Below are positions 1 to 64,000 of a stretch of DNA of 64,000 nucleotides, in pieces. Within the stretch, counting starts at the first letter, position 1. Every line of letters begins with the position of its first letter. Both the position numbers and the translations under genes were made by a program. The notes beneath the pieces are model-generated. The model was not told the origin of the DNA. It worked only from the letters and a program-made list of their open reading frames with translations, and did no database searches. The DNA is from Macrostomum lignano (lineage: Eukaryota), in the NCBI GenBank assembly GCA_002269645.1, contig NIVC01000225.1, forward strand, positions 222,678 to 286,677. Reading direction: 5' to 3'.

Positions 1-1950
<1,950 letters not shown>

Positions 1951-1970
<20 letters not shown>

Positions 1971-2251
1971 ACTTAGTAACTGACTGAGAAAACTAAATAA
2001 TAACTTTTGACTTGGGAAAGATTAGCCAGAATACGAAACCGGCCTTTCAACGCTTGGCGTCAAGCAAAAAGGCGCTTAACTCGAAATTCAGGTGCTGCCC
2101 AGTCCGAATTCGAATGTCTGTGGCCAGGGCTGCAGCAGTGAGAAGGGCCGCCGCTAATCCCAGTCCATCAAGTCTCCGCGGCGTTAATTCTCCATTAGTG
2201 GCGAGTCGCACCTGTCTTTGGGGCGCCCGTCAGCCATGTCAGCCTCGGCAG
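1951..2251 (+). mobile_element. Microsatellite-embedded dispersed repeat, copy 1 (extends to ~2580 before a (GTCA)n tract)
   Basis: 301 bp nearly identical to 25401-25701 (constant offset 23450; about 3 substitutions seen). Both copies follow an (ACTA)n tract. Mobility is inferred. Confidence 0.7.
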
Positions 2252-2580
2252 CCCGGGTCCACTTTCAAACAGACTCGGGACAAAAGCTGAAGGGCCTGGG
2301 GAAAATGGCTAAAGAGGGATTAGCGAGAGGCAGCAGGGCTAATCTGATGTTTTGACAGCCGTGCCATATTGGGAGGGGCGCCCCGCCAGCTCGGGTGTCT
2401 GCCATCCTCAGGTGGTGCGGATTAGGACCAGATTTTCTCCTATTCGAAGCTCCCGGCTGCACTCGAGTCTCGGGTTTGTTTTGCTGGCAGGCCTGAAAAT
2501 AGACCGCCGGACAGCGGCAAAACACTAATAACTCTGACCCAGCTGCGGCAAGCTCGAGGCTGCGGCTCCCATGAATAAGG

Positions 2581-2876
2581 GTCAGTCAGTCAGTCAGTCA
2601 GTCAGTCAGTCAGTCAGTCAGTCAGTCAGTCAGTCAGTCAGTCAGTCAGTCAGTCAGTCAGTCAGTCAGTCAGTCAGTCAGTCAGTCAGTCAGTCAGTCA
2701 GTCAGTCAGTCAGTCAGTCAGTCAGTCAGTCAGTCAGTCAGTCAGTCAGTCAGTCAGTCAGTCAGTCAGTCAGTCAGTCAGTCAGTCAGTCAGTCAGTCA
2801 GTCAGTCAGTCAGTCAGTCAGTCAGTCAGTCAGTCAGTCAGTCAGTCAGTCAGTCAGTCAGTCAGTCAGTCAGTCA
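2581..2876. repeat. (GTCA)n microsatellite
   Basis: Perfect gtca array; explains the SQSV ORF. Confidence 0.98.
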
Positions 2877-3096
2877 GGCATGCACTCAACGCCTTGGGGG
2901 CTGGTCTTCACAGCCGCGTGAATCATTTGACAAGCCACGGGCAAATCTTCTTGACCGCAGACAGAATCGAACCCACTCCCTGCTCTGCCACCGACGTTCT
3001 TGTTTGTCCCGCGTCATTTGCACTTGCTAGGAGAGCACGGGACGCAGCCGCCTGGTCGAGCCTAGCGCATCCGATGAGGACTGGCTGCTTAGGGCT

Positions 3097-3430
3097 CTCT
3101 TGCCTGACTGTTGTGTTTGGGGTGGCTGCCTGCGGCTCTCTTGCCTGACTGTTGTGTTTGGGGTGGCTGCCTGCGGCTCTCTTGCCTGACTGTTGTGTTT
3201 GGGGTGGCTGCCTGCGGCTCTCTTGCCTGACTGTTGTGTTTGGGGTGGCTGCTTGGGGCTCTCTTGCCTGACTGTTGTGTTTGGGGTGGCTGCTTGGGGC
3301 TCTCTTGCCTGACTGTTGTGTTTGGGGTGGCTGCCTGCGGCTCTCTTGCCTGACTGTTGTGTTTGGGGTGGCTGCCTGCGGCTCTCTTGCCTGACTGTTG
3401 TGTTTGGGGTGACTGCCTGTGGCTCTCTTG
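3097..3430. repeat. ~33-bp minisatellite (ctctcttgcctgactgttgtgtttggggtggctg...)
   Basis: About 10 degenerate tandem units. Confidence 0.92.
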
Positions 3431-3702
3431 CCTCTGTCTCTCGTGCTCTTCCAAACTTCCATTGTGTACAACCCTAACCACCGGGCCACCCTAGAGGATG
3501 CGTTACCAAGGGTGACAGGAACGCCAGCTTGGGTTGCTAAGGGCACCAAGACTGCGTGCTACTCGAAGACTGCGCCTGTGGCACTTACATCAGTTGCGGA
3601 CCCAAATTTCGGGAGCGGGATGGGCGGTCACCCCCCGCTTCCCCGCTGCACCTGCCGTCAGTCCAGCCAGTTTCCTTGGAAATCGCTCTGGGGAGCGGCT
3701 GG

Positions 3703-3739
3703 CCAATGGCTTGCGACAGCAAAGTGCCGCTACTATAAA
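3703..3739 (+). promoter_or_regulatory. Candidate CCAAT box (3703) and TATA box (TATAAA, 3734) of ILP gene 1
   Basis: Motifs ~105-140 bp upstream of the ATG at 3844. A similar CCAAT(5950)/GATAAAA(5978) pair precedes ILP gene 2. Confidence 0.45.
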
Positions 3740-3843
3740 CTGCCGGGCGGCTCCGCGGATGCTCCGGCGCAGGCCGCGGCCCCTCTCCGCATCTCCGTCT
3801 CGTTCAGCAACCTCTCGCTACTCTCTCCCATCAGCAGGCCTCG

Positions 3844-4330
3844 ATGCCGAGCTCAGCTGCCGTGTCCGCCTTCGCCCTGCTGGTGCTGGCGGCCATCTGC
3901 ATGGCGCAGTGCAGCGCCAGCCAGCACTCCGACGTCATGGTGGTAGGCCCCCCCCTGCTCACTCTGCTGCTCACCCAACCGCTCCCGTCACTGTACTGTG
4001 CCTCAAACCCCTCTGCTTTGCAGGACAGGTACATCAGGAAGTGCGGCTACGATCTCGTCAGGACAATGTGGAAGGTGTGCAGCCGGAGAGGCGTCGCGGT
4101 GAAGCGGGGGCAGCTCAACAAACTTGGTGAGTAGCGGCGGGTGTCCCCCGGTTGCACTTTCAGCGCTTCAAGCCGCACCCTGTGCGATCATTTCAGTCAC
4201 CGGCTTGGCCAAGCGGAGCAACAGGCACCGCCTGCCGGAGCTGCAGTGCCTCATCAAGCAGGAGGACGTGGTGTACCACTGCTGCTGCAACTGGTGCAAG
4301 CTGTCCTACCTGGAGCTGTACTGCGACTGA
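3844..4330 (+). CDS. Insulin-like peptide precursor 1; exons 3844-3942 (or -3939), 4024-4126, 4164-4330
   Basis: Signal peptide MPSSAAVSAFALLVLAAICMAQCSA. B chain DRYIRKCGYDLVRTMWKVC, dibasic KR sites, A domain ...QCLIKQEDVVYHCC-CNW-C-KLSYLELY-CD* (CC-x3-C-x8-C). GT-AG introns in phase 0 and phase 1; the second is 37 bp. Confidence 0.92.
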
Positions 4331-5289
4331 CGCAGGAACTGAATTTGAATTGGCGCCACCCTGAACTGGCCAGTCCCACCTCCCCCAGTCTCTCTCTGAA
4401 CTCTCTCTACAGACCTCCCCAGAACGCAGTGAATATACGGAGACCTCACAGAGTCCTGCCGCCAGGACATTTTATTGAAGCTGTTTTAACTTGCTTGTTC
4501 AGAGTTGAAGATCTTATTGAACTTGGCCAATATGCGACAGTCTCTTAGCCCTATAAGTGAACTGGATCGTTTATAACCTGCAGTTGTTTCTTGTTTGTGG
4601 ACAGAGCTGAGGGGTCAGGCTCAGTGACCACCCAGAGACTCCTTGACTTACTTAGCGGTTGATTCCGCCAACGCCTGGCGACCACGGGCAGTTGGTGTTG
4701 CGGTGTCGCGCAGGGAGATCCGGTGGTGTCACCCGGTGTCCAGAGCGAGGTGCCTCTCCAGAGAGTCCAGGAGGTGGATGGCCGCTCGCCCGGTCGTAGA
4801 CCTTGGGTGGCAGAAATTCTCGGGCTTGAAAATATCTCGGAGACATCCGGGTTTGGGCTGAGGCAGGTGAGCCTGTCCTGAGTAAAAGCCTGATGTCTCT
4901 GCAGTTGAGTCCAAGCAGCGCCCTGTGGAGGGCGGGGGGCGTACGGGGGACAGCCGCGCGGGATTTTGGCAGTCGGGGTGGTCAGCCCACTTCTCCCACC
5001 CAGTGACCCCTCAGTGGCAGAAACCGCGTGTTTGTCTGCTAAAAGCAGCTGTTTTAGGCCTGGAGTCACTCCCAGACCTCAGAACTGACACAATGAGTTA
5101 TTCTTGACTGATGCCACTGAAAAATTGATTTTGATGTGGCAAAAACAGCGCATGGGGCCGGAATCAGAAAAATGACATTGGATAACATCGGATAGCCAGG
5201 AGCTTTGCCACTGGCTTCTTTTGAGCTTCTGGGCTTCTTTTCTTCTTTTGAAAATTGATTGGATTCCAATGGAAATCGCTTATGTCAGC

Positions 5290-5703
5290 GATGAGTTCCA
5301 GCACTGCCCGCTTCTGTCAGAGATGAGTTCCAGCACTGCCAGCTTCTGTCAGAGATGAGTTCCAGCACTGCCCGCTTCTGTCAGAGATGAGTTCCAGCAC
5401 TGCCCGCTTCTGTCAGAGATGAGTTCCAGCACTGCCCGCTTCTGTCAGAGATGAGTTCCAGCACTGCCCGCTTCTGTCAGAGATGAGTTCCAGCACTGCC
5501 CGCTTCTGTCAGAGATGAGTTCCAGCACTGCCCGCTTCTGTCAGAGATGAGTTCCAGCACTGCCCGCTTCTGTCAGAGATGAGTTCCAGCACTGCCCGCT
5601 TCTGTCAGAGATGAGTTCCAGCACTGCCCGCTTCTGTCAGAGATGAGTTCCAGCACTGCCCGCTTCTGTCAGAGATGAGTTCCAGCACTGCCCGCTTCTG
5701 TCA
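5290..5703. repeat. 32-bp minisatellite (gatgagttccagcactgcccgcttctgtcaga)
   Basis: About 13 near-perfect units. Confidence 0.95.
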
Positions 5704-6134
5704 GCCCTGAGCTCACGCGCGTCAGTTCAGCCATTCCCCATCAAAGCCCTCCTACGTCTATTTGCGAGCCAAAAGAGAAAAACATCGATAAATAAATTCC
5801 GCAAAGGCAAGCGAGATTTCTGCTCTTCTTTACTGAAGTGTAAATACTAAAGTGTTTACGGAAACGTGTCCGGGATGATGTCCGGCCCCGAGCTGCCCAG
5901 GCCGGGCCCGTGGGCGGCTTGGCAGCGGCCCGTTGGCCCAGCTGGGTGGCCAATGGGAGGCGGCGGGGCTGCTCGGGGATAAAATTGGCAGCCTTCGGGA
6001 CCGCCCCGGCCGATGCAGGCGGCCTGGCTGGCTTCCCGCAACACTCACCGACTGACCTTCCCTCTCCACAAGCTCTGCTCAAACTCTGCTCAAGCTCTCC
6101 TCACTCCGGCCAATCCAGCAAGAAGCTGCAGACG

Positions 6135-6838
6135 ATGCGCAGCTCGGCACTGACGCTCTCGGCTCTGGTCCTCCTGGCTGTGGCGCTGTGCGGCAGCGGC
6201 TCGCAGCAGATTCGAACCCGGTCCGGCTCTGGGCTGGCTGAGGTAGGTCTTGAGCTGTTAAAGTTGCATTCAGCGCTATGCTATTCTAAACCAGCACGTT
6301 TTCGGCCCCAACGCAGCCTAAACTGCCGAGGCTGTGCGGCATCAGGCTGATCAGGAAGCTGTACGAGGTGTGCAAGGACCGCGGCGGCGTCTACAACGGT
6401 GGTCTCATGCGCCGCGTCAGACGCGACACCTCTAGCAGCTCAGGTGAGTTGGCTACCTCAGCCTCCGCCATCAGTGCTCACCTCAGCCTCCATCATCAGT
6501 GCTCACCCCAGCCTCCATCATCAGTGCTCACCCCAGCCTCCATCATCAGTGCTCACCCCAGCCTCCATCATCAGTGCTCACCCCAGCCTCCATCATCAGT
6601 GCTCACCCCAGCCTCCATCATCAGTGCTCACTCAGCCTCCATCATCAGTGCTCACCCCAGCCTCCATCATCAGTGCTCACCCCAGCCACTGCATCAATTT
6701 TCAGTCGGCCAGCTCCTGAAGCGCACCATAGGGCATTCCAAGCTCAAATGCCTGATTCCAAAGGACGACATTGTGCACCACTGCTGCACCTGCGGGCGGT
6801 GCACCTTGTCCTACATGCAGCTGTACTGCAACTACTGA
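6135..6838 (+). CDS. Insulin-like peptide precursor 2; exons 6135-6242, 6317-6443, 6705-6838
   Basis: Signal peptide MRSSALTLSALVLLAVALCGSGS. B chain PKLPRLCGIRLIRKLYEVC, RRVRR and KR sites, A domain KCLIPKDDIVHHCC-TCGR-C-TLSYMQLY-CNY*. Intron phases 0/1 as in ILP1. AATAAA at 6923. Confidence 0.92.
6465..6686. repeat. 25-bp minisatellite in ILP2 intron 2
   Basis: gcctccatcatcagtgctcacccca tandem units. Confidence 0.9.
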
Positions 6839-7387
6839 TCTGGCGGTGACAATGTCCCTCCACTCAAGGACTGCCCTTCACCTCCCTTTGCTTCTGTTAA
6901 CCGAGCAATGACTGCGCTATAAAATAAACTCTATGAGGCTATTTTACCTGTGCATGACTCGGACTGCGCGATCTCTTTCATTCTTTAATATTCGACAGCA
7001 CAGCACAGCTGGCCTGCACTGATGCTGGCTGACCTTCCGCCGGCAGCTGCAGATCTGCTGCATCAGCCAATACGGTGGGAGACCCGCGCGGTGTGCAAAT
7101 CCGCGGTAATCCTCCATGCAGACGGGCAGTTGGATAATCCTTCGCTTCCAGCAGCGGGATTAGCGTCCCCAGCAATTAGTCTGACAGAGCTCGGGCCCAG
7201 TCAACCCCCCAACCACCTGTGTGTCATCGAATTTCGGCGCTCGTTCAGCCGCAGTCTGAAGAAAGGGGGCGGCAAAATTCGTCAAAGCTGTTATTTCGAA
7301 AATTGCTGCCTTCGAGGACAAGCAAAACGGAGTCGAAGTGTTGTTGTGTATTTTTTCTGCAGATAACTGCAGAGGCTCGGGTGAGAA

Positions 7388-9440
7388 GGCAGATTCAGGA
7401 CACAGGCAGATTCAGGACACAGGCAGATTCAAGACACAGGCAGATTCAAGACACAGGCAGATTCAGGACACAGGCAGATTCAAGACACAGGCAGATTCAA
7501 GACACAGCCAGATTCAAGACACAGCCAGATTCAGGACACGGATTGGCAGATTCAAGACACAGAGGCAGATTCAAGACACAGAGGCAGATTCAGGACACAG
7601 CCAGATTCAGGACACAGGCAGATTCAAGACACAGGCAGATTCAAGACACAGGCAGATTCAAGACACAGGCAGATTCAAGACACAGGCAGATTCAAGACAC
7701 AGGCAGATTCAGGACACAGGCAGATTCAAGACACAGGCAGATTCAAGACACAGGCAGATTCAAGACACAGGCAGATTCAGGACACAGGCAGATTCAAGAC
7801 ACAGGCAGATTCAAGACACAGGCAGATTCAAGACACAGGCAGATTCAAGACACAGGCAGATTCAAGACACAGGCAGATTCAAGACACAGGCAGATTCAGG
7901 ACACGGATTGGCAGATTCAGGACACAGGCAGATTCAGGACACAGGCAGATTCAGGACACAGGCAGATTCAGGACACGGATTGGCAGATTCAGGACACAGG
8001 CAGATTCAAGACACAGGCAGATTCAAGACACAGGCAGATTCAAGACACAGGCAGATTCAAGACACAGGCAGATTCAAGACACAGGCAGATTCAAGACACA
8101 GGCAGATTCAGGACACGGATTGGCAGATTCAGGACACAGGCAGATTCAGGACACAGGCAGATTCAGGACACAGGCAGATTCAGGACACGGATTGGCAGAT
8201 TCAGGACACAGGCAGATTCAGGACACAGGCAGATTCAAGACACAGGCAGATTCAAGACACAGGCAGATTCAAGACACAGGCAGATTCAGGACACGGATTG
8301 GCAGATTCAGGACACAGGCAGATTCAAGACACAGGCAGATTCAAGACACAGGCAGATTCAGGACACAGGCAGATTCAGGACACAGGCAGATTCAGGACAC
8401 GGATTGGCAGATTCAGGACACAGGCAGATTCAAGACACAGGCAGATTCAAGACACAGGCAGATTCAAGACACAGGCAGATTCAAGACACAGGCAGATTCA
8501 AGACACAGGCAGATTCAGGACACGGATTGGCAGATTCAGGACACAGGCAGATTCAGGACACAGGCAGATTCAGGACACGGATTGGCAGATTCAGGACACA
8601 GGCAGATTCAGGACACAGGCAGATTCAAGACACAGGCAGATTCAGGACACGGATTGGCAGATTCAGGACACAGGCAGATTCAAGACACAGGCAGATTCAA
8701 GACACAGGCAGATTCAGGACACAGGCAGATTCAGGACACAGGCAGATTCAAGACACAGGCAGATTCAAGACACAGCCAGATTCAAGACACAGCCAGATTC
8801 AGGACACGGATTGGCAGATTCAAGACAAAGAGACAGATTCAAGACACAGGCAGATTCAAGACACAGGCAGATTCAAGACACAGGCAGATTCAGAACACAG
8901 GCAGATTCAAGACACAGCCAGATTCAAGACACAGCCAGATTCAGGACACGGATTGGCAGATTCAAGACAAAGAGACAGATTCAGGACACAGGCAGATTCA
9001 AGACACAGGCAGATTCAAGACACAGCCAGATTCAGGACACGGATTGGCAGATTCAAGACAAAGAGGCAGATTCAAGACACAGGCAGATTCAAGACACAGG
9101 CAGATTCAAGACACAGGCAGATTCAGGACACAGGCAGATTCAGGACACAGGCAGATTCAAGACACAGAGGCAGATTCAAGACACAGAGCCAGATTCAGGA
9201 CACGGATTGGCAGATTCAGGACACGGATTGGCAGATTCAGGACACAGGCAGATTCAAGACACAGGCAGATTCAGGACACAGGCAGATTCAGGACACAGGC
9301 AGATTCAGGACACAGGCAGATTCAGGACACGGATTGGCAGATTCAGGACACAGGCAGATTCAGGACACGGATTGGCAGATTCAGGACACAGGCAGATTCA
9401 GGACACAGAGGTAGATTCAAGACACAGATTGGCAGATTCA
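7388..9440. repeat. 17-bp minisatellite (ggcagattca[a/g]gacaca) with 21-bp variants
   Basis: ~2 kb array with no stop codon on +, producing the 441-731 aa pseudo-ORFs. Confidence 0.96.
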
Positions 9441-9939
9441 ATTAAGTGGTCACTCGAAAGATAAGAAATGGTTATCATTTCATGTATCTAAACGTTATAT
9501 ACTGGTATATCTGTAACAAAACTACATATCTGAGTCGACAACGCTGGCACAGAGCAATATTGAATTCGGCATAATTATTTTGCAGTATAAATGAACTCTA
9601 ATTTCTTCTATTCAGCGGCAGAGAAGCCCTATTAAATAATTAACAGGTGAAAAGCTGAAGCGGCAGTGTAAATTGAAAATTCACACACTGCCATCAGTTC
9701 ACAGCTTGGGAATGGCTGCAACAGACTATTATCAGACGAAATGCAATTTATATTTAAAGAATTTCGACACCAATAATCTAATCTCGCTCTCCACATTGCG
9801 GTCGAACAAATCCTTTTTATAACAAATTTTAGTTTTTTTAATCGAAAAATGTATATATATTCATATCTTGTCCCAGTTACTGCCAAAAGTAGGAACGTGC
9901 GAATGAAAAAGGTATCTTTTACGAGCGTAACTTTGAGGT

Positions 9940-11780
9940 TCCCAATCTCTCCCTGAACTCCGGAATCTCTCCCTGGACTGCGGAATCTCTCCATGGACTT
10001 CGGAATCTCTCCCTGGACTGCGGAATCTCTCCATGGACTTCGGAATCTCTCCCTGGACTGCGGAATCTCTCCATGGACTGCGGAATCTCTCCATGGACTT
10101 CGGAATCTCTCCCTGGACTGCGGAATCTCTCCCTGGACTGCGGAATCTCTCCCTGGACTTCGGAATCTCTCCCTGGACTGCGGAATCTCTCCCTGAACTG
10201 CGGAATCTCTCCCTGAACTGCGGAATCTCTCCCTGGACTGCGGAATCTCTCCCTGAACTGCGGAATCTCTCCCTGAACTGCGGAATCTCTCCCTGAACTG
10301 CGGAATCTCTCCCTGGACTGCGGAATCTCTCCCTGGACTGCGGAATCTCTCCCTGAACTGCGGAATCTCTCCCTGGACTGCGGAATCTCTCCCTGAACTG
10401 CGGAATCTCTCCCTGGACTGCGGAATCTCTCCCTGGACTGCGGAATCTCTCCTTAAACTGAGGAATCTCCCTGAACTGCGGAATCTCTCCCTGAACTGCG
10501 GAATCTCTCCCTGGACTGCGGAATCTCTCCCTGAACTGCGGAATCTCTCCCTGGACTGCGGAATCTCTCCCTGGACTGCGGAATCTCTCCCTGAACTGCG
10601 GAATCTCTCCCTGGACTTCGGAATCTCTCCCTGGACTGCGGAATCTCTCCCTGGACTTCGGAATCTCTCCCTGAACTGCGGAATCTCTCCCTGGACTTCG
10701 GAATCTCTCCCTGGACTGCGGAATCTCTCCCTGGACTGCGGAATCTCTCCCTGGACTGCGGAATCTCTCCTTAAACTGAGGAATCTCCCTGAACTGCGGA
10801 ATCTCTCCCTGAACTGCGGAATCTCTCCCTGGACTGCGGAATCTCTTCTTGAACTGCGGAATCTCTCCCTGGACTGCGGAATCTCTCCCTGGACTGCGGA
10901 ATCTCTCCCTGAACTGCGGAATCTCTCCCTGAACTGCAGAATCTCTCCCTGGACTGCGGAATCTCTCCCTGAACTGCGGAATCTCTCCCTGGACTGCGGA
11001 ATCTCTCCCTGGACTGCGGAATCTCTCCCTGGACTTCGGAATCTCTCCCTGGACTGCGGAATCTCTCCCTGAACTGCGGAATCTCTCCCTGGACTGCAGA
11101 ATCTCTCCCTGGACTGCGGAATCTCTCCTTAAACTGAGGAATCTCCCTGAACTGCGGAATCTCTCCCTGAACTGCGGAATCTCTCCCTGAACTGCGGAAT
11201 CTCTCCCTGAACTGCGGAATCTCTCCCTGGACTGCGGAATCTCTCCCTGGACTGCGGAATCTCTCCCTGGACTTCGGAATCTCTCCCTGAACTGCGGAAT
11301 CTCTCCCTGAACTGCGGAATCTCTCCCTGGACTGCGGAATCCTCTCCCTGGACTGCGGAATCTCTCCTTAAACTGAGGAATCTCCCTGAACTGCGGAATC
11401 TCTCCCTGAACTGCGGAATCTCTCCCTGAACTGCGGAATCTCTCCCTGAACTGCGGAATCTCTCCCTGAACTGCGGAATCTCTCCCTGAACTGCGGAATC
11501 TCTCCCTGAACTGCGGAATCTCTCCCTGAACTGCGGAATCTCTCCCTGAACTGCGGAATCTCTCCCTGAACTGCGGAATCTCTCCCTGAACTGCGGAATC
11601 TCTCCCTGAACTGCGGAATCTCTCCCTGAACTGCGGAATCTCTCCCTGAACTGCGGAATCTCTCCCTGAACTGCGGAATCTCTCCCTGGACTGCGGAATC
11701 TCTCCCTGAACTGCGGAATCTCTCCCTGAACTGCGGAATCTCTCCCTGGACTTCGGAATCTCTCCCTGGACTGCGGAATC
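9940..11780. repeat. 20-bp minisatellite (cggaatctctccctg[g/a]actg)
   Basis: ~1.8 kb tandem array. Confidence 0.96.
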
Positions 11781-12049
11781 TTACCGACTTTCCAAGGAAT
11801 CTCATCTAGACAGCTGAAAATTGAATCCCACTTTGAGCCGTGAGCACGGCAATGCCAATTTTGTCGGAGCGATGGGATTGGCTGCGCCAGGGCTTCTCTT
11901 ATCCCGGATGCCAGAGGATAAATAAGCTGCAGACCGGTGACCAGCTGCCCGCTTCTGCATCCGCCCGACAGCGCAGTCTCTCCAGCCGGCCCGACCGAAC
12001 AGGCAAATTTGACTCAAATCTGAACTCGACGACTCGCCAGCACCGCGTC

Positions 12050-13798
12050 ATGTCGGCATCAGCTCAGCTGATTCTGCGGTTTGCCCTGCCGCTGCTGCTC
12101 CTGGCATTCGCCGCTGGGCCTCAGCTGGCCGGCTCCGCAACCGTTCCTCCCGATGTGAGGCTGGCCCTGGCAACTGCAAAATGTCATGGCAACTATCCCA
12201 CAGAAGCCAAATCTTTCTAGCCACTAAATATCCTAGTAACTAAATGCCATAGCAACTAAATATCATAGCAAGTAAATCCCATAGCAAATAAACCCCATAG
12301 CAACTAACCCCCATAGCAACTAACCCCCATAGCAACTAAACACCATAGCAACTAAACACCATAGCAACTAAACCCAATAGCAACTAAACCCCATAGGAAG
12401 TAAATCCCATAGCAAATAAACCCCATAGCAACTAACCCCCATAGCAACTAAACACCATAGCAACTAAACACCATAGCAACTAAACACCATAGCAACTAAA
12501 CACCATAGCAACTAAACACCATAGCAACTAAACACCATAGCAACTAAATCCCATAGCAAGTAAATCTCATAGCAAGTAAATCCATAGCAACTAAATCCCA
12601 TGGCAACTAAATCCCATAGCAAGTAAATCTCATAGCAAGTAAATCCCATAGCAACTAAATCCCATGGCAACTAAATCCTATAGCAACTAAATCCCATAGC
12701 AACTAAATCCCATGGCAACTAAATACCTTGACAATCAAATCTATTCGCGGAGTGTGTGAGCAAAAAGCTCGAACTGGTGCCCATGGCCTCTCCATCATTG
12801 CAGCAGATCAGCATCCAGCAGTGCAGCGATAACCTGGTCAAAATTGTCCACTTCGTCTGCCGCAACAGGGGCGGAATCTACGATCAACGGTCCGGCTACC
12901 TGGAGCAGGCGGCTCGCTTCCTGAAGAGGGGCAAGCAGCTGGAGACCGCAGGTGAGGCCACGAGGTCACCTCGTCATCACGTGTGAGGTCAATGGCATTT
13001 GAGCTGGAGATCCGTGTGCTGCGGCTTGACGCTCATGCCTTAAAAACGTGTTGATTTGATGCTTGTCGAGAGAAAATCAATGTAGTTTATCCATAAGTCC
13101 ATGGTATTTGCTGTGAGGTCCATGGTATTTGCCGTGAGGTCCATGGTATTTGCCGTGAGGTCCATGGTATTTGCTGTGAGGTCCATGGTATTTGCTGTGA
13201 GGTCCATGTTATTTGCTGTGAGGTCCATGGTATTTGCTGTGAGGTCCATGGTATTTGCTGTAAGGTCCATGGTATTTGCTGTGAGGTCCATGTTATTTGC
13301 TGTGAGGTCCATGGTATTTGCTGTAAGGTCCATGGTATTTGCTGTGAGGTCCATGTTATTTGCTGTGAGGTCCATGGTATTTGCTGTAAGGTCCATGGTA
13401 TTTGCTGTGAGGTGCATGGTATTTGCTGTGAGGTCCATGGTATTTGCTGTAAGGTCCATGGTATTTGCTGTGAGGTGCATGGTATTTGCTGTAAGGTCCA
13501 TGGTATTTGCCACGAGATGCACCCCTAACAGAAGGCCAAGTGAAGATCCTTGAACTGAAGTTGAGCTTACCAGAAAAAGCAGTTCAAGCACTCGCACAGC
13601 AGAGCCGCAACCCCAGCCCTTCACCCCCTGCGCCCCGCAGCCGCCGTAGCCAAGCGCCAGCGCAGCCTGTCCTCGCTGGCCTGCATGATCGAAGACGCTG
13701 AGAACATCGTGAGCAGCTGCTGCTGCCGCGAGTGCTCGCTGTCCTACCTGTACGGCTTCTGCGCCTACCCCGAGCCAGTTGGGAGAGTGACCAACTGA
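12050..13798 (+). CDS. Insulin-like peptide precursor 3; exons 12050-12154, 12804(or 12807)-12951, 13641-13798
   Basis: Signal peptide MSASAQLILRFALPLLLLAFAAG. B chain QISIQQCSDNLVKIVHFVC, KR sites, A domain ACMIEDAENIVSSCC-CRE-C-SLSYLYGF-CAYPEPVGRVTN*. Same intron phases (0, 1). AATAAA at 14241. Confidence 0.88.
12230..12725. repeat. ~20-bp degenerate minisatellite (ccatagcaactaaa...) in ILP3 intron 1
   Basis: Tandem units read directly. Confidence 0.9.
13096..13510. repeat. 21-bp minisatellite (ccatggtatttgctgtgaggt) in ILP3 intron 2
   Basis: About 20 units; source of the MVFAVRS and MDLTANT ORFs. Confidence 0.95.
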
Positions 13799-14160
13799 GT
13801 GACCAACTGAGTGACCAACTGAGTGACCAACTGAGTGACCAACTGAGTGACCAACTGAGTGACCAACTGAGTGACCAACTGAGTGACCAACTGAGTGACC
13901 AACTGAGTGACCAACTGAGTGACCAACTGAGTGACCAACTGAGTGACCAACTGAGTGACCAACTGAGTGACCAACTGAGTGACCAACTGAGTGACCAACT
14001 GAGTGACCAACTGAGTGACCAACTGAGTGACCAACTGAGTGACCAACTGAGTGACCAACTGAGTGACCAACTGAGTGACCAACTGAGTGACCAACTGAGT
14101 GACCAACTGAGTGACCAACTGACCAACTGAGTGACCAACTGAGTGACCAACTGAGTGACC
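13785..14160. repeat. 12-bp repeat (gagtgaccaact)n overlapping the ILP3 stop codon and 3' UTR
   Basis: About 31 units; the first unit supplies GTG ACC AAC TGA. Confidence 0.95.
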
Positions 14161-14529
14161 GCTAAATTAACTAAGCTGTCACTGCTACACTGGAGACAAA
14201 TTCAAAACACATTAAACCCTTGCGAACTGCAAGATAACAAAATAAAACAATCTCAAGTCGAGTCCCACTCAAGGGTAACCAAGCGGCTCCGCTGGACCGC
14301 GTTGCACCGACTTTGCCGATTCGAAAAAACACTTTTCGAAGGCTTCTTGGCTTCTTCGTTTTAAATCCCAAAATATGAACCGATTGTTCTCTCTAGTGTC
14401 CGCCACGGGCTGGGGAAGTCTTACAGAGCAGATTTTCTCTGAGGGTTGTGGCAGTCCGGCAGGGATAAAACTGCACTGAGTAAACTGTGGAAGCCCGGCT
14501 GTTCTGCCTGAACTTCATGGGGCAGTGCA

Positions 14530-14770
14530 ATGGGAATTTTGATCGGTGGAGACAGATTGATGGGGATTTTGATCGGTAGGGACAGTGGGATGGGGATTTT
14601 GATCGGTAGGGACAGTGGGATGGGGATTTTGATCGGTAGGGACAGTGGGATGTGGATTTTGATCGGTAGGGACAGTGGGATGGGGATTTTGATCAGTAGG
14701 GACAGTGGGATGTGGATTTTGATCGGTAGGGACAGTGGGATGGGGATTTTGATCGGTAGGGACAGTGGGA
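14530..14770. repeat. 30-bp minisatellite
   Basis: atggggattttgatcggtagggacagtggg x ~8. Confidence 0.93.
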
Positions 14771-15204
14771 GCCTGGGACAATTGCAAAATTCATCTGCAG
14801 TCAGCTCCATGAAAGCAGACAAAAACTTTGAACTCACTGAAGACGAGAAAGCCTCATGAGGTTTAGCAGCTCATATTTCAGTCACAGATGTCTGCAGAGC
14901 TCAGGTGCGACTGCGGCTGCGGCGCAAGGGAGGGCAGGCAGCCTGGTGCTCAGCATCGGATGCCAGCTGCTGACTCGGCAGCTCAGGCTCCCCATCAGCG
15001 GGGATCTGACTTCTGAAAGCCGACACCTCCGGCAGAGCAGCTGCGTCAGTCAGCGGCCCCCCACCTCCAGTTCCAGTTGCCTGCCGCAGCAACGCGCAGC
15101 TCTGCTTTCAGAAGAAAGCAAACCGGGATTGACAGAATTGCTGCTTCTGAATAAATCTGACAGCGGGACAGCTGAAAGTTTGGGCAAGATCTGGGTCCGA
15201 GTGG

Positions 15205-15735
15205 GCGCCAGCTTCAGAAGGGCGCCAGCTACAGAGAGGCGCCAGCTACAGAGAGGCGCCAGCTATAGAGGAGGCGCCAGCTACAGAGGGGCGCCAGCTA
15301 CAGAGAGGCGCCAGCTACAGAGAGGCGCCAGCTACAGAGAGGCGCCAGCTACAGAGAGGCGCCAGCTACAGAGAGGCGCCAGCTACAGAGGGGCGCCAGC
15401 TACAGAGGGGCGCCAGCTACAGAGAGGCGCCAGCTACAGCTACAGAAGGGCGCCAGCTCTACAGAAGGGCGCCAGCTACAGAGAGGCGCCAGCTACAGAG
15501 AGGCGCCAGCTACAGAAGGGCGCCAGCTCTACAGAAGGGCGCCAGCTACAGAGAGGCGCCAGCTACAGAAGGGCGCCAGCTACAGAAGGGCGCCAGCTCT
15601 ACAGAAGGGCGCCAGCTACAGAGAGGCGCCAGCTACAGAAGGGCGCCAGCTACAGAAGGGCGCCAGCTACAGAGAGGCGCCAGCTACAGAAGGGCGCCAG
15701 CTACAGAAGGGCGCCAGCTACAGAGAGGCGCACGC
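15205..15735. repeat. ~17-bp minisatellite (ggcgccagctacagaga)
   Basis: Degenerate tandem array. Confidence 0.92.
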
Positions 15736-15929
15736 TACAACTAGTTTGACACAGAATCAAGGTAAACTCACGGAATATTTGCGCCTCAAATATTGATATT
15801 TAATCCCAACTGGATGCGGTATTTTTCTTGTTCCTAAAAAAAACTCTGGGGTTGCCGGTGCTGATATCGAGTTTTTCCAGACAGCAGGGACTGACAACAG
15901 CCTGGTGACGCGGGCAGGCAGCAGGCCAG

Positions 15930-16295
15930 TCTGTGCAAAATCAATCTGAGCGCTTGTGCCAGTGTGTGCAAAATCAATCTGCGCGCTTGTGCCAGTGTGT
16001 GCAAATCAATCTGCGCGCTTGTACCAGTGTGTGCAAATCAATCTGCGCGCTTGTGCCAGTGTGTGCAAAATCAATCTGCGCGCTTGTGCCAGTGTGTGCA
16101 AATCAATCTGCGCGCTTGTACCAGTGTGTGCAAAATCAATCTGCGCGCTTGTGCCAGTGTGTGCAAAATCAATCTGCACGCTTGTGCCAGTGTGTGCAAA
16201 ATCAATCTGCGCGCTTGTGCCAGTGTGTGCAAAATCAATCTGCGCGCTTGTGCCAGTGTGTGCAAAATCAATCTGCGCGCTTGTGCCAGTGTGTG
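15930..16295. repeat. ~33-bp minisatellite (gtgtgcaaaatcaatctgcgcgcttgtgccagt)
   Basis: About 11 units. Confidence 0.93.
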
Positions 16296-16499
16296 AGCTT
16301 AGCAAAATGACTGCAGACTCAAATTGCGCGCTTCTGTCATGCGTTCTGAGTCAGGCGTCCCGCACCATCCGTCCCGATTTATAGGGGACATTTCTTCGGC
16401 TTGCAACGCAAGAACTTTTAAAGCAGTTAAGATCCTCTCTGCATAAGCTTTAGGAGAATTTATGATCAATTTGACGCAAACAGATATGGTCGACGAGCT

Positions 16500-16690
16500 G
16501 ATGAAATTTGGAGGCTTGGCAAGGCCGCACTGAGGTGCAGTGCTGATTGGCGCACAGGGGTGTACTGAATACACTAGAGCTTATGGGAAAAATCCGACCT
16601 ACTGGCAGAACCCTTGATTATCTTGACGGTCCGGAGGGTTGGCGACTTGTGTGCCTGCATTGCTCCGTTCCGGCGCAGCAAAAGAATTGC
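16500..16690 (+). repeat. Dispersed repeat, related to 52508-52745 and its mirror ~55495-55732
   Basis: Shared stretches atgaaatttggaggcttggcaagg...tgctgattggcgcacagg...tgtactgaatacact...aatccgacct and gctccgttccggcgcagc, with scattered differences. Confidence 0.75.
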
Positions 16691-17499
16691 CCTGGTAGAT
16701 CAACCAGCAATTGCTTAGGTTCAGTCACCAGCCAGTGAACAGGTGACTCGCGCAGACGGTCTGTCAATTTTATTTGATTTATTAAATTTACTGTGCGCAG
16801 ACGCGTGGATGATGAGGGAGGCTGAGAATTAGGCAGAGGTGCTCAGGCATGAGCTGGATTGCGCAACAGGCGATTGGCTCGGCTTTAACGATCGCATTTC
16901 ATACTGAAACATTATTATAAATAATAAGTTTATATATGCTACTAAAAGCTGTCTTGCACAATAAATTATGTTAATAACAGCGGCACGCGGGGCACACAGC
17001 CACAGGGAACTCGGGAATGTACTTTTGAGCCAGACTGGCGGCACAGTGTATAATGAATAAAGTATAATGAACGTTAATAAACTCGGGCTGGAATGTTGAC
17101 AGCATAATGTACTGTAAAACTTATCATAATAGCAACAGTGGTGGCGTCTCAGTGCCCATGGAAATTTCGTAACGCACGCGTCCATAGCAACCATTTCTCA
17201 ATAAATCTAAATAGAAGCGGGGCGGACCCGATGCGGTTGGTAGAAAAAGTGCGCGTATTAAAACAAAAAACAGTTAAAAACCAAAATGTTCGAATCATTC
17301 AGGGCGAGAGTTTATGTACAAGTATGCAGAGCCAACCGCATCCCGGCATGCTGGGTGGACAAGCAATTGCTTTACTCCTCAATAATCCTCTCAGACAACA
17401 GACTAATAACTAACAATAAAATTAGACTTGTATAAAATAACCCTACAGTTACACAAGACGTTTGCACAGCTTCCAGTCTACATAACAGAATCTTCTTCA

Positions 17500-17735
17500 G
17501 TAGCATACTACTTCCGGTTCAGTAGTGTACTACTTCCGGTTCAACAGTGTACTACTTCCGGTTTAGTAGTGTGCTACTTCCGGCTCAGTAGTGTACTACT
17601 TCCGGTTCAATAGTGTACTACTTCCGGTTTAGTAGTGTGCTACTTCCGGTTCAGTAGTGTACTACTTCCGGTCCAGTATTATACTACTTTCGGTTCAATA
17701 AGTATACTACTTCCGGTTCAGTAGTATACTACCTC
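17500..17735. repeat. ~22-bp minisatellite (agtagtgtactacttccggttc)
   Basis: About 10 degenerate units downstream of the ATPase stop. Confidence 0.88.
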
Positions 17736-17939
17736 TAATTCACTAGTCCAATGCTTCCGTTTCGGTAGCACGTGCTACTTCCGGCTTATTGTTTACAGCA
17801 CTTCCGGCAGAATTAGCATACTACTCTATATCCAACACAAATACATTGTTTTCCAATTGAACAGTTAAAAATTCACTATAATTCACAGACAGACGCAGCT
17901 AAAATGATTAGCAGAGAAGAGTTCACAGCAGGAAGTGTC

Positions 17940-20900
17940 TTAGAAGCTTTCCAGAAAATCCAGCCAGTTGTTCTTCACCCCGGATGGCCTCAGCCGGAGC
18001 ACCAGTTTCCTGATCTCGTCGTACATGAGGATGAGGAAGCCGAAGGGCATTGCGGGCAGCCACCAGGTGAAGCGGAGGGGCTGCATCTGCAGGGCCTGGT
18101 TCAGGTAGGGCACGTAGACCATCACGATGGCCAGGCCGGTCTCAAACAGCAGCGAGAAGGACAGGAAATGATTCCACATGCCCTGCTGCAGCAGCGAGTT
18201 GCTGCGGGTCTTGCAGGCCAGCAGGTTGGCCCACTGCATCACCACAATGCTGGCAAAGAAAGCCGAGTGAGCTGTGTACTCCAGGCGCTTGCGCTGGTAA
18301 TAGGACTGCGGGCAGAGCGCAGGGGCTTTGTTTGAGCTTGGATTCTTTTTTTAATACTTCCGGAAAGGTGATAAATTTGGTTACAATTTGGTTACAGTTC
18401 GCATAGCTGCAGATTCCTACCTTTGGTCCAATGCTTACCCTAAATCTACTCCCGGTTCTTTGTAGTTTCCTGCTTCCACTTTGATGTAGTTTCCTACTTC
18501 CGGCCCCATGTAGTTTCCTACTTCCGGTTCCATGTAGTTTCCTACTTCCGGTACCATGTAGTTTCCTACTTCCGGCCCCATGTAGTTTCCTACTTCCGGT
18601 TCCATGTAGTTTCCTACTTCCGGTTCCATGTAGTTTCCTGCTTCCGGTCCCATGTAGTTTCCTAATTCGGGTTCTATGTAGTTTCCTGCTTCCGGTTTCA
18701 TATAGTTTCCTACTTCCGCTTCCATATAGTTTCCTACTTCCGGTCCCATGTAGTTTCCTACTTCCGGCCCCATGTAGTTTCCTACTTCCGGTCCCATGTA
18801 GTTTCCTACTTCCGGTCCCATGTAGTTTCCTACTTCCGGTCTCATGTAGTTTCCTACTTCCGGTCCCATATAGTTTCCTACTTCCGGTCTCATGTAGTTT
18901 CCTACTTCCGGTCTCATGTAGTTTCCTACTTCCGGTCCCATAAAGTTTCCTACTTCCGGTCCCATAAAGTTTCCTACTTCCGGTCCCATATAGTTTCTTA
19001 CTTCCGGTCCCATAAAGTTTCCTACTTCCGGTCCCATATAGTTTCCTACTTCCGGTTCTATATAGTTTCCTATTTCCGGTTGCATATAGTTTCCTACTTC
19101 CGGTTCTATATAATTTCCTATTTCCGGTTGCATATAGTTTTGTGCTTCCGGTTCTGTATAGATGTAGGCGTATATTTTCCAACTTACGGCTCTTAGTTCC
19201 CCACTTTCAGCATAAAGTTCTATCAAAACTGCCTTGTTTCTATTGAGCCTATTGAAAATCCTTAGCCACTTCACACGTACTTAGGGGGTTCAGCAGGTCA
19301 CTTCCGGTTAGCCTACTTCACAGCCGCACTCACCCACTCTTGGCCGTAGCTGTCCTCCAGGTCCACGATGCCCTCGCTGTCCCACACCCGGCGGATGCCG
19401 AACAGCCGGCGCGGCCAGAAGCCGTTCTCGGACAGCACGACGAAGTAGGTGAAGAAGCCGCCGGCCGCCTGCAAGATGCCGATGCGGGCGAAGGCCGAGC
19501 TGAGTAGCCGCTCGCTCACTAGGCGGTCCCGGCGCGGATTCCTGGGATCGCGGCGCATGATGTCGCTTTCAGCCTCCTCGTAGGCCAGGGAGACGGCCGG
19601 GGCCAGGTCGGTGCCGAGGTCGATGCACAGGATGGTGATGGTGCCCAGGGGCAGCGGGATGCTGACCACCAGGAAGGACAGGAAGCAGATGACCTCGGGC
19701 ATGTTGGAGGTCAGCGTGTAGGCGATGGACTTCTTGAGGTTGTCGAACAGGATGCGGCCCTCCTCGATGCCCGTGACGATGGAGGCAAAGTTGTCGTCCG
19801 CCAGCACCATGTCGGCGACCTGCGGCGGCGGTTGGTAAAAAATGGCTGAAGCTCAGATCCCCAATCCCCTAACAGGCTCAGATCCCCTATCCCCTGACAG
19901 GCTCAGATCCCCAATCCCCTGACAGGCTCAGATCCCCAATCACCTGACATGCTCAGATTCCCAATCCCCTGACATGCTCAGATCCCAAATCCCCTGACAG
20001 GCTCAGATCCCCAATCTTCTGACAGGCTCAGATCCCCAATCCCCTGACAGGCTCAGATCCCCAATCCCCTGACAGGCTCAGATCCCAAATCCCCTGACAG
20101 GCTCAGATCCCCAATCTTCTGACAGGCTCAGATCCCCAATCCCCTGACAGGCTCAGATCCCCAATCCCCTGACAGGCTCAGATCCCAAATCCCCTGACAG
20201 GCTCAGATCCCCAATCTTCTGACAGGCTCAGATCCCCAATCCCCTGACAGGCTCAGATCCCCAATCCCCTGACAGGCTCAGATCCCAAATCTTCTGACAG
20301 GCTCAAATCCCCAATCTTCTGACAGGCTCAGATCCCCAATCCCCTGACAGGCTCAGATTCCCAATCCCCTGACAGGCTCAGATCCCCTATCCCCTGACAG
20401 GCTCAGATCCCAAATCCCCTGACAGGCTCAGATCCCAAATCCAATGACAGTCTCAGATTCCCAATCCCCTGACATGCTCTGATCCCCAATCCCCTGACAG
20501 GCTCAGATCCCAAATCCCCTGACAGGCTCAGATCCCCAATCTTCTGACAGGCTCAAATCCCCAATCCCCTGACAGGCTCAGATCCCCAATCCCCTGACAG
20601 GCTTAGATCCCAAATCCCCTGACAGGCTCAGATCCCCAATCCCCTGACAGGCTCAAATCCCCAATCCCCTGACAGGCTCAGATTCCCAATCTCCTGACAG
20701 GCTCAGATCCCCAATCCCCTGACAGGCTCAGATTCCCAATCCCTGACATGCTCAGATCCCCAATCCCCTGACATGCTCAGATTCCCAATCCCCTGACATG
20801 CTCAGATCCCAAATCCCCTGACAGGCTCAGATCCCCAATCCCCTGACAGGCTCAGATCCCAAATCCAATGACAGTCTCAGATCCCCAATCCCCTGACAGG

Positions 20901-23900
20901 CTCAGATCTCCAATCCCCTGACAGGCTAAGATGCCCAATCCCCTGACAGGCTCAGATCCCAAATCCAATGACAGTCTCAGATCCCCAATCCCCTGACAGG
21001 CTCAAATCCCCAATCCCCTGACAGGCTCAGATTCCCAATCTTCTGACAGGCTCAGATCCCCAATCCCCTGACAGGCTCAGATCCCCAATCTCCTGTCAGG
21101 CGCAGATCCCCAATCCCCCGACAGGCTCAGATCCCCAATCTCCTGTCAGGCGCAGATCCCCAATCCCCCGACAGGCTCAGATCCCAAATCCCCTGACAGG
21201 CTCACCTGCTTGCTGATGTCGCTGCCCGCCAGGCCCATGGCGATGCCGATGTCCGCCTGCCTGAGCGCCGGCGAGTCGCTCACGCCGTCGCCAGTGACCG
21301 CCACCACGTGACCCAGGCGCTGGCAGCTCTCCACAATGACCAGCTTCTGCTGCGGGGTGGTCCTGGCGAACACGAGCTCCCGGTGAGTGCGCACCAGCTC
21401 GTCCAGCTGGCCGCTGGTCATCTCGGCCAGGTCGGAGCCGTGAACCACGCAGGCGTCGGCCTCCCGCGGGTCCACGTGGGACGGGTCGACGCCGCGCTCC
21501 AGTGCGATGTCCTCCGCCGTCTTGCTGCGGCTGCTAATGATGTCCACGTGGCGGGCGATGGCCTTCGCCGTGATTGGGTGGTCGCCCGTCACCATGATGA
21601 CCTGGACAGGTGGCGGTGAGATTCGGATGGGCAGTGGCTGAGATTCGGGTGAGACAGTGGCTGAGATTCGGGTGAGCAGTGGCTGAGATTCGGGTGAGCA
21701 ATGGCTGAGATTCGGGTGGGCAGTGGCTGAGATTTGGGTGAGATAGTGGCTGAGATTCGGGTGAGCAGTGACTGAGATTTTGGTGAGCAGTGGCTGAGAT
21801 TCGGGTGAGCAGTGGCTGAGATTCGGGTGAGCAGTGGCTGAAATTCGCGAGATTCGGGAAAAGCTAGCATGTCACGCTAGCAACTGCCTACTTATAAGTA
21901 GCAAAACACGAGCACGAACAGAAAAGTTCATCCCTGCGCTCTCCCAGCTCCTCACCTTGATGCCTGCGGAGCGGCACTTCTGCACGGCGTCCGGCACGGA
22001 AGCCCTGGGCGGGTCAATCATGGAGATGAGGCCGAGAAACCGGAGCCCCATGAGCGGGAAGTTCACCTCCTCGGCGTTGAACTCGTATCGCTCGTCGAAT
22101 TCGTCGGCGGACAGGCGGAGGTCGCAGAAGCCGAGGACCCGCTCGCCCTGGCCGCCCAGCTCGTTGTAGGCGGCGAGAAAGGAGCGGCGCCACTGGTCGG
22201 AGGTCTGCACCTCGCGGCCGTCAACCAGCAGGTGCGAGCATCTGTCAAAGATGATCTCCGGAGCGCCCTTCATCACCAGTAGGAAGTTGGAGCCGCGCTC
22301 CCGCATCACGTGCACGGAGGCCTGGGGCGAGGCGGAGGGGTGAAGAGGCACTTCCGGTGAATATTCTTGCTTAGAGTGAAAAGTCAATACTAAGTCACTT
22401 CCAATCCAATATTCTAGTCACTTCCGGTTTCGATGGAAAAGGCAATCCAATAGTCTAGTCACTTTGGTTTAGAGGGAAAAGGCAATCCAATAGTCTAGTC
22501 ACTTCCGGTTTAGAGGGAAAAGGCAATCCAATAGTCTAGTCACTTTGGTTTAGAGGGAAAAGGCAATCCAATAGTCTAGTCACTTCCGGTTTAGAGGGAA
22601 AAGGCAATCCAATAGTCTAGTCACTTCCGGTTTAGAGGGAAAAGGCAATCCAATAGTCTAGTCACTTCCGGTTTAGAGGGAAAAGGCAATCCAATAGTCT
22701 AGTCACTTCCGGTTTAGATGGAAAAGGCAATCCAATAGTCTAGTCACTTCCGGTTTAGAGGGAAAAGGCAATCCAATAGTCTAGTCACTTTGGTTTAGAG
22801 GGAAAAGGCAATCCAATAGTCTAGTCACTTCCGGTTTAGATGGAAAAGGCAATCCAATAGTCTAGTCACTTCCGGTTTAGATGGAAAAGGCAATCCAATA
22901 GTCTAGTCACTTCCGGTTTAGATGGAAAAGGCAATCCAATAGTCTAGTCACTTCCGGTTTAGATGGAAAAGGCAATCCAATAGTCTAGTCACTTCCGGTT
23001 TAGATGGAAAAGGCAATCCAATAGTCTAGTCACTTCCGGTTTAGATGGAAAAGGCAATCCAATAGTCTAGTCACTTCCGGTTTAGAGGGAAAAGGCAATC
23101 CAATAGTCTAGTCACTTCCGGTTTAGAGGGAAAAGGCAATCCAATAGTCTAGTCACTTCCGGTTTAGATGGAAAAGGCAATCCAATAGTCTAGTCACTTC
23201 TCGCCTCACCTGGAATTTGTTGGCGCTGCTGAACGGAACCTCGCAAATCTTGGGATGTTGGCGCCGGAACTCCGGCACGCCGCCCACGCACCACTCCATG
23301 TACTTGAGCAGCGCGGACTCGGAAGCGTCGCCAATGCAGTCCCGCTGCAGAATCGGCTTTTCCTCTTCGCCGGCTTTGAACTCCGCCCGGCTGCACAGCA
23401 TGGCGCACCGGCTGAGGGCTACCCAGTCAGGGGACTGCGGAGGCGCCGGGGCCGCGCCTTCGCCCATCTGGACCTCCGCGATGCGGCCGCTCTGCCAGGT
23501 GTGCGTCACCGTCATCCGGTTCATTGTCAGCGTGCCTGGCGGGGGCGGCATGTGGTTTTTTAGTTGAACTCAAGTCTGTTGCTAGGCAGTTGCTATGTGG
23601 TTTTTTAGGTGAACTCAAGTCTGTTACTAGGCAGTTGCTATGTGGTTTTTTAGGTGAACTCAAGTCTGTTGCTAGGCATTTACTATGTGGTTTTTAGGTG
23701 AACTCAAGTCTGTTGCTAGGCGGTTGCTACGCGGTTTTACACCCTCAATAGTCTAGCAATCCCGTTCGCCATCGCTCCCACGCCAGACTCACCGGTCTTG
23801 TCCGAGCAGATGACGCTGGTGGCGCCCAGAGTTTCCACAGCCTCCAGGTTGCGGACGAAGCAGTTCTTCGAGGCCATGCGCTGGGCGGTGAGGGTCAGGC

Positions 23901-25333
23901 AGACGGTGACGGTGGCCAGGAGGCCCTCCGGGATGTTGGCCACGATGATGCCGATGAGGAAGATGATGGAGTCCAGCCAGTCGTACTGCATAGCGAAGGA
24001 GGCGATGAAGAAGGCGGCGCCCATCAGCACGGCGATGACGGTGACGATGTTGATGAAGCGCTCGATTTCCCGGCCGATGGGGGTCTGGCGGGCGTCCAGC
24101 CCGGAGGCCAAGTTGGCGATGCGCCCGATGAGGGTGGCGTCACCAGTGCGGATCACAATGCCGATGCAGTTGCCTGGTGGGGGTGGTGAAATTCCAGCTC
24201 AGGCTCATGTGCTCAATCGCAGCGGGTCTGAAGACAGTGGGATAAAATCCCCATCTCAGGTGCCTCTCTCCCTGAAGCCAGTGGGATAAAATCCCCATCT
24301 CAGGTGCACACTCCCTGAAGCCAGTGGAATAAAATCCCCATCTCAGGTGCACACTCCCTGAAGCCAGTGGGATAAAATTCCCATCTCAGGTGCTCACTCC
24401 CTGAAGCCAGTGGGATAAAATTCCCATCTCAGGTGCTCACTCCCTGAAGCCAGTGGGATAAAATTCCCATCTCAGGTGCTCACTCCCTGAAGCCAGTGGA
24501 ATAAAATTCCCATCTCAGGTGCTCACTCCCTGAAGCCAGTGGGATGAAATCCCCATTTCAGATGCTCACTCCCAGCGGGTTTGACGCCACAAAGGATAAA
24601 ATCCCCATTCTTGGGCACTTACCCTCAACAGCGTAGGTAGAGAAGAACGCCAGGTTCTCTGTCTCCAGCGGGTTCTCGCTAGTGTACTCCCTGGAGCGCA
24701 CCTGGGGATCGGACTCGCCAGTCAGACAGGAGTTGTCCACCTTGAAGCGCTGCGCATTGATGATGCGGACATCGGCTGGCACCTGGTCACCGGCGTTGAT
24801 CTCGACGATGTCACCGCGGACGAGTTTGGAAGTGAGGACGCGGCGCTTCTCGCCGTCGCGCAGCACGAGCGCCTGCTGGGGCAGGCTCTCCTTGAACTTG
24901 TCGATGATCTGGGCGGACTGGTGCTCCTGCGGCGGACGGCGGAGTGACAGATTTGTGACTCTGGGCGCGTCGCACATTCTTTATTTAACACAACTAACTG
25001 ACTGACTGACTGACTGACTGACTGACTGACTGACTGACTGACTGACTGACTGACTGACTGACTGACTGACTGACTGACTGACTGACTGACTGACTGACTG
25101 ACTGACTGACTGACTGACTGACTGACTGACTGACTGACTGACTGACTGACTAACTGACTGACTGACTGACTGACTGACTGACTGACTGACTGACTGACTG
25201 ACTGACTGACTGACTGACTGACTGACTGACTGACTGACTGACTGACTGACTGACTGACTGACTAACTAACTAACTAACTAACTGACTGAATAACTAAGTA
25301 ACTAACTAACTAATTTAACTAACTAAATAACTG

Positions 25334-25402
<69 letters not shown>

Positions 25403-25713
25403 ATATCTAACTATCTAACAACTTAGTAACTGACTGAGAAAACTAAATAATAACTTTTGACTTGGGAAAGATTAGCCAGAATTCGAAACCGGCCTTTCAA
25501 CACTTGGCGTCAAGCAAAAAGGCGCTTAACTCGAAATTCAGGTGCTGCCCAGTCCGAATTCGAATGTCTGTGGCCAGGGCTGCAGCAGTGAGAAGGGCCG
25601 CCGCTAATCCCAGTCCATCAAGTCTCCGCGGCGTTAATTCTCCATTAGTGGCGAGTCGCACCTGTCTTTGGGGCGCCCGTCAGCCATGTCAGCCTCGGCA
25701 GACTGACTGACTG

Positions 25714-25781
<68 letters not shown>

Positions 25782-25782
25782 G

Positions 25783-25874
<92 letters not shown>

Positions 25875-27452
25875 AAGGTGAAACTAAATTTAGGGACTCA
25901 CCTGGTAGTAGGAGAAGCCACCGGTCACAGCGACCACCACCACCAGTACGATGCCGATGTACAGGTTGTCTGCCGGCGGGCTTTCGTAGGCGCCGAACTC
26001 CACGCCGTAGGCGATGAAGCAAAGGATGGCGCCAATGAGCAGCAGCAGGGAGAAGCCGCTGAAGACGGTCTTGGCGATTTGAACCCACTGCGGCGCGGCG
26101 GACGGCGGCGTCAGCTCGTTCGGGCCCTCCTGGGCGAGGCGCGCGTCGGCGTCCTCCTGCGGCAGGCCGTGCGACTCCGAGGACTGCATGTAGTCCATGA
26201 GCGCCGCAAGGTCCATGCGGTGCTCGTCCATCTCGAACTCCTGGCGGAGGTCATCTGTGCGGTGCGGCCGGCCAGTGCGAGAGCCCTTCTCGCCGCGAAG
26301 GGTTTCGGCGCGGACTGCCTGCCGGAAGCTGTTGTCTCTCTGTGGTGCAAGATTTATGAGGCGGAATTAATTTTGGCATTCTTGAAGAATATAAAACACA
26401 ACTAGAGTTTTAGCCATGTTATTGCCATAAGCACAGATATAAACATAGGAAGTTTACCTTGCATAAGCCTAAAATATTAATATAAGTCTTTGTCTACAAT
26501 CATGATGTAAATCTAAACTTGTAGCAAGAGTGAATTCATTGCTAAAAACAATGCTAAATAGCAAAAAAGCTTTAGATCATCTTAGTTACTCATATTCAAA
26601 CTGCCAAAGAAGCAGGTTAGAGTCATGAAAAAATATAAAGTACATTGTTATCAATAAATTTAAAACTTTTATTTTTGAGAAAAAAATGCTATATATTGTG
26701 CTTATTTAAGTAAATGGAGAAAATAAAAATTGATTTCTATAAAGAGGGTTTATTTCAAGGAGGCTAAATATACAAATAGGAATATACTATTTTTAACAAT
26801 ATCAAACATAGGAAAAAAATTTGTACAAGTCTAAATCAAAAGCTGTAGCTAATATAACCAGGCATTTACTATAAAATTATGCTTGGATTTTTTCCAGACA
26901 GCTTGGATTTGATTTTATGAATCATAATTCATTTGAAATATTTTTCTTTTGCTTAATGACCAATTGTGAAAGGTAAATAAAATTAACCAACTTGTTTGTC
27001 ATTGGAAAAATATACTGTTATAATACAGAAACTACCAAGTAGAACGCGCTATTGGTAAAAAATAATTATTCTCTAATTTAACTTCAAATTTTCCAGTCCA
27101 GTGTCATGTAGTAATATCTAATTGATTTTTATAAATGTACAAATAACTTATAACGAGAGAAGAAACAAAATGCTGGAAATCCTGTGGCTAGGAATTTCAT
27201 AGCAAAAACCCTTTAGTATAGGAATTACTGAGCCAACTTCCCGCTGTTCCAAGCTATATTGCTAGGTCTAGGTACAATGCTTGCAAAGTCATTTAACTTT
27301 TCGTTGGGTCTAGCGAAAAGAACCATGAAGTTGGAAACAGAAAAAATCTGCCTGGAACTAGGGGTAAACATACAATTAAATATTACTATGTGAAGTTACA
27401 ATTAAAATTATAAAGTTAATAAGAACGCTAATAAACTTACCCCGTCATCCAT
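17940..27452 (-). CDS. ATP1A: Na+/K+-transporting ATPase alpha-like subunit (P2C), divergent; exons 27452-27441, 26339-25902, 24926-24623, 24173-23793, 23535-23210, 22321-21956, 21601-21206, 19819-19334, 18305-17940 (1024 aa)
   Basis: Motifs [80 protein letters not shown] and SYGQEW. All junctions are GT-AG and phase-compatible; total 3075 nt. The 12-nt first exon (MDDG) and the C-terminus are the least certain parts. Confidence 0.93.
18445..19155. repeat. 24-bp minisatellite in ATPase intron 8 (catgtagtttcctacttccggtcc)
   Basis: About 29 units; source of the [11 protein letters not shown]. Confidence 0.95.
19850..21203. repeat. 25-bp minisatellite filling ATPase intron 7 (gacaggctcagatccccaatcccct)
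   Basis: Array runs up to the GTGAGC donor at 21205. Confidence 0.95.
21620..21850. repeat. 22-bp minisatellite in ATPase intron 6
   Basis: gcagtggctgagattcgggtga units. Confidence 0.9.
22390..23200. repeat. 41-bp minisatellite in ATPase intron 5
   Basis: ggcaatccaatagtctagtcacttccggtttaga[g/t]ggaaaa x ~19. Confidence 0.95.
23550..23735. repeat. 45-bp minisatellite in ATPase intron 4
   Basis: About 4 units of tgtggttttttaggtgaactcaagtctgttgctaggc... Confidence 0.88.
24230..24575. repeat. 43-bp minisatellite in ATPase intron 3
   Basis: aagccagtgggataaaattcccatctcaggtgctcactccctg x ~8. Confidence 0.92.
24995..25872. repeat. (ACTG)n/(ACTA)n microsatellite block in ATPase intron 2, containing dispersed-repeat copy 2 (25401-25701)
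   Basis: Direct reading; the core matches 1951-2251. Confidence 0.93.
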
Positions 27453-28796
27453 TTCCGGGTACAAGTAAGAGAAATGAGGATTTGTCAACTGATTTGAATT
27501 TACACCGCGTCTTATATGTTAACCCCAGCAATCAGTTTAACAAAGTAAAAAAATAAGCTTCAAAAATTATTATTTAAGACGTTTAATGTGTTTTTTAAAG
27601 CGTTTTAATATTAGACCACTCTTATTTGCAAAATTTTGCAACTAGTTAATTTGCGAATAATCCCGTGACTTGGCAAACTTCATGAGCTGAAAAAAACTAT
27701 ACTACAAATTACTTTACTATGATGTAATGCAAGCAAATGAAATTATACATGCTTTATTCACAATCGACTCGAAACGCAACCAATATTCTTTCCTGCGAAA
27801 AGCTAGACGAGAAGTTAGTTTGATCACTATCGAAGCAGTTGAAAAATGACTTTGATCTAATAATTTCTTGTAAAGAAACTACTTATCGATAAATAAAAGA
27901 TAACTCAGTACTGATTAAATACATACCGGTATACAGTAACATTTAGCAACAGTAATTGGGCTTATACCAGATTTTTTACGTGATAACGTTACGTACATCT
28001 ACCGGATGGCACAAGCAGTTGTGCAAACTGCAGCTATCTAACCGCATATGTCGTTCATCCTTTCTGTCAAAGCTTACTTAATTAAATGTTTATGCATCAA
28101 AGATTCGTCCTTTGAATAAAATCTGTTTTAAAGCTCTTGAGCCGATCAATGGATGCGTCCCATGCTCGATCTACTGCACCTGTATACATTGTGGCTCGTA
28201 CCTGTACTGCGCGCAGCAATTCAAGCTAAGCAGTCAGTTGCAAACCAATTACTGCATGTCAAAAAATTATTTTTCGTCTACAAAAAGCTCTCGAGAGCAG
28301 CCAATTCATTCAAGCTCGGGTTGCGAGAAAGCGGCTGAGTATCAAAGCAAAGCTGCTCTTTGTGAGAAGGAACTGGCGGAGGTCCGCATCTCAACAATCC
28401 GGAGAGACCGAGCCGTAGCAATTTTTGCTTTCAAGCTGCCGAATCTCCCATTGTTTTTTTCTATACAATGACGCTGGAGTGACTCATTTGCATGCATCTG
28501 CGTGACGCTCTCGAATTTGCTCCTTTCTAGTTGTTCTGGAAAGAGCGACTAAAAACGGGAACGCAAAAATGCGGAGGCGGAGACAAAAAGCGCGATTTGA
28601 TTCGCTGCCGGGGCGACCACCAATTGATGGCTTGCTGGAGAGTTGCAGCGTTGGCAGCGTTGAAAAGTGCTTTTTCTGTCTCAAAAATCCACACTCATTT
28701 TTAACGCTTTGAGCCCTTCTGTCACATAGTGGAGCATCGAGACTGACATTTGTTGTAGTTCAGCGCTTTTCCAATAGAGGAATTAAAAAAGAAGAC

Positions 28797-29333
28797 ATGC
28801 AAATTCTCGCACTGTCAGTTGCCACCCTCGCCATCGCTGCTGCAGTCGCTGCCGCTGCGACCGCCGATCAATGGGAAAAAGTGGAATCTGGAGACGGGCT
28901 GATGGTGGGGAAGAACGCCTGGGAGCGAGGCTCCCGCCTGGGCAAGCGCGAGTGGCAGCGAGGCTCCCGCCTGATGGGCAAGCGCGAGTGGCAGCGAGGC
29001 TCCCGCCTGGGCAAGCGCGATTGGCAGCGAGGCTCTCGCCTGGGCAAGCGTGAGTGGCAGCGAGGCTCCCGCCTGGGCAAGCGCGAGTGGCAGCGAGGCT
29101 CCCGCCTGGGCAAGCGCGAGTGGCAGCGAGGCTCCCGCCTGGGCAAGCGCGATTGGCAGCGAGGCTCCCGCCTGGGCAAGCGCGAGTGGCAGCGAGGCTC
29201 TCGCCTGGGCAAGCGCGATCGGCAGCGAGGCTCCCGCCTGGGCAAGCGCGAGTGGCAGCGAGGCTCCCGCCTGGGCAAGCGCGATTGGCAGCGAGGCTCT
29301 CGCCTGGGCAAGCGCAACTACATCGAAGAGTAA
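28797..29333 (+). CDS. Neuropeptide precursor: signal peptide plus 12 G-KR-flanked amidated peptides ([E/D]WQRGSRLamide type)
   Basis: Hydrophobic N-terminus MQILALSVATLAIAAAVAAAATA. Predicted products: NAWERGSRLa, EWQRGSRLMa, EWQRGSRLa x6, DWQRGSRLa x3, DRQRGSRLa. Each is followed by G-KR; the ORF ends with a non-repeat tail NYIEE*. AATAAA at 29457. Confidence 0.9.
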   Translation: MQILALSVATLAIAAAVAAAATADQWEKVESGDGLMVGKNAWERGSRLGKREWQRGSRLMGKREWQRGSRLGKRDWQRGSRLGKREWQRGSRLGKREWQRGSRLGKREWQRGSRLGKRDWQRGSRLGKREWQRGSRLGKRDRQRGSRLGKREWQRGSRLGKRDWQRGSRLGKRNYIEE

Positions 29334-30670
29334 AAATGAAAGCACTCCCCCGAACCTTGAGCACTAAATGCAGGATGATATTACAGACAGGGTTTAAAGT
29401 TTCATATCGAATGTCGGTGCCATCAGAGATACTCCCGCGGCTTTATGCTCTTGACAAATAAAATTTGTTTGGTTTTGACTGAAGCAACTTAATCAGTTTG
29501 AAAGAAGTTCGCAGCATAGAACCTTTCTTTCTCTGCCTTTGTCTTTTCTCGACCTGAGAAGCGTCAACAGCCAATGACCAGCTGTGTTGATTCAGACATG
29601 CTCAAATGTACTTTAGATCTGAGAGAGACTTTTACAGAAATTGACTTTGCTTATACTCTACGAGTATATTACAAAAAGATGTTTGAGAATGTACATCATT
29701 TGTTATGGCTTTGGTGGTTTTATAGAAACTGGGATACAGGTACAATTAGTGTACTTTGAGGGCTCTTGCCCTACAGAAGGAGCCGGCATAAAAATGTTTT
29801 TTTCTGTTGAAGAGAGCAAGATTCTAAGCAACCGGAATGAAAAAGCAAGCCTTCTGCATGCAATATTTCAAAAATTATGGAGCGTTTTGAAACTCGGCTG
29901 TCAAAAAATCCACACGATTTGATAGTGGCATTCCATGGACAGCTGAAGTAGGACACTGCTCTCGGCTTTCTTAGAAATGAGCCGGCAAAGAGCGGATGCT
30001 CCAGAGAGCGCATAGCGCTAAAAGAAGATGTGCCATAGACAGATTTTTTCGAGAATATTCAGGTTTCTACAGATCACACTAAATGCACTGCTTCTATCGA
30101 AGTGATCGAAATTGTGAAATTTCTTCTAAGCACTTTTGGAGCTGTCCATTGATTACGCGCCTCATTAACCTGATTTGAGCATTATCAGCAGCTTCGGATG
30201 CTATTAAAGTGTTGGCACTCGCCTATCAGGAATTACGGGGAACAGATCGGGGTTTATTTTAGTCGATCAAATGCAAGCTTTTTCCGTTTTTGGGGCTGGT
30301 CTCGCCCTCCCACGCAGGAGCTCTGTGGGACGCATTCCATACATGGGGATGGCTTAGATAGCCAGAGCACGCGACTCAATTGCTCAATAGCAGAAGTGGG
30401 CTGCATGTCGCACGTAGCTGCAGACACTGATGCAGCATAGAAAGTGCTCTGCAGAGCTCTCGAACCTAATGGACAGAAACTGCTCAAATAATATTGCAGA
30501 TTGAATCCTGATGCCTCAGTATCAGTGCATTGATGCGAGGCGAGCTGCGTACTAACAGGCAAATGCAATATTAATAATGGCTTTCTCCGGCACTATGGGC
30601 AGTGACAGAGACTGACCCTGGTAATTGGATTTCTCTGCGCTGCAGTAAAAGCTGTCATTGAATTTCAACC

Positions 30671-30859
<189 letters not shown>

Positions 30860-31284
30860 GCTAAAAAATGAAGCGAGCCAAGCGGCGAGGCGGATTTTAA
30901 AGGGTTTGGCGTGGAGTTATCAGAATATATCTGAGTATGAGTCTGGCGATGTAGATCACCTGGGGAGTAGCCAAAGGCGCAGACGCTAAAATCATATGGT
31001 GCATCCGAGGGCTGTGTACGACTGTGGGAAGGGTTCTCCTGTACTCCGTGCACCCCTGCACCCCTGGTACTGATACAACTGATTTAGGTATGTGCTAACC
31101 ACTATCATCTCTGCTTAACTTTCAGCGCATTCAGCGGGTCGCAAGCCGAGTGGGTTGGCGAAGAGTTTCCACCAGACTCGCTCAGTTACTGAGGCCAATT
31201 CCAATGGTTTCATTGTGCAGTCTTTATTTCAACTGGCTCAACATTTGGTCTGAGTCTGTCTCGAGTCCCAGCACTTTTCTAGCC

Positions 31285-32052
31285 ATTAGCAAGCATTGGC
31301 AATCATTAGCAATCATTAGCAATCATTAGCAATCATTGGCAATCATTAGCAATCATTGGCAATCATTAGCAAGCATTGGCAATCATTAGCAATCATTAGC
31401 AATCATTAGCTATCATTGGCAATCATTAGCAATCATTGGCAATCATTAGCAATCATTGGCAATCATTGGCAATCATTAGCAATCATTAGCAATCATTAGC
31501 AATCATTGGCAATCATTAGCAATCATTGGCAATCATTAGCAATCATTGGCAATCATTAGCAATCATTAGCAATCAATAGCAATCATTGACAATCATTAGC
31601 AGTCATTGGCAATCATTAGCAATCATTAGCAATCATTGACAATCATTAGCAGTCATTAGCAATCATTGGCAATCATTAGCAATCATTGGCAATCATTAGC
31701 AATCATTAGCAATCTTTAGCAATCATAGCAATCATTAGCAATCATTAGCAATCATTAGCAATCATTAGCAGTCATTAGCAATCATTGGCAATCATTAGCA
31801 ATCATTGGCAATCATTAGCAATCATTAGCAATCTTTAGCAATCATAGCAATCATTAGCAATCATTAGCAATCATTAGCAATCATTAGCTATCATTAGCAC
31901 ATGATTGTCAATGATTGCTAATGATTGCTAATGATAGCTAATGATTGCCAATGATTGCTAATGATAGCTAATGATTGCTAATGATTGCTAATCATTAGCA
32001 ATCCTTGACAATCATTAGCAATCATTGGCAATCATTAGCAATCATTGACAAT
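31285..32052. repeat. 10-bp satellite (aatcatt[a/g]gc) with an internally inverted block at 31901-31990
   Basis: Units switch to atgattgcta (the reverse complement) for ~9 units, then revert. Confidence 0.93.
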
Positions 32053-32889
32053 CATGTGCAAGGCGCTGGTTTGGCAGGCAGCGGCGAGACGTCCCCGCAG
32101 CGCCAGTGATTGATGGCTCGGGACAGTCCAGGCCGAAGAACAGCCCCATTTGTGGCTCTTGGCACGCAAGCAGCTCGAGAGCCGCTGCAGGGAGGGAGAC
32201 TGGTAGACCTTCTGCTACAGGCTCTAAATTAATGCAGTCTTGTTGAACCACACCCTAGCAACTAAAGCTGGCTATATTTAGCGACCTTGCACTAATTCGA
32301 CCAAGGCGTCTGCATCAGTACTGCTACTGCGAGCAGCCCATTTGCATGCCAGAGCTGACCAGCCAGATATTTCCATGCTGATTCAAACTGAATTCAGCGA
32401 TAAAAACAAACCATTTTTCTATTGAATTCCAACCGTCCCAGTTTTATTACCTTGCGAGAGAATCGATTCGTGTATTGTGTTTAGGACGATGGGGGCCTCC
32501 ATCGAGTCGGTTGAGTGCCAACTAAATCGGTGCATTTTGCCAAATCAATCCGAGCATCTGAGCAGAGCTGTCAGGTTGGGTGTGAGACCCGCGAGCAGCC
32601 ACTCCAATAATTGGAGCAAGCGCTGCTCAGTGAGAACCCCGAGCTTGCAACAATTCTGCCAGCCAGCTCATTTCGTGAGTAGCTTTAAAAGCGGCTTGCC
32701 CTTTCCAATTAAAATTGAAGGAAGACAGCTCAGCGGTAACCATGAGGGCCGCCCACTCCAATGCACAGTGTGTGTGCATGCCCGACTACAAGGGGCCACT
32801 GAAGTAATGTACATATCCTGTGCGTGCTCGGGGCATGACTACCGCCTTCTCGATGTCTGCAGGTTCCCTGCGGCCTGCGAACCAGCTCT

Positions 32890-33200
32890 TGTGCACCTGG
32901 AGATCCCGAGCCTCCACAGCTCTTGTCCACCTGGAGATCCCTGAGCCTCCACAGCTCTTGTCCACCTGGAGATCCCCGAGCCTCCACAGCTCTTGTCCAC
33001 CTGGAGATCCCTGAGCCTCCACAGCTCTTGTCCACCTGGAGATCCCCGAGCCTCCACAGCTCTTGTCCACCTGGAGATCCCTGAGCCTCCACAGCTCTTG
33101 TCCACCTGGAGATCCCTGAGCCTCCACAGCTCTTGTCCACCTGGAGATCTCCGAGCCTCCACAGCTCTTGTCCACCTGGAGATCCCCGAGCCTCCACAGC
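32890..33200. repeat. 35-bp minisatellite
   Basis: ctggagatccccgagcctccacagctcttgtccac x ~9. Confidence 0.93.
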
Positions 33201-33840
33201 CTCAGAGGGAAAGCGCTTCTAAGGAATTTCAAATTTTCACCAGCACGGCTTGTAGCGCCTGTCTTTGCGCATCTGCGGTGAAGTCTGCAGAAAATAATAC
33301 GCTGATACAATTCTGCCACTTTATTATCGAGACACAGAGGCGTCTTAACGAAAAAGACTGTCGGAAAATAGGAAATGTTGGAAGCAACTTTGAGGGATCT
33401 GTCTGTAATTTTGCTGGTCAAAAAAGGGATTGCACCACATCCACAGAAATAAGAACAAATTTTTATTGCGTCAATAAATTTATAAACCAGAAATTCCCGA
33501 ATACCGCAGATTTTACACTAACTAATTAGCATAATGAGGAATTAGCAAGTAGATTGGCCTTCGCTGCCAAGCGTCAGTTTTAAGTTACTAATGTAGTCAG
33601 CCAGCTGTATTGTTCACAGGTGCTGAGGATCTGAAATGGGGTGGGAAAATTAATAATTAAGTCAACTGGGGTTGAACTCTGCCGTTTTGAATGTGGGGAG
33701 CCGATACTCGTATTCGAGCATGCTGTGGCGATAGTGCGAATGGGTGAGTAATGGGAGATAGGAGAACTCAATCAATAACTCAATCACTTGGTCATTGACC
33801 TCACCTCTTCAGGCGTCTTCTACTTGGCGGCCTTGTACTT

Positions 33841-36800
33841 CTACTTGGTCTCTTTCTTCTCTTTCTTCTCTTTCTTCTCTTTCTTCCCTTTCTTTTCTTT
33901 CTTCTCTTTCTTCTCTTTCTTCTCTTTCTTTTCTTTCTTCTCTTTCTTCTCTTTCTTCTCTTTCTTCTCTTTCTTCTCTTTCTTGCCTTTCTTCTCTTTC
34001 TTGCCTTTCTTCTCTTTCTTTTCTTTCTTCTCTTTCTTCTCTTTCTTCCCTTTCTTCCCTTTCTTCTCTTTCTTCTCCTTATCGCCCTTCTCGCCCTTCT
34101 TCTTGGCCTTGGGCGCCTTGGAAATCTTGTCGTCAGACAGTTTGATCTCCTTCTGGGCCTGGGCGATCCTGCCATTGACCTTGGCCAGACGCCGTTTCAA
34201 GATGTCCTTGTCACTCCTGCGAGAGAAGTAAGCGATGTAGCTGATGTGCCTGGACACCTTCTCGGCAGTCTCAAGGAGGTCCTTGAAATCTTCGATGCAC
34301 TTCTCGGCGAGCTTCTGGTCTCGCTTGGCCCGGGCCTTGTTGGAGGCGACAATGAGCTTGTCGGTCATGCTGTCGGCTTTGCTGGTGGCCTTCTTCAGCT
34401 TGACCGCTTCCTTGTCGGCGAGTTTTCGCGCGTCCTTGCGGCGGATGCGCGGCACGGAGTCGGAGGCCGAGCGGACCAGGCGGCGCAGTGGCCGCATGAT
34501 GCTCAGGACGATGTCTGACACCTCGGAGGCCTGGCGGACAACCTCCAGCGAGGCTGCGAGAATTTGGTAGTCGGGTTACGTTGGGTTAGGCTTGTAATCT
34601 TGCCTATGTTTAGTGACACGGCAGCCGATAATTTGTACGCAATGAACCTACTATTTGATACGCTCACGGATCGATGGATTCCAGCTTACCGTATGGCATG
34701 AATTGTGCGCAATGAACCTACTATTTGATAAGCTCACGGATCGATAGATTCCAGCTTACCGTATGGCAGAGTGGAGAAGCTGGATGAGTCAATCTTCAGT
34801 TTGGTTTTTCCAACCTTCAGCTTCAATTCCTCCTCTTCCACCAGCGACTTGAGCTTCTCGATCTTGCTGCTGCGCACCAGGCCGGAGACGAGCAGCTTTC
34901 GGGACACGTACAGCTTGCGGATGGTGTAGGGGTGAATCCGCAGCGCCTTGGCAAGGCCGTTCCTCACGGCGCTCAAGAATTTGCTCTTCTGCTTCTGAGA
35001 GTCGCCAACAGTGGAAACGTATGAGCCCTTGACGGTGAACTCGAACTGAGCCAGGTCCTTGGCTGCAGGGGTTTGAAATGGTTATTTAAGAAGAGCCCTG
35101 TCGGTTTTAACTTGTTTTGAGCAGGGAAATCATCAACATTGACTTACGATCGACCTTCTTGAAGCCCATCTCCTCCCAGTTGATCTCAACGTTTCGCGAC
35201 AGCAGATCCCGGATCTTGTCTGCAATTGGTTGTTCAGTTATAAAGTCCGTTGTTGGTCATTACCGGAATGAGTAGAAAACCGAGCACTTACTGGTATATT
35301 TCGCCTTCATCGAAACCTTGTTAACTTTTCCAACTCTGCAGGTGGCAGAGATGATGTCATCTACGAACTGCGGCTCGACCAGCTCGCTGAATGTGCTTGT
35401 CTTGAAGCTGTGGATGCCGTGCGGCACCGTTGCAATGCTGTCGAGCTGCTTTTCCTGGATGTCATCGCCAACTCCGACGGTGATGATTCGGCAGCCCAAG
35501 GCTTTGACCTTCGCGGCCTCCTTGATCGGGTCGACCTTGCTGTTGGAGGCTCCGTCGGTAACCAGAATGACGACACTCTCGACGCCCTTGCTCTCGCCAC
35601 CCCGATAGCCATTGACCTTGTTGAGCAGAAAGCGGCGGAAGGCCTTGATGGCGTCTCCGGTGTAGGTGGAGCCTGGAGAATATTCCATCTCCATCACTCG
35701 AGTGGTCATGGAGTCCAGGTGGTAGTGGGCGACGTAGTTGAAGATCACCTTCATTCTCTGCACGCTGGAGAACTTGAGCAGAGCCACGTGCGTGTTGTCG
35801 CGAGAAACGTCCAGCTTCTTTGCTACGGCAACAATAAAGCGCCGAATGTGCTCGAAGTTCCTGCCGCGAACGGAGTCAGAGGAGTCGATTAGGAAAGCGA
35901 CGTCCATGCGCTTGCTGCAGGTGCGCTTGCACTTGGCCGATCCCGTCCACAGAATGTCATCGCACTGGTTGCGGCTGTTGACTCGCTGGGTGTACACTTT
36001 GATTGGCACAATCTTGCCATTGCAATGGCCAGTTTCCACCGCCGGCTTGGGGCAAGAGCAGCGGATCTCCTTGGTGCGTCTGCGTTGGATGCAGCCGCGA
36101 GTGAGGCGGTTGAACTCGTAGAAGGTCTCATACATGATCTTGAAGTTGTTCACACACGGCAGGTATTTGCGGGTGGGCTTTGGGCAGGCTGAAATGCATT
36201 CATCAGTGATAGTTTTTTCATTCGACAAGACGGAATGCCATAAATTGTTTAAAAACTTACCGCATCTCGCAGTCTTAGTCTTAGTCACTGCTTTGCAATG
36301 ACCGCCAGATTCGCCACCACTGATCAGCTTGTACTGCAGAATGGTGGTCTTCCTGTACTGGTTCTCGCATTTGCCAATGGTTTTCTTCGGACCGGGGCAG
36401 CCACAGCGGACTCTACTGTCCTTGGAGGAGCTTTCGCAAATGCCCTTCTTTTTATTTAACTTGAAGTAGGTAGTCGTAATTTTTTTAAACATTTTTTCGC
36501 ACGGACCCGCCTTTGTGTCCGGCTTCGGACACGCGCAGCGCACCTTCTTAAAGTCCTGCTTCACAACCTTCTTGCAGCCGTAGCCCTTGGGCACGTACTC
36601 AACCCGGTGGATGGATTTGTAGTTGCCGACGCAGTCGCCATTGATTAAATACGGGTGCGGGCACACTGCAATTTCGGGCAATACAGAGTTAAGCAAGCTG
36701 GGTTATTAGCTTGAGTAATCCATCAAAGACACTCACGTGGCCTCTCGCAGTGGAAGGTGAGAACTCGGGCAACCAGGCCGTGGATGTCCTGGAACTCGCG

Positions 36801-39800
36801 CAGGCCGAAGATGAACACGCGGCCCTCGGGTCCGGCCAGCTTGGCCAGCTGGGCCCTGTTCTGCTTGGACTGCTCGCCGATGGCGATCGTGACGAAGAAA
36901 ACGCCAGACCGCCTGACCAGCTTGGACTCGTAGAACTGGTCAACCTCGCCGTTGGATTCGGCACCGTCCGTGAGCAGGATGGTGACGTGGGGCACGTCCT
37001 CTCGCATGCCGGCGTGCTTCTGCCACATCTTGGTGCGCACCTCGTGCAGCGCCTCGCCGAGGAAGGTGAGACCGGGCTCGTACTGCATGGCCTCGATCTT
37101 CTTCAGGATCTCCTCGTGCGAGTTGTGCTCCCAGCTGTTTAGGTCCATGACAATCTTGTTCTTGTGGCTAAAGCGCATCACGCCGATTCGCTGGCGCTCA
37201 CCGTTCTTCATATAGAACTGCTGGACAACGTCGCGAACGAAGTTTTTCATGATGTAGAAGTTGTGCTCGGTCACGGTCAGGGACGAGTCCAGCATGAAGA
37301 TCACGTCGGCCTTCTGAATGCAGACTGAGAAGTTTGAGAGAGTTTACCTTAGATGGATTCTTGCTTGAAAGTTGAAAGGAGAAAAGGTGCGCTTATTTTC
37401 TAGCATAGCCTTGCATCCGCGCCAGTTACTCACTGGGAACGTTCGGGCAGTCACTGGGGTGCACGCATTTGCCCTTGTGCAGCAGGAAGTACGGCCGGCA
37501 CTCGCACTGCGGCCGTCGCTCCTTGGGGCACTTGCTGAACAGCACGGGCTCGTTGCAGGTCCTGGGGCAGCCGGAGCCGCGCACTCGGAAATACTGGTGC
37601 CCGGGGCAGGGCGTGGGTTCGTTGCACTTTCCCTTGTAGTAGTACTTCTTGCCGGTGCACACTGCGGGTAGGCAATGCGGCAGAAAGAAATTGGTCGGGC
37701 TTCAAATATTTGCCCGAATTCCACTTGTGTGGATATGAGCTCCACTATTCATTCAATCTGAAAAAGAGGATCTGACACTACTGGGAAGAACCAGTTTGAT
37801 TCGGATCCTTACTCTTCACGCAGCGGCCATCCTTGGTCTTCTTGAAGCCGGGGTCGCAGCCGACTTTGTAACATTTTCGGTCAGAGCGCAGCTTGTAGCC
37901 CTTGGGGCACTTTATGGCTGAAATTCGAGACGTGAAATCCTCGTGAGCGCTCATAGCTAATCCCAGCTGAGTCTCACCACCTGCACTGGGCCTGCCTGCC
38001 TACCTTTCTTGCAGATGTCTCGGAACAGGATCTGGCCTGGAGGGCAGTACTTGCGCACCTTCGGCATGCATTTGCCATCGAAGAATTCCGTTTTGGGCGG
38101 ACAGTCGACTGAATGTTTTTTGTTGCAATGGGCGGAGGAATTGAGTAGGGAATGGAAAAACTGATTGGCATGGATGCGAAGTCAGGCAATCAATTTAATT
38201 GAATTCAGTTTAATGCAACAGAATATTTTAACTGCAGTGTTCTGCGAAAAAGGAATGCAATGATAAATAAAATCTCTGCTTTGCACTGCACTGTGGCAAC
38301 AAGGCGGATTAAGCTGGGCTACATTTGCTTGAATTGAAAGCAAAGCAGATGCTGGAACTGCACTGTGAACAATGGAGTAGCAAAAGGTAGGATTTCGTTT
38401 TAGGATACGGCTGCGAGGGGAGATCAATTCGCCTCACCTTTTCTGCAGGTGCAGGTGGCTTTGTTCAGCGCCAGGCCCTTGCGGCAGCGCATTTTGCATT
38501 CGCACCGGCAGTCGCTCTTCTGGTCAAAGTTTCGGCCCGGGCACTTCTTCTTGCACTCTACAAGTCAATTAGACAGCTTTGGTGGAGCACTGGAGCTTGT
38601 TTCAGTCAAGGGGATTGGGGATTAACTTCTTGCGCAAGGCAAGGCTTTGGAACTCAATATTTACCACAGGCACAGAGCTTAGCGTTGAGTTTCTTTTCTC
38701 CTTTGCAGGATTTCTTGCAGACCTTGGCCTTCTTGGGCTTCGAGGGCACGTGTCGGGGCACGCAGACGCAGCCCTTGACGAGGATCTCCGACTCCTTGCA
38801 GCTCTTCCTGCAGTCATCGCTGACGGACACGTTGGGGACGCACTTGCACGGGACCACCAGCATAAAGCCCTTGGGGCATTTCAGGCTGCACTTGGGTTTC
38901 ACTGGAATTGAGGGAGCAAAATTCATACTGCTCATGCTGCTCAAAGCAAAATACGCGCTGCTCAGTGCTCAAACGACGCTTCTGACTCACATGGGACGCA
39001 CTCTCGGGCGATCATCTGCAGTCCCTTGCCGCAGGACTTGAAGTCTTTAACCGAGGCAGCCTTGCCGCCTTCGCACAGGATGTCGGTGATAACCTTGCCG
39101 ACTTTGCCGAGGTCTTCGAAATCGTTGACAACCGTGACGTACTTCTTATTGCTGGCCAGCTTCTCCAGGGCGCTCCTGGAGATGCCGGTGCCGATGCCGA
39201 GCGCCAAGACGGAGGCGCCCATCTTGCGTAGCTTGTTGGACTCGGCAACGGGGTTGGCGCGGCCGTTGGCGCGACCGTCGGTAAGAAGCACCACCACCGG
39301 CTTGGCCTCGGGGCGGTGGCCGTTCGCCTTCTGGAAGCCCTGCTCGCGGATCAGCTGGAAAGCCTCACCGGTGACGGTCTTGCCGGATTTGTACCTGAAT
39401 TTTGCCAGGTAGTTCGTGTGCGACCAATTCGGCATGGGTGAAGTACTGGGAAGCTGAATGTGCAACTTTTCCATTTTCAGAGGGTCGCTAATCAAACTCT
39501 AACAGCTTCTTAGTTTACAGCTCAAAAAGCAGACGGTAACCTAGTTGTAGCTTCTCATGTTGCGAGCGTGCATTGCAAGCGCTCGGGCATCTGCCCTCTT
39601 TTGTACTAAGGTGTCTGTCTGCTTGTGGTGATAGGCAGGAGGCACAGCTAGACTCAGAGGCTTACTCAAGGTCGTGCAGCAGGAACTGCAGCATGGCCTT
39701 CCGTTCCGCGGGCTTTCTCATGGAGTAGTCCTTCAGCTTGATGACCATCTCCGCCTTGTCCGAGAAGATCACGACGCCGAAGCGGAAGTTGCTGGATTTG

Positions 39801-41586
39801 CGCAGCAGTTTGGAGACGATCTCGTGAATGAATTTCGTCACCAGAGCGAAGTTCCTCCGGCCGACGGAGTGGGACGAGTCCAGTGCGAAGAAAATGTCCG
39901 CCTTTTGGCTGCAGCCTGGATTGCGTGGTGGGGCCGGCGTGATTGTTCTGGGATTTGCAGCAGAGTTCAAAGCGAAAGCCGGCAAGCAGGCAGACAGTCG
40001 GACCGGGCCCGGGGCTTGGGGCTTTCCCAGGGATTGACTGGCCAGGAGGCAATGCCAGAAAGATTTAAAAGCAGACTTTGGCGACGATGCAAAAGCAAGG
40101 AAGAATTCCCCAAAGGTTTTTAATTAGTAGTTTATAATGTACTGTTTAAGGTTGAAAATATCGCTTGGGTCGCAGTAGTGCTCGTATTAAGTCTTGTTTA
40201 CACTTTTTTCAACAGATGTTTTCTTTAGCGTAGAGGCCTGAACTACTTGCAGTAGTGTGGTTCAAAGATGAATTTAAATTACCGAATTACCACGAGAAAT
40301 TCTAGGCAGTGCATGTCAATGCCTAGGCAATGCCAATCGCGAAAGCGGTCCAATTTTTGCGCAAGAAGCATCGCGAATGTTAGGCTAGGAAATTTTACGC
40401 GTGTTTTTTTTACATAATTTTGAGACACTTACGTAATGCTGAATTTTTTTTTGCAAAAAAAGTTGAAGATGCATTGTTAGAGACAGTCAATAATATTGGG
40501 GTTTCACATCGCACAGACAGACAGGTAGGTGCCTAGCACATTGTCTATGGCTCTGATGGATAGGTAGGTGCCTCGCACACTGTCTATGGCTCTGATGGAT
40601 AGGTAGGTGCCTCGCACACTGTCTATGGCTCTGATGGATAGGTAGGTGCCTCGCACACTGTCTATGGCTCTGATGGATAGGTAGGTGCCTCGCACACTGT
40701 CTATGGCTCTGATGGATAGGTAGGTGCCTCGCACACTGTCTATGGCTCTGATGGATAGGTAGGTGCCTCGCACACTGTCTATGGCTCTGATGGACAGGTA
40801 GTGTCTAGCACACTGTCTATGGCTCTGATGGACAGGTAGTGTCTAGCACACTGTCTATGGCTCTGATGGACAGGTAGTGTCTAGCACACTGTCTATGGCT
40901 CTGATGGACAGGTAGTGTCTAGCACACTGTCTATGGCTCTGATGGACAGGTAGTGTCTAGCACACTGTCTATGGCTCTGATGGACAGGTAGTGTCTAGCA
41001 CACTGTCTATGGCTCTGATGGACAGGTAGTGTCTAGCACACTGTCTATGGCTCTGATGGACAGGTGGCAGTTTAAACGTCCTGCATTGGAAGTTGTTAGT
41101 TGCATCCTGAGTCCTTTCAGCGGCTCCCTGAGGCGAACTCATAGATACGAGCTAAGCGTACAAGGATAGGAAAAGCGGAAGCGACAAGCGGAGCATGCAA
41201 CCAGGTTGGACCGCTGCAGCGCAGTTGCAGACCGGTCATTGAAATCAATAGCAAATTTCTGCACAAATAAAAATATCGGTACTTACTTTTACCTGAGAAT
41301 TGAGGTGTATGCACGTAGTTAGGCGTGTTAGAAGTGTGTCAGTAGTCAGGTTAATTAGTCAAAATGGCAAAAACCAAGGCGTGACTGAGAAGGGCCACTG
41401 ACTCAATTTCTGTTCTAGTGCAAACTTTGTGAGGCTGTAGGCCTCCGGAAAGCCGAGTGGCTACTCACCATCCTTGCTGATCTCAGTCAGCGTGCTGAGC
41501 ACATCGCTGTCAGCGGCTGCAACATTGCCTTGGAGCACCAGCGGCAGCAGCAGCAGCGCTGGGAACAGTGACATCAGGCGCTGCAT
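33841..41586 (-). CDS. Secreted multidomain protein (~1514 aa): SP-VWA-CXCXC repeats-TIL-VWA-5 Cys repeats-VWA-SEA-like module-Lys/Glu-rich tail; exons 41586-41469, 39915-39666, 39394-38991, 38901-38665, 38557-38438, 38108-38004, 37917-37813, 37661-37434, 37324-36737, 36665-36261, 36188-35292, 35219-35148, 35062-34760, 34553-33841
   Basis: All 13 introns are GT-AG and phase-compatible (total 4545 nt). Signal peptide MQRLMSLFPALLLLPLVLQGNVAA. VWA MIDAS motifs DSSHS/DSSLT/DSSDS with LxTDG. TIL-like CPGHQYFRVRGSGCPRTC...CECRPYFLLHKGKCVHPSDC. KKEKKE tail ending TAG at 33841-33843. The SEA-like assignment is tentative. Confidence 0.85.
40515..41062. repeat. 39-bp/38-bp two-subfamily minisatellite in intron 1 of the VWA gene
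   Basis: taggtaggtgcctcgcacactgtctatggctctgatgga, then gtgtctagcacactgtctatggctctgatggacaggta units. Confidence 0.93.
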
Positions 41587-42854
41587 TGGTGGCCGCTCTC
41601 GTTGCCTATCGAAGAATCGAAGAGTATCTGCTCAAGCAGCACGGAAACAATTCCAACGGAGAGTGCGAGAGATGCTTAAAGTCCTGGCAGCAGCGGATTC
41701 CGCTTTCCCTCACTGTTGAGCTTAGCCTGGCCGCGCACACAGCGTCTTATTCTGCTCGCTGCGATCCGCGCTCCAACAGAGACAGTCTTAGAGGAGTTGC
41801 TGGCCGGAGCAGAAGCCGTGGGAGGAGGGGCTGGCAGGCAGGGAGTGGTGGACCAAGCGGAGAGCCGGCAGTTGGTGCGGGGGGGCAGAAAGTCGCCGCT
41901 GTTGGCAAAAAAGGCTTCTCCTGGTTGCTGGGCAGTGGGGAGCCGCGGCGAGCTGTGGGTTGGCCGAGCCTCTCGGACCGCTGGACAGGGAGGGGGCGGG
42001 GGGCGCAGCTCCTCTCCTGAGCTCTGGCGTCTACCAGCATTTTTGCCGCTGCAGAGCTGGCGCTGCGGCTGCCCCGCGCGGACTCGTGCAGGTGTTTTCG
42101 GTGCCGAATTGATTATTTTGTGCCGTAGCCAAAAATGCGCCTCCACCCACCGTCATTGCTGGGTGGGCAGCAGCAGCAGCAGCAGCAGCAGCTCTACTCG
42201 GGGTTCCTCAACTTCAACGTCGCGGACAGCACCGCGCATCCCATAAAGTCTGCTGTAGCCGGATCGATCGCTCCGGGATAGTGGGGGAGGGTGCTGGAGT
42301 TGCTGGTGCAGCGCTGGGGGGGGGGCTGACTGGCTCGCATTCTTGCCGCTCTGCATGTGGCTCTGACAAGGCGCTGTTTGCGTCTAATCGCAACTCTCTG
42401 CTGCCCGAGACATATTTGGGAGCGAAGGGGGGCAGCAGCGAGGAGACTCGGCCGATCTGTCGTGACTAAGCAGCAGTGCTGAGTTGGCCCCGAGCTCGCA
42501 CAATGGCTTCTCTCCTCCGCGGCAGTTTCAGTCACCCGTAGATGCAGAAGCAGAAGCACTGAGCATACAGTAGCAGTCACTCTCAAATTGCGGAGAGCAA
42601 AGAAACTGCTATGCAGCTTTGGGAAGCACGTTTGCATAGTGCAGTACTGTTTCCGCATACATTCTCTCGAATAAAATATCAGATTGGTATCAGATAGTCA
42701 TCAATGTGTTAGAACTTATTCGATTGATTATTGCTAATTAACAATCTTAAAAAATGCACTCGATCCGTGGGTCACAGGCCTCCGCCTGTGAATTGTTAGT
42801 TGCTGGGGCGTCACCTCTGCCGTCCCCCCCTCCCCAGTAAAAGCTATGGGGGGA

Positions 42855-45404
42855 CCTGCGGCGCCAAGATGAATTCCTACCTGCCAAAATGAGTGCCTGC
42901 GGCGCCAAGATGAATTCCTGCCTGCCAAAATGAGTGCCTGCGGCGCAAAGATGAATTCCTGCCTGCCAAAATGAGTGCCTGCGGCGCCAAGATGAATTCC
43001 TGCCTGCCAAAATGAGTGCCTGCGGCGCCAAGATGAATTCCTGCCTGCCAAAATGAGTGCCTGCGGCGCCAAGATGAATTCCTGCCTGCCAAAATGAGTG
43101 CCTGCAGCGCCAAAATGAGTGCCTGCGGCGCCAAAATGAGTGCCTGCGGAGCCAAAATGAGTGCCTGCTGCGCCAAAATGAGTGCCTGCGGCGCCAAAAT
43201 GAGTGCCTGCGGAGCCAAAATGAGTGCCTGCGGCGCCAAAATGAGTGCCTGCGGCGCCAAAATGAGTATTGACGCCAAAATGAGTGCCTGCAGCGCCAAG
43301 ATGAGTGCCTGCGGCGCCAAAATGAGTGCCTGCGGCGCCAAGATGAGTGCCTGCGGAGCCAAAATGAGTGCCTGCAGCGCAAAAATGAGTGCCTGCGGAG
43401 CCAAAATGAGTGCCTGCAGCGCAAAAATGAGTGCCTGCGGAGCCAAAATGAGTGCCTGCAGCGCAAAAATGAGTGCCTGCGGCGCCAAAATGAGTGCCTG
43501 CGGAGCCAAAATGAGTGCCTGCGGCGCCAAGATGAGTGCCTGCGGCGCCAAGATGAGTGCCTGCGGCGCCAAGATGAGTGCCTGCGGCGCCAAGATGAGT
43601 GCCTGCGGCGCCAAGATGAGTGCTTTCGGCGCCAAGATGAGTGCCTGCGGCGCCAAGATGAGTGCCTGCGGCGCCAAGATGAGTGCCTGCGGCGCCAAGA
43701 TGAGTGCCTGCGGCGCCAAGATGAGTGCCTTCGGCGCCAAGATGAGTGCCTGCCTGCGGCGCCAAGATGAGTGCCTTCGGCGCCAAGATGAGTGCCTTCG
43801 GCGCCAAGATGAGTGCCTGCCTGCGGCGCCAAGATGAGTGCCTGCCTGCGGCGCCAAGATGAGTGCCTTCGGCGCCAAGATGAGTGCCTGCGGCGCCAAG
43901 ATGAGTGCTTTCGGCGCCAAGATGAGTGCCTGCGGCGCCAAGATGAGTGCCTGCGGCGCCAAGATGAGTGCCTGCGGCGCCAAGATGAGTGCCTTCGGCG
44001 CCAAGATGAGTGCCTGCCTGCGGCGCCAAGATGAGTGCCTGCGGCGCCAAGATGAGTGCCTGCGGCGCCAAGATGAGTGCCTGCGGCGCCAAGATGAGTG
44101 CCTTCGGCGCCAAGATGAGTGCCTGCGGCGCCAAGATGAGTGCTTTCGGCGCCAAGATGAGTGCCTGCGGCGCCAAGATGAGTGCCTGCGGCGCCAAGAT
44201 GAGTGCCTTCGGCGCCAAAATGAGTGCCTGCGGCGCCAAGATGAGTGCCTGCGGAGCCAAAATGAGTGCCTGCAGCGCAAAAATGAGTGCCTGCGGCGCC
44301 AAAATGAGTGCCTGCGGAGCCAAAATGAGTGCCTGCCTGCGGCGCCAAGATGAGTGCCTGCGGCGCCAAGATGAGTGCCTGCGGCGCCAAGATGAGTGCC
44401 TGCGGCGCCAAGATGAGTGCCTGCGGCGCCAAGATGAGTGCCTGCGGCGCCAAGATGAGTGCCTTCGGCGCCAAGATGAGTGCCTTCGGCGCCAAGATGA
44501 GTGCCTTCGGCGCCAAGATGAGTGCCTGCCTGCGGCGCCAAAATGAGTGCCTTCGGCGATAAGATGAGTGCCTGCGGCGCCAAGATGAGTGCCTGCCTGC
44601 GGCGCCAAGATGAGTGCCTTCGGCGCCAAAATGAGTGCCTGCCTGCGGCGCCAAGATGAGTGCCTTCGGCGCCAAAATGAGTGCCTTCGGCGATAAGATG
44701 AGTGCCTGCGGCGCCAAGATGAGTGCCTTCGGCGCCAAGATGAGTGCCTGCGGCGCCAAGATGAGTGCCTGCGGCGCCAAGATGAGTGCCTGCGGCGCCA
44801 AGATGAGTGCCTGCGGCGCCAAGATGAGTGCCTGCGGCGCCAAGATGAGTGCCTTCGGCGCCAAGATGAGTGCCTTCGGCGCCAAGATGAGTGCCTGCCT
44901 GCGGCGCCAAAATGAGTGCCTTCGGCGATAAGATGAGTGCCTGCGGCGCCAAGATGAGTGCCTTCGGCGCCAAAATGAGTGCCTTCGGCGCCAAAATGAG
45001 TGCCTTCGGCGATAAGATGAGTGCCTTCGGCGCCAAGATGAGTGCCTGCCTGCGGCGCCAAGATGAGTGCTTTCGGCGCCAAGATGAGTGCCTGCGGCGC
45101 CAAGATGAGTGCCTGCGGCGCCAAGATGAGTGCCTGCGGCGCCAAGATGAGTGCCTTCGGCGCCAAGATGAGTGCCTGCCTGCGGCGCCAAGATGAGTGC
45201 CTGCGGCGCCAAGATGAGTGCCTGCGGCGCCAAGATGAGTGCCTGCGGCGCCAAGATGAGTGCCTGCGGCGCCAAGATGAGTGCCTGCGGCGCCAAGATG
45301 AGTGCCTGCGGCGCCAAGATGAGTGCCTGCCTGCGGCGCCAAGATGAGTGCCTGCGGCGCCAAGATGAGTGCCTGCGGCGCCAAGATGAGTGCCTGCGGC
45401 GCCA
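42855..45404. repeat. 21-bp (25-bp variant) GC-rich minisatellite (gcggcgccaagatgagtgcct), 2.5 kb
   Basis: Tandem array; source of the 810-888 aa pseudo-ORFs. A 2-unit remnant reappears at 54057-54097. Confidence 0.96.
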
Positions 45405-45420
45405 ACGCTTCACTTCAGCC

Positions 45421-45825
45421 CACTTCAGCCCATCAAAAGTATCTACAGTAATCTTTTTTCTTTTTGAATGCTTTCATTTTTTAACTTGCTGCTTGAAAAT
45501 AAATTAAGAGAGTTTCCAAAGGACTTTACTGACAGTAGCAGTAAACGAGTTTGCGTTAAACATTATTAAAATTTTTTCACGCGTCATGAACGATTGTGTA
45601 AAATGAATTGTAACATTATGTGTTACGTCTAAAGAAGTAGTTGAACAGCCTCATTTATTAAGCAAAAATGAAAACTATACTGGTTTATGCTGTACTACTG
45701 GGAAATATATTTATTCTCCTGATATGTTGATTGACAGAATAAAATATCAGACGAATAATATGTTGCCAAGCGCTATGTATAATTATATAAAGATGAGTCC
45801 AGGAACAGTATTACTTTATTATTTT
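45421..45825 (+). repeat. 405-bp segment A, present three times: direct copies at 45421-45825 and 54392-54796, inverted copy at 53444-53848
   Basis: Constant offset 8971 between the direct copies; begins cacttcagcccatcaaaag. Confidence 0.92.
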
Positions 45826-45945
45826 ATGTCGCTTATGTTGCGACATATGTTGCTTATGTCGCTTAAAGTGCGCCAGGGTGTACAAATATATAAAGTTTAA
45901 CAACACTTTTTAAAATAAATTGCATACATATACTGCCTATTTCAG

Positions 45946-47949
45946 ATGACCACTTGGGTGAAGAAAAAGAGAACAGGAGAGAGGTTGCTACTAAGTGCCA
46001 TTAGGGATACCAGTTCCAGCTCTCATGACGAGGAAGAGGGCATTTGTATGAAAAAATCATCATTGCCCAGTGGAGCAGTTTGTTCTAAATGGACATTGGG
46101 TAGTCAACCTGAGGAAGGAGATAAAAATCATCAGGAGGATAGTAATAACAATTCGCCATCTGAATCCGTCTCCTCCGATTCAGAGACTGACGACTATGAC
46201 GACCATGAATCTGATGTAGATCTGAGTGAGGCTTTGAAAGAATGGGCAATATCCGACAACATCCCACAGGCCTCTTTGCGACGTCTTCTGGCTGTTCTGC
46301 GCAAGAAAGACCCATCCCTTCCTATTGACCCGAGAACGCTGCTTGACTCTCCCCAGGTTGTATTAGGAGTTAAACACGTTGATCCAGGTAGCTATTATCA
46401 TTTTGGGCTCCTGGATGGGATTAAAAGGCTACTTGACGATGTGGGCTTTGAGAATAATGTCAACTTGAACCTGGTTTTAAACATCGATGGTGTACCACTT
46501 TTTTCATCGACTGTGGACGGCTTTTGGGTGATTCTAGCCGCATTTCGTGAAATTCGGAATTCTGTCTTTGTCGTTGGAATCTACCACGGCAAGGCAAAGC
46601 CTCAGAGTGCCGAGGATCTTCTCACGGATACTATTGAAGAGTTAAAGACGCTGGAGCAAAATGATTTGGAGATTCGACCCGGTGTGAAAATTCTCCTTGC
46701 GTGTGTTTGCTGCGACACACCCGCACGCGCTTTTGTCAAGAATGTCAAAGGCCACTCTGGCTACTATGGTTGTGACCGTTGCATTGCAAAAGGTATATAC
46801 ATTTGTAACCGTGTTGCTTTCTCTGAGAATGGTACTCTCCGAAGTGACGCCACCTTTCGCGACAGAACTCAACCGGAGCATCACCACGGACCGAGCCCCT
46901 TTGAATCCTTGTCTATTGACATGGTGGCTCAGTTTCCACACGACATGTTGCACCTTATCTGCAAAGGAGTGACACTGAAGCTGCTGGAAGTATTAAGCAA
47001 TGGTCCAAATAAGTACAGACTCGGCCAGAATGAGAAAAGGTACTTTGATCAGCTTATAAAAGAGACCTGCAAGGTTCTTCCTTGTGACTTTGTTCGAAAG
47101 GTGAGCCCTATTCGCCACCTTCACAAATGGAAGGCGACTGAATTGCGACTTTTTACAGTGTACATCATTCCGTTCGTCATCCCCAAGGTTGTACGTGATT
47201 CAAAGCTACAAACTATATTCATGACGTATTTCATCGCTATCTACATCATGTGCTGCGAAAGGAAACAATACCAAGGAGCGCAGAGCGTTGAATACATTCG
47301 CCGCCTTGTGTCATATATGCACGATCTCCTTCGCGATGCTCTCGGAAATGCATTTTTCACATACAATATTCACAACCTTCAGCACCTAGTTGATGACTTC
47401 AACCGGTTTGGTCCAATAGACACATTTAGCAACTTTAAGTTTGAGAACTTCTTGAGATTCATCAAGAAGAAGATTCGATCGCCCAGTCAACCACTGAATC
47501 AGATTGTCAAGCGAATACATGAGAGTGGACAGTTTCTTGGGCAGCGTCCTGTATCCCTATTGGGAATAAAGTCCCTGACACCCTTGCAACCCATCATTCG
47601 TGATGAGGGTGTAGCTTACCGGCGACTCGTACTGAATGATGTCAACACCATCCTGAAGAGGAAATCTCCGGATTCATTCGTCTTAACCTCTGATCACAAA
47701 GTCTTCAAAGTTTCTCATTTTGTGAAGGAGGGCGACGATATCAGGGCCATTGGCCGGCTCTTTTGTAGCCACGACAACTACTTTCTATTGCCGTTGCTGT
47801 CCATGGATTTAGACATTTTCAAAGTGTCTGAATTGTCGCGCTCGGTTTCTGTCGTACCTGTTGAACATATCATGTGCAAAATGTTCCTCTTTCCAGACGA
47901 CGGTGGCCACCAGTTGGCCATACCACTTGCTCATACTTTCCGTCAGTGA
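45946..47949 (+). CDS. EnSpm/CACTA-like transposase (Tnp2-like), 667 aa
   Basis: Motifs LNIDGVPLF, CCDTPARAFVKNVKGHSGYYGCDRC, DMLHLICKGV, KWKATELRLF and YNIHNLQHLVDD...FGPIDTFSNFKFENFL, recognised from family knowledge. Preceded by a ttcag acceptor, so an upstream exon may be missing. Confidence 0.85.
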   Translation: MTTWVKKKRTGERLLLSAIRDTSSSSHDEEEGICMKKSSLPSGAVCSKWTLGSQPEEGDKNHQEDSNNNSPSESVSSDSETDDYDDHESDVDLSEALKEWAISDNIPQASLRRLLAVLRKKDPSLPIDPRTLLDSPQVVLGVKHVDPGSYYHFGLLDGIKRLLDDVGFENNVNLNLVLNIDGVPLFSSTVDGFWVILAAFREIRNSVFVVGIYHGKAKPQSAEDLLTDTIEELKTLEQNDLEIRPGVKILLACVCCDTPARAFVKNVKGHSGYYGCDRCIAKGIYICNRVAFSENGTLRSDATFRDRTQPEHHHGPSPFESLSIDMVAQFPHDMLHLICKGVTLKLLEVLSNGPNKYRLGQNEKRYFDQLIKETCKVLPCDFVRKVSPIRHLHKWKATELRLFTVYIIPFVIPKVVRDSKLQTIFMTYFIAIYIMCCERKQYQGAQSVEYIRRLVSYMHDLLRDALGNAFFTYNIHNLQHLVDDFNRFGPIDTFSNFKFENFLRFIKKKIRSPSQPLNQIVKRIHESGQFLGQRPVSLLGIKSLTPLQPIIRDEGVAYRRLVLNDVNTILKRKSPDSFVLTSDHKVFKVSHFVKEGDDIRAIGRLFCSHDNYFLLPLLSMDLDIFKVSELSRSVSVVPVEHIMCKMFLFPDDGGHQLAIPLAHTFRQ

Positions 47950-48668
47950 GACAGAGCTTACTTTTTTAACATACTGCAAAGGTTTGATGTGTCTGCATTC
48001 AGAAGCAAATGCTATTCTTTAAACTTTAATCATGATACTTTTCTTTAGCTGTTATAATTTTGTACGTAAATTTATTTTAAGGTTCTAATAATATGTTATT
48101 TTCTTTAATTACGAGCTAGATTCTGTTTCAAAATATTCTACTCATGTTTGAACTTGCAACTTATAGGCTTTTCTGTAAGCGTGTGGCAGCCTTGGACGTA
48201 GATCAACCAGTCGATGCAAAAAATTGAAGCATAGCAGATTGTTTAGAATCTTCAGCGTATACATATAACAGTAGTAATAGCAAAATTAATAATAATAATA
48301 ACAATTTCTTAGCATCAAACCGTCCAGGCCTGACAAGCGTAGCCAATTAAACATACTACTACTGTAATTTCGCCTCCTCAAAGTATAATTAATAAAATTA
48401 CTCGTCGCAGTATAATATGGCCGTATTTTTGGCAACTTATTTGGTACTAAAATACATCAAAGCTGCTCTGTTCATCAATTATGTAGAAATCTCAAAATAC
48501 AAGTATTGCAATAGTAGATTCATGAATCTGTAATGTTATAGAAAAGAGCTGTAATAAAATCAGCGTAGATAAGATTATTTAATTTACTGCAGTTTTATAT
48601 ACTAATAGAACATTACAACCTTTTTTCATGCATTTGAAGCTCTGAAACACCTCCAGTGTATCACAATT

Positions 48669-50521
48669 ATGAACACTGCAAAGTATCACCTAGTAAGCTT
48701 CGACGATGGCGCTCAAATTGTGCTGGACAGTTGGCTGTTCCGGGATGAAGATGGCAATGTCTTCTGCCTCCTCCCCAAGACAACCAAAGCTACTCAATGT
48801 ATGCGCAACAAAACTGAACCACACCCATCCTGGAGGGAATTCAAGGTGTCGGAACAGCTCATGTCTAGTGGTACGTTTTTAATGCTCTCTTCATGTCGAA
48901 CAGTGCTAGTAATATAGTAGTATAATAGTATATTTAGATACAATGGTGAATCTATTGGGTAGAGTCAATGTTGCCGTCATTTTTGCCATGCTGTACTCCT
49001 TGAGCTCCCCGCAGCTCTCGACATCGAGTTGAACGCCCTGTGGAAGTCCACAACACACACAGACAAAGGTCGATTGTGGTATGGGAAACCATACACACTG
49101 AAGGCTGGCACGACTCAACCTAAAAGCGCATGTATTTTTCGTAAATATGATTGCAGATTTTGCCTTACCCTTTCAGATAATCTGAACTTTCTCACTTATC
49201 GGCTGAAGCGATTGGAAGAAAAGAATAGTTTGAGTGAGACAGAAGTTGAGAGGAAACGACAAAGGCCGGCAGTAGAGAGGCTGGTTGATGGCTTTAGGAC
49301 ATCGTCGATTCCTGCTTCATCTTCCACTAGATCCAAAAAGACATCGAACATGCCACCGTCGTCTTCGGCTTCGGTTGTCGTATCTGAGCTTGCGTCACCA
49401 CCTCCGCCTCCAGTTTTTCAACTATCGCCTTCACCACCTCAAGCATCAGTTACCGTACACGATACATTCGAGAGCCAATCTGTGCTGGAATCTGCTACAC
49501 AGGATCCTGACTTGAGGAGAAAGAATGAAACTGCCAGTTGCAACCGTCACTGCTGTCACATGGAGAGTACATTGCCTTTTAATTTGATTTCATCTGACTT
49601 TACTCTGACAGTTTCAGTTTTTTGTATTGTATTGCGCTCGCGTGATACATGTCTCTACTCTGTTCTAGTGGTTATTTTACTACCTATTTGTAAATTCATG
49701 CCAGTATAAACAAATGCATGCGTTTGTATTGTTACTGCAGAGTGGCTGGCGAAGCTCTTTACCGAAATGAAGGAAATGAAGGAAGAGATCTGAGCGTTAA
49801 GGTGTGGAAATACTACTGATGGCAATGGGATGTTGCACCAGTTGCCCATGAGCAGTGTAAACGGGCTCCTGTCCTTCGCCGATGAGATAGCCACATGTAC
49901 GGAAAAGAAGTCTGTCTTGGTGAGAGAAAATTTATAATTTTCTTACGTATGATCAGCTTCCTTTTTATCTACGAGCTCGTATGTACTTATTATTTAGTTG
50001 CTTATTTTCACATGTATTCCTGTACCTTTGCCGTATTCGTGCTACCTGCACGTATCGATCACTAGTCCTACCAGTAGCTTGCAAAAATCTGAATTTTAGA
50101 TTCACTACCTGTCCGGCTTCGCTGATGATGGCGTCAGTATCAGCCGAGTGACGACCACTCTGTTGAAGAAAATCGCCCTGCCATCTATGTTTAGTATGTT
50201 TACAACAACTGGCCGGCAGGATTCACGCATATTTCCCATCGGGCTTACTGCGGCCATAGAAAGTAAGTATGTTCGAACATGTGAAATCAACCTCTGTATG
50301 TATAGTCGCTCATTGTGACGCATGAAATACGTGTATATACACTGTACGTCATACTAATTGGCTCATCACTTTGTTTCACAGGAGTCATTCATAATAACAA
50401 GCGATTGAGATCTCGTTCACGAGGCGTTGGAGCGCAACATTTTGTGGCCGAGTCCTTGAAGCATATCAAACTCAAGGAGAAGAAGCGCGTAGAGACTGCG
50501 GATGACGTGAGGGAAACTTAG
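48669..50521 (+). pseudogene. Spliced accessory ORF of the transposon (DUF4806-like), with an in-frame TGA at 49791-49793
   Basis: N-terminal YHLVSFDDGAQIVLDSWL...CLLP motif. Candidate exons 48669-48870, 49177-?, 49741-49919, 50100-~50262 and ~50382-50521. C-terminal LPMSSVNGLLSF...IHYLSGF segment. The family call is from memory of animal EnSpm second ORFs. Confidence 0.55.
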
Positions 50522-51883
50522 ACTTCGCTGTTGCTCTTCCTTCATTTTGGCTTCCTTCATTTGGCTTCTTCTTTCATCTCTCATGATGCCAGCTCATGCT
50601 GGAGAACTATAGTAGCTTGAATATTTTGTAAAGTTCAATCATGCAGCTGTTATCATACCTTTCATAAATCCATCAATTTTGACCATCTTACGAGCGTACA
50701 TGGATATCATGTAACTGTATTGAAAATGGAGCTTGAAAATTGGTTCTATGATTGATTTTGCATTACCGAGTTCTAAGACATAAATTATAAAATGGGTAAC
50801 TTTAAGCATAAATAAAAAATTTAGACTTTAGTTGTGTAAATAATAAAAAAGCAACAATTAGATTTGAACGCATTTAGCCAGAGTCCGTAGGTATAGCGTT
50901 ACCTGCGCCAAAAAATTTTCCAGAATGTGAGCACGTCTTCAAGTGTTCTCTATGAACAACATGCAGCTATAGCTACACACAATCATTTAAATTTATTACG
51001 CTTGTGTTGCTTCCTTTTTGTTCAGTAAAACCAAATATTGTTTTGAACTGTCGTTCGTGCACATGTCTACTGTTCTATTGTTTTTCACTACACTGTTTTG
51101 TATTATTTTACACTATGATACTATCTCTCATTTCCACTTCGATTGTTTCCAATAGCTAATATTCTAATATAGTATTCCATAGTATTCCATAGTATTCCAT
51201 ACTTCTAGTATTGCAAATTTCTACTCCGTAGCTTTTTATTATTGCTCTATACTTTCTATTATTCTACAGGCTACTAGCTCTGTTGCTATGCTCGCATTTG
51301 TCTTCATCCTTGGATTTGTTCCATGCCACTGTTTTCTACATTAACTATATTCTGTTTTGTTTGTACTAACTTTTTGGCGCTATTTTCCGTTCTCCATCTT
51401 TTAATCTAATTTTTTTACCGTTCCTTTTCATGAATTTTCATATGCTAATATAAGAATATACTCGTAAATTACAATTTGTACCCGGTATTTCAAGCGTGGT
51501 TAGTGTGCATTACTTATATCCACACACATAATTCAATAAGGTTGACTTCAGAATGCAGAGATAACTTTCAATCATAAAGCTAGTAACATTTATTTTCTTG
51601 AAACTTCATACAAGTCATTTTGTACATTGAAAAAGCCATTTTTATACGGTAAAATTTCAGTAAATTTTTTACGTCAAAACAACGTCACAAATCTAGGTCA
51701 AAATTACGTAAAAAATATCGACAGAATTGACGTCATTTCGACGTCATAGTTTGACCGATTTTCAACGTCATTTTGACGTCGCGCAACGTCACTTTGCTAC
51801 CCGGGCAACCGTGTAACCATGCACAGTCGCCAGAGTGTAAATCAATCCGTGCTTTTCGGTGAGGAGGCATCCAACGAATTGAC

Positions 51884-51916
<33 letters not shown>

Positions 51917-52029
51917 CTTTTCTATTTCTAAGAAGCCGGGGCACCACACTGCTTGAAGAGCATCGATCGAGGCATCTGCCTTCAGTCCCGCGCTGCGAAG
52001 CTGTACTGTGTTCAGTTGGATGCTGTTGT

Positions 52030-52390
52030 TGAGGTTGCACATATAGCGGATCCGTACAGAACAGGTTTCGGCCCCATCGCAGCACAGTGGTGCAGATCCT
52101 GGCTCTTCGTCCTGGAGTCGCGGATTTGTCAGTAGATCCCGATTGAGATATCTTAATAGATTTCAAGAAGGCCTTCAACGACCGGTCGTCAGAGCCGCGT
52201 GCTTTCAATGGTGCTTCTTCGAGACATTCTCTTGGGTCCTTCTACTAAAGTAGTCCTTGTGCGCTAGCACGGCGTTCCTGCTTCTTCTGGTGTTTGACTG
52301 GGTGCTTCAGAATGCTCTTCCTACCAACGACGATGGCCGTCTGCTGTGCGACGCGTGGGTCGACGCCAACCGGAGAGGCTCTGACTTCGT
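52030..52390 (+). pseudogene. Decayed non-LTR retrotransposon reverse-transcriptase fragment (mirror ~55850-56210 on -)
   Basis: Frameshifted motifs in RT order: FRPHRSTVVQILALR, IDFKKAF, FLLLLVFDWVLQNALP. Confidence 0.65.
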
Positions 52391-55300
52391 TGGTCACTGG
52401 CCTTTATCCAGGCGGAGCTTCTGGACCTTCAACAGGTGGCACCAGCTCACAGGGGACTATGGACATATCTACATGTATATGTTTTTAGCTGATGTTAGAC
52501 ACATGCTGATGAAATTTGGAGGCTTGGCAAGGCTGCAATGAGGCGCAGTGCTGATTGGCGCACAGGTGTGTACTGAATACACTGGCGCTTATGGGAGAAA
52601 TCCGACCTTCTGGCAGAATTGTTGAATATCTCAAAGATCGGAGGGTTGACGAATTGATAAGTGTTTTTGAAGGTGCGCAACAAAAAGTTCGCCCATGTTC
52701 CTGAATTTTGTGCCGCCTGCGTTGCTCCGTTCCGGCGCAGCTAAAATATTTCTGGAGGATGACTCGTAGAACTACTGTTAATATAGGGCTTTGGGAAAGT
52801 TTACAGAATCCGCTGAATGGATGCAGATGCAGTTTACAGAAACGGTCCTTCATAGCAATTTCCCATCGGAAGTGAATTTTCGTTGGTCAGAAACTTATTA
52901 TGTAAGATTATTTTCAGTAAGGTTTCAGTAAATTATGAAACCCTTTCTAGACCTCGGCTTGCTGCCACACATCTAGCAGTGCATTTAAAGAAAGCTTTCA
53001 TGATTTTGCAGTTTAGCAGTAAATAACTGCCTAGTCATAACGAGAAATTAAATCTGCAGGTAAAGACATCGCAGAATGTTTTGAAAATTTCCAGTAAAAC
53101 CCATTTATGTGAAGCCATATTTGTGAAGTATGTGCAGACTGCTTTCTGCGCGACTCCCGAACTCACGATAATGGATGCGGCCAGCCCCAGTGAGTGTGGG
53201 AGCGAATGTACGAGCTAAGAAGACCTGCAAAGGCCGAGAGTGCATGTGCGAGAGCTGCAAGTGCTAGGACGGAAACTGCAAGAACGGCAGGTGCGAGAGC
53301 TGCAGGTGCGAGGGCTGCTAGTGTGCCGCAATCACGTCGTGACGTCACTGACAAAGGGCGCAGTCAGGAACGGATGCGATCTACGAGTATGTGCATGTAC
53401 ACTCATACATTGGGATACAATTGCAAGTGCTGAGCCAATTTCAAAAATAATAAAGTAATACTGTTCCTGGACTCATCTTTATATAATTATACATAGCGCT
53501 TGGCAACATATTATTCGTCTGATATTTTATTCTGTCAATCAACATATCAGGAGAATAAATATATTTCCCAGTAGTACAGCATAAACCAGTATAGTTTTCA
53601 TTTTTGCTTAATAAATGAGGCTGTTCAACTACTTCTTTAGACGTAACACATAATGTTACAATTCATTTTACACAATCGTTCATGACGCGTGAAAAATTTT
53701 TAATAATGTTTAACGCAAACTCGTTTACTGCTACTGTCAGTAAAGTCCTTTGGAAACTCTCTTAATTTATTTTCAAGCAGCAAGTTAAAAAATGAAAGCA
53801 TTCAAAAAGAAAAAAGATTACTGTAGATACTTTTGATGGGCTGAAGTGTGTTAATATTTACCATGTTGGCTGAAGTTTTGGCTTAAACTTTTAAGGTGTT
53901 TCATTATTTACAATTTTTTATCTTTGAGTACAGTCAGTCTGATAGCAAGTATATTTTAATAAATAGTATTGACTTTATTTTTTATCACTGAGCTCTAATT
54001 CTGTTATTCTGCATGGCACTCTTCGCTCGTCCAGCAGCCCCAATTGATTGGGGGCGTCGCCAAGATGAGTGCCTGCCTGCGGCGCCAAGATGAGTGCTAA
54101 CAACAGCGATTGCCAAAATAATGTAAGGAATTCAGCTCTGCAGAATTCTTGGCTCTGTAACCTCACTATAAAATCTATGGCGACGCCCCCAATCAATTGG
54201 GGCTGCTGGACGAGCGAAGAGTGCCATGCAGAATAACAGAATTAGAGCTCAGTGATAAAAAATAAAGTCAATACTATTTATTAAAATATACTTGCTATCA
54301 GACTGACTGTACTCAAAGATAAAAAATTGTAAATAATGAAACACCTTAAAAGTTTAAGCCAAAACTTCAGCCAACATGGTAAATATTAACACACTTCAGC
54401 CCATCAAAAGTATCTACAGTAATCTTTTTTCTTTTTGAATGCTTTCATTTTTTAACTTGCTGCTTGAAAATAAATTAAGAGAGTTTCCAAAGGACTTTAC
54501 TGACAGTAGCAGTAAACGAGTTTGCGTTAAACATTATTAAAAATTTTTCACGCGTCATGAACGATTGTGTAAAATGAATTGTAACATTATGTGTTACGTC
54601 TAAAGAAGTAGTTGAACAGCCTCATTTATTAAGCAAAAATGAAAACTATACTGGTTTATGCTGTACTACTGGGAAATATATTTATTCTCCTGATATGTTG
54701 ATTGACAGAATAAAATATCAGACGAATAATATGTTGCCAAGCGCTATGTATAATTATATAAAGATGAGTCCAGGAACAGTATTACTTTATTATTTTTGAA
54801 ATTGGCTCAGCACTTGCAATTGTATCCCAATGTATGAGTGTACATGCACATACTCGTAGATCGCATCCGTTCCTGACTGCGCCCTTTGTCAGTGACGTCA
54901 CGACGTGATTGCGGCACACTAGCAGCCCTCGCACCTGCAGCTCTCGCACCTGCCGTTCTTGCAGTTTCCGTCCTAGCACTTGCAGCTCTCGCACATGCAC
55001 TCTCGGCCTTTGCAGGTCTTCTTAGCTCGTACATTCGCTCCCACACTCACTGGGGCTGGCCGCATCCATTATCGTGAGTTCGGGAGTCGCGCAGAAAGCA
55101 GTCTGCACATACTTCACAAATATGGCTTCACATAAATGGGTTTTACTGGAAATTTTCAAAACATTCTGCGATGTCTTTACCTGCAGATTTAATTTCTCGT
55201 TATGACTAGGCAGTTATTTACTGCTAAACTGCAAAATCATGAAAGCTTTCTTTAAATGCACTGCTAGATGTGTGGCAGCAAGCCGAGGTCTAGAAAGGGT

Positions 55301-56323
55301 TTCATAATTTACTGAAACCTTACTGAAAATAATCTTACATAATAAGTTTCTGACCAACGAAAATTCACTTCCGATGGGAAATTGCTATGAAGGACCGTTT
55401 CTGTAAACTGCATCTGCATCCATTCAGCGGATTCTGTAAACTTTCCCAAAGCCCTATATTAACAGTAGTTCTACGAGTCATCCTCCAGAAATATTTTAGC
55501 TGCGCCGGAACGGAGCAACGCAGGCGGCACAAAATTCAGGAACATGGGCGAACTTTTTGTTGCGCACCTTCAAAAACACTTATCAATTCGTCAACCCTCC
55601 GATCTTTGAGATATTCAACAATTCTGCCAGAAGGTCGGATTTCTCCCATAAGCGCCAGTGTATTCAGTACACACCTGTGCGCCAATCAGCACTGCGCCTC
55701 ATTGCAGCCTTGCCAAGCCTCCAAATTTCATCAGCATGTGTCTAACATCAGCTAAAAACATATACATGTAGATATGTCCATAGTCCCCTGTGAGCTGGTG
55801 CCACCTGTTGAAGGTCCAGAAGCTCCGCCTGGATAAAGGCCAGTGACCAACGAAGTCAGAGCCTCTCCGGTTGGCGTCGACCCACGCGTCGCACAGCAGA
55901 CGGCCATCGTCGTTGGTAGGAAGAGCATTCTGAAGCACCCAGTCAAACACCAGAAGAAGCAGGAACGCCGTGCTAGCGCACAAGGACTACTTTAGTAGAA
56001 GGACCCAAGAGAATGTCTCGAAGAAGCACCATTGAAAGCACGCGGCTCTGACGACCGGTCGTTGAAGGCCTTCTTGAAATCTATTAAGATATCTCAATCG
56101 GGATCTACTGACAAATCCGCGACTCCAGGACGAAGAGCCAGGATCTGCACCACTGTGCTGCGATGGGGCCGAAACCTGTTCTGTACGGATCCGCTATATG
56201 TGCAACCTCAACAACAGCATCCAACTGAACACAGTACAGCTTCGCAGCGCGGGACTGAAGGCAGATGCCTCGATCGATGCTCTTCAAGCAGTGTGGTGCC
56301 CCGGCTTCTTAGAAATAGAAAAG

Positions 56324-56358
<35 letters not shown>

Positions 56359-57720
56359 GTCAATTCGTTGGATGCCTCCTCACCGAAAAGCACGGATTGA
56401 TTTACACTCTGGCGACTGTGCATGGTTACACGGTTGCCCGGGTAGCAAAGTGACGTTGCGCGACGTCAAAATGACGTTGAAAATCGGTCAAACTATGACG
56501 TCGAAATGACGTCAATTCTGTCGATATTTTTTACGTAATTTTGACCTAGATTTGTGACGTTGTTTTGACGTAAAAAATTTACTGAAATTTTACCGTATAA
56601 AAATGGCTTTTTCAATGTACAAAATGACTTGTATGAAGTTTCAAGAAAATAAATGTTACTAGCTTTATGATTGAAAGTTATCTCTGCATTCTGAAGTCAA
56701 CCTTATTGAATTATGTGTGTGGATATAAGTAATGCACACTAACCACGCTTGAAATACCGGGTACAAATTGTAATTTACGAGTATATTCTTATATTAGCAT
56801 ATGAAAATTCATGAAAAGGAACGGTAAAAAAATTAGATTAAAAGATGGAGAACGGAAAATAGCGCCAAAAAGTTAGTACAAACAAAACAGAATATAGTTA
56901 ATGTAGAAAACAGTGGCATGGAACAAATCCAAGGATGAAGACAAATGCGAGCATAGCAACAGAGCTAGTAGCCTGTAGAATAATAGAAAGTATAGAGCAA
57001 TAATAAAAAGCTACGGAGTAGAAATTTGCAATACTAGAAGTATGGAATACTATGGAATACTATGGAATACTATATTAGAATATTAGCTATTGGAAACAAT
57101 CGAAGTGGAAATGAGAGATAGTATCATAGTGTAAAATAATACAAAACAGTGTAGTGAAAAACAATAGAACAGTAGACATGTGCACGAACGACAGTTCAAA
57201 ACAATATTTGGTTTTACTGAACAAAAAGGAAGCAACACAAGCGTAATAAATTTAAATGATTGTGTGTAGCTATAGCTGCATGTTGTTCATAGAGAACACT
57301 TGAAGACGTGCTCACATTCTGGAAAATTTTTTGGCGCAGGTAACGCTATACCTACGGACTCTGGCTAAATGCGTTCAAATCTAATTGTTGCTTTTTTATT
57401 ATTTACACAACTAAAGTCTAAATTTTTTATTTATGCTTAAAGTTACCCATTTTATAATTTATGTCTTAGAACTCGGTAATGCAAAATCAATCATAGAACC
57501 AATTTTCAAGCTCCATTTTCAATACAGTTACATGATATCCATGTACGCTCGTAAGATGGTCAAAATTGATGGATTTATGAAAGGTATGATAACAGCTGCA
57601 TGATTGAACTTTACAAAATATTCAAGCTACTATAGTTCTCCAGCATGAGCTGGCATCATGAGAGATGAAAGAAGAAGCCAAATGAAGGAAGCCAAAATGA
57701 AGGAAGAGCAACAGCGAAGT

Positions 57721-59573
57721 CTAAGTTTCCCTCACGTCATCCGCAGTCTCTACGCGCTTCTTCTCCTTGAGTTTGATATGCTTCAAGGACTCGGCCACAA
57801 AATGTTGCGCTCCAACGCCTCGTGAACGAGATCTCAATCGCTTGTTATTATGAATGACTCCTGTGAAACAAAGTGATGAGCCAATTAGTATGACGTACAG
57901 TGTATATACACGTATTTCATGCGTCACAATGAGCGACTATACATACAGAGGTTGATTTCACATGTTCGAACATACTTACTTTCTATGGCCGCAGTAAGCC
58001 CGATGGGAAATATGCGTGAATCCTGCCGGCCAGTTGTTGTAAACATACTAAACATAGATGGCAGGGCGATTTTCTTCAACAGAGTGGTCGTCACTCGGCT
58101 GATACTGACGCCATCATCAGCGAAGCCGGACAGGTAGTGAATCTAAAATTCAGATTTTTGCAAGCTACTGGTAGGACTAGTGATCGATACGTGCAGGTAG
58201 CACGAATACGGCAAAGGTACAGGAATACATGTGAAAATAAGCAACTAAATAATAAGTACATACGAGCTCGTAGATAAAAAGGAAGCTGATCATACGTAAG
58301 AAAATTATAAATTTTCTCTCACCAAGACAGACTTCTTTTCCGTACATGTGGCTATCTCATCGGCGAAGGACAGGAGCCCGTTTACACTGCTCATGGGCAA
58401 CTGGTGCAACATCCCATTGCCATCAGTAGTATTTCCACACCTTAACGCTCAGATCTCTTCCTTCATTTCCTTCATTTCGGTAAAGAGCTTCGCCAGCCAC
58501 TCTGCAGTAACAATACAAACGCATGCATTTGTTTATACTGGCATGAATTTACAAATAGGTAGTAAAATAACCACTAGAACAGAGTAGAGACATGTATCAC
58601 GCGAGCGCAATACAATACAAAAAACTGAAACTGTCAGAGTAAAGTCAGATGAAATCAAATTAAAAGGCAATGTACTCTCCATGTGACAGCAGTGACGGTT
58701 GCAACTGGCAGTTTCATTCTTTCTCCTCAAGTCAGGATCCTGTGTAGCAGATTCCAGCACAGATTGGCTCTCGAATGTATCGTGTACGGTAACTGATGCT
58801 TGAGGTGGTGAAGGCGATAGTTGAAAAACTGGAGGCGGAGGTGGTGACGCAAGCTCAGATACGACAACCGAAGCCGAAGACGACGGTGGCATGTTCGATG
58901 TCTTTTTGGATCTAGTGGAAGATGAAGCAGGAATCGACGATGTCCTAAAGCCATCAACCAGCCTCTCTACTGCCGGCCTTTGTCGTTTCCTCTCAACTTC
59001 TGTCTCACTCAAACTATTCTTTTCTTCCAATCGCTTCAGCCGATAAGTGAGAAAGTTCAGATTATCTGAAAGGGTAAGGCAAAATCTGCAATCATATTTA
59101 CGAAAAATACATGCGCTTTTAGGTTGAGTCGTGCCAGCCTTCAGTGTGTATGGTTTCCCATACCACAATCGACCTTTGTCTGTGTGTGTTGTGGACTTCC
59201 ACAGGGCGTTCAACTCGATGTCGAGAGCTGCGGGGAGCTCAAGGAGTACAGCATGGCAAAAATGACGGCAACATTGACTCTACCCAATAGATTCACCATT
59301 GTATCTAAATATACTATTATACTACTATATTACTAGCACTGTTCGACATGAAGAGAGCATTAAAAACGTACCACTAGACATGAGCTGTTCCGACACCTTG
59401 AATTCCCTCCAGGATGGGTGTGGTTCAGTTTTGTTGCGCATACATTGAGTAGCTTTGGTTGTCTTGGGGAGGAGGCAGAAGACATTGCCATCTTCATCCC
59501 GGAACAGCCAACTGTCCAGCACAATTTGAGCGCCATCGTCGAAGCTTACTAGGTGATACTTTGCAGTGTTCAT
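57721..59573 (-). pseudogene. Mirror copy of the accessory (DUF4806-like) ORF
   Basis: Identical translations in the ORF track; same premature stop. Confidence 0.55.
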
Positions 59574-60292
59574 AATTGTGATACACTGGAGGTGTTTCAG
59601 AGCTTCAAATGCATGAAAAAAGGTTGTAATGTTCTATTAGTATATAAAACTGCAGTAAATTAAATAATCTTATCTACGCTGATTTTATTACAGCTCTTTT
59701 CTATAACATTACAGATTCATGAATCTACTATTGCAATACTTGTATTTTGAGATTTCTACATAATTGATGAACAGAGCAGCTTTGATGTATTTTAGTACCA
59801 AATAAGTTGCCAAAAATACGGCCATATTATACTGCGACGAGTAATTTTATTAATTATACTTTGAGGAGGCGAAATTACAGTAGTAGTATGTTTAATTGGC
59901 TACGCTTGTCAGGCCTGGACGGTTTGATGCTAAGAAATTGTTATTATTATTATTAATTTTGCTATTACTACTGTTATATGTATACGCTGAAGATTCTAAA
60001 CAATCTGCTATGCTTCAATTTTTTGCATCGACTGGTTGATCTACGTCCAAGGCTGCCACACGCTTACAGAAAAGCCTATAAGTTGCAAGTTCAAACATGA
60101 GTAGAATATTTTGAAACAGAATCTAGCTCGTAATTAAAGAAAATAACATATTATTAGAACCTTAAAATAAATTTACGTACAAAATTATAACAGCTAAAGA
60201 AAAGTATCATGATTAAAGTTTAAAGAATAGCATTTGCTTCTGAATGCAGACACATCAAACCTTTGCAGTATGTTAAAAAAGTAAGCTCTGTC

Positions 60293-62287
60293 TCACTGAC
60301 GGAAAGTATGAGCAAGTGGTATGGCCAACTGGTGGCCACCGTCGTCTGGAAAGAGGAACATTTTGCACATGATATGTTCAACAGGTACGACAGAAACCGA
60401 GCGCGACAATTCAGACACTTTGAAAATGTCTAAATCCATGGACAGCAACGGCAATAGAAAGTAGTTGTCGTGGCTACAAAAGAGCCGGCCAATGGCCCTG
60501 ATATCGTCGCCCTCCTTCACAAAATGAGAAACTTTGAAGACTTTGTGATCAGAGGTTAAGACGAATGAATCCGGAGATTTCCTCTTCAGGATGGTGTTGA
60601 CATCATTCAGTACGAGTCGCCGGTAAGCTACACCCTCATCACGAATGATGGGTTGCAAGGGTGTCAGGGACTTTATTCCCAATAGGGATACAGGACGCTG
60701 CCCAAGAAACTGTCCACTCTCATGTATTCGCTTGACAATCTGATTCAGTGGTTGACTGGGCGATCGAATCTTCTTCTTGATGAATCTCAAGAAGTTCTCA
60801 AACTTAAAGTTGCTAAATGTGTCTATTGGACCAAACCGGTTGAAGTCATCAACTAGGTGCTGAAGGTTGTGAATATTGTATGTGAAAAATGCATTTCCGA
60901 GAGCATCGCGAAGGAGATCGTGCATATATGACACAAGGCGGCGAATGTATTCAACGCTCTGCGCTCCTTGGTATTGTTTCCTTTCGCAGCACATGATGTA
61001 GATAGCGATGAAATACGTCATGAATATAGTTTGTAGCTTTGAATCACGTACAACCTTGGGGATGACGAACGGAATGATGTACACTGTAAAAAGTCGCAAT
61101 TCAGTCGCCTTCCATTTGTGAAGGTGGCGAATAGGGCTCACCTTTCGAACAAAGTCACAAGGAAGAACCTTGCAGGTCTCTTTTATAAGCTGATCAAAGT
61201 ACCTTTTCTCATTCTGGCCGAGTCTGTACTTATTTGGACCATTGCTTAATACTTCCAGCAGCTTCAGTGTCACTCCTTTGCAGATAAGGTGCAACATGTC
61301 GTGTGGAAACTGAGCCACCATGTCAATAGACAAGGATTCAAAGGGGCTCGGTCCGTGGTGATGCTCCGGTTGAGTTCTGTCGCGAAAGGTGGCGTCACTT
61401 CGGAGAGTACCATTCTCAGAGAAAGCAACACGGTTACAAATGTATATACCTTTTGCAATGCAACGGTCACAACCATAGTAGCCAGAGTGGCCTTTGACAT
61501 TCTTGACAAAAGCGCGTGCGGGTGTGTCGCAGCAAACACACGCAAGGAGAATTTTCACACCGGGTCGAATCTCCAAATCATTTTGCTCCAGCGTCTTTAA
61601 CTCTTCAATAGTATCCGTGAGAAGATCCTCGGCACTCTGAGGCTTTGCCTTGCCGTGGTAGATTCCAACGACAAAGACAGAATTCCGAATTTCACGAAAT
61701 GCGGCTAGAATCACCCAAAAGCCGTCCACAGTCGATGAAAAAAGTGGTACACCATCGATGTTTAAAACCAGGTTCAAGTTGACATTATTCTCAAAGCCCA
61801 CATCGTCAAGTAGCCTTTTAATCCCATCCAGGAGCCCAAAATGATAATAGCTACCTGGATCAACGTGTTTAACTCCTAATACAACCTGGGGAGAGTCAAG
61901 CAGCGTTCTCGGGTCAATAGGAAGGGATGGGTCTTTCTTGCGCAGAACAGCCAGAAGACGTCGCAAAGAGGCCTGTGGGATGTTGTCGGATATTGCCCAT
62001 TCTTTCAAAGCCTCACTCAGATCTACATCAGATTCATGGTCGTCATAGTCGTCAGTCTCTGAATCGGAGGAGACGGATTCAGATGGCGAATTGTTATTAC
62101 TATCCTCCTGATGATTTTTATCTCCTTCCTCAGGTTGACTACCCAATGTCCATTTAGAACAAACTGCTCCACTGGGCAATGATGATTTTTTCATACAAAT
62201 GCCCTCTTCCTCGTCATGAGAGCTGGAACTGGTATCCCTAATGGCACTTAGTAGCAACCTCTCTCCTGTTCTCTTTTCTTCACCCAA
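60293..62287 (-). CDS. EnSpm/CACTA-like transposase, mirror copy
   Basis: Identical protein from RTGERLL onward. A 1-bp shorter A-run puts the upstream ATG out of frame. Confidence 0.82.
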   Translation of the reverse strand: MGEEKRTGERLLLSAIRDTSSSSHDEEEGICMKKSSLPSGAVCSKWTLGSQPEEGDKNHQEDSNNNSPSESVSSDSETDDYDDHESDVDLSEALKEWAISDNIPQASLRRLLAVLRKKDPSLPIDPRTLLDSPQVVLGVKHVDPGSYYHFGLLDGIKRLLDDVGFENNVNLNLVLNIDGVPLFSSTVDGFWVILAAFREIRNSVFVVGIYHGKAKPQSAEDLLTDTIEELKTLEQNDLEIRPGVKILLACVCCDTPARAFVKNVKGHSGYYGCDRCIAKGIYICNRVAFSENGTLRSDATFRDRTQPEHHHGPSPFESLSIDMVAQFPHDMLHLICKGVTLKLLEVLSNGPNKYRLGQNEKRYFDQLIKETCKVLPCDFVRKVSPIRHLHKWKATELRLFTVYIIPFVIPKVVRDSKLQTIFMTYFIAIYIMCCERKQYQGAQSVEYIRRLVSYMHDLLRDALGNAFFTYNIHNLQHLVDDFNRFGPIDTFSNFKFENFLRFIKKKIRSPSQPLNQIVKRIHESGQFLGQRPVSLLGIKSLTPLQPIIRDEGVAYRRLVLNDVNTILKRKSPDSFVLTSDHKVFKVSHFVKEGDDIRAIGRLFCSHDNYFLLPLLSMDLDIFKVSELSRSVSVVPVEHIMCKMFLFPDDGGHQLAIPLAHTFRQ

Positions 62288-64000
62288 GTGGTCATCTGAA
62301 ATAGGCAGTATATGTATGCAATTTATTTTAAAAAGTGTTGTTAAACTTTATATATTTGTACACCCTGGCGCACTTTAAGCGACATAAGCACACAACCAGT
62401 GAGAGGCATTATTGCCCATTCCGCCGGCTCCCCTGAGCAGGCATACAAGCGCGGATACATATGCAGGCACACACTCACACAGGAGTGTACAGCCACCCTA
62501 ACTTTATTTTATTGTTAGGCATGTACACTTCACTGCGCCTTGGGGGTTTGGCTCTCAAGGCCATTAATTGCACAAGCAGAGCCAAGCCAAGATTCCAATT
62601 CAGCCACAAATTAATGTGACTACACTTGGAATTGAGCCTAGGTCACTGGCCCACCAGAGCAGCTGCGCTACCTCTGGGCTATGGCCCCCTGGTAGTACTC
62701 GTACAAGTTATTAAAGATTTAAATCAGTTAACCAAGAAACTCTAAATATTATATAAAATGCTAACATGAAATAGCTACATTTATAAATAATAGATAGACA
62801 GTATGCTTTGTATATATTAAAAACTCATGATAGGTGGCCCACTAAATATTTATCAAACCAAAACAAAAAATAGTAACTTCATATCAAGTATGCCTAATGT
62901 TTTTGTAGAGATGCTAGTAAATCTTGACCTTTCAAATTGCATCCTGAAGTGGAAATTTAGATATGATATTATTTCTTGTTTCTTCCTTTTATTTTGGGTT
63001 AAAAAATTGCATCCTGAAATTAGACCTTGGATGCAGTTTTGAATTCTAGTGCCAGCAAAAATTAGAACAGAATATCAATTTAGACTCATTAGGTTGATAC
63101 TGGTTTATTTAATAAACTGGCTTTACTAATAAGTTTTGTACATCCCAGGCTAGGCCTAAGACTGACACCAAAATCAAGCAGTTCTTTGTTGACTGATAGG
63201 TAAGAATTCAATTTCCATGCAATAATTATTCTGATAGGAATTATGCCTAACTCTAATCATTTGTAAATTTTAATCAGTGGAGTATTGTAGGGGCCTATAT
63301 AGTCCAATAATATTATTTATAATTCCTATGAATAAAAAATCACATACAGTACTGAATAAGAAATGAGATAAGGTAAAGTAGTATACGGAAAATTAGCAAC
63401 TTTAATAAAAGATTCTATAATTAAATTAGCTAATTATCATTAGTAGCTAGACCATTAGCTATGCTTTGCTATTGCATTTATCTCCTTCTAACATCAAACT
63501 TCTTATGGTATATTTAAGGCCGCCAAAATATAGATGTAAAATAAAATTCAGTCAAACAGAAAGATGCGTTGTATCACCGTGAAGTTTCATATACCTAGCT
63601 GCCTGACCCTGACACAGCTTAGTGAAAAAAACAACCCCCATTGATCGGCATGATTGAGCATGCAGCAAATTATTCAAAAATATACGATTTTAACGATACG
63701 TATTAACAAAATAAAACTGTAAAAAAACGAGCCTTACTTTTTCCCTTACTTTTTTTCAGTGTTATAAAAATCATTCAATCTACGTTATTATATAGTAATG
63801 CAGCATAGAAACGTCAAATTTTGGGTTCCATAATGACTTAAGTTTGACGTTGATTTTTCAACCTACTTTCAACGTATATTTTACGTTGCTTCTTTGCTAT
63901 TTTACAGGTATAATTGAGCTAGCCAAAATGATGACTACAAATGCATATTGACTCTGGCATCTAATTATGCAAAAATAAACTACAAAATCAACGAAGACGG

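What the first reader, a model, noticed from the sequence alone, without database searches (positions are those of the whole stretch)
33841..41586. Large secreted VWA/Cys-rich/poly-Lys protein: candidate adhesive, mucus or matrix component
Seen: signal peptide, three VWA domains, silk-like CXCXC repeats, a TIL module, an unclassified Cys repeat, an SEA-like module and a strongly basic tail. There is no transmembrane segment, and the protein is Lys-rich throughout. Knowledge: the Macrostomum adhesive proteins are Mlig-ap1 (K/R-rich, VWA-containing) and Mlig-ap2 (TIL, vWD, TSP), both far larger. CXCXC repeats occur in Chironomus Balbiani ring 3 silk protein. Inference: a compact protein combining cohesive cationic and cross-linking modules, perhaps for glue, egg-shell cement or mucus. 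I do not recognise this architecture.
Basis: partly seen in the sequence, partly recalled or inferred. Interest (0 to 1): 0.7.

Follow-up and report, generated by a model that had tools for sequence, protein, structure and literature searches.

The report
Flatworm secreted lysine-rich multi-VWA protein
This is a real, intact Macrostomum lignano gene for a 1514-residue secreted, strongly positively charged protein with three VWA binding domains, cysteine-braced spacers and a lysine tail; it belongs to a small uncharacterised flatworm family and is probably an extracellular cross-linker, but where it is made is unknown.

Summary
It has a signal peptide, three VWA domains with MIDAS motifs (canonical in two, DxSxT in the second), one TIL, two Pfam-less Cys-rich regions, a four-helix region and a 90-aa (E/G)KK tail. 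K is 15.5%, pI 9.8, and there is no membrane segment. Only the "SEA-like" label could not be verified.

The organism is Macrostomum lignano. Database models of the same gene and a collinear 56%-identical paralogue (Mlig006812) confirm the exon joins piecewise, so the model is not a chimera. It is not a matrilin or collagen orthologue: there is no EGF, no matrilin coiled coil and no triple helix, and similarity is VWA-only (22% identity).

New here: two full-length transcripts from unidentified organisms and a fragment from the monogenean Cichlidogyrus share TIL-VWA-5xCys repeat-VWA-module-helices. Both full-length ones end in a Lys-rich tail. The ~45-aa Cys unit has no Pfam model or PDB relative and forms long arrays in other proteins from M. 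lignano, Cichlidogyrus and a metagenome.

I found no expression data. The gene is absent from published M. lignano adhesion proteins and in situ screens. An adhesive, cement or mucus role remains plausible but untested. Moderate interest.

The parts
33841..41586 (-). Whole coding gene, 14 exons, 1514 aa. Exons (high..low): 41586-41469, 39915-39666, 39394-38991, 38901-38665, 38557-38438, 38108-38004, 37917-37813, 37661-37434, 37324-36737, 36665-36261, 36188-35292, 35219-35148, 35062-34760, 34553-33841
   Evidence: all introns are GT-AG and 12 of 13 are phase 1. Exon joins are confirmed by database models P0028, P0001 and P0029 and by the paralogue P0002.
41512..41586 (-). Signal peptide (aa 1-25)
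   Evidence: Only hydrophobic window in the protein. The same start is used in the NCBI model P0028. The cleavage site was judged by eye (AAA|D).
39085..39898 (-). VWA domain 1 (aa ~46-226), split by a phase-2 intron; MIDAS DSSHS...T...D
   Evidence: Pfam PF00092 in two pieces, E 1.5e-12 and 9.4e-18. MIDAS. This domain is absent from the foreign relatives P0032 and P0040.
38439..38991 (-). Cys-rich region A (aa 258-376): five C-x9/10-C-x-C units, 20 Cys, 22% Lys
   Evidence: 5 observed against 0.88 in shuffles, P = 0.002. Conserved in P0002, P0032 and P0040. No Pfam or PDB match.
37814..38438 (-). Four C-P-x-G...C hairpin units on two 105-nt phase 1-1 exons (aa 377-446)
   Evidence: Conserved in the family alignment. 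No Pfam family above threshold.
37435..37813 (-). TIL domain (aa 447-522), 10 Cys, one exon
   Evidence: Pfam PF01826, E 9.8e-9.
36756..37307 (-). VWA domain 2 (aa ~529-712), MIDAS DSSLT...T...D
   Evidence: Pfam PF00092, E 3.1e-32. MIDAS. 72% identical to the paralogue.
35905..36737 (-). Five tandem ~44-aa Cys units (aa 719-948), an undescribed module; includes a 72-nt phase-1 intron (36260-36189)
   Evidence: AlphaFold gives pLDDT 72, each unit three long beta strands. No PDB fold or sequence match and no Pfam match. A profile search finds only 10 proteins in 1.84e9.
35344..35904 (-). VWA domain 3 (aa ~949-1135), MIDAS DSSDS...T...D
   Evidence: Pfam PF00092, E 5.5e-38. MIDAS.
34761..35328 (-).
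   Evidence: Alignable in 5 family members, but with no Pfam or PDB match, and the AlphaFold pLDDT is below 50.
34114..34760 (-). Helical region (aa 1278-1424): four helices of 30-38 residues
   Evidence: AlphaFold pLDDT 85-90 for this part. Foldseek gives only generic and designed helical bundles, best E 0.09. 33% identical to the paralogue.
33844..34113 (-). Polycationic (E/G)KK tail (aa 1425-1514), 63% Lys, net +34; encoded by a 9-bp tandem repeat
   Evidence: Basic tails of different sequence end the relatives P0032, P0040 and P0002.

Best explanation
The gene encodes a secreted, strongly cationic, disulfide-rich modular protein. It belongs to a small family known from flatworms, with the core TIL - VWA - 5x novel Cys beta-repeat - VWA - small module - four long helices - basic tail. 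Macrostomum adds an extra N-terminal VWA.

Most likely it is a structural cross-linker of an extracellular, polyanion-containing secreted material (glue, cement or mucus type) rather than a receptor or an enzyme. The proposed parts of the mechanism are:
- The three VWA domains, which carry MIDAS metal-site residues, bind partner proteins.
- The Cys-braced beta-hairpin arrays act as stiff spacers and possible disulfide cross-link sites.
- The C-terminal helices may oligomerise the protein.
- The overall positive charge, and above all the Lys tail, condense it with sulfated or acidic glycans or negatively charged surfaces.

Shown: gene structure, domain content, charge, family membership, and conservation of a basic tail in both full-length relatives. 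Inferred: secretion (from the signal peptide only), partner binding, oligomerisation, polyanion binding, and above all the tissue of origin.
For: - Intact 14-exon gene with phase-1 module exons.
- Signal peptide and no TM segment.
- 3 VWA plus TIL, with MIDAS residues in all three VWA domains (DxSxS in two, DxSxT in VWA2) and in the paralogue.
- 68 Cys, K 15.5%, pI 9.8, net +165. Every non-VWA module is net positive.
- All four full-length family members are basic (pI 8.9-10.2) and end in a basic tail: 31-65% Lys in three, Arg-rich in the paralogue. The tail sequences are not alignable with each other, which points to selection on composition.
- The family is patchy and fast-evolving. The profile search returns only M. 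lignano, Cichlidogyrus and three unidentified sources among 1.84e9 representatives. Paralogues are 62-72% identical in the domains but 26-33% in the C-terminal part. This fits lineage-specific secretions better than core matrix.
- In M. lignano, the cohesive adhesion protein Mlig-ap1 is reported to work through Lys/Arg-rich regions that heparin blocks (PMC6410801).
Against: - There are no expression, localisation, proteomic or knock-down data for this gene or its paralogue.
- It is not among the published adhesive-organ proteins, which are described as just two proteins in M. lignano.
- No in situ probe in the complete primer table of PMC7336406 maps to Mlig011403 or Mlig006812.
- Its VWA domains are most similar to matrix VWA proteins: matrilin-2, collagen VI and VWA2.
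- The tail is a young-looking 9-bp coding microsatellite, and no transcript evidence covers it in this gene.
- Oligomerisation is a guess. AlphaFold shows a monomeric helical bundle with pTM 0.48.
Confidence: 0.45

Rival explanations
1. Interstitial or basement-membrane matrix adaptor that works like matrilins or AMACO/VWA2. VWA domains separated by small Cys-rich modules bridge collagens and other matrix proteins. The C-terminal helices make oligomers. The basic tail acts as a heparan-sulfate retention motif.
For: - The best non-flatworm hits are matrilin-2 (E 1e-25), collagen VI chains and VWA2.
- The layout is the same: VWA - small Cys modules - VWA - C-terminal helices.
- The family also occurs in a parasitic monogenean.
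- The gene was not picked up in tail-specific in situ screens.
- A different M. lignano protein built from the same Cys unit (Mlig000808.g3) is expressed evenly along the body axis.
Against: - No EGF, no matrilin coiled-coil domain and no collagen helix.
- Similarity is limited to the VWA fold (22% identity).
- The whole protein is extremely basic (pI 9.8, net +165). From general knowledge, that is unusual for core matrix proteins.
- The profile search returned no named flatworm relatives other than M. lignano and Cichlidogyrus, and the C-terminus evolves fast.
Confidence: 0.3
2. Specifically a component of the duo-gland adhesive organs or of the egg shell/cement glands: a compact cohesive partner of Mlig-ap1/ap2 or of the giant cement-gland protein RNA815_13.
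For: - It shares TIL, a high Cys content and cationic low-complexity sequence with Mlig-ap1.
- M. lignano shell/cement glands express a giant protein (transcript RNA815_13, 16,136 nt) whose best BLAST hits are VWA-type proteins (collagen VII/VI-like; PMC4490696).
- A cationic tail would fit the reported charge-based attach and release model.
Against: - Footprint and tail proteomics and two in situ screens reported only Mlig-ap1 and Mlig-ap2.
- No VWA protein is listed in the Macrostomum, Minona or Theama adhesion papers.
- RNA815_13 is a different gene.
- No probe maps to this gene.
Confidence: 0.17
3. The locus is a decaying or mis-modelled gene. The (EKK)n tail would be a recent microsatellite expansion without function, and the protein would not be made as modelled.
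For: - The gene lies in extremely repeat-rich DNA.
- The tail is a 9-bp tandem repeat.
- The copy in GenBank contig NIVC01001059.1 has 1-bp gaps in exons 8 and 12, and a >7.6-kb 70-bp satellite replacing the end of exon 13.
- One ab initio model (P0029) splices the repeat out.
Against: - The window copy has an uninterrupted 4545-nt CDS across 14 exons with canonical splice sites.
- The repeat has 0% indels.
- The paralogue and two foreign transcripts keep the full architecture, including a basic tail.
- The NCBI model for the N-terminal half (P0028) matches exons 1-8 and follows the exon 8-9 join.
Confidence: 0.05

Closest known systems
Matrilins (matrilin-2 is the best named hit)
   Same: Secreted; VWA domains carrying MIDAS motif residues, separated by small disulfide-rich modules; alpha-helical C-terminal region. 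VWA-level similarity at E 1e-25.
   Different: No EGF repeats and no matrilin coiled-coil domain (PF10393). Three rather than two VWA domains. Has a TIL, two Pfam-less Cys repeat types and a poly-Lys tail. Only 22% identity, confined to VWA. Not an orthologue.
AMACO / VWA2 and collagen VI N-terminal VWA arrays
   Same: Several VWA domains in one secreted protein with Cys-rich linkers; both appear among the profile hits.
   Different: No EGF, no collagen triple helix and no Kunitz domain. The scores come from the VWA domains alone.
Macrostomum adhesion proteins Mlig-ap1 and Mlig-ap2 (PMC6410801)
   Same: Same species; secreted; Cys-rich; contain TIL. Mlig-ap1 carries strongly cationic Lys/Arg low-complexity regions that mediate cohesion.
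   Different: ap1 and ap2 are 5,407 and 14,794 aa and are built from vWD/C8/TIL, a C-type lectin, EGF, LDLa and TSP1 domains, with no VWA. This protein has no vWD/C8, lectin, EGF or TSP1. Its cationic tail is 90 aa, against more than 3,600 aa in ap1. It is not reported in footprints.
VEGF-C / Chironomus Balbiani ring 3 'C-x10-C-x-C-x-C' silk-type repeat (pattern recalled from memory, not tested against those sequences)
   Same: Region A has five C-x9/10-C-x-C units, two of them exact C-x10-C-x-C-x-C. These are conserved in the family.
   Different: Pfam CXCXC (PF03128) does not match even at E<=10. The resemblance is a spacing pattern only.
Mussel byssus proximal thread matrix protein PTMP1 (from memory)
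   Same: A VWA-based binder inside an extracorporeal secreted holdfast material, which shows that VWA domains are used outside classical matrix.
   Different: Unrelated architecture (two VWA domains only). No comparison was run here.

Membership tests
VWA domain superfamily (PF00092) | Three Pfam VWA matches above the gathering score | tested here: met
   131.4, 112.6, and 48.5+65.5 bits against a cutoff of 23.8.
VWA domain superfamily (PF00092) | MIDAS motif DxSxS...T...D present | tested here: met
   DSSHS, DSSLT (S to T at the last position) and DSSDS, with a T-loop and a TDG in each domain.
TIL (PF01826) | Pfam match with a 10-Cys pattern | tested here: met
   E 9.8e-9, 35.7 bits against a cutoff of 24.5.
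Matrilin | EGF-like repeats between the VWA domains | tested here: not met
   No EGF family in any Pfam scan.
Matrilin | C-terminal matrilin coiled-coil (PF10393) | tested here: not met
   no hit at E<=10 in the C-terminal 378 aa. The matrilin-2 hits carry PF10393; this protein and its relatives do not.
Collagen VI/VII | Collagen triple-helix repeat (PF01391) | tested here: not met
   No such Pfam hit and no Gly-X-Y run in the sequence.
Gel-forming mucin / vWF-type polymer | VWD-C8-TIL assemblies, PTS-rich region, C-terminal cystine knot | tested here: not met
   Only TIL was found. S 6.8%, T 4.2% and P 4.0%.
SEA domain | Sequence or fold match to SEA | tested here: inconclusive
   No Pfam hit at E<=10. 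A 5-sequence profile against PDB gives nothing relevant. The AlphaFold model of this part has pLDDT below 50.
CXCXC repeat (PF03128; VEGF-C/BR3) | Pfam match | tested here: not met
   no hit at E<=10.
CXCXC repeat (PF03128; VEGF-C/BR3) | C-x10-C-x-C-x-C spacing pattern | tested here: met
   two exact units and three C-x9/10-C-x-C units, P = 0.002 against shuffles. Conserved in P0002, P0032 and P0040.
Macrostomum adhesive-organ proteins (Mlig-ap1/ap2 class) | Expression in adhesive gland cells and presence in footprints | not testable with these tools
   No expression data were reachable. The gene is not listed in PMC6410801 or in the in situ primer table of PMC7336406.
Macrostomum adhesive-organ proteins (Mlig-ap1/ap2 class) | vWD/C8, lectin, EGF or TSP1 modules; kilobase-scale KR or 221/255-aa repeats | tested here: not met
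   against the description.
Proposed family: TIL-VWA-5xCys repeat-VWA-module-helices-basic tail (seen so far in flatworms and unidentified samples) | Collinear alignment over the whole core with P0002, P0032 and P0040 (P0034 is partial) | tested here: met
   (E 8e-144 to 3e-17 on the Cys repeat).
Proposed family: TIL-VWA-5xCys repeat-VWA-module-helices-basic tail (seen so far in flatworms and unidentified samples) | Basic C-terminal tail | tested here: met
   net charge of the last 80 aa: model +30, P0032 +21, P0040 +23, P0002 +12.

The most novel reading that the evidence does not exclude
This family is a so-far-missed third kind of flatworm holdfast or cement protein. It would be a compact cohesive cross-linker whose VWA domains tie the giant glue proteins together, and whose Lys tail is the switch that the polyanionic releasing secretion neutralises. 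Its ~45-aa Cys unit would be a new extracellular fold so far seen mainly in flatworms.
Probability: 0.15. Interest if true: 0.7.

Novelty: new variant of a known kind. Interest (0 to 1): 0.4.

Why it matters
If it is part of a secreted glue, cement or mucus, this would be a small protein (1.5 kb of modules) that can be expressed. It combines metal-dependent VWA binding, disulfide-braced spacers and a polycationic tail. That makes it far more tractable for biomimetic adhesive work than the 5,400- and 14,800-residue Macrostomum glue proteins.

Independently of function, the work defines a family seen so far in flatworms and unidentified samples, plus a repeat module of about 45 residues with no Pfam model and no structural relative. 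The module is also used in long arrays by other proteins from Macrostomum, a monogenean parasite and a metagenome.

If it turns out to be a general matrix adaptor, it is an ordinary lineage-specific matrisome member.

Tried and rejected
- Pfam at E<=10 on the two Cys regions and the C-terminal 378 aa gave nothing usable: no SEA, no CXCXC, no coiled-coil family.
- Foldseek against PDB gave no significant match for the Cys-repeat model (best E 0.35; SasG G5-E at probability 0.28). For the C-terminal model it gave only generic and designed helical bundles.
- PDB sequence and profile searches on all three unclassified regions gave nothing.
- The search for homologous proteins with the C-terminal 291 aa returned no hit at all, not even the known self-matches. 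That search is therefore uninformative.
- The profile search with the full family alignment was swamped by generic VWA proteins and did not return the true relatives.
- I searched for expression data by gene ID (Mlig011403, Mlig006812) in the full text of the library and in the supplements of PMC7336406, PMC5816591, PMC10786194 and PMC11398382. There were no hits. The large tables are stored truncated before these IDs, so only the complete in situ primer table (S11) counts as a real negative.
- I searched exon 21-mers in the supplements of PMC5977470 and found none.
- I tested whether the gene is RNA815_13, the shell/cement-gland transcript whose best BLAST hits are VWA-type proteins. It is not: that transcript is 16,136 nt and has a different 5' coding end.
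- I tested whether the related Cys-unit array proteins are Mlig-ap2. They are not: the repeat period is 225 aa, but the published ap2 epitope peptides are not visible in their sequences (read by eye).
- I tried to name the source organisms of P0032 (SRR8820788) and P0040 (JGI 3300078644). No paper in the library cites the run.
- Lengerer et al. 2018 (Dev Biol) is not held.


Full report
**1. What is in the sequence**

Stop-free stretches on the minus strand between 41.6 and 33.8 kb can be joined through canonical GT...AG introns into one reading frame. A 72-nt AT-rich stretch inside the largest ORF is itself an intron (G|GTAAGT...TTTCAG|CC). The database model P0001 and the paralogue both skip it.

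The final model has 14 exons and 4545 coding nt, giving 1514 aa. The ATG is at 41586 and the stop ends at 33841. Twelve of the 13 introns are phase 1, and most modules sit on their own phase 1-1 exons. This is the classic signature of shuffled extracellular modules. The one phase-2 intron splits VWA1.

**2. Is it one real gene?**

The best database hits are Macrostomum lignano proteins. Three independent predictions of the same gene overlap to cover every splice junction:
- P0028 (NCBI BOX15_Mlig011403g1) uses the same start codon. It covers exons 1-8 and follows the exon 8-9 join out of frame.
- P0001 covers exons 2-13.
- P0029 covers exons 2-14.

A 56%-identical paralogue (Mlig006812.g1-g3, 1621 aa) is collinear over 98% of the model. 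Two intron-less, full-ORF contigs from other organisms carry the same order of modules from the first Cys region to the tail. One is Logan SRR8820788, 4842 nt. The other is JGI sample 3300078644, 4154 nt.

**3. Domain content**

Pfam finds three VWA domains and one TIL. All three VWA domains carry MIDAS metal-site residues: canonical DxSxS in VWA1 and VWA3, DxSxT in VWA2, plus the T and D positions. The paralogue has the same motifs.

Region A (aa 258-376) contains five C-x9/10-C-x-C units. Two are exact C-x10-C-x-C-x-C. Shuffles of the same region give a mean of 0.88 units (P = 0.002). The spacing is conserved across the family, but Pfam CXCXC does not score. 'Silk-like' is therefore only a pattern resemblance.

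Two 105-nt exons each add two C-P-x-G...C hairpins.

Between VWA2 and VWA3 lie five tandem ~44-aa units, C-x-C-P-x-P-x4-5-G-x-C-x17-21-C. AlphaFold models each as three long beta strands (pLDDT 72). They have no significant structural or sequence relative in PDB and no Pfam model.

It matches nothing and was modelled with pLDDT below 50, so its fold is open.

Residues 1278-1424 are confidently four long helices (pLDDT 85-90). They resemble only generic helical bundles.

The last 90 residues are (E/G)KK repeats: 63% Lys, net +34. They are encoded by a 9-bp tandem repeat of 25 copies without indels.

Overall the protein is 15.5% Lys (12.5% without the tail), with pI 9.8, net charge +165 and 68 Cys. 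The only hydrophobic segment is the N-terminal signal.

**4. The family**

A profile of the five-unit Cys repeat, searched against 1.84 billion representative proteins, returned only ten sequences. They fall into two groups.

Family members:
- this gene and its paralogue;
- P0032 (1364 aa) and P0033/P0040 (1235 aa), from unidentified organisms;
- P0034, a 540-aa fragment from the monogenean Cichlidogyrus casuarinus, named 'Matrilin 2' by its depositor.

Proteins made almost entirely of long arrays of the same Cys unit:
- several from M. lignano (Mlig000884, Mlig001823, Mlig000808);
- one from Cichlidogyrus;
- one from a metagenome.

P0032 and P0040 align with the Macrostomum proteins from region A through TIL, VWA, the 5 Cys units, VWA, the post-VWA module and the helices. 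They lack VWA1.

All full-length members are basic (pI 8.9-10.2). Each ends in a cationic tail of unrelated sequence:
- (EKK)n in this gene;
- AVKK-type repeats in P0040;
- KPKPK...KKK in P0032;
- an Arg-rich helical extension in the paralogue.

A basic C-terminus therefore looks selected for composition. It does not look like a chance microsatellite in one gene.

Between the two Macrostomum paralogues, the domains are 55-72% identical but the C-terminal third is only 8-33% identical. Lys in this gene is systematically Arg in the other: 60 K-to-R against 4 R-to-K.

**5. What it is not**

- Not a matrilin, collagen VI/VII or AMACO orthologue. There are no EGF domains, no matrilin coiled coil and no triple helix. 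Similarity is about 22% identity within VWA only. Expression could not be checked.
- Not a gel-forming mucin. There is no VWD/C8/CK, and S, T and P contents are ordinary.
- Not a fragment of Mlig-ap1 or Mlig-ap2.
- Not RNA815_13, the giant shell/cement-gland transcript whose best BLAST hits are VWA-type proteins (PMC4490696).

**6. How it most likely works**

The sequence shows a secretory protein with three putative metal-dependent binding domains held apart by disulfide-rich beta modules. It also has a helical C-terminal region and a very high positive charge that peaks in the tail.

From established knowledge of VWA proteins (matrilins, collagen VI, integrin I domains), such domains mediate protein-protein binding through the MIDAS site. 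Cationic Lys/Arg stretches bind sulfated glycans. [quoted passage not shown]

I therefore read the protein as an extracellular cross-linker that condenses with polyanions. Two points make me lean towards an exocrine secreted material (glue, cement or mucus type; 0.45) over a basement-membrane or interstitial matrix adaptor (0.30). The whole family is strongly basic, and it is patchily distributed and fast-evolving at the C-terminus.

A specific role in the adhesive organs or cement glands is possible (0.17). The published two-protein glue model and the complete in situ primer table, where the gene is absent, argue against it.

None of these readings could be tested. The relevant expression tables are stored truncated before this gene's ID, and no other source mentions it.

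**7. Verdict**

The added value of this check is:
- a verified gene model;
- proof that it is a single gene;
- exclusion of matrilin and collagen orthology;
- discovery of a small family with a conserved basic tail;
- recognition of an undescribed Cys-repeat module.

It is a new variant of a known kind (secreted multi-VWA structural proteins). Interest is moderate until someone shows where it is expressed.

Noticed in passing
window 1-33200: The window is almost continuous minisatellite DNA, with more than 25 different tandem arrays. Examples are (CTAA)x496 at 1-1985, a 17-mer x115 at 7387-9427, a 20-mer x92 at 9944-11781 and a 25-mer x54 at 19851-21204. Most long 'ORFs' there are translations of repeats.
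   Followed up: partly
window 42855-45405 and L003 7357-8731: A 21-bp x120 array lies directly upstream of the gene. A syntenic but shorter and diverged array (80-89% identity) sits at the same place in GenBank contig NIVC01001059.1.
   Followed up: partly
window 34633-34768; L003 16405-24053: A 70-bp unit containing the exon-13 splice donor is present 1.9 times here, giving a second unused donor copy in intron 13. In the Mlig_3_7 GenBank copy it is expanded to more than 100 copies (at least 7.6 kb) and replaces the last ~170 nt of exon 13. That copy also has 1-bp gaps in exons 8 and 12. This explains the truncated NCBI model Mlig011403.g1. Whether it is a decayed second copy or an assembly error is open.
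   Followed up: partly
window 45965-62277: A perfect palindrome: arms 45965-54062 and 54178-62277 are 100% complementary with a 115-nt spacer. Each arm carries a ~665-aa ORF with a weak DUF4218 (transposase-associated) hit and a 226-aa ORF. It could be a foldback element or a long-read assembly artefact.
   Followed up: partly
window 40520-41065 (intron 1): A 38-bp x14 minisatellite lies inside intron 1. It is also present, with a different copy number, in the GenBank copy.
   Followed up: no
P0035-P0039, P0043-P0048 (M. lignano Mlig000884, Mlig001823, Mlig000808; Cichlidogyrus Ciccas_003790; one JGI metagenome protein): The ~45-60-aa Cys unit (C-P-x-P-x4-5-G-x-C-x17-22-C-x9-12-C) forms long arrays. 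In M. lignano these are organised as a 225-aa super-repeat with KKKKKK linkers, in signal-peptide proteins that have no meaningful Pfam match. One of them, Mlig000808.g3, is expressed evenly from the head fragment to the whole worm in the re-analysed positional RNA-seq.
   Followed up: partly
window 45421-45825 and 53444-53848: A 405-nt segment next to the 21-bp array recurs, inverted and 100% identical, inside the palindrome. It is 97.8% identical to L003 6658-7062.
   Followed up: no
tool behaviour: The word-indexed protein search with the C-terminal 291 aa returned no hits at all, although P0001 and P0029 contain long identical stretches. Negative results from that tool on Lys-rich queries should not be trusted.
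   Followed up: no

What the first reader, a model, noticed from the sequence alone, without database searches (positions are those of the whole stretch)
45405..62390. 16.5-kb palindrome with a triplicated 405-bp segment, inserted into a minisatellite
Seen order: minisatellite, A(+), transposon(+), host DNA, A(-), B(-), 115-bp spacer starting with two minisatellite units, B(+), A(+), host DNA, transposon(-). The 8.2-kb arms differ only by two slippage-type indels that I could see. Knowledge: long near-perfect palindromes with short spacers are unstable, form cruciforms and, if transcribed through, make long hairpin dsRNA. Inference: a very recent inverted duplication by template switching or aberrant transposition. 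It could act as an siRNA/piRNA source silencing this EnSpm family. An assembly or amplification chimera remains possible.
Basis: partly seen in the sequence, partly recalled or inferred. Interest (0 to 1): 0.75.

Follow-up and report, generated by a model that had tools for sequence, protein, structure and literature searches.

The report
Recent fold-back inverted duplication at minisatellite
An 8.2-kb stretch carrying a transposase gene has been copied in reverse right next to itself, apparently when a break in a neighbouring minisatellite was repaired sloppily. It is a clean example of a known kind of mutation rather than a new kind of genetic element.

Summary
Arms 45851-54062 and 54178-62390 are reverse complements over 8.2 kb. 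They have no substitutions and two slippage indels (A5/A4 and (AC)15.5/16.5). A 115-nt spacer separates them. A third copy of a 405-nt segment lies at 45421-45825 and matches 404/405.

The junctions suggest a history. The ancestral order was minisatellite, S, [B-A-X-transposase gene], flank. An 8.66-kb block (45406-54062) was then inserted into the last two minisatellite units.

- The centre junction has 5-nt microhomology (CGCCA).
- The outer junction carries a 25-nt filler built from direct and inverted copies of the arm tip.
- The third junction has a 10-nt stutter.

This is the signature of fold-back priming from a broken end, followed by template switches and end joining (MMBIR/FoSTeS type). 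That mechanism is known from human, yeast and cancer genomes.

Transposase-catalysed joining is not supported, because the new junction shows no intact element end. The transposase is CACTA/EnSpm-like by transitive homology, but the element's ends could not be defined.

A silencing-hairpin role is untested and the geometry is unfavourable. The ORFs sit at the outer ends of the arms, with many poly(A) signals before the centre.

An amplification or long-read artefact cannot be excluded without reads (about 15-20%). Interest is modest.

The parts
42855..45405 (.). Minisatellite, unit CCTGCGGCGCCAAGATGAGTG repeated about 120 times. Its left part ends ...GCGCCAA at the insertion point.
   Evidence: TRF; sequence
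45406..45420 (+). Junction 1 filler. It consists of CGCTT (origin unknown) plus CACTTCAGCC, a 10-nt tandem 'stutter' copy of the first bases of A.
   Evidence: The stutter is explained by re-annealing on a 2-nt TG microhomology (inference).
45421..45825 (+). Third copy of segment A (405 nt). It is in direct orientation relative to the arm-R copy and matches 404/405, with the mismatch at 45572.
45826..45850 (+). Junction 2 filler (25 nt, ATGTCGCTTATGTTGCGACATATGT). It is made of a direct copy (TTATGTCGCTTA, counting 2 nt shared with A) and an inverted copy (GCGACATA) of the first 15 nt of arm L.
   Evidence: Only 37 of 20000 shuffles reach the longest match.
45851..54062 (+). Arm L, inferred to be the new, inverted copy. 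Its last 5 nt (CGCCA, 54058-54062) are microhomology with the minisatellite unit.
45946..47949 (+). Intact 667-aa ORF for a CACTA/EnSpm-like (Tnp2/DUF4218-related) transposase.
51885..51915 (+). (AC)15.5 microsatellite, one of the two differences between the arms. Its partner is (TG)16.5 at 56325-56357.
53444..53848 (-). Segment A, inverted copy inside arm L.
53849..54062 (-). Segment B, inverted copy at the inner end of arm L.
54063..54097 (+). The last 1.7 units of the minisatellite, forming the right side of the insertion point and the first part of the spacer.
54098..54177 (+). S, an 80-nt single-copy sequence between the minisatellite and arm R. It forms the rest of the spacer and of the inferred fold-back loop. 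It contains CACTA at 54164-54168.
54178..62390 (+). Arm R, inferred to be the original copy. It runs without a junction into the right flank.
54392..54796 (+). Segment A inside arm R, the inferred template for the third copy.
60293..62295 (-). Transposase gene copy in arm R. The ATG at 62295-62293 is put out of frame by the A4 run (62274-62277). The next in-frame ATG corresponds to residue 35.
62391..62401 (-). The 11 nt just beyond arm R, ending in CACTG when read on the minus strand. This is a possible but unproven end of the transposon. Base composition changes here.

Best explanation
This is a recent local rearrangement, not a functional device.

Inferred ancestral order: minisatellite, S, [B, A, X, transposase gene], flank.

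Inferred sequence of events:
1. A break or collapsed replication fork occurred in the last units of the GC-rich minisatellite.
2. The resected 3' end on the right-hand side folded back. It annealed through CGCCA/TGGCG about 111 nt away and primed synthesis on its own strand.
3. Synthesis continued for 8.2 kb, creating the inverted arm.
4. The growing end came off at 62390 and made a short snap-back filler from its own tip.
5. It then switched template to copy the 405-nt segment A and stuttered by 10 nt.
6. It was joined to the other broken minisatellite end.

This is a fold-back plus template-switching repair event of the MMBIR/FoSTeS type. Its first step matches 'local fold-back insertion at a DSB', but with a far longer synthesis tract.

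Shown directly: the anatomy, the microhomology, and the templated origin of the fillers. Inferred: the order of events, the polymerases involved, the initiating lesion, and that arm R is the parent copy.

Consequences: two copies of an apparently intact transposase gene in a tail-to-tail palindrome. The locus could be a recombination-prone or fragile site, although a 115-nt spacer should make it more stable than a spacerless palindrome (my own knowledge of the yeast inverted-Alu work).
For: - Arm identity. The arms have no substitutions and only two slippage indels.
- Which junctions are novel. Arm R runs on into unique flank with no filler, whereas arm L is bounded on both sides by novel junctions.
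- Site of insertion. Minisatellite sequence lies on both sides of the 8.66-kb block, and its natural end (variant unit followed by S) is retained to the right.
- Centre junction. It has 5-nt microhomology, CGCCA, extending to 8 of 9 nt. Sequenced human fold-back junctions have 2-8 bp of inverted microhomology next to a single-copy spacer (PMC3907307).
- Filler 2. It is built from 8-12-nt direct and inverted copies of the adjacent arm tip, with p of about 0.002 by shuffling.
- Filler 1. It is a 10-nt stutter of the start of A.
- Precedent for the repair route. Fold-back synthesis on one end with capture of the second end by NHEJ or alt-EJ has been shown in yeast (PMC11724301).
- Type of copy differences. 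All three are slippage-type, and break-induced replication strongly raises frameshift mutations along the synthesis tract (PMC3039667).
- Local context. About 40% of the first 45 kb is minisatellite arrays, a setting expected to be prone to breaks and fork stalling.
Against: - No reads, depth or second assembly could be consulted, so the existence of the structure in the organism is unverified.
- The source organism and other copies of the element were not found. There is therefore no empty-site or ancestral allele to confirm polarity.
- The fold-back insertions documented in yeast are 5-34 bp, not 8 kb.
- Human fold-back duplications end in terminal deletions or translocations, whereas here both flanks are kept.
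- The outer arm end falls within 11 nt of a possible transposon tip (CACTG), and the inner end within 14 nt of a CACTA. A pure fork-collapse model leaves the outer coincidence unexplained.
- Slippage-only differences are also what long-read consensus errors look like.
Confidence: 0.62

Rival explanations
1. The structure is an artefact. It would be a chimeric molecule or read, from whole-genome-amplification template switching or from a long-read fold-back read, that the assembler incorporated. The true locus would then be minisatellite, S, arm R, flank.
For: - WGA produces abundant local palindromic chimeras, and assemblies built from such reads contain false inverted duplications (PMC6218980).
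- ONT genomic DNA has about 0.6% fold-back reads, defined as a return within 200 bp on the opposite strand (PMC12870357). The centre junction, with its 115-nt offset, meets that definition.
- All differences between copies lie in homopolymer or dinucleotide runs, as consensus errors do.
Against: - A simple fold-back read runs back along itself. This structure needs three junctions that bring the path back to the same minisatellite in the same orientation and on into the unique flank.
- The spacer contains no adapter-like sequence.
- The 25-nt templated filler and the 10-nt stutter show polymerase template switching, not ligation or mis-assembly. Phi29 polymerase could in principle produce them too.
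- HiFi data show virtually no fold-back reads.
Confidence: 0.17
2. The rearrangement was triggered by the transposon. One version has the transposase cutting or blocking at the element's 5' end, so that repair synthesis ran off or stalled there. Another has a nibbled, excised element captured in a nearby break. A third is alternative transposition followed by re-replication, as in maize Ac/Ds composite insertions.
For: - The outer arm end lies 11 nt inside a CACTG at a boundary in base composition.
- The inner arm end lies 14 nt from a CACTA.
- The transposase ORF is intact and keeps every invariant residue of its family, including candidate acidic residues D181, D257 and E399 or E500.
- The 8.66-kb block is flanked by CAA on both sides, and CACTA elements make 3-bp duplications (PMC4158355).
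- Alternative transposition is documented to create inverted duplications of transposon sequence (10.1101/2020.01.07.897926).
Against: - The novel junctions are not at intact element ends. One has a 25-nt filler and the other is a microhomology join.
- No second TIR or TSD for the element could be found. Beyond CACT, the two candidate ends share no similarity.
- The flanking CAA lies in a 21-nt tandem repeat, so a phase overlap of a few bases is unremarkable.
- Homology to related elements stops at the ORF, so whether the whole arm is transposon is unknown.
Confidence: 0.14
3. It is an old palindrome whose arms are kept identical by arm-to-arm gene conversion, as in sex-chromosome palindromes, and it may be retained for a function.
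For: Arm identity is effectively 100%. Conversion-maintained palindromes are known from established work on the primate Y chromosome and are mentioned in PMC6218980.
Against: - The third A copy lies outside the arms and is also 404/405 identical.
- The fragile junction fillers are intact.
- The only gene in the arms is a transposase.
- The spacer is only 115 nt.
Confidence: 0.04

Closest known systems
Fold-back inverted duplications with a single-copy spacer (human constitutional inv-dup; Hermetz et al. 2014, PMC3907307)
   Same: An inverted copy lies next to the original. They are separated by a non-duplicated spacer that corresponds to the fold-back loop. There is short inverted microhomology at the boundary between spacer and inversion (5 nt here, 2-8 bp there). 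Some junctions carry insertions.
   Different: The human cases are 10 kb to many Mb, with spacers of 0.7-70 kb. They end in terminal deletion, translocation or ring formation after a dicentric intermediate. Here the tract is 8.2 kb, the spacer is 115 nt, and both original flanks are kept, so the break was repaired at both ends.
Local fold-back templated insertions at double-strand breaks (yeast; Yu et al. 2024, PMC11724301) and MMBIR/FoSTeS complex rearrangements
   Same: A broken end folds back on microhomology next to the break. Polymerase synthesis follows. [quoted passage not shown] Further microhomology-mediated template switches give paired pieces from one locus in inverted orientation.
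   Different: The documented yeast fold-back insertions are mostly 5-34 bp. Here synthesis ran for 8.2 kb and then 405 nt, which requires processive BIR-like synthesis.
Composite insertions from alternative transposition of maize Ac/Ds, and Mu killer (10.1101/2020.01.07.897926; PMC3440606)
   Same: There is an inverted duplication of transposase-gene sequence beside or within the element's own locus. In maize, such loci are transcribed into hairpin RNA and silence the family.
   Different: The maize loci have junctions at exact element termini with 8-bp TSDs (composite insertions). They also have a flanking promoter that reads a roughly 4-kb hairpin (Mu killer). Here the junctions are of repair type, the ORFs lie at the far ends of 8-kb arms, and neither transcription nor small RNAs are known.
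WGA palindromes and long-read fold-back artefacts (PMC6218980; PMC12870357)
   Same: A local inverted repeat with a return point within 200 bp. The differences between copies are confined to low-complexity runs.
   Different: The structure has three junctions, returns collinearly to unique flank, has a non-palindromic spacer, and carries an extra direct copy of A.

Membership tests
Fold-back inverted duplication | Inverted copy adjacent to the original, with a single-copy spacer between them | tested here: met
   The arms are separated by 115 nt. The 80-nt S part is unique in the window.
Fold-back inverted duplication | Short inverted microhomology at the boundary between spacer and inversion | tested here: met
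   CGCCA (5 nt), extending to 8 of 9 nt, between the minisatellite unit and the start of arm R. Human junctions have 2-8 bp.
Fold-back inverted duplication | Loss of sequence distal to the break (terminal deletion, dicentric intermediate or BFB) | tested here: not met
   Both flanks are present and collinear: the minisatellite on the left and unique sequence 62391-64000 on the right.
MMBIR/FoSTeS-type complex rearrangement | Two or more junctions in cis that join nearby segments, with microhomology and/or templated insertions | tested here: met
   There are three junctions, and all templates lie within 17 kb. Microhomology is 5 nt and 2 nt. There is a 10-nt stutter and a 25-nt filler templated from the adjacent arm tip.
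MMBIR/FoSTeS-type complex rearrangement | Origin in replication or BIR (dependence on polymerase and helicase) | not testable with these tools
   Slippage-only differences between copies are compatible with it (PMC3039667) but are not specific to it.
Alternative-transposition composite insertion | Novel junctions at exact transposon termini | tested here: not met
   The junction at 45850/45851 has a 25-nt filler. The arm stops 11 nt short of the only CACTG candidate end. The inner junction is a microhomology join.
Alternative-transposition composite insertion | Target-site duplication flanking the inserted block | tested here: inconclusive
   CAA lies on both sides of 45406-54062, but within a 21-nt tandem repeat where the number of units lost or gained is unknown.
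CACTA/EnSpm transposon | Transposase of the Tnp2 (PF02992)/DUF4218 kind | tested here: inconclusive
   The ORF itself gives only a sub-threshold DUF4218 hit (19.8 bits, cutoff 27). Among its homologues, which match with E-values down to 1e-130, 14 of 27 hit DUF4218 and 5 of 27 hit Transposase_21. Membership therefore rests on transitive homology.
CACTA/EnSpm transposon | TIRs beginning CACTA/CACTG at both ends, and a 3-bp TSD | tested here: not met
   There is one CACTG at 62401-62397 (minus strand). No matching second TIR was found. The candidate CACTA at 54164 shares nothing beyond CACT, and the flanking triplets differ (CCT against AGA). The definition is taken from PMC4158355.
Mu killer-type silencing locus | Inverted duplication of transposase-gene sequence | tested here: met
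   The complete ORF is present in both arms.
Mu killer-type silencing locus | Read-through transcript forming a hairpin, homologous small RNAs, and silencing of the family | not testable with these tools
   No expression data were available. The geometry is unfavourable: the ORFs are at the outer ends, and 10 AATAAA/ATTAAA hexamers lie between the stop codon and the centre.
Long-read fold-back or WGA palindrome artefact | Sequence turns back on itself within about 200 bp on the opposite strand | tested here: met
   The centre junction has a 115-nt offset. The criterion is from PMC12870357.
Long-read fold-back or WGA palindrome artefact | No support from independent native reads; fold at the read midpoint; halved depth | not testable with these tools
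   No reads were available. The collinear return to unique flank through two further junctions argues against a simple fold-back read.

The most novel reading that the evidence does not exclude
The palindrome is real and acts as an animal counterpart of maize Mu killer or the Ac composite insertions. On this reading, it is a newly arisen inverted duplication of an active CACTA-like transposon that is read through into a long hairpin RNA, feeds the siRNA/piRNA pathway and silences its own family. The rearrangement might also have been provoked by transposase activity at the element's end, since the arm ends 11 nt from a CACTG.
Probability: 0.07. Interest if true: 0.65.

Novelty: new member of a known kind. 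Interest (0 to 1): 0.3.

Why it matters
If the structure is real, it is an unusually well-preserved germline record of fold-back and template-switch repair in a non-model animal. All three junctions are intact, the fillers are readable, and the tract is hundreds of times longer than the fold-back insertions characterised in yeast. It would show that such repair can create kilobase palindromes without loss of a chromosome end. It would also show that minisatellites can seed these events.

The event also duplicates an intact transposase gene head-away-from-head. That is raw material for hairpin-RNA silencing or for further instability.

If the structure is an artefact, it marks a mis-assembly that should be corrected. 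In either case it does not define a new class of element.

Tried and rejected
- **Looking for the same locus or other copies of the element.**
  - The exact-protein look-up found nothing.
  - The best protein homologues are only 40% identical.
  - Two homologue loci, L001 and L002, share nothing with the arm beyond the ORF and show no usable TIRs.
- **Defining the transposon ends.**
  - Mismatch searches, local alignment and an enumeration of every CACTR site gave no second TIR and no TSD.
- **Looking for genes in region X (47950-53443).**
  - There were no Pfam hits for seven ORFs and no tblastx similarity.
  - Whether X is host DNA or transposon-internal sequence is therefore unresolved.
- **Identifying the organism.**
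  - A Na/K-ATPase exon gave hits of at most 75% identity across animals.
  - The VWA ORF gave no hits.
  - There are no tRNA or Rfam hits in the window.
  - The profile of the transposase family found no solved structure.
- **Explanations rejected.**
  - A foldback-type or long-TIR transposon: the arms are unique 8-kb sequence with a 115-nt middle, there are no terminal tandem repeats and no TSD.
  - Mis-joined inversion haplotypes: an inversion allele would join B' to the right flank, not to the minisatellite plus S.
  - A missed SMRTbell adapter: the spacer contains no adapter-like sequence and is not symmetric.


Full report
**1. The observation**

The inverted repeat is real.
- The repeat finder reports arms 45965-51915/56327-62277 and 51885-54062/54178-56355 at 100% complementarity, plus 45851-45967/62274-62390.
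- A global alignment of 45851-54062 against the reverse complement of 54178-62390 (8212 against 8213 nt) finds no substitution and two indels. One is an A in the run at 45964-45968 (A5 against T4 at 62274-62277). The other is one AC unit in the microsatellite at 51885-51915, against 56325-56357.
- The 405-nt segment A occurs at 45421-45825 (+), 53444-53848 (-) and 54392-54796 (+). The two arm copies are identical. The outside copy differs at 45572, where A4T6 replaces A5T5.
- The 115-nt spacer (54063-54177) starts with 35 nt of the minisatellite that fills 42855-45405 (21-nt unit, about 120 copies). This includes the 25-nt variant unit also seen at 45308-45351. The remaining 80 nt (S) occur once in the window.

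**2. Anatomy and polarity**

Arm R continues at 62391 into unique sequence with no junction features.

Arm L is bounded by two novel junctions.
- *Outer side.* The sequence reads: minisatellite ...GCGCCAA | CGCTT | CACTTCAGCC | A (which begins CACTTCAGCCCATC...). At the far end of A it continues ...TTATTTT | ATGTCGCTTATGTTGCGACATATGT | TGCTTATGTCGCTTAAAG... (arm L).
  - The 10 nt before A are a tandem stutter of A's first 10 nt.
  - The 25-nt filler contains TTATGTCGCTTA, a direct copy of 45854-45865 that shares 2 nt with the end of A. It also contains GCGACATA, an inverted copy of 45855-45862.
  - Only 37 of 20000 shuffles of the filler reach its longest match to the first 60 nt of the arm.
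- *Inner side.* Arm L ends ...GGGGGCGTCGCCA and runs into AGATGAGTG... . [quoted passage not shown] The join therefore lies in 5 nt of microhomology (CGCCA), or 8 of 9 nt with one mismatch.

The simplest reading has two parts.
- The ancestral order was minisatellite, S, [54178-62390], flank.
- The block 45406-54062 (8.66 kb) is an insertion into the last two minisatellite units. It consists of filler, A(+), filler, and the reverse complement of 54178-62390.

**3. Content of the arms**

- The only clear gene is a 667-aa ORF at 45946-47949. In arm R its ATG is out of frame because of the A4 run, and the next in-frame ATG corresponds to residue 35.
- The ORF gives a sub-threshold DUF4218 hit.
- It has 117 homologues with E-values down to 1e-130 and at most 40% identity. 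They come from many animals, including aphids, fishes, Lingula, a sea cucumber, a scallop and spiders, and from metagenomes.
- Of 27 aligned family members, 14 hit DUF4218 and 5 hit Transposase_21/Tnp2. The window copy keeps all invariant residues.
- It is therefore a CACTA/EnSpm-like transposase by transitive homology.

The element itself could not be delimited.
- There is a CACTG 11 nt beyond the outer end of arm R (62401-62397, minus strand), at a shift in base composition. There is a CACTA 14 nt before the inner end (54164).
- Beyond CACT these two ends share no TIR. The flanking triplets differ (CCT against AGA). No other candidate end fits.
- Region X (47950-53443) has no Pfam hits and no similarity to two homologue loci. 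It contains an (AC)n run, a 15-nt tandem repeat and a 153-nt dispersed repeat also present at 16497-16649.

**4. Mechanism**

The junction signatures are those of polymerase template switching during break repair. I infer the following sequence.
1. A break or fork collapse occurs in the minisatellite.
2. After 5' resection, the 3' end of the right-hand side folds back and pairs TGGCG with CGCCA about 111 nt away.
3. It copies its own strand for 8.2 kb.
4. The end dissociates at 62390 and adds a snap-back filler from its own tip.
5. It re-primes with 2-nt microhomology (AA) to copy A.
6. It slips back once on TG, duplicating 10 nt.
7. It is joined to the left minisatellite end with 5 extra nucleotides.

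Each element of this model has precedent.
- Human fold-back inverted duplications have single-copy spacers and 2-8 bp of inverted microhomology (PMC3907307).
- Fold-back insertions at yeast DSBs use Pol delta on one end and NHEJ or alt-EJ capture of the other. Paired inverted pieces arise there by microhomology-mediated template switching (PMC11724301).
- Break-induced synthesis has a strong frameshift bias (PMC3039667). This would account for differences confined to A5/A4, (AC)n and A4T6/A5T5.

What is unusual is the combination of a kilobase-scale tract with two-ended repair that keeps both flanks. The surrounding 45 kb is roughly 40% minisatellite arrays, a plausible break-prone context.

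**5. Rivals**

- *Artefact.* WGA makes local palindromes that enter assemblies (PMC6218980). ONT genomic DNA contains about 0.6% fold-back reads, defined by a return within 200 bp (PMC12870357). The centre junction alone would fit that definition, and low-complexity differences look like consensus errors. Against this, three junctions return the path collinearly to unique flank, and there is no adapter-like sequence. I cannot exclude it without reads (about 0.17).
- *Transposase-driven event.* The closeness of both arm ends to CACTR motifs, the intact ORF and the flanking CAA are suggestive. However, alternative-transposition products have exact termini and TSDs, which the novel junctions here lack (about 0.14, including 'transposase merely provided a block or nick').
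- *Old conversion-maintained palindrome.* This is unlikely because the third A copy, outside the arms, is also almost identical (about 0.04).

**6. Age**

This is inference, and the mutation rate is assumed. With no substitutions in 8.2 kb between the arms, and 1 in 405 for the third A copy, the event is recent. At 5e-9 per site per generation, it would be on the order of 10^4 generations or fewer, if there has been no gene conversion.

**7. Function**

A hairpin-RNA or silencing role like Mu killer (PMC3440606) or the Ac composite insertions is possible in principle but untested.
- The two ORFs sit at the outer ends of the arms and point toward the centre.
- Ten AATAAA/ATTAAA hexamers lie between the stop codon and the centre.
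- A hairpin covering the transposase would therefore need about 16 kb of read-through.

**8. Verdict**

Recent template-switch duplication into a minisatellite: yes. Aberrant transposition: not supported. Silencing role: untested.
- This is a new example of a known kind of rearrangement, of modest interest, and it depends on verification with reads.

Noticed in passing
window 1-1985 and 2581-2877: A roughly 2-kb (CTAA)n microsatellite (about 496 units, 93% matches) lies at the start of the window. It is followed by a perfect (GTCA)74 array.
   Followed up: no
window 3082-45405: Minisatellite density is extraordinary. At least 25 distinct arrays with periods of 9-48 nt were found, for example 7387-9427 (17-mer x115), 9944-11781 (20-mer x92), 19851-21204 (25-mer x54) and 42855-45405 (21-mer x120). 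Together they make up roughly 40% of the first 45 kb, and many lie inside introns of the ATPase gene. This looks like a subtelomere-like or recombination-prone context.
   Followed up: partly
window 19313-19810 and 21872-22387 (minus strand): Exons of a P-type Na+/K+-ATPase alpha-subunit-like gene (Pfam PF00689 in the hits). It is at most 75% identical to any database protein, so it is either a divergent paralogue or comes from a poorly sampled animal lineage.
   Followed up: partly
window 35260-39495 (minus strand): A cluster of large exons encoding von Willebrand factor type A domains (PF00092; E-values 5e-38, 5e-31 and 9e-18). The 478-aa ORF, with Cys-rich N-terminal repeats, has no detectable homologue in the 5.8-billion-protein search.
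   Followed up: partly
window 52505-52656 and 16497-16649; also 62540-62690: A 153-nt dispersed repeat (87.6% identity between the two copies) lies inside the arms. A tRNA-like, SINE-looking sequence lies in the right flank. ARAGORN and Rfam call neither of them.
   Followed up: no
window 33841-34521 (minus strand): A 226-aa ORF ending in a long lysine/glutamate-rich (KEKKEKK) low-complexity tail that overlaps a 9-nt tandem repeat.
   Followed up: no
window 45964-45968 against 62274-62277: The A5 run in arm L, the inferred new copy, gives the transposase ORF an in-frame ATG at 45946. The A4 run in arm R, the inferred parent, puts that ATG out of frame. Either the parent mutated after the event, or the copying error lengthened the ORF, or one of the two runs is a consensus error.
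   Followed up: partly
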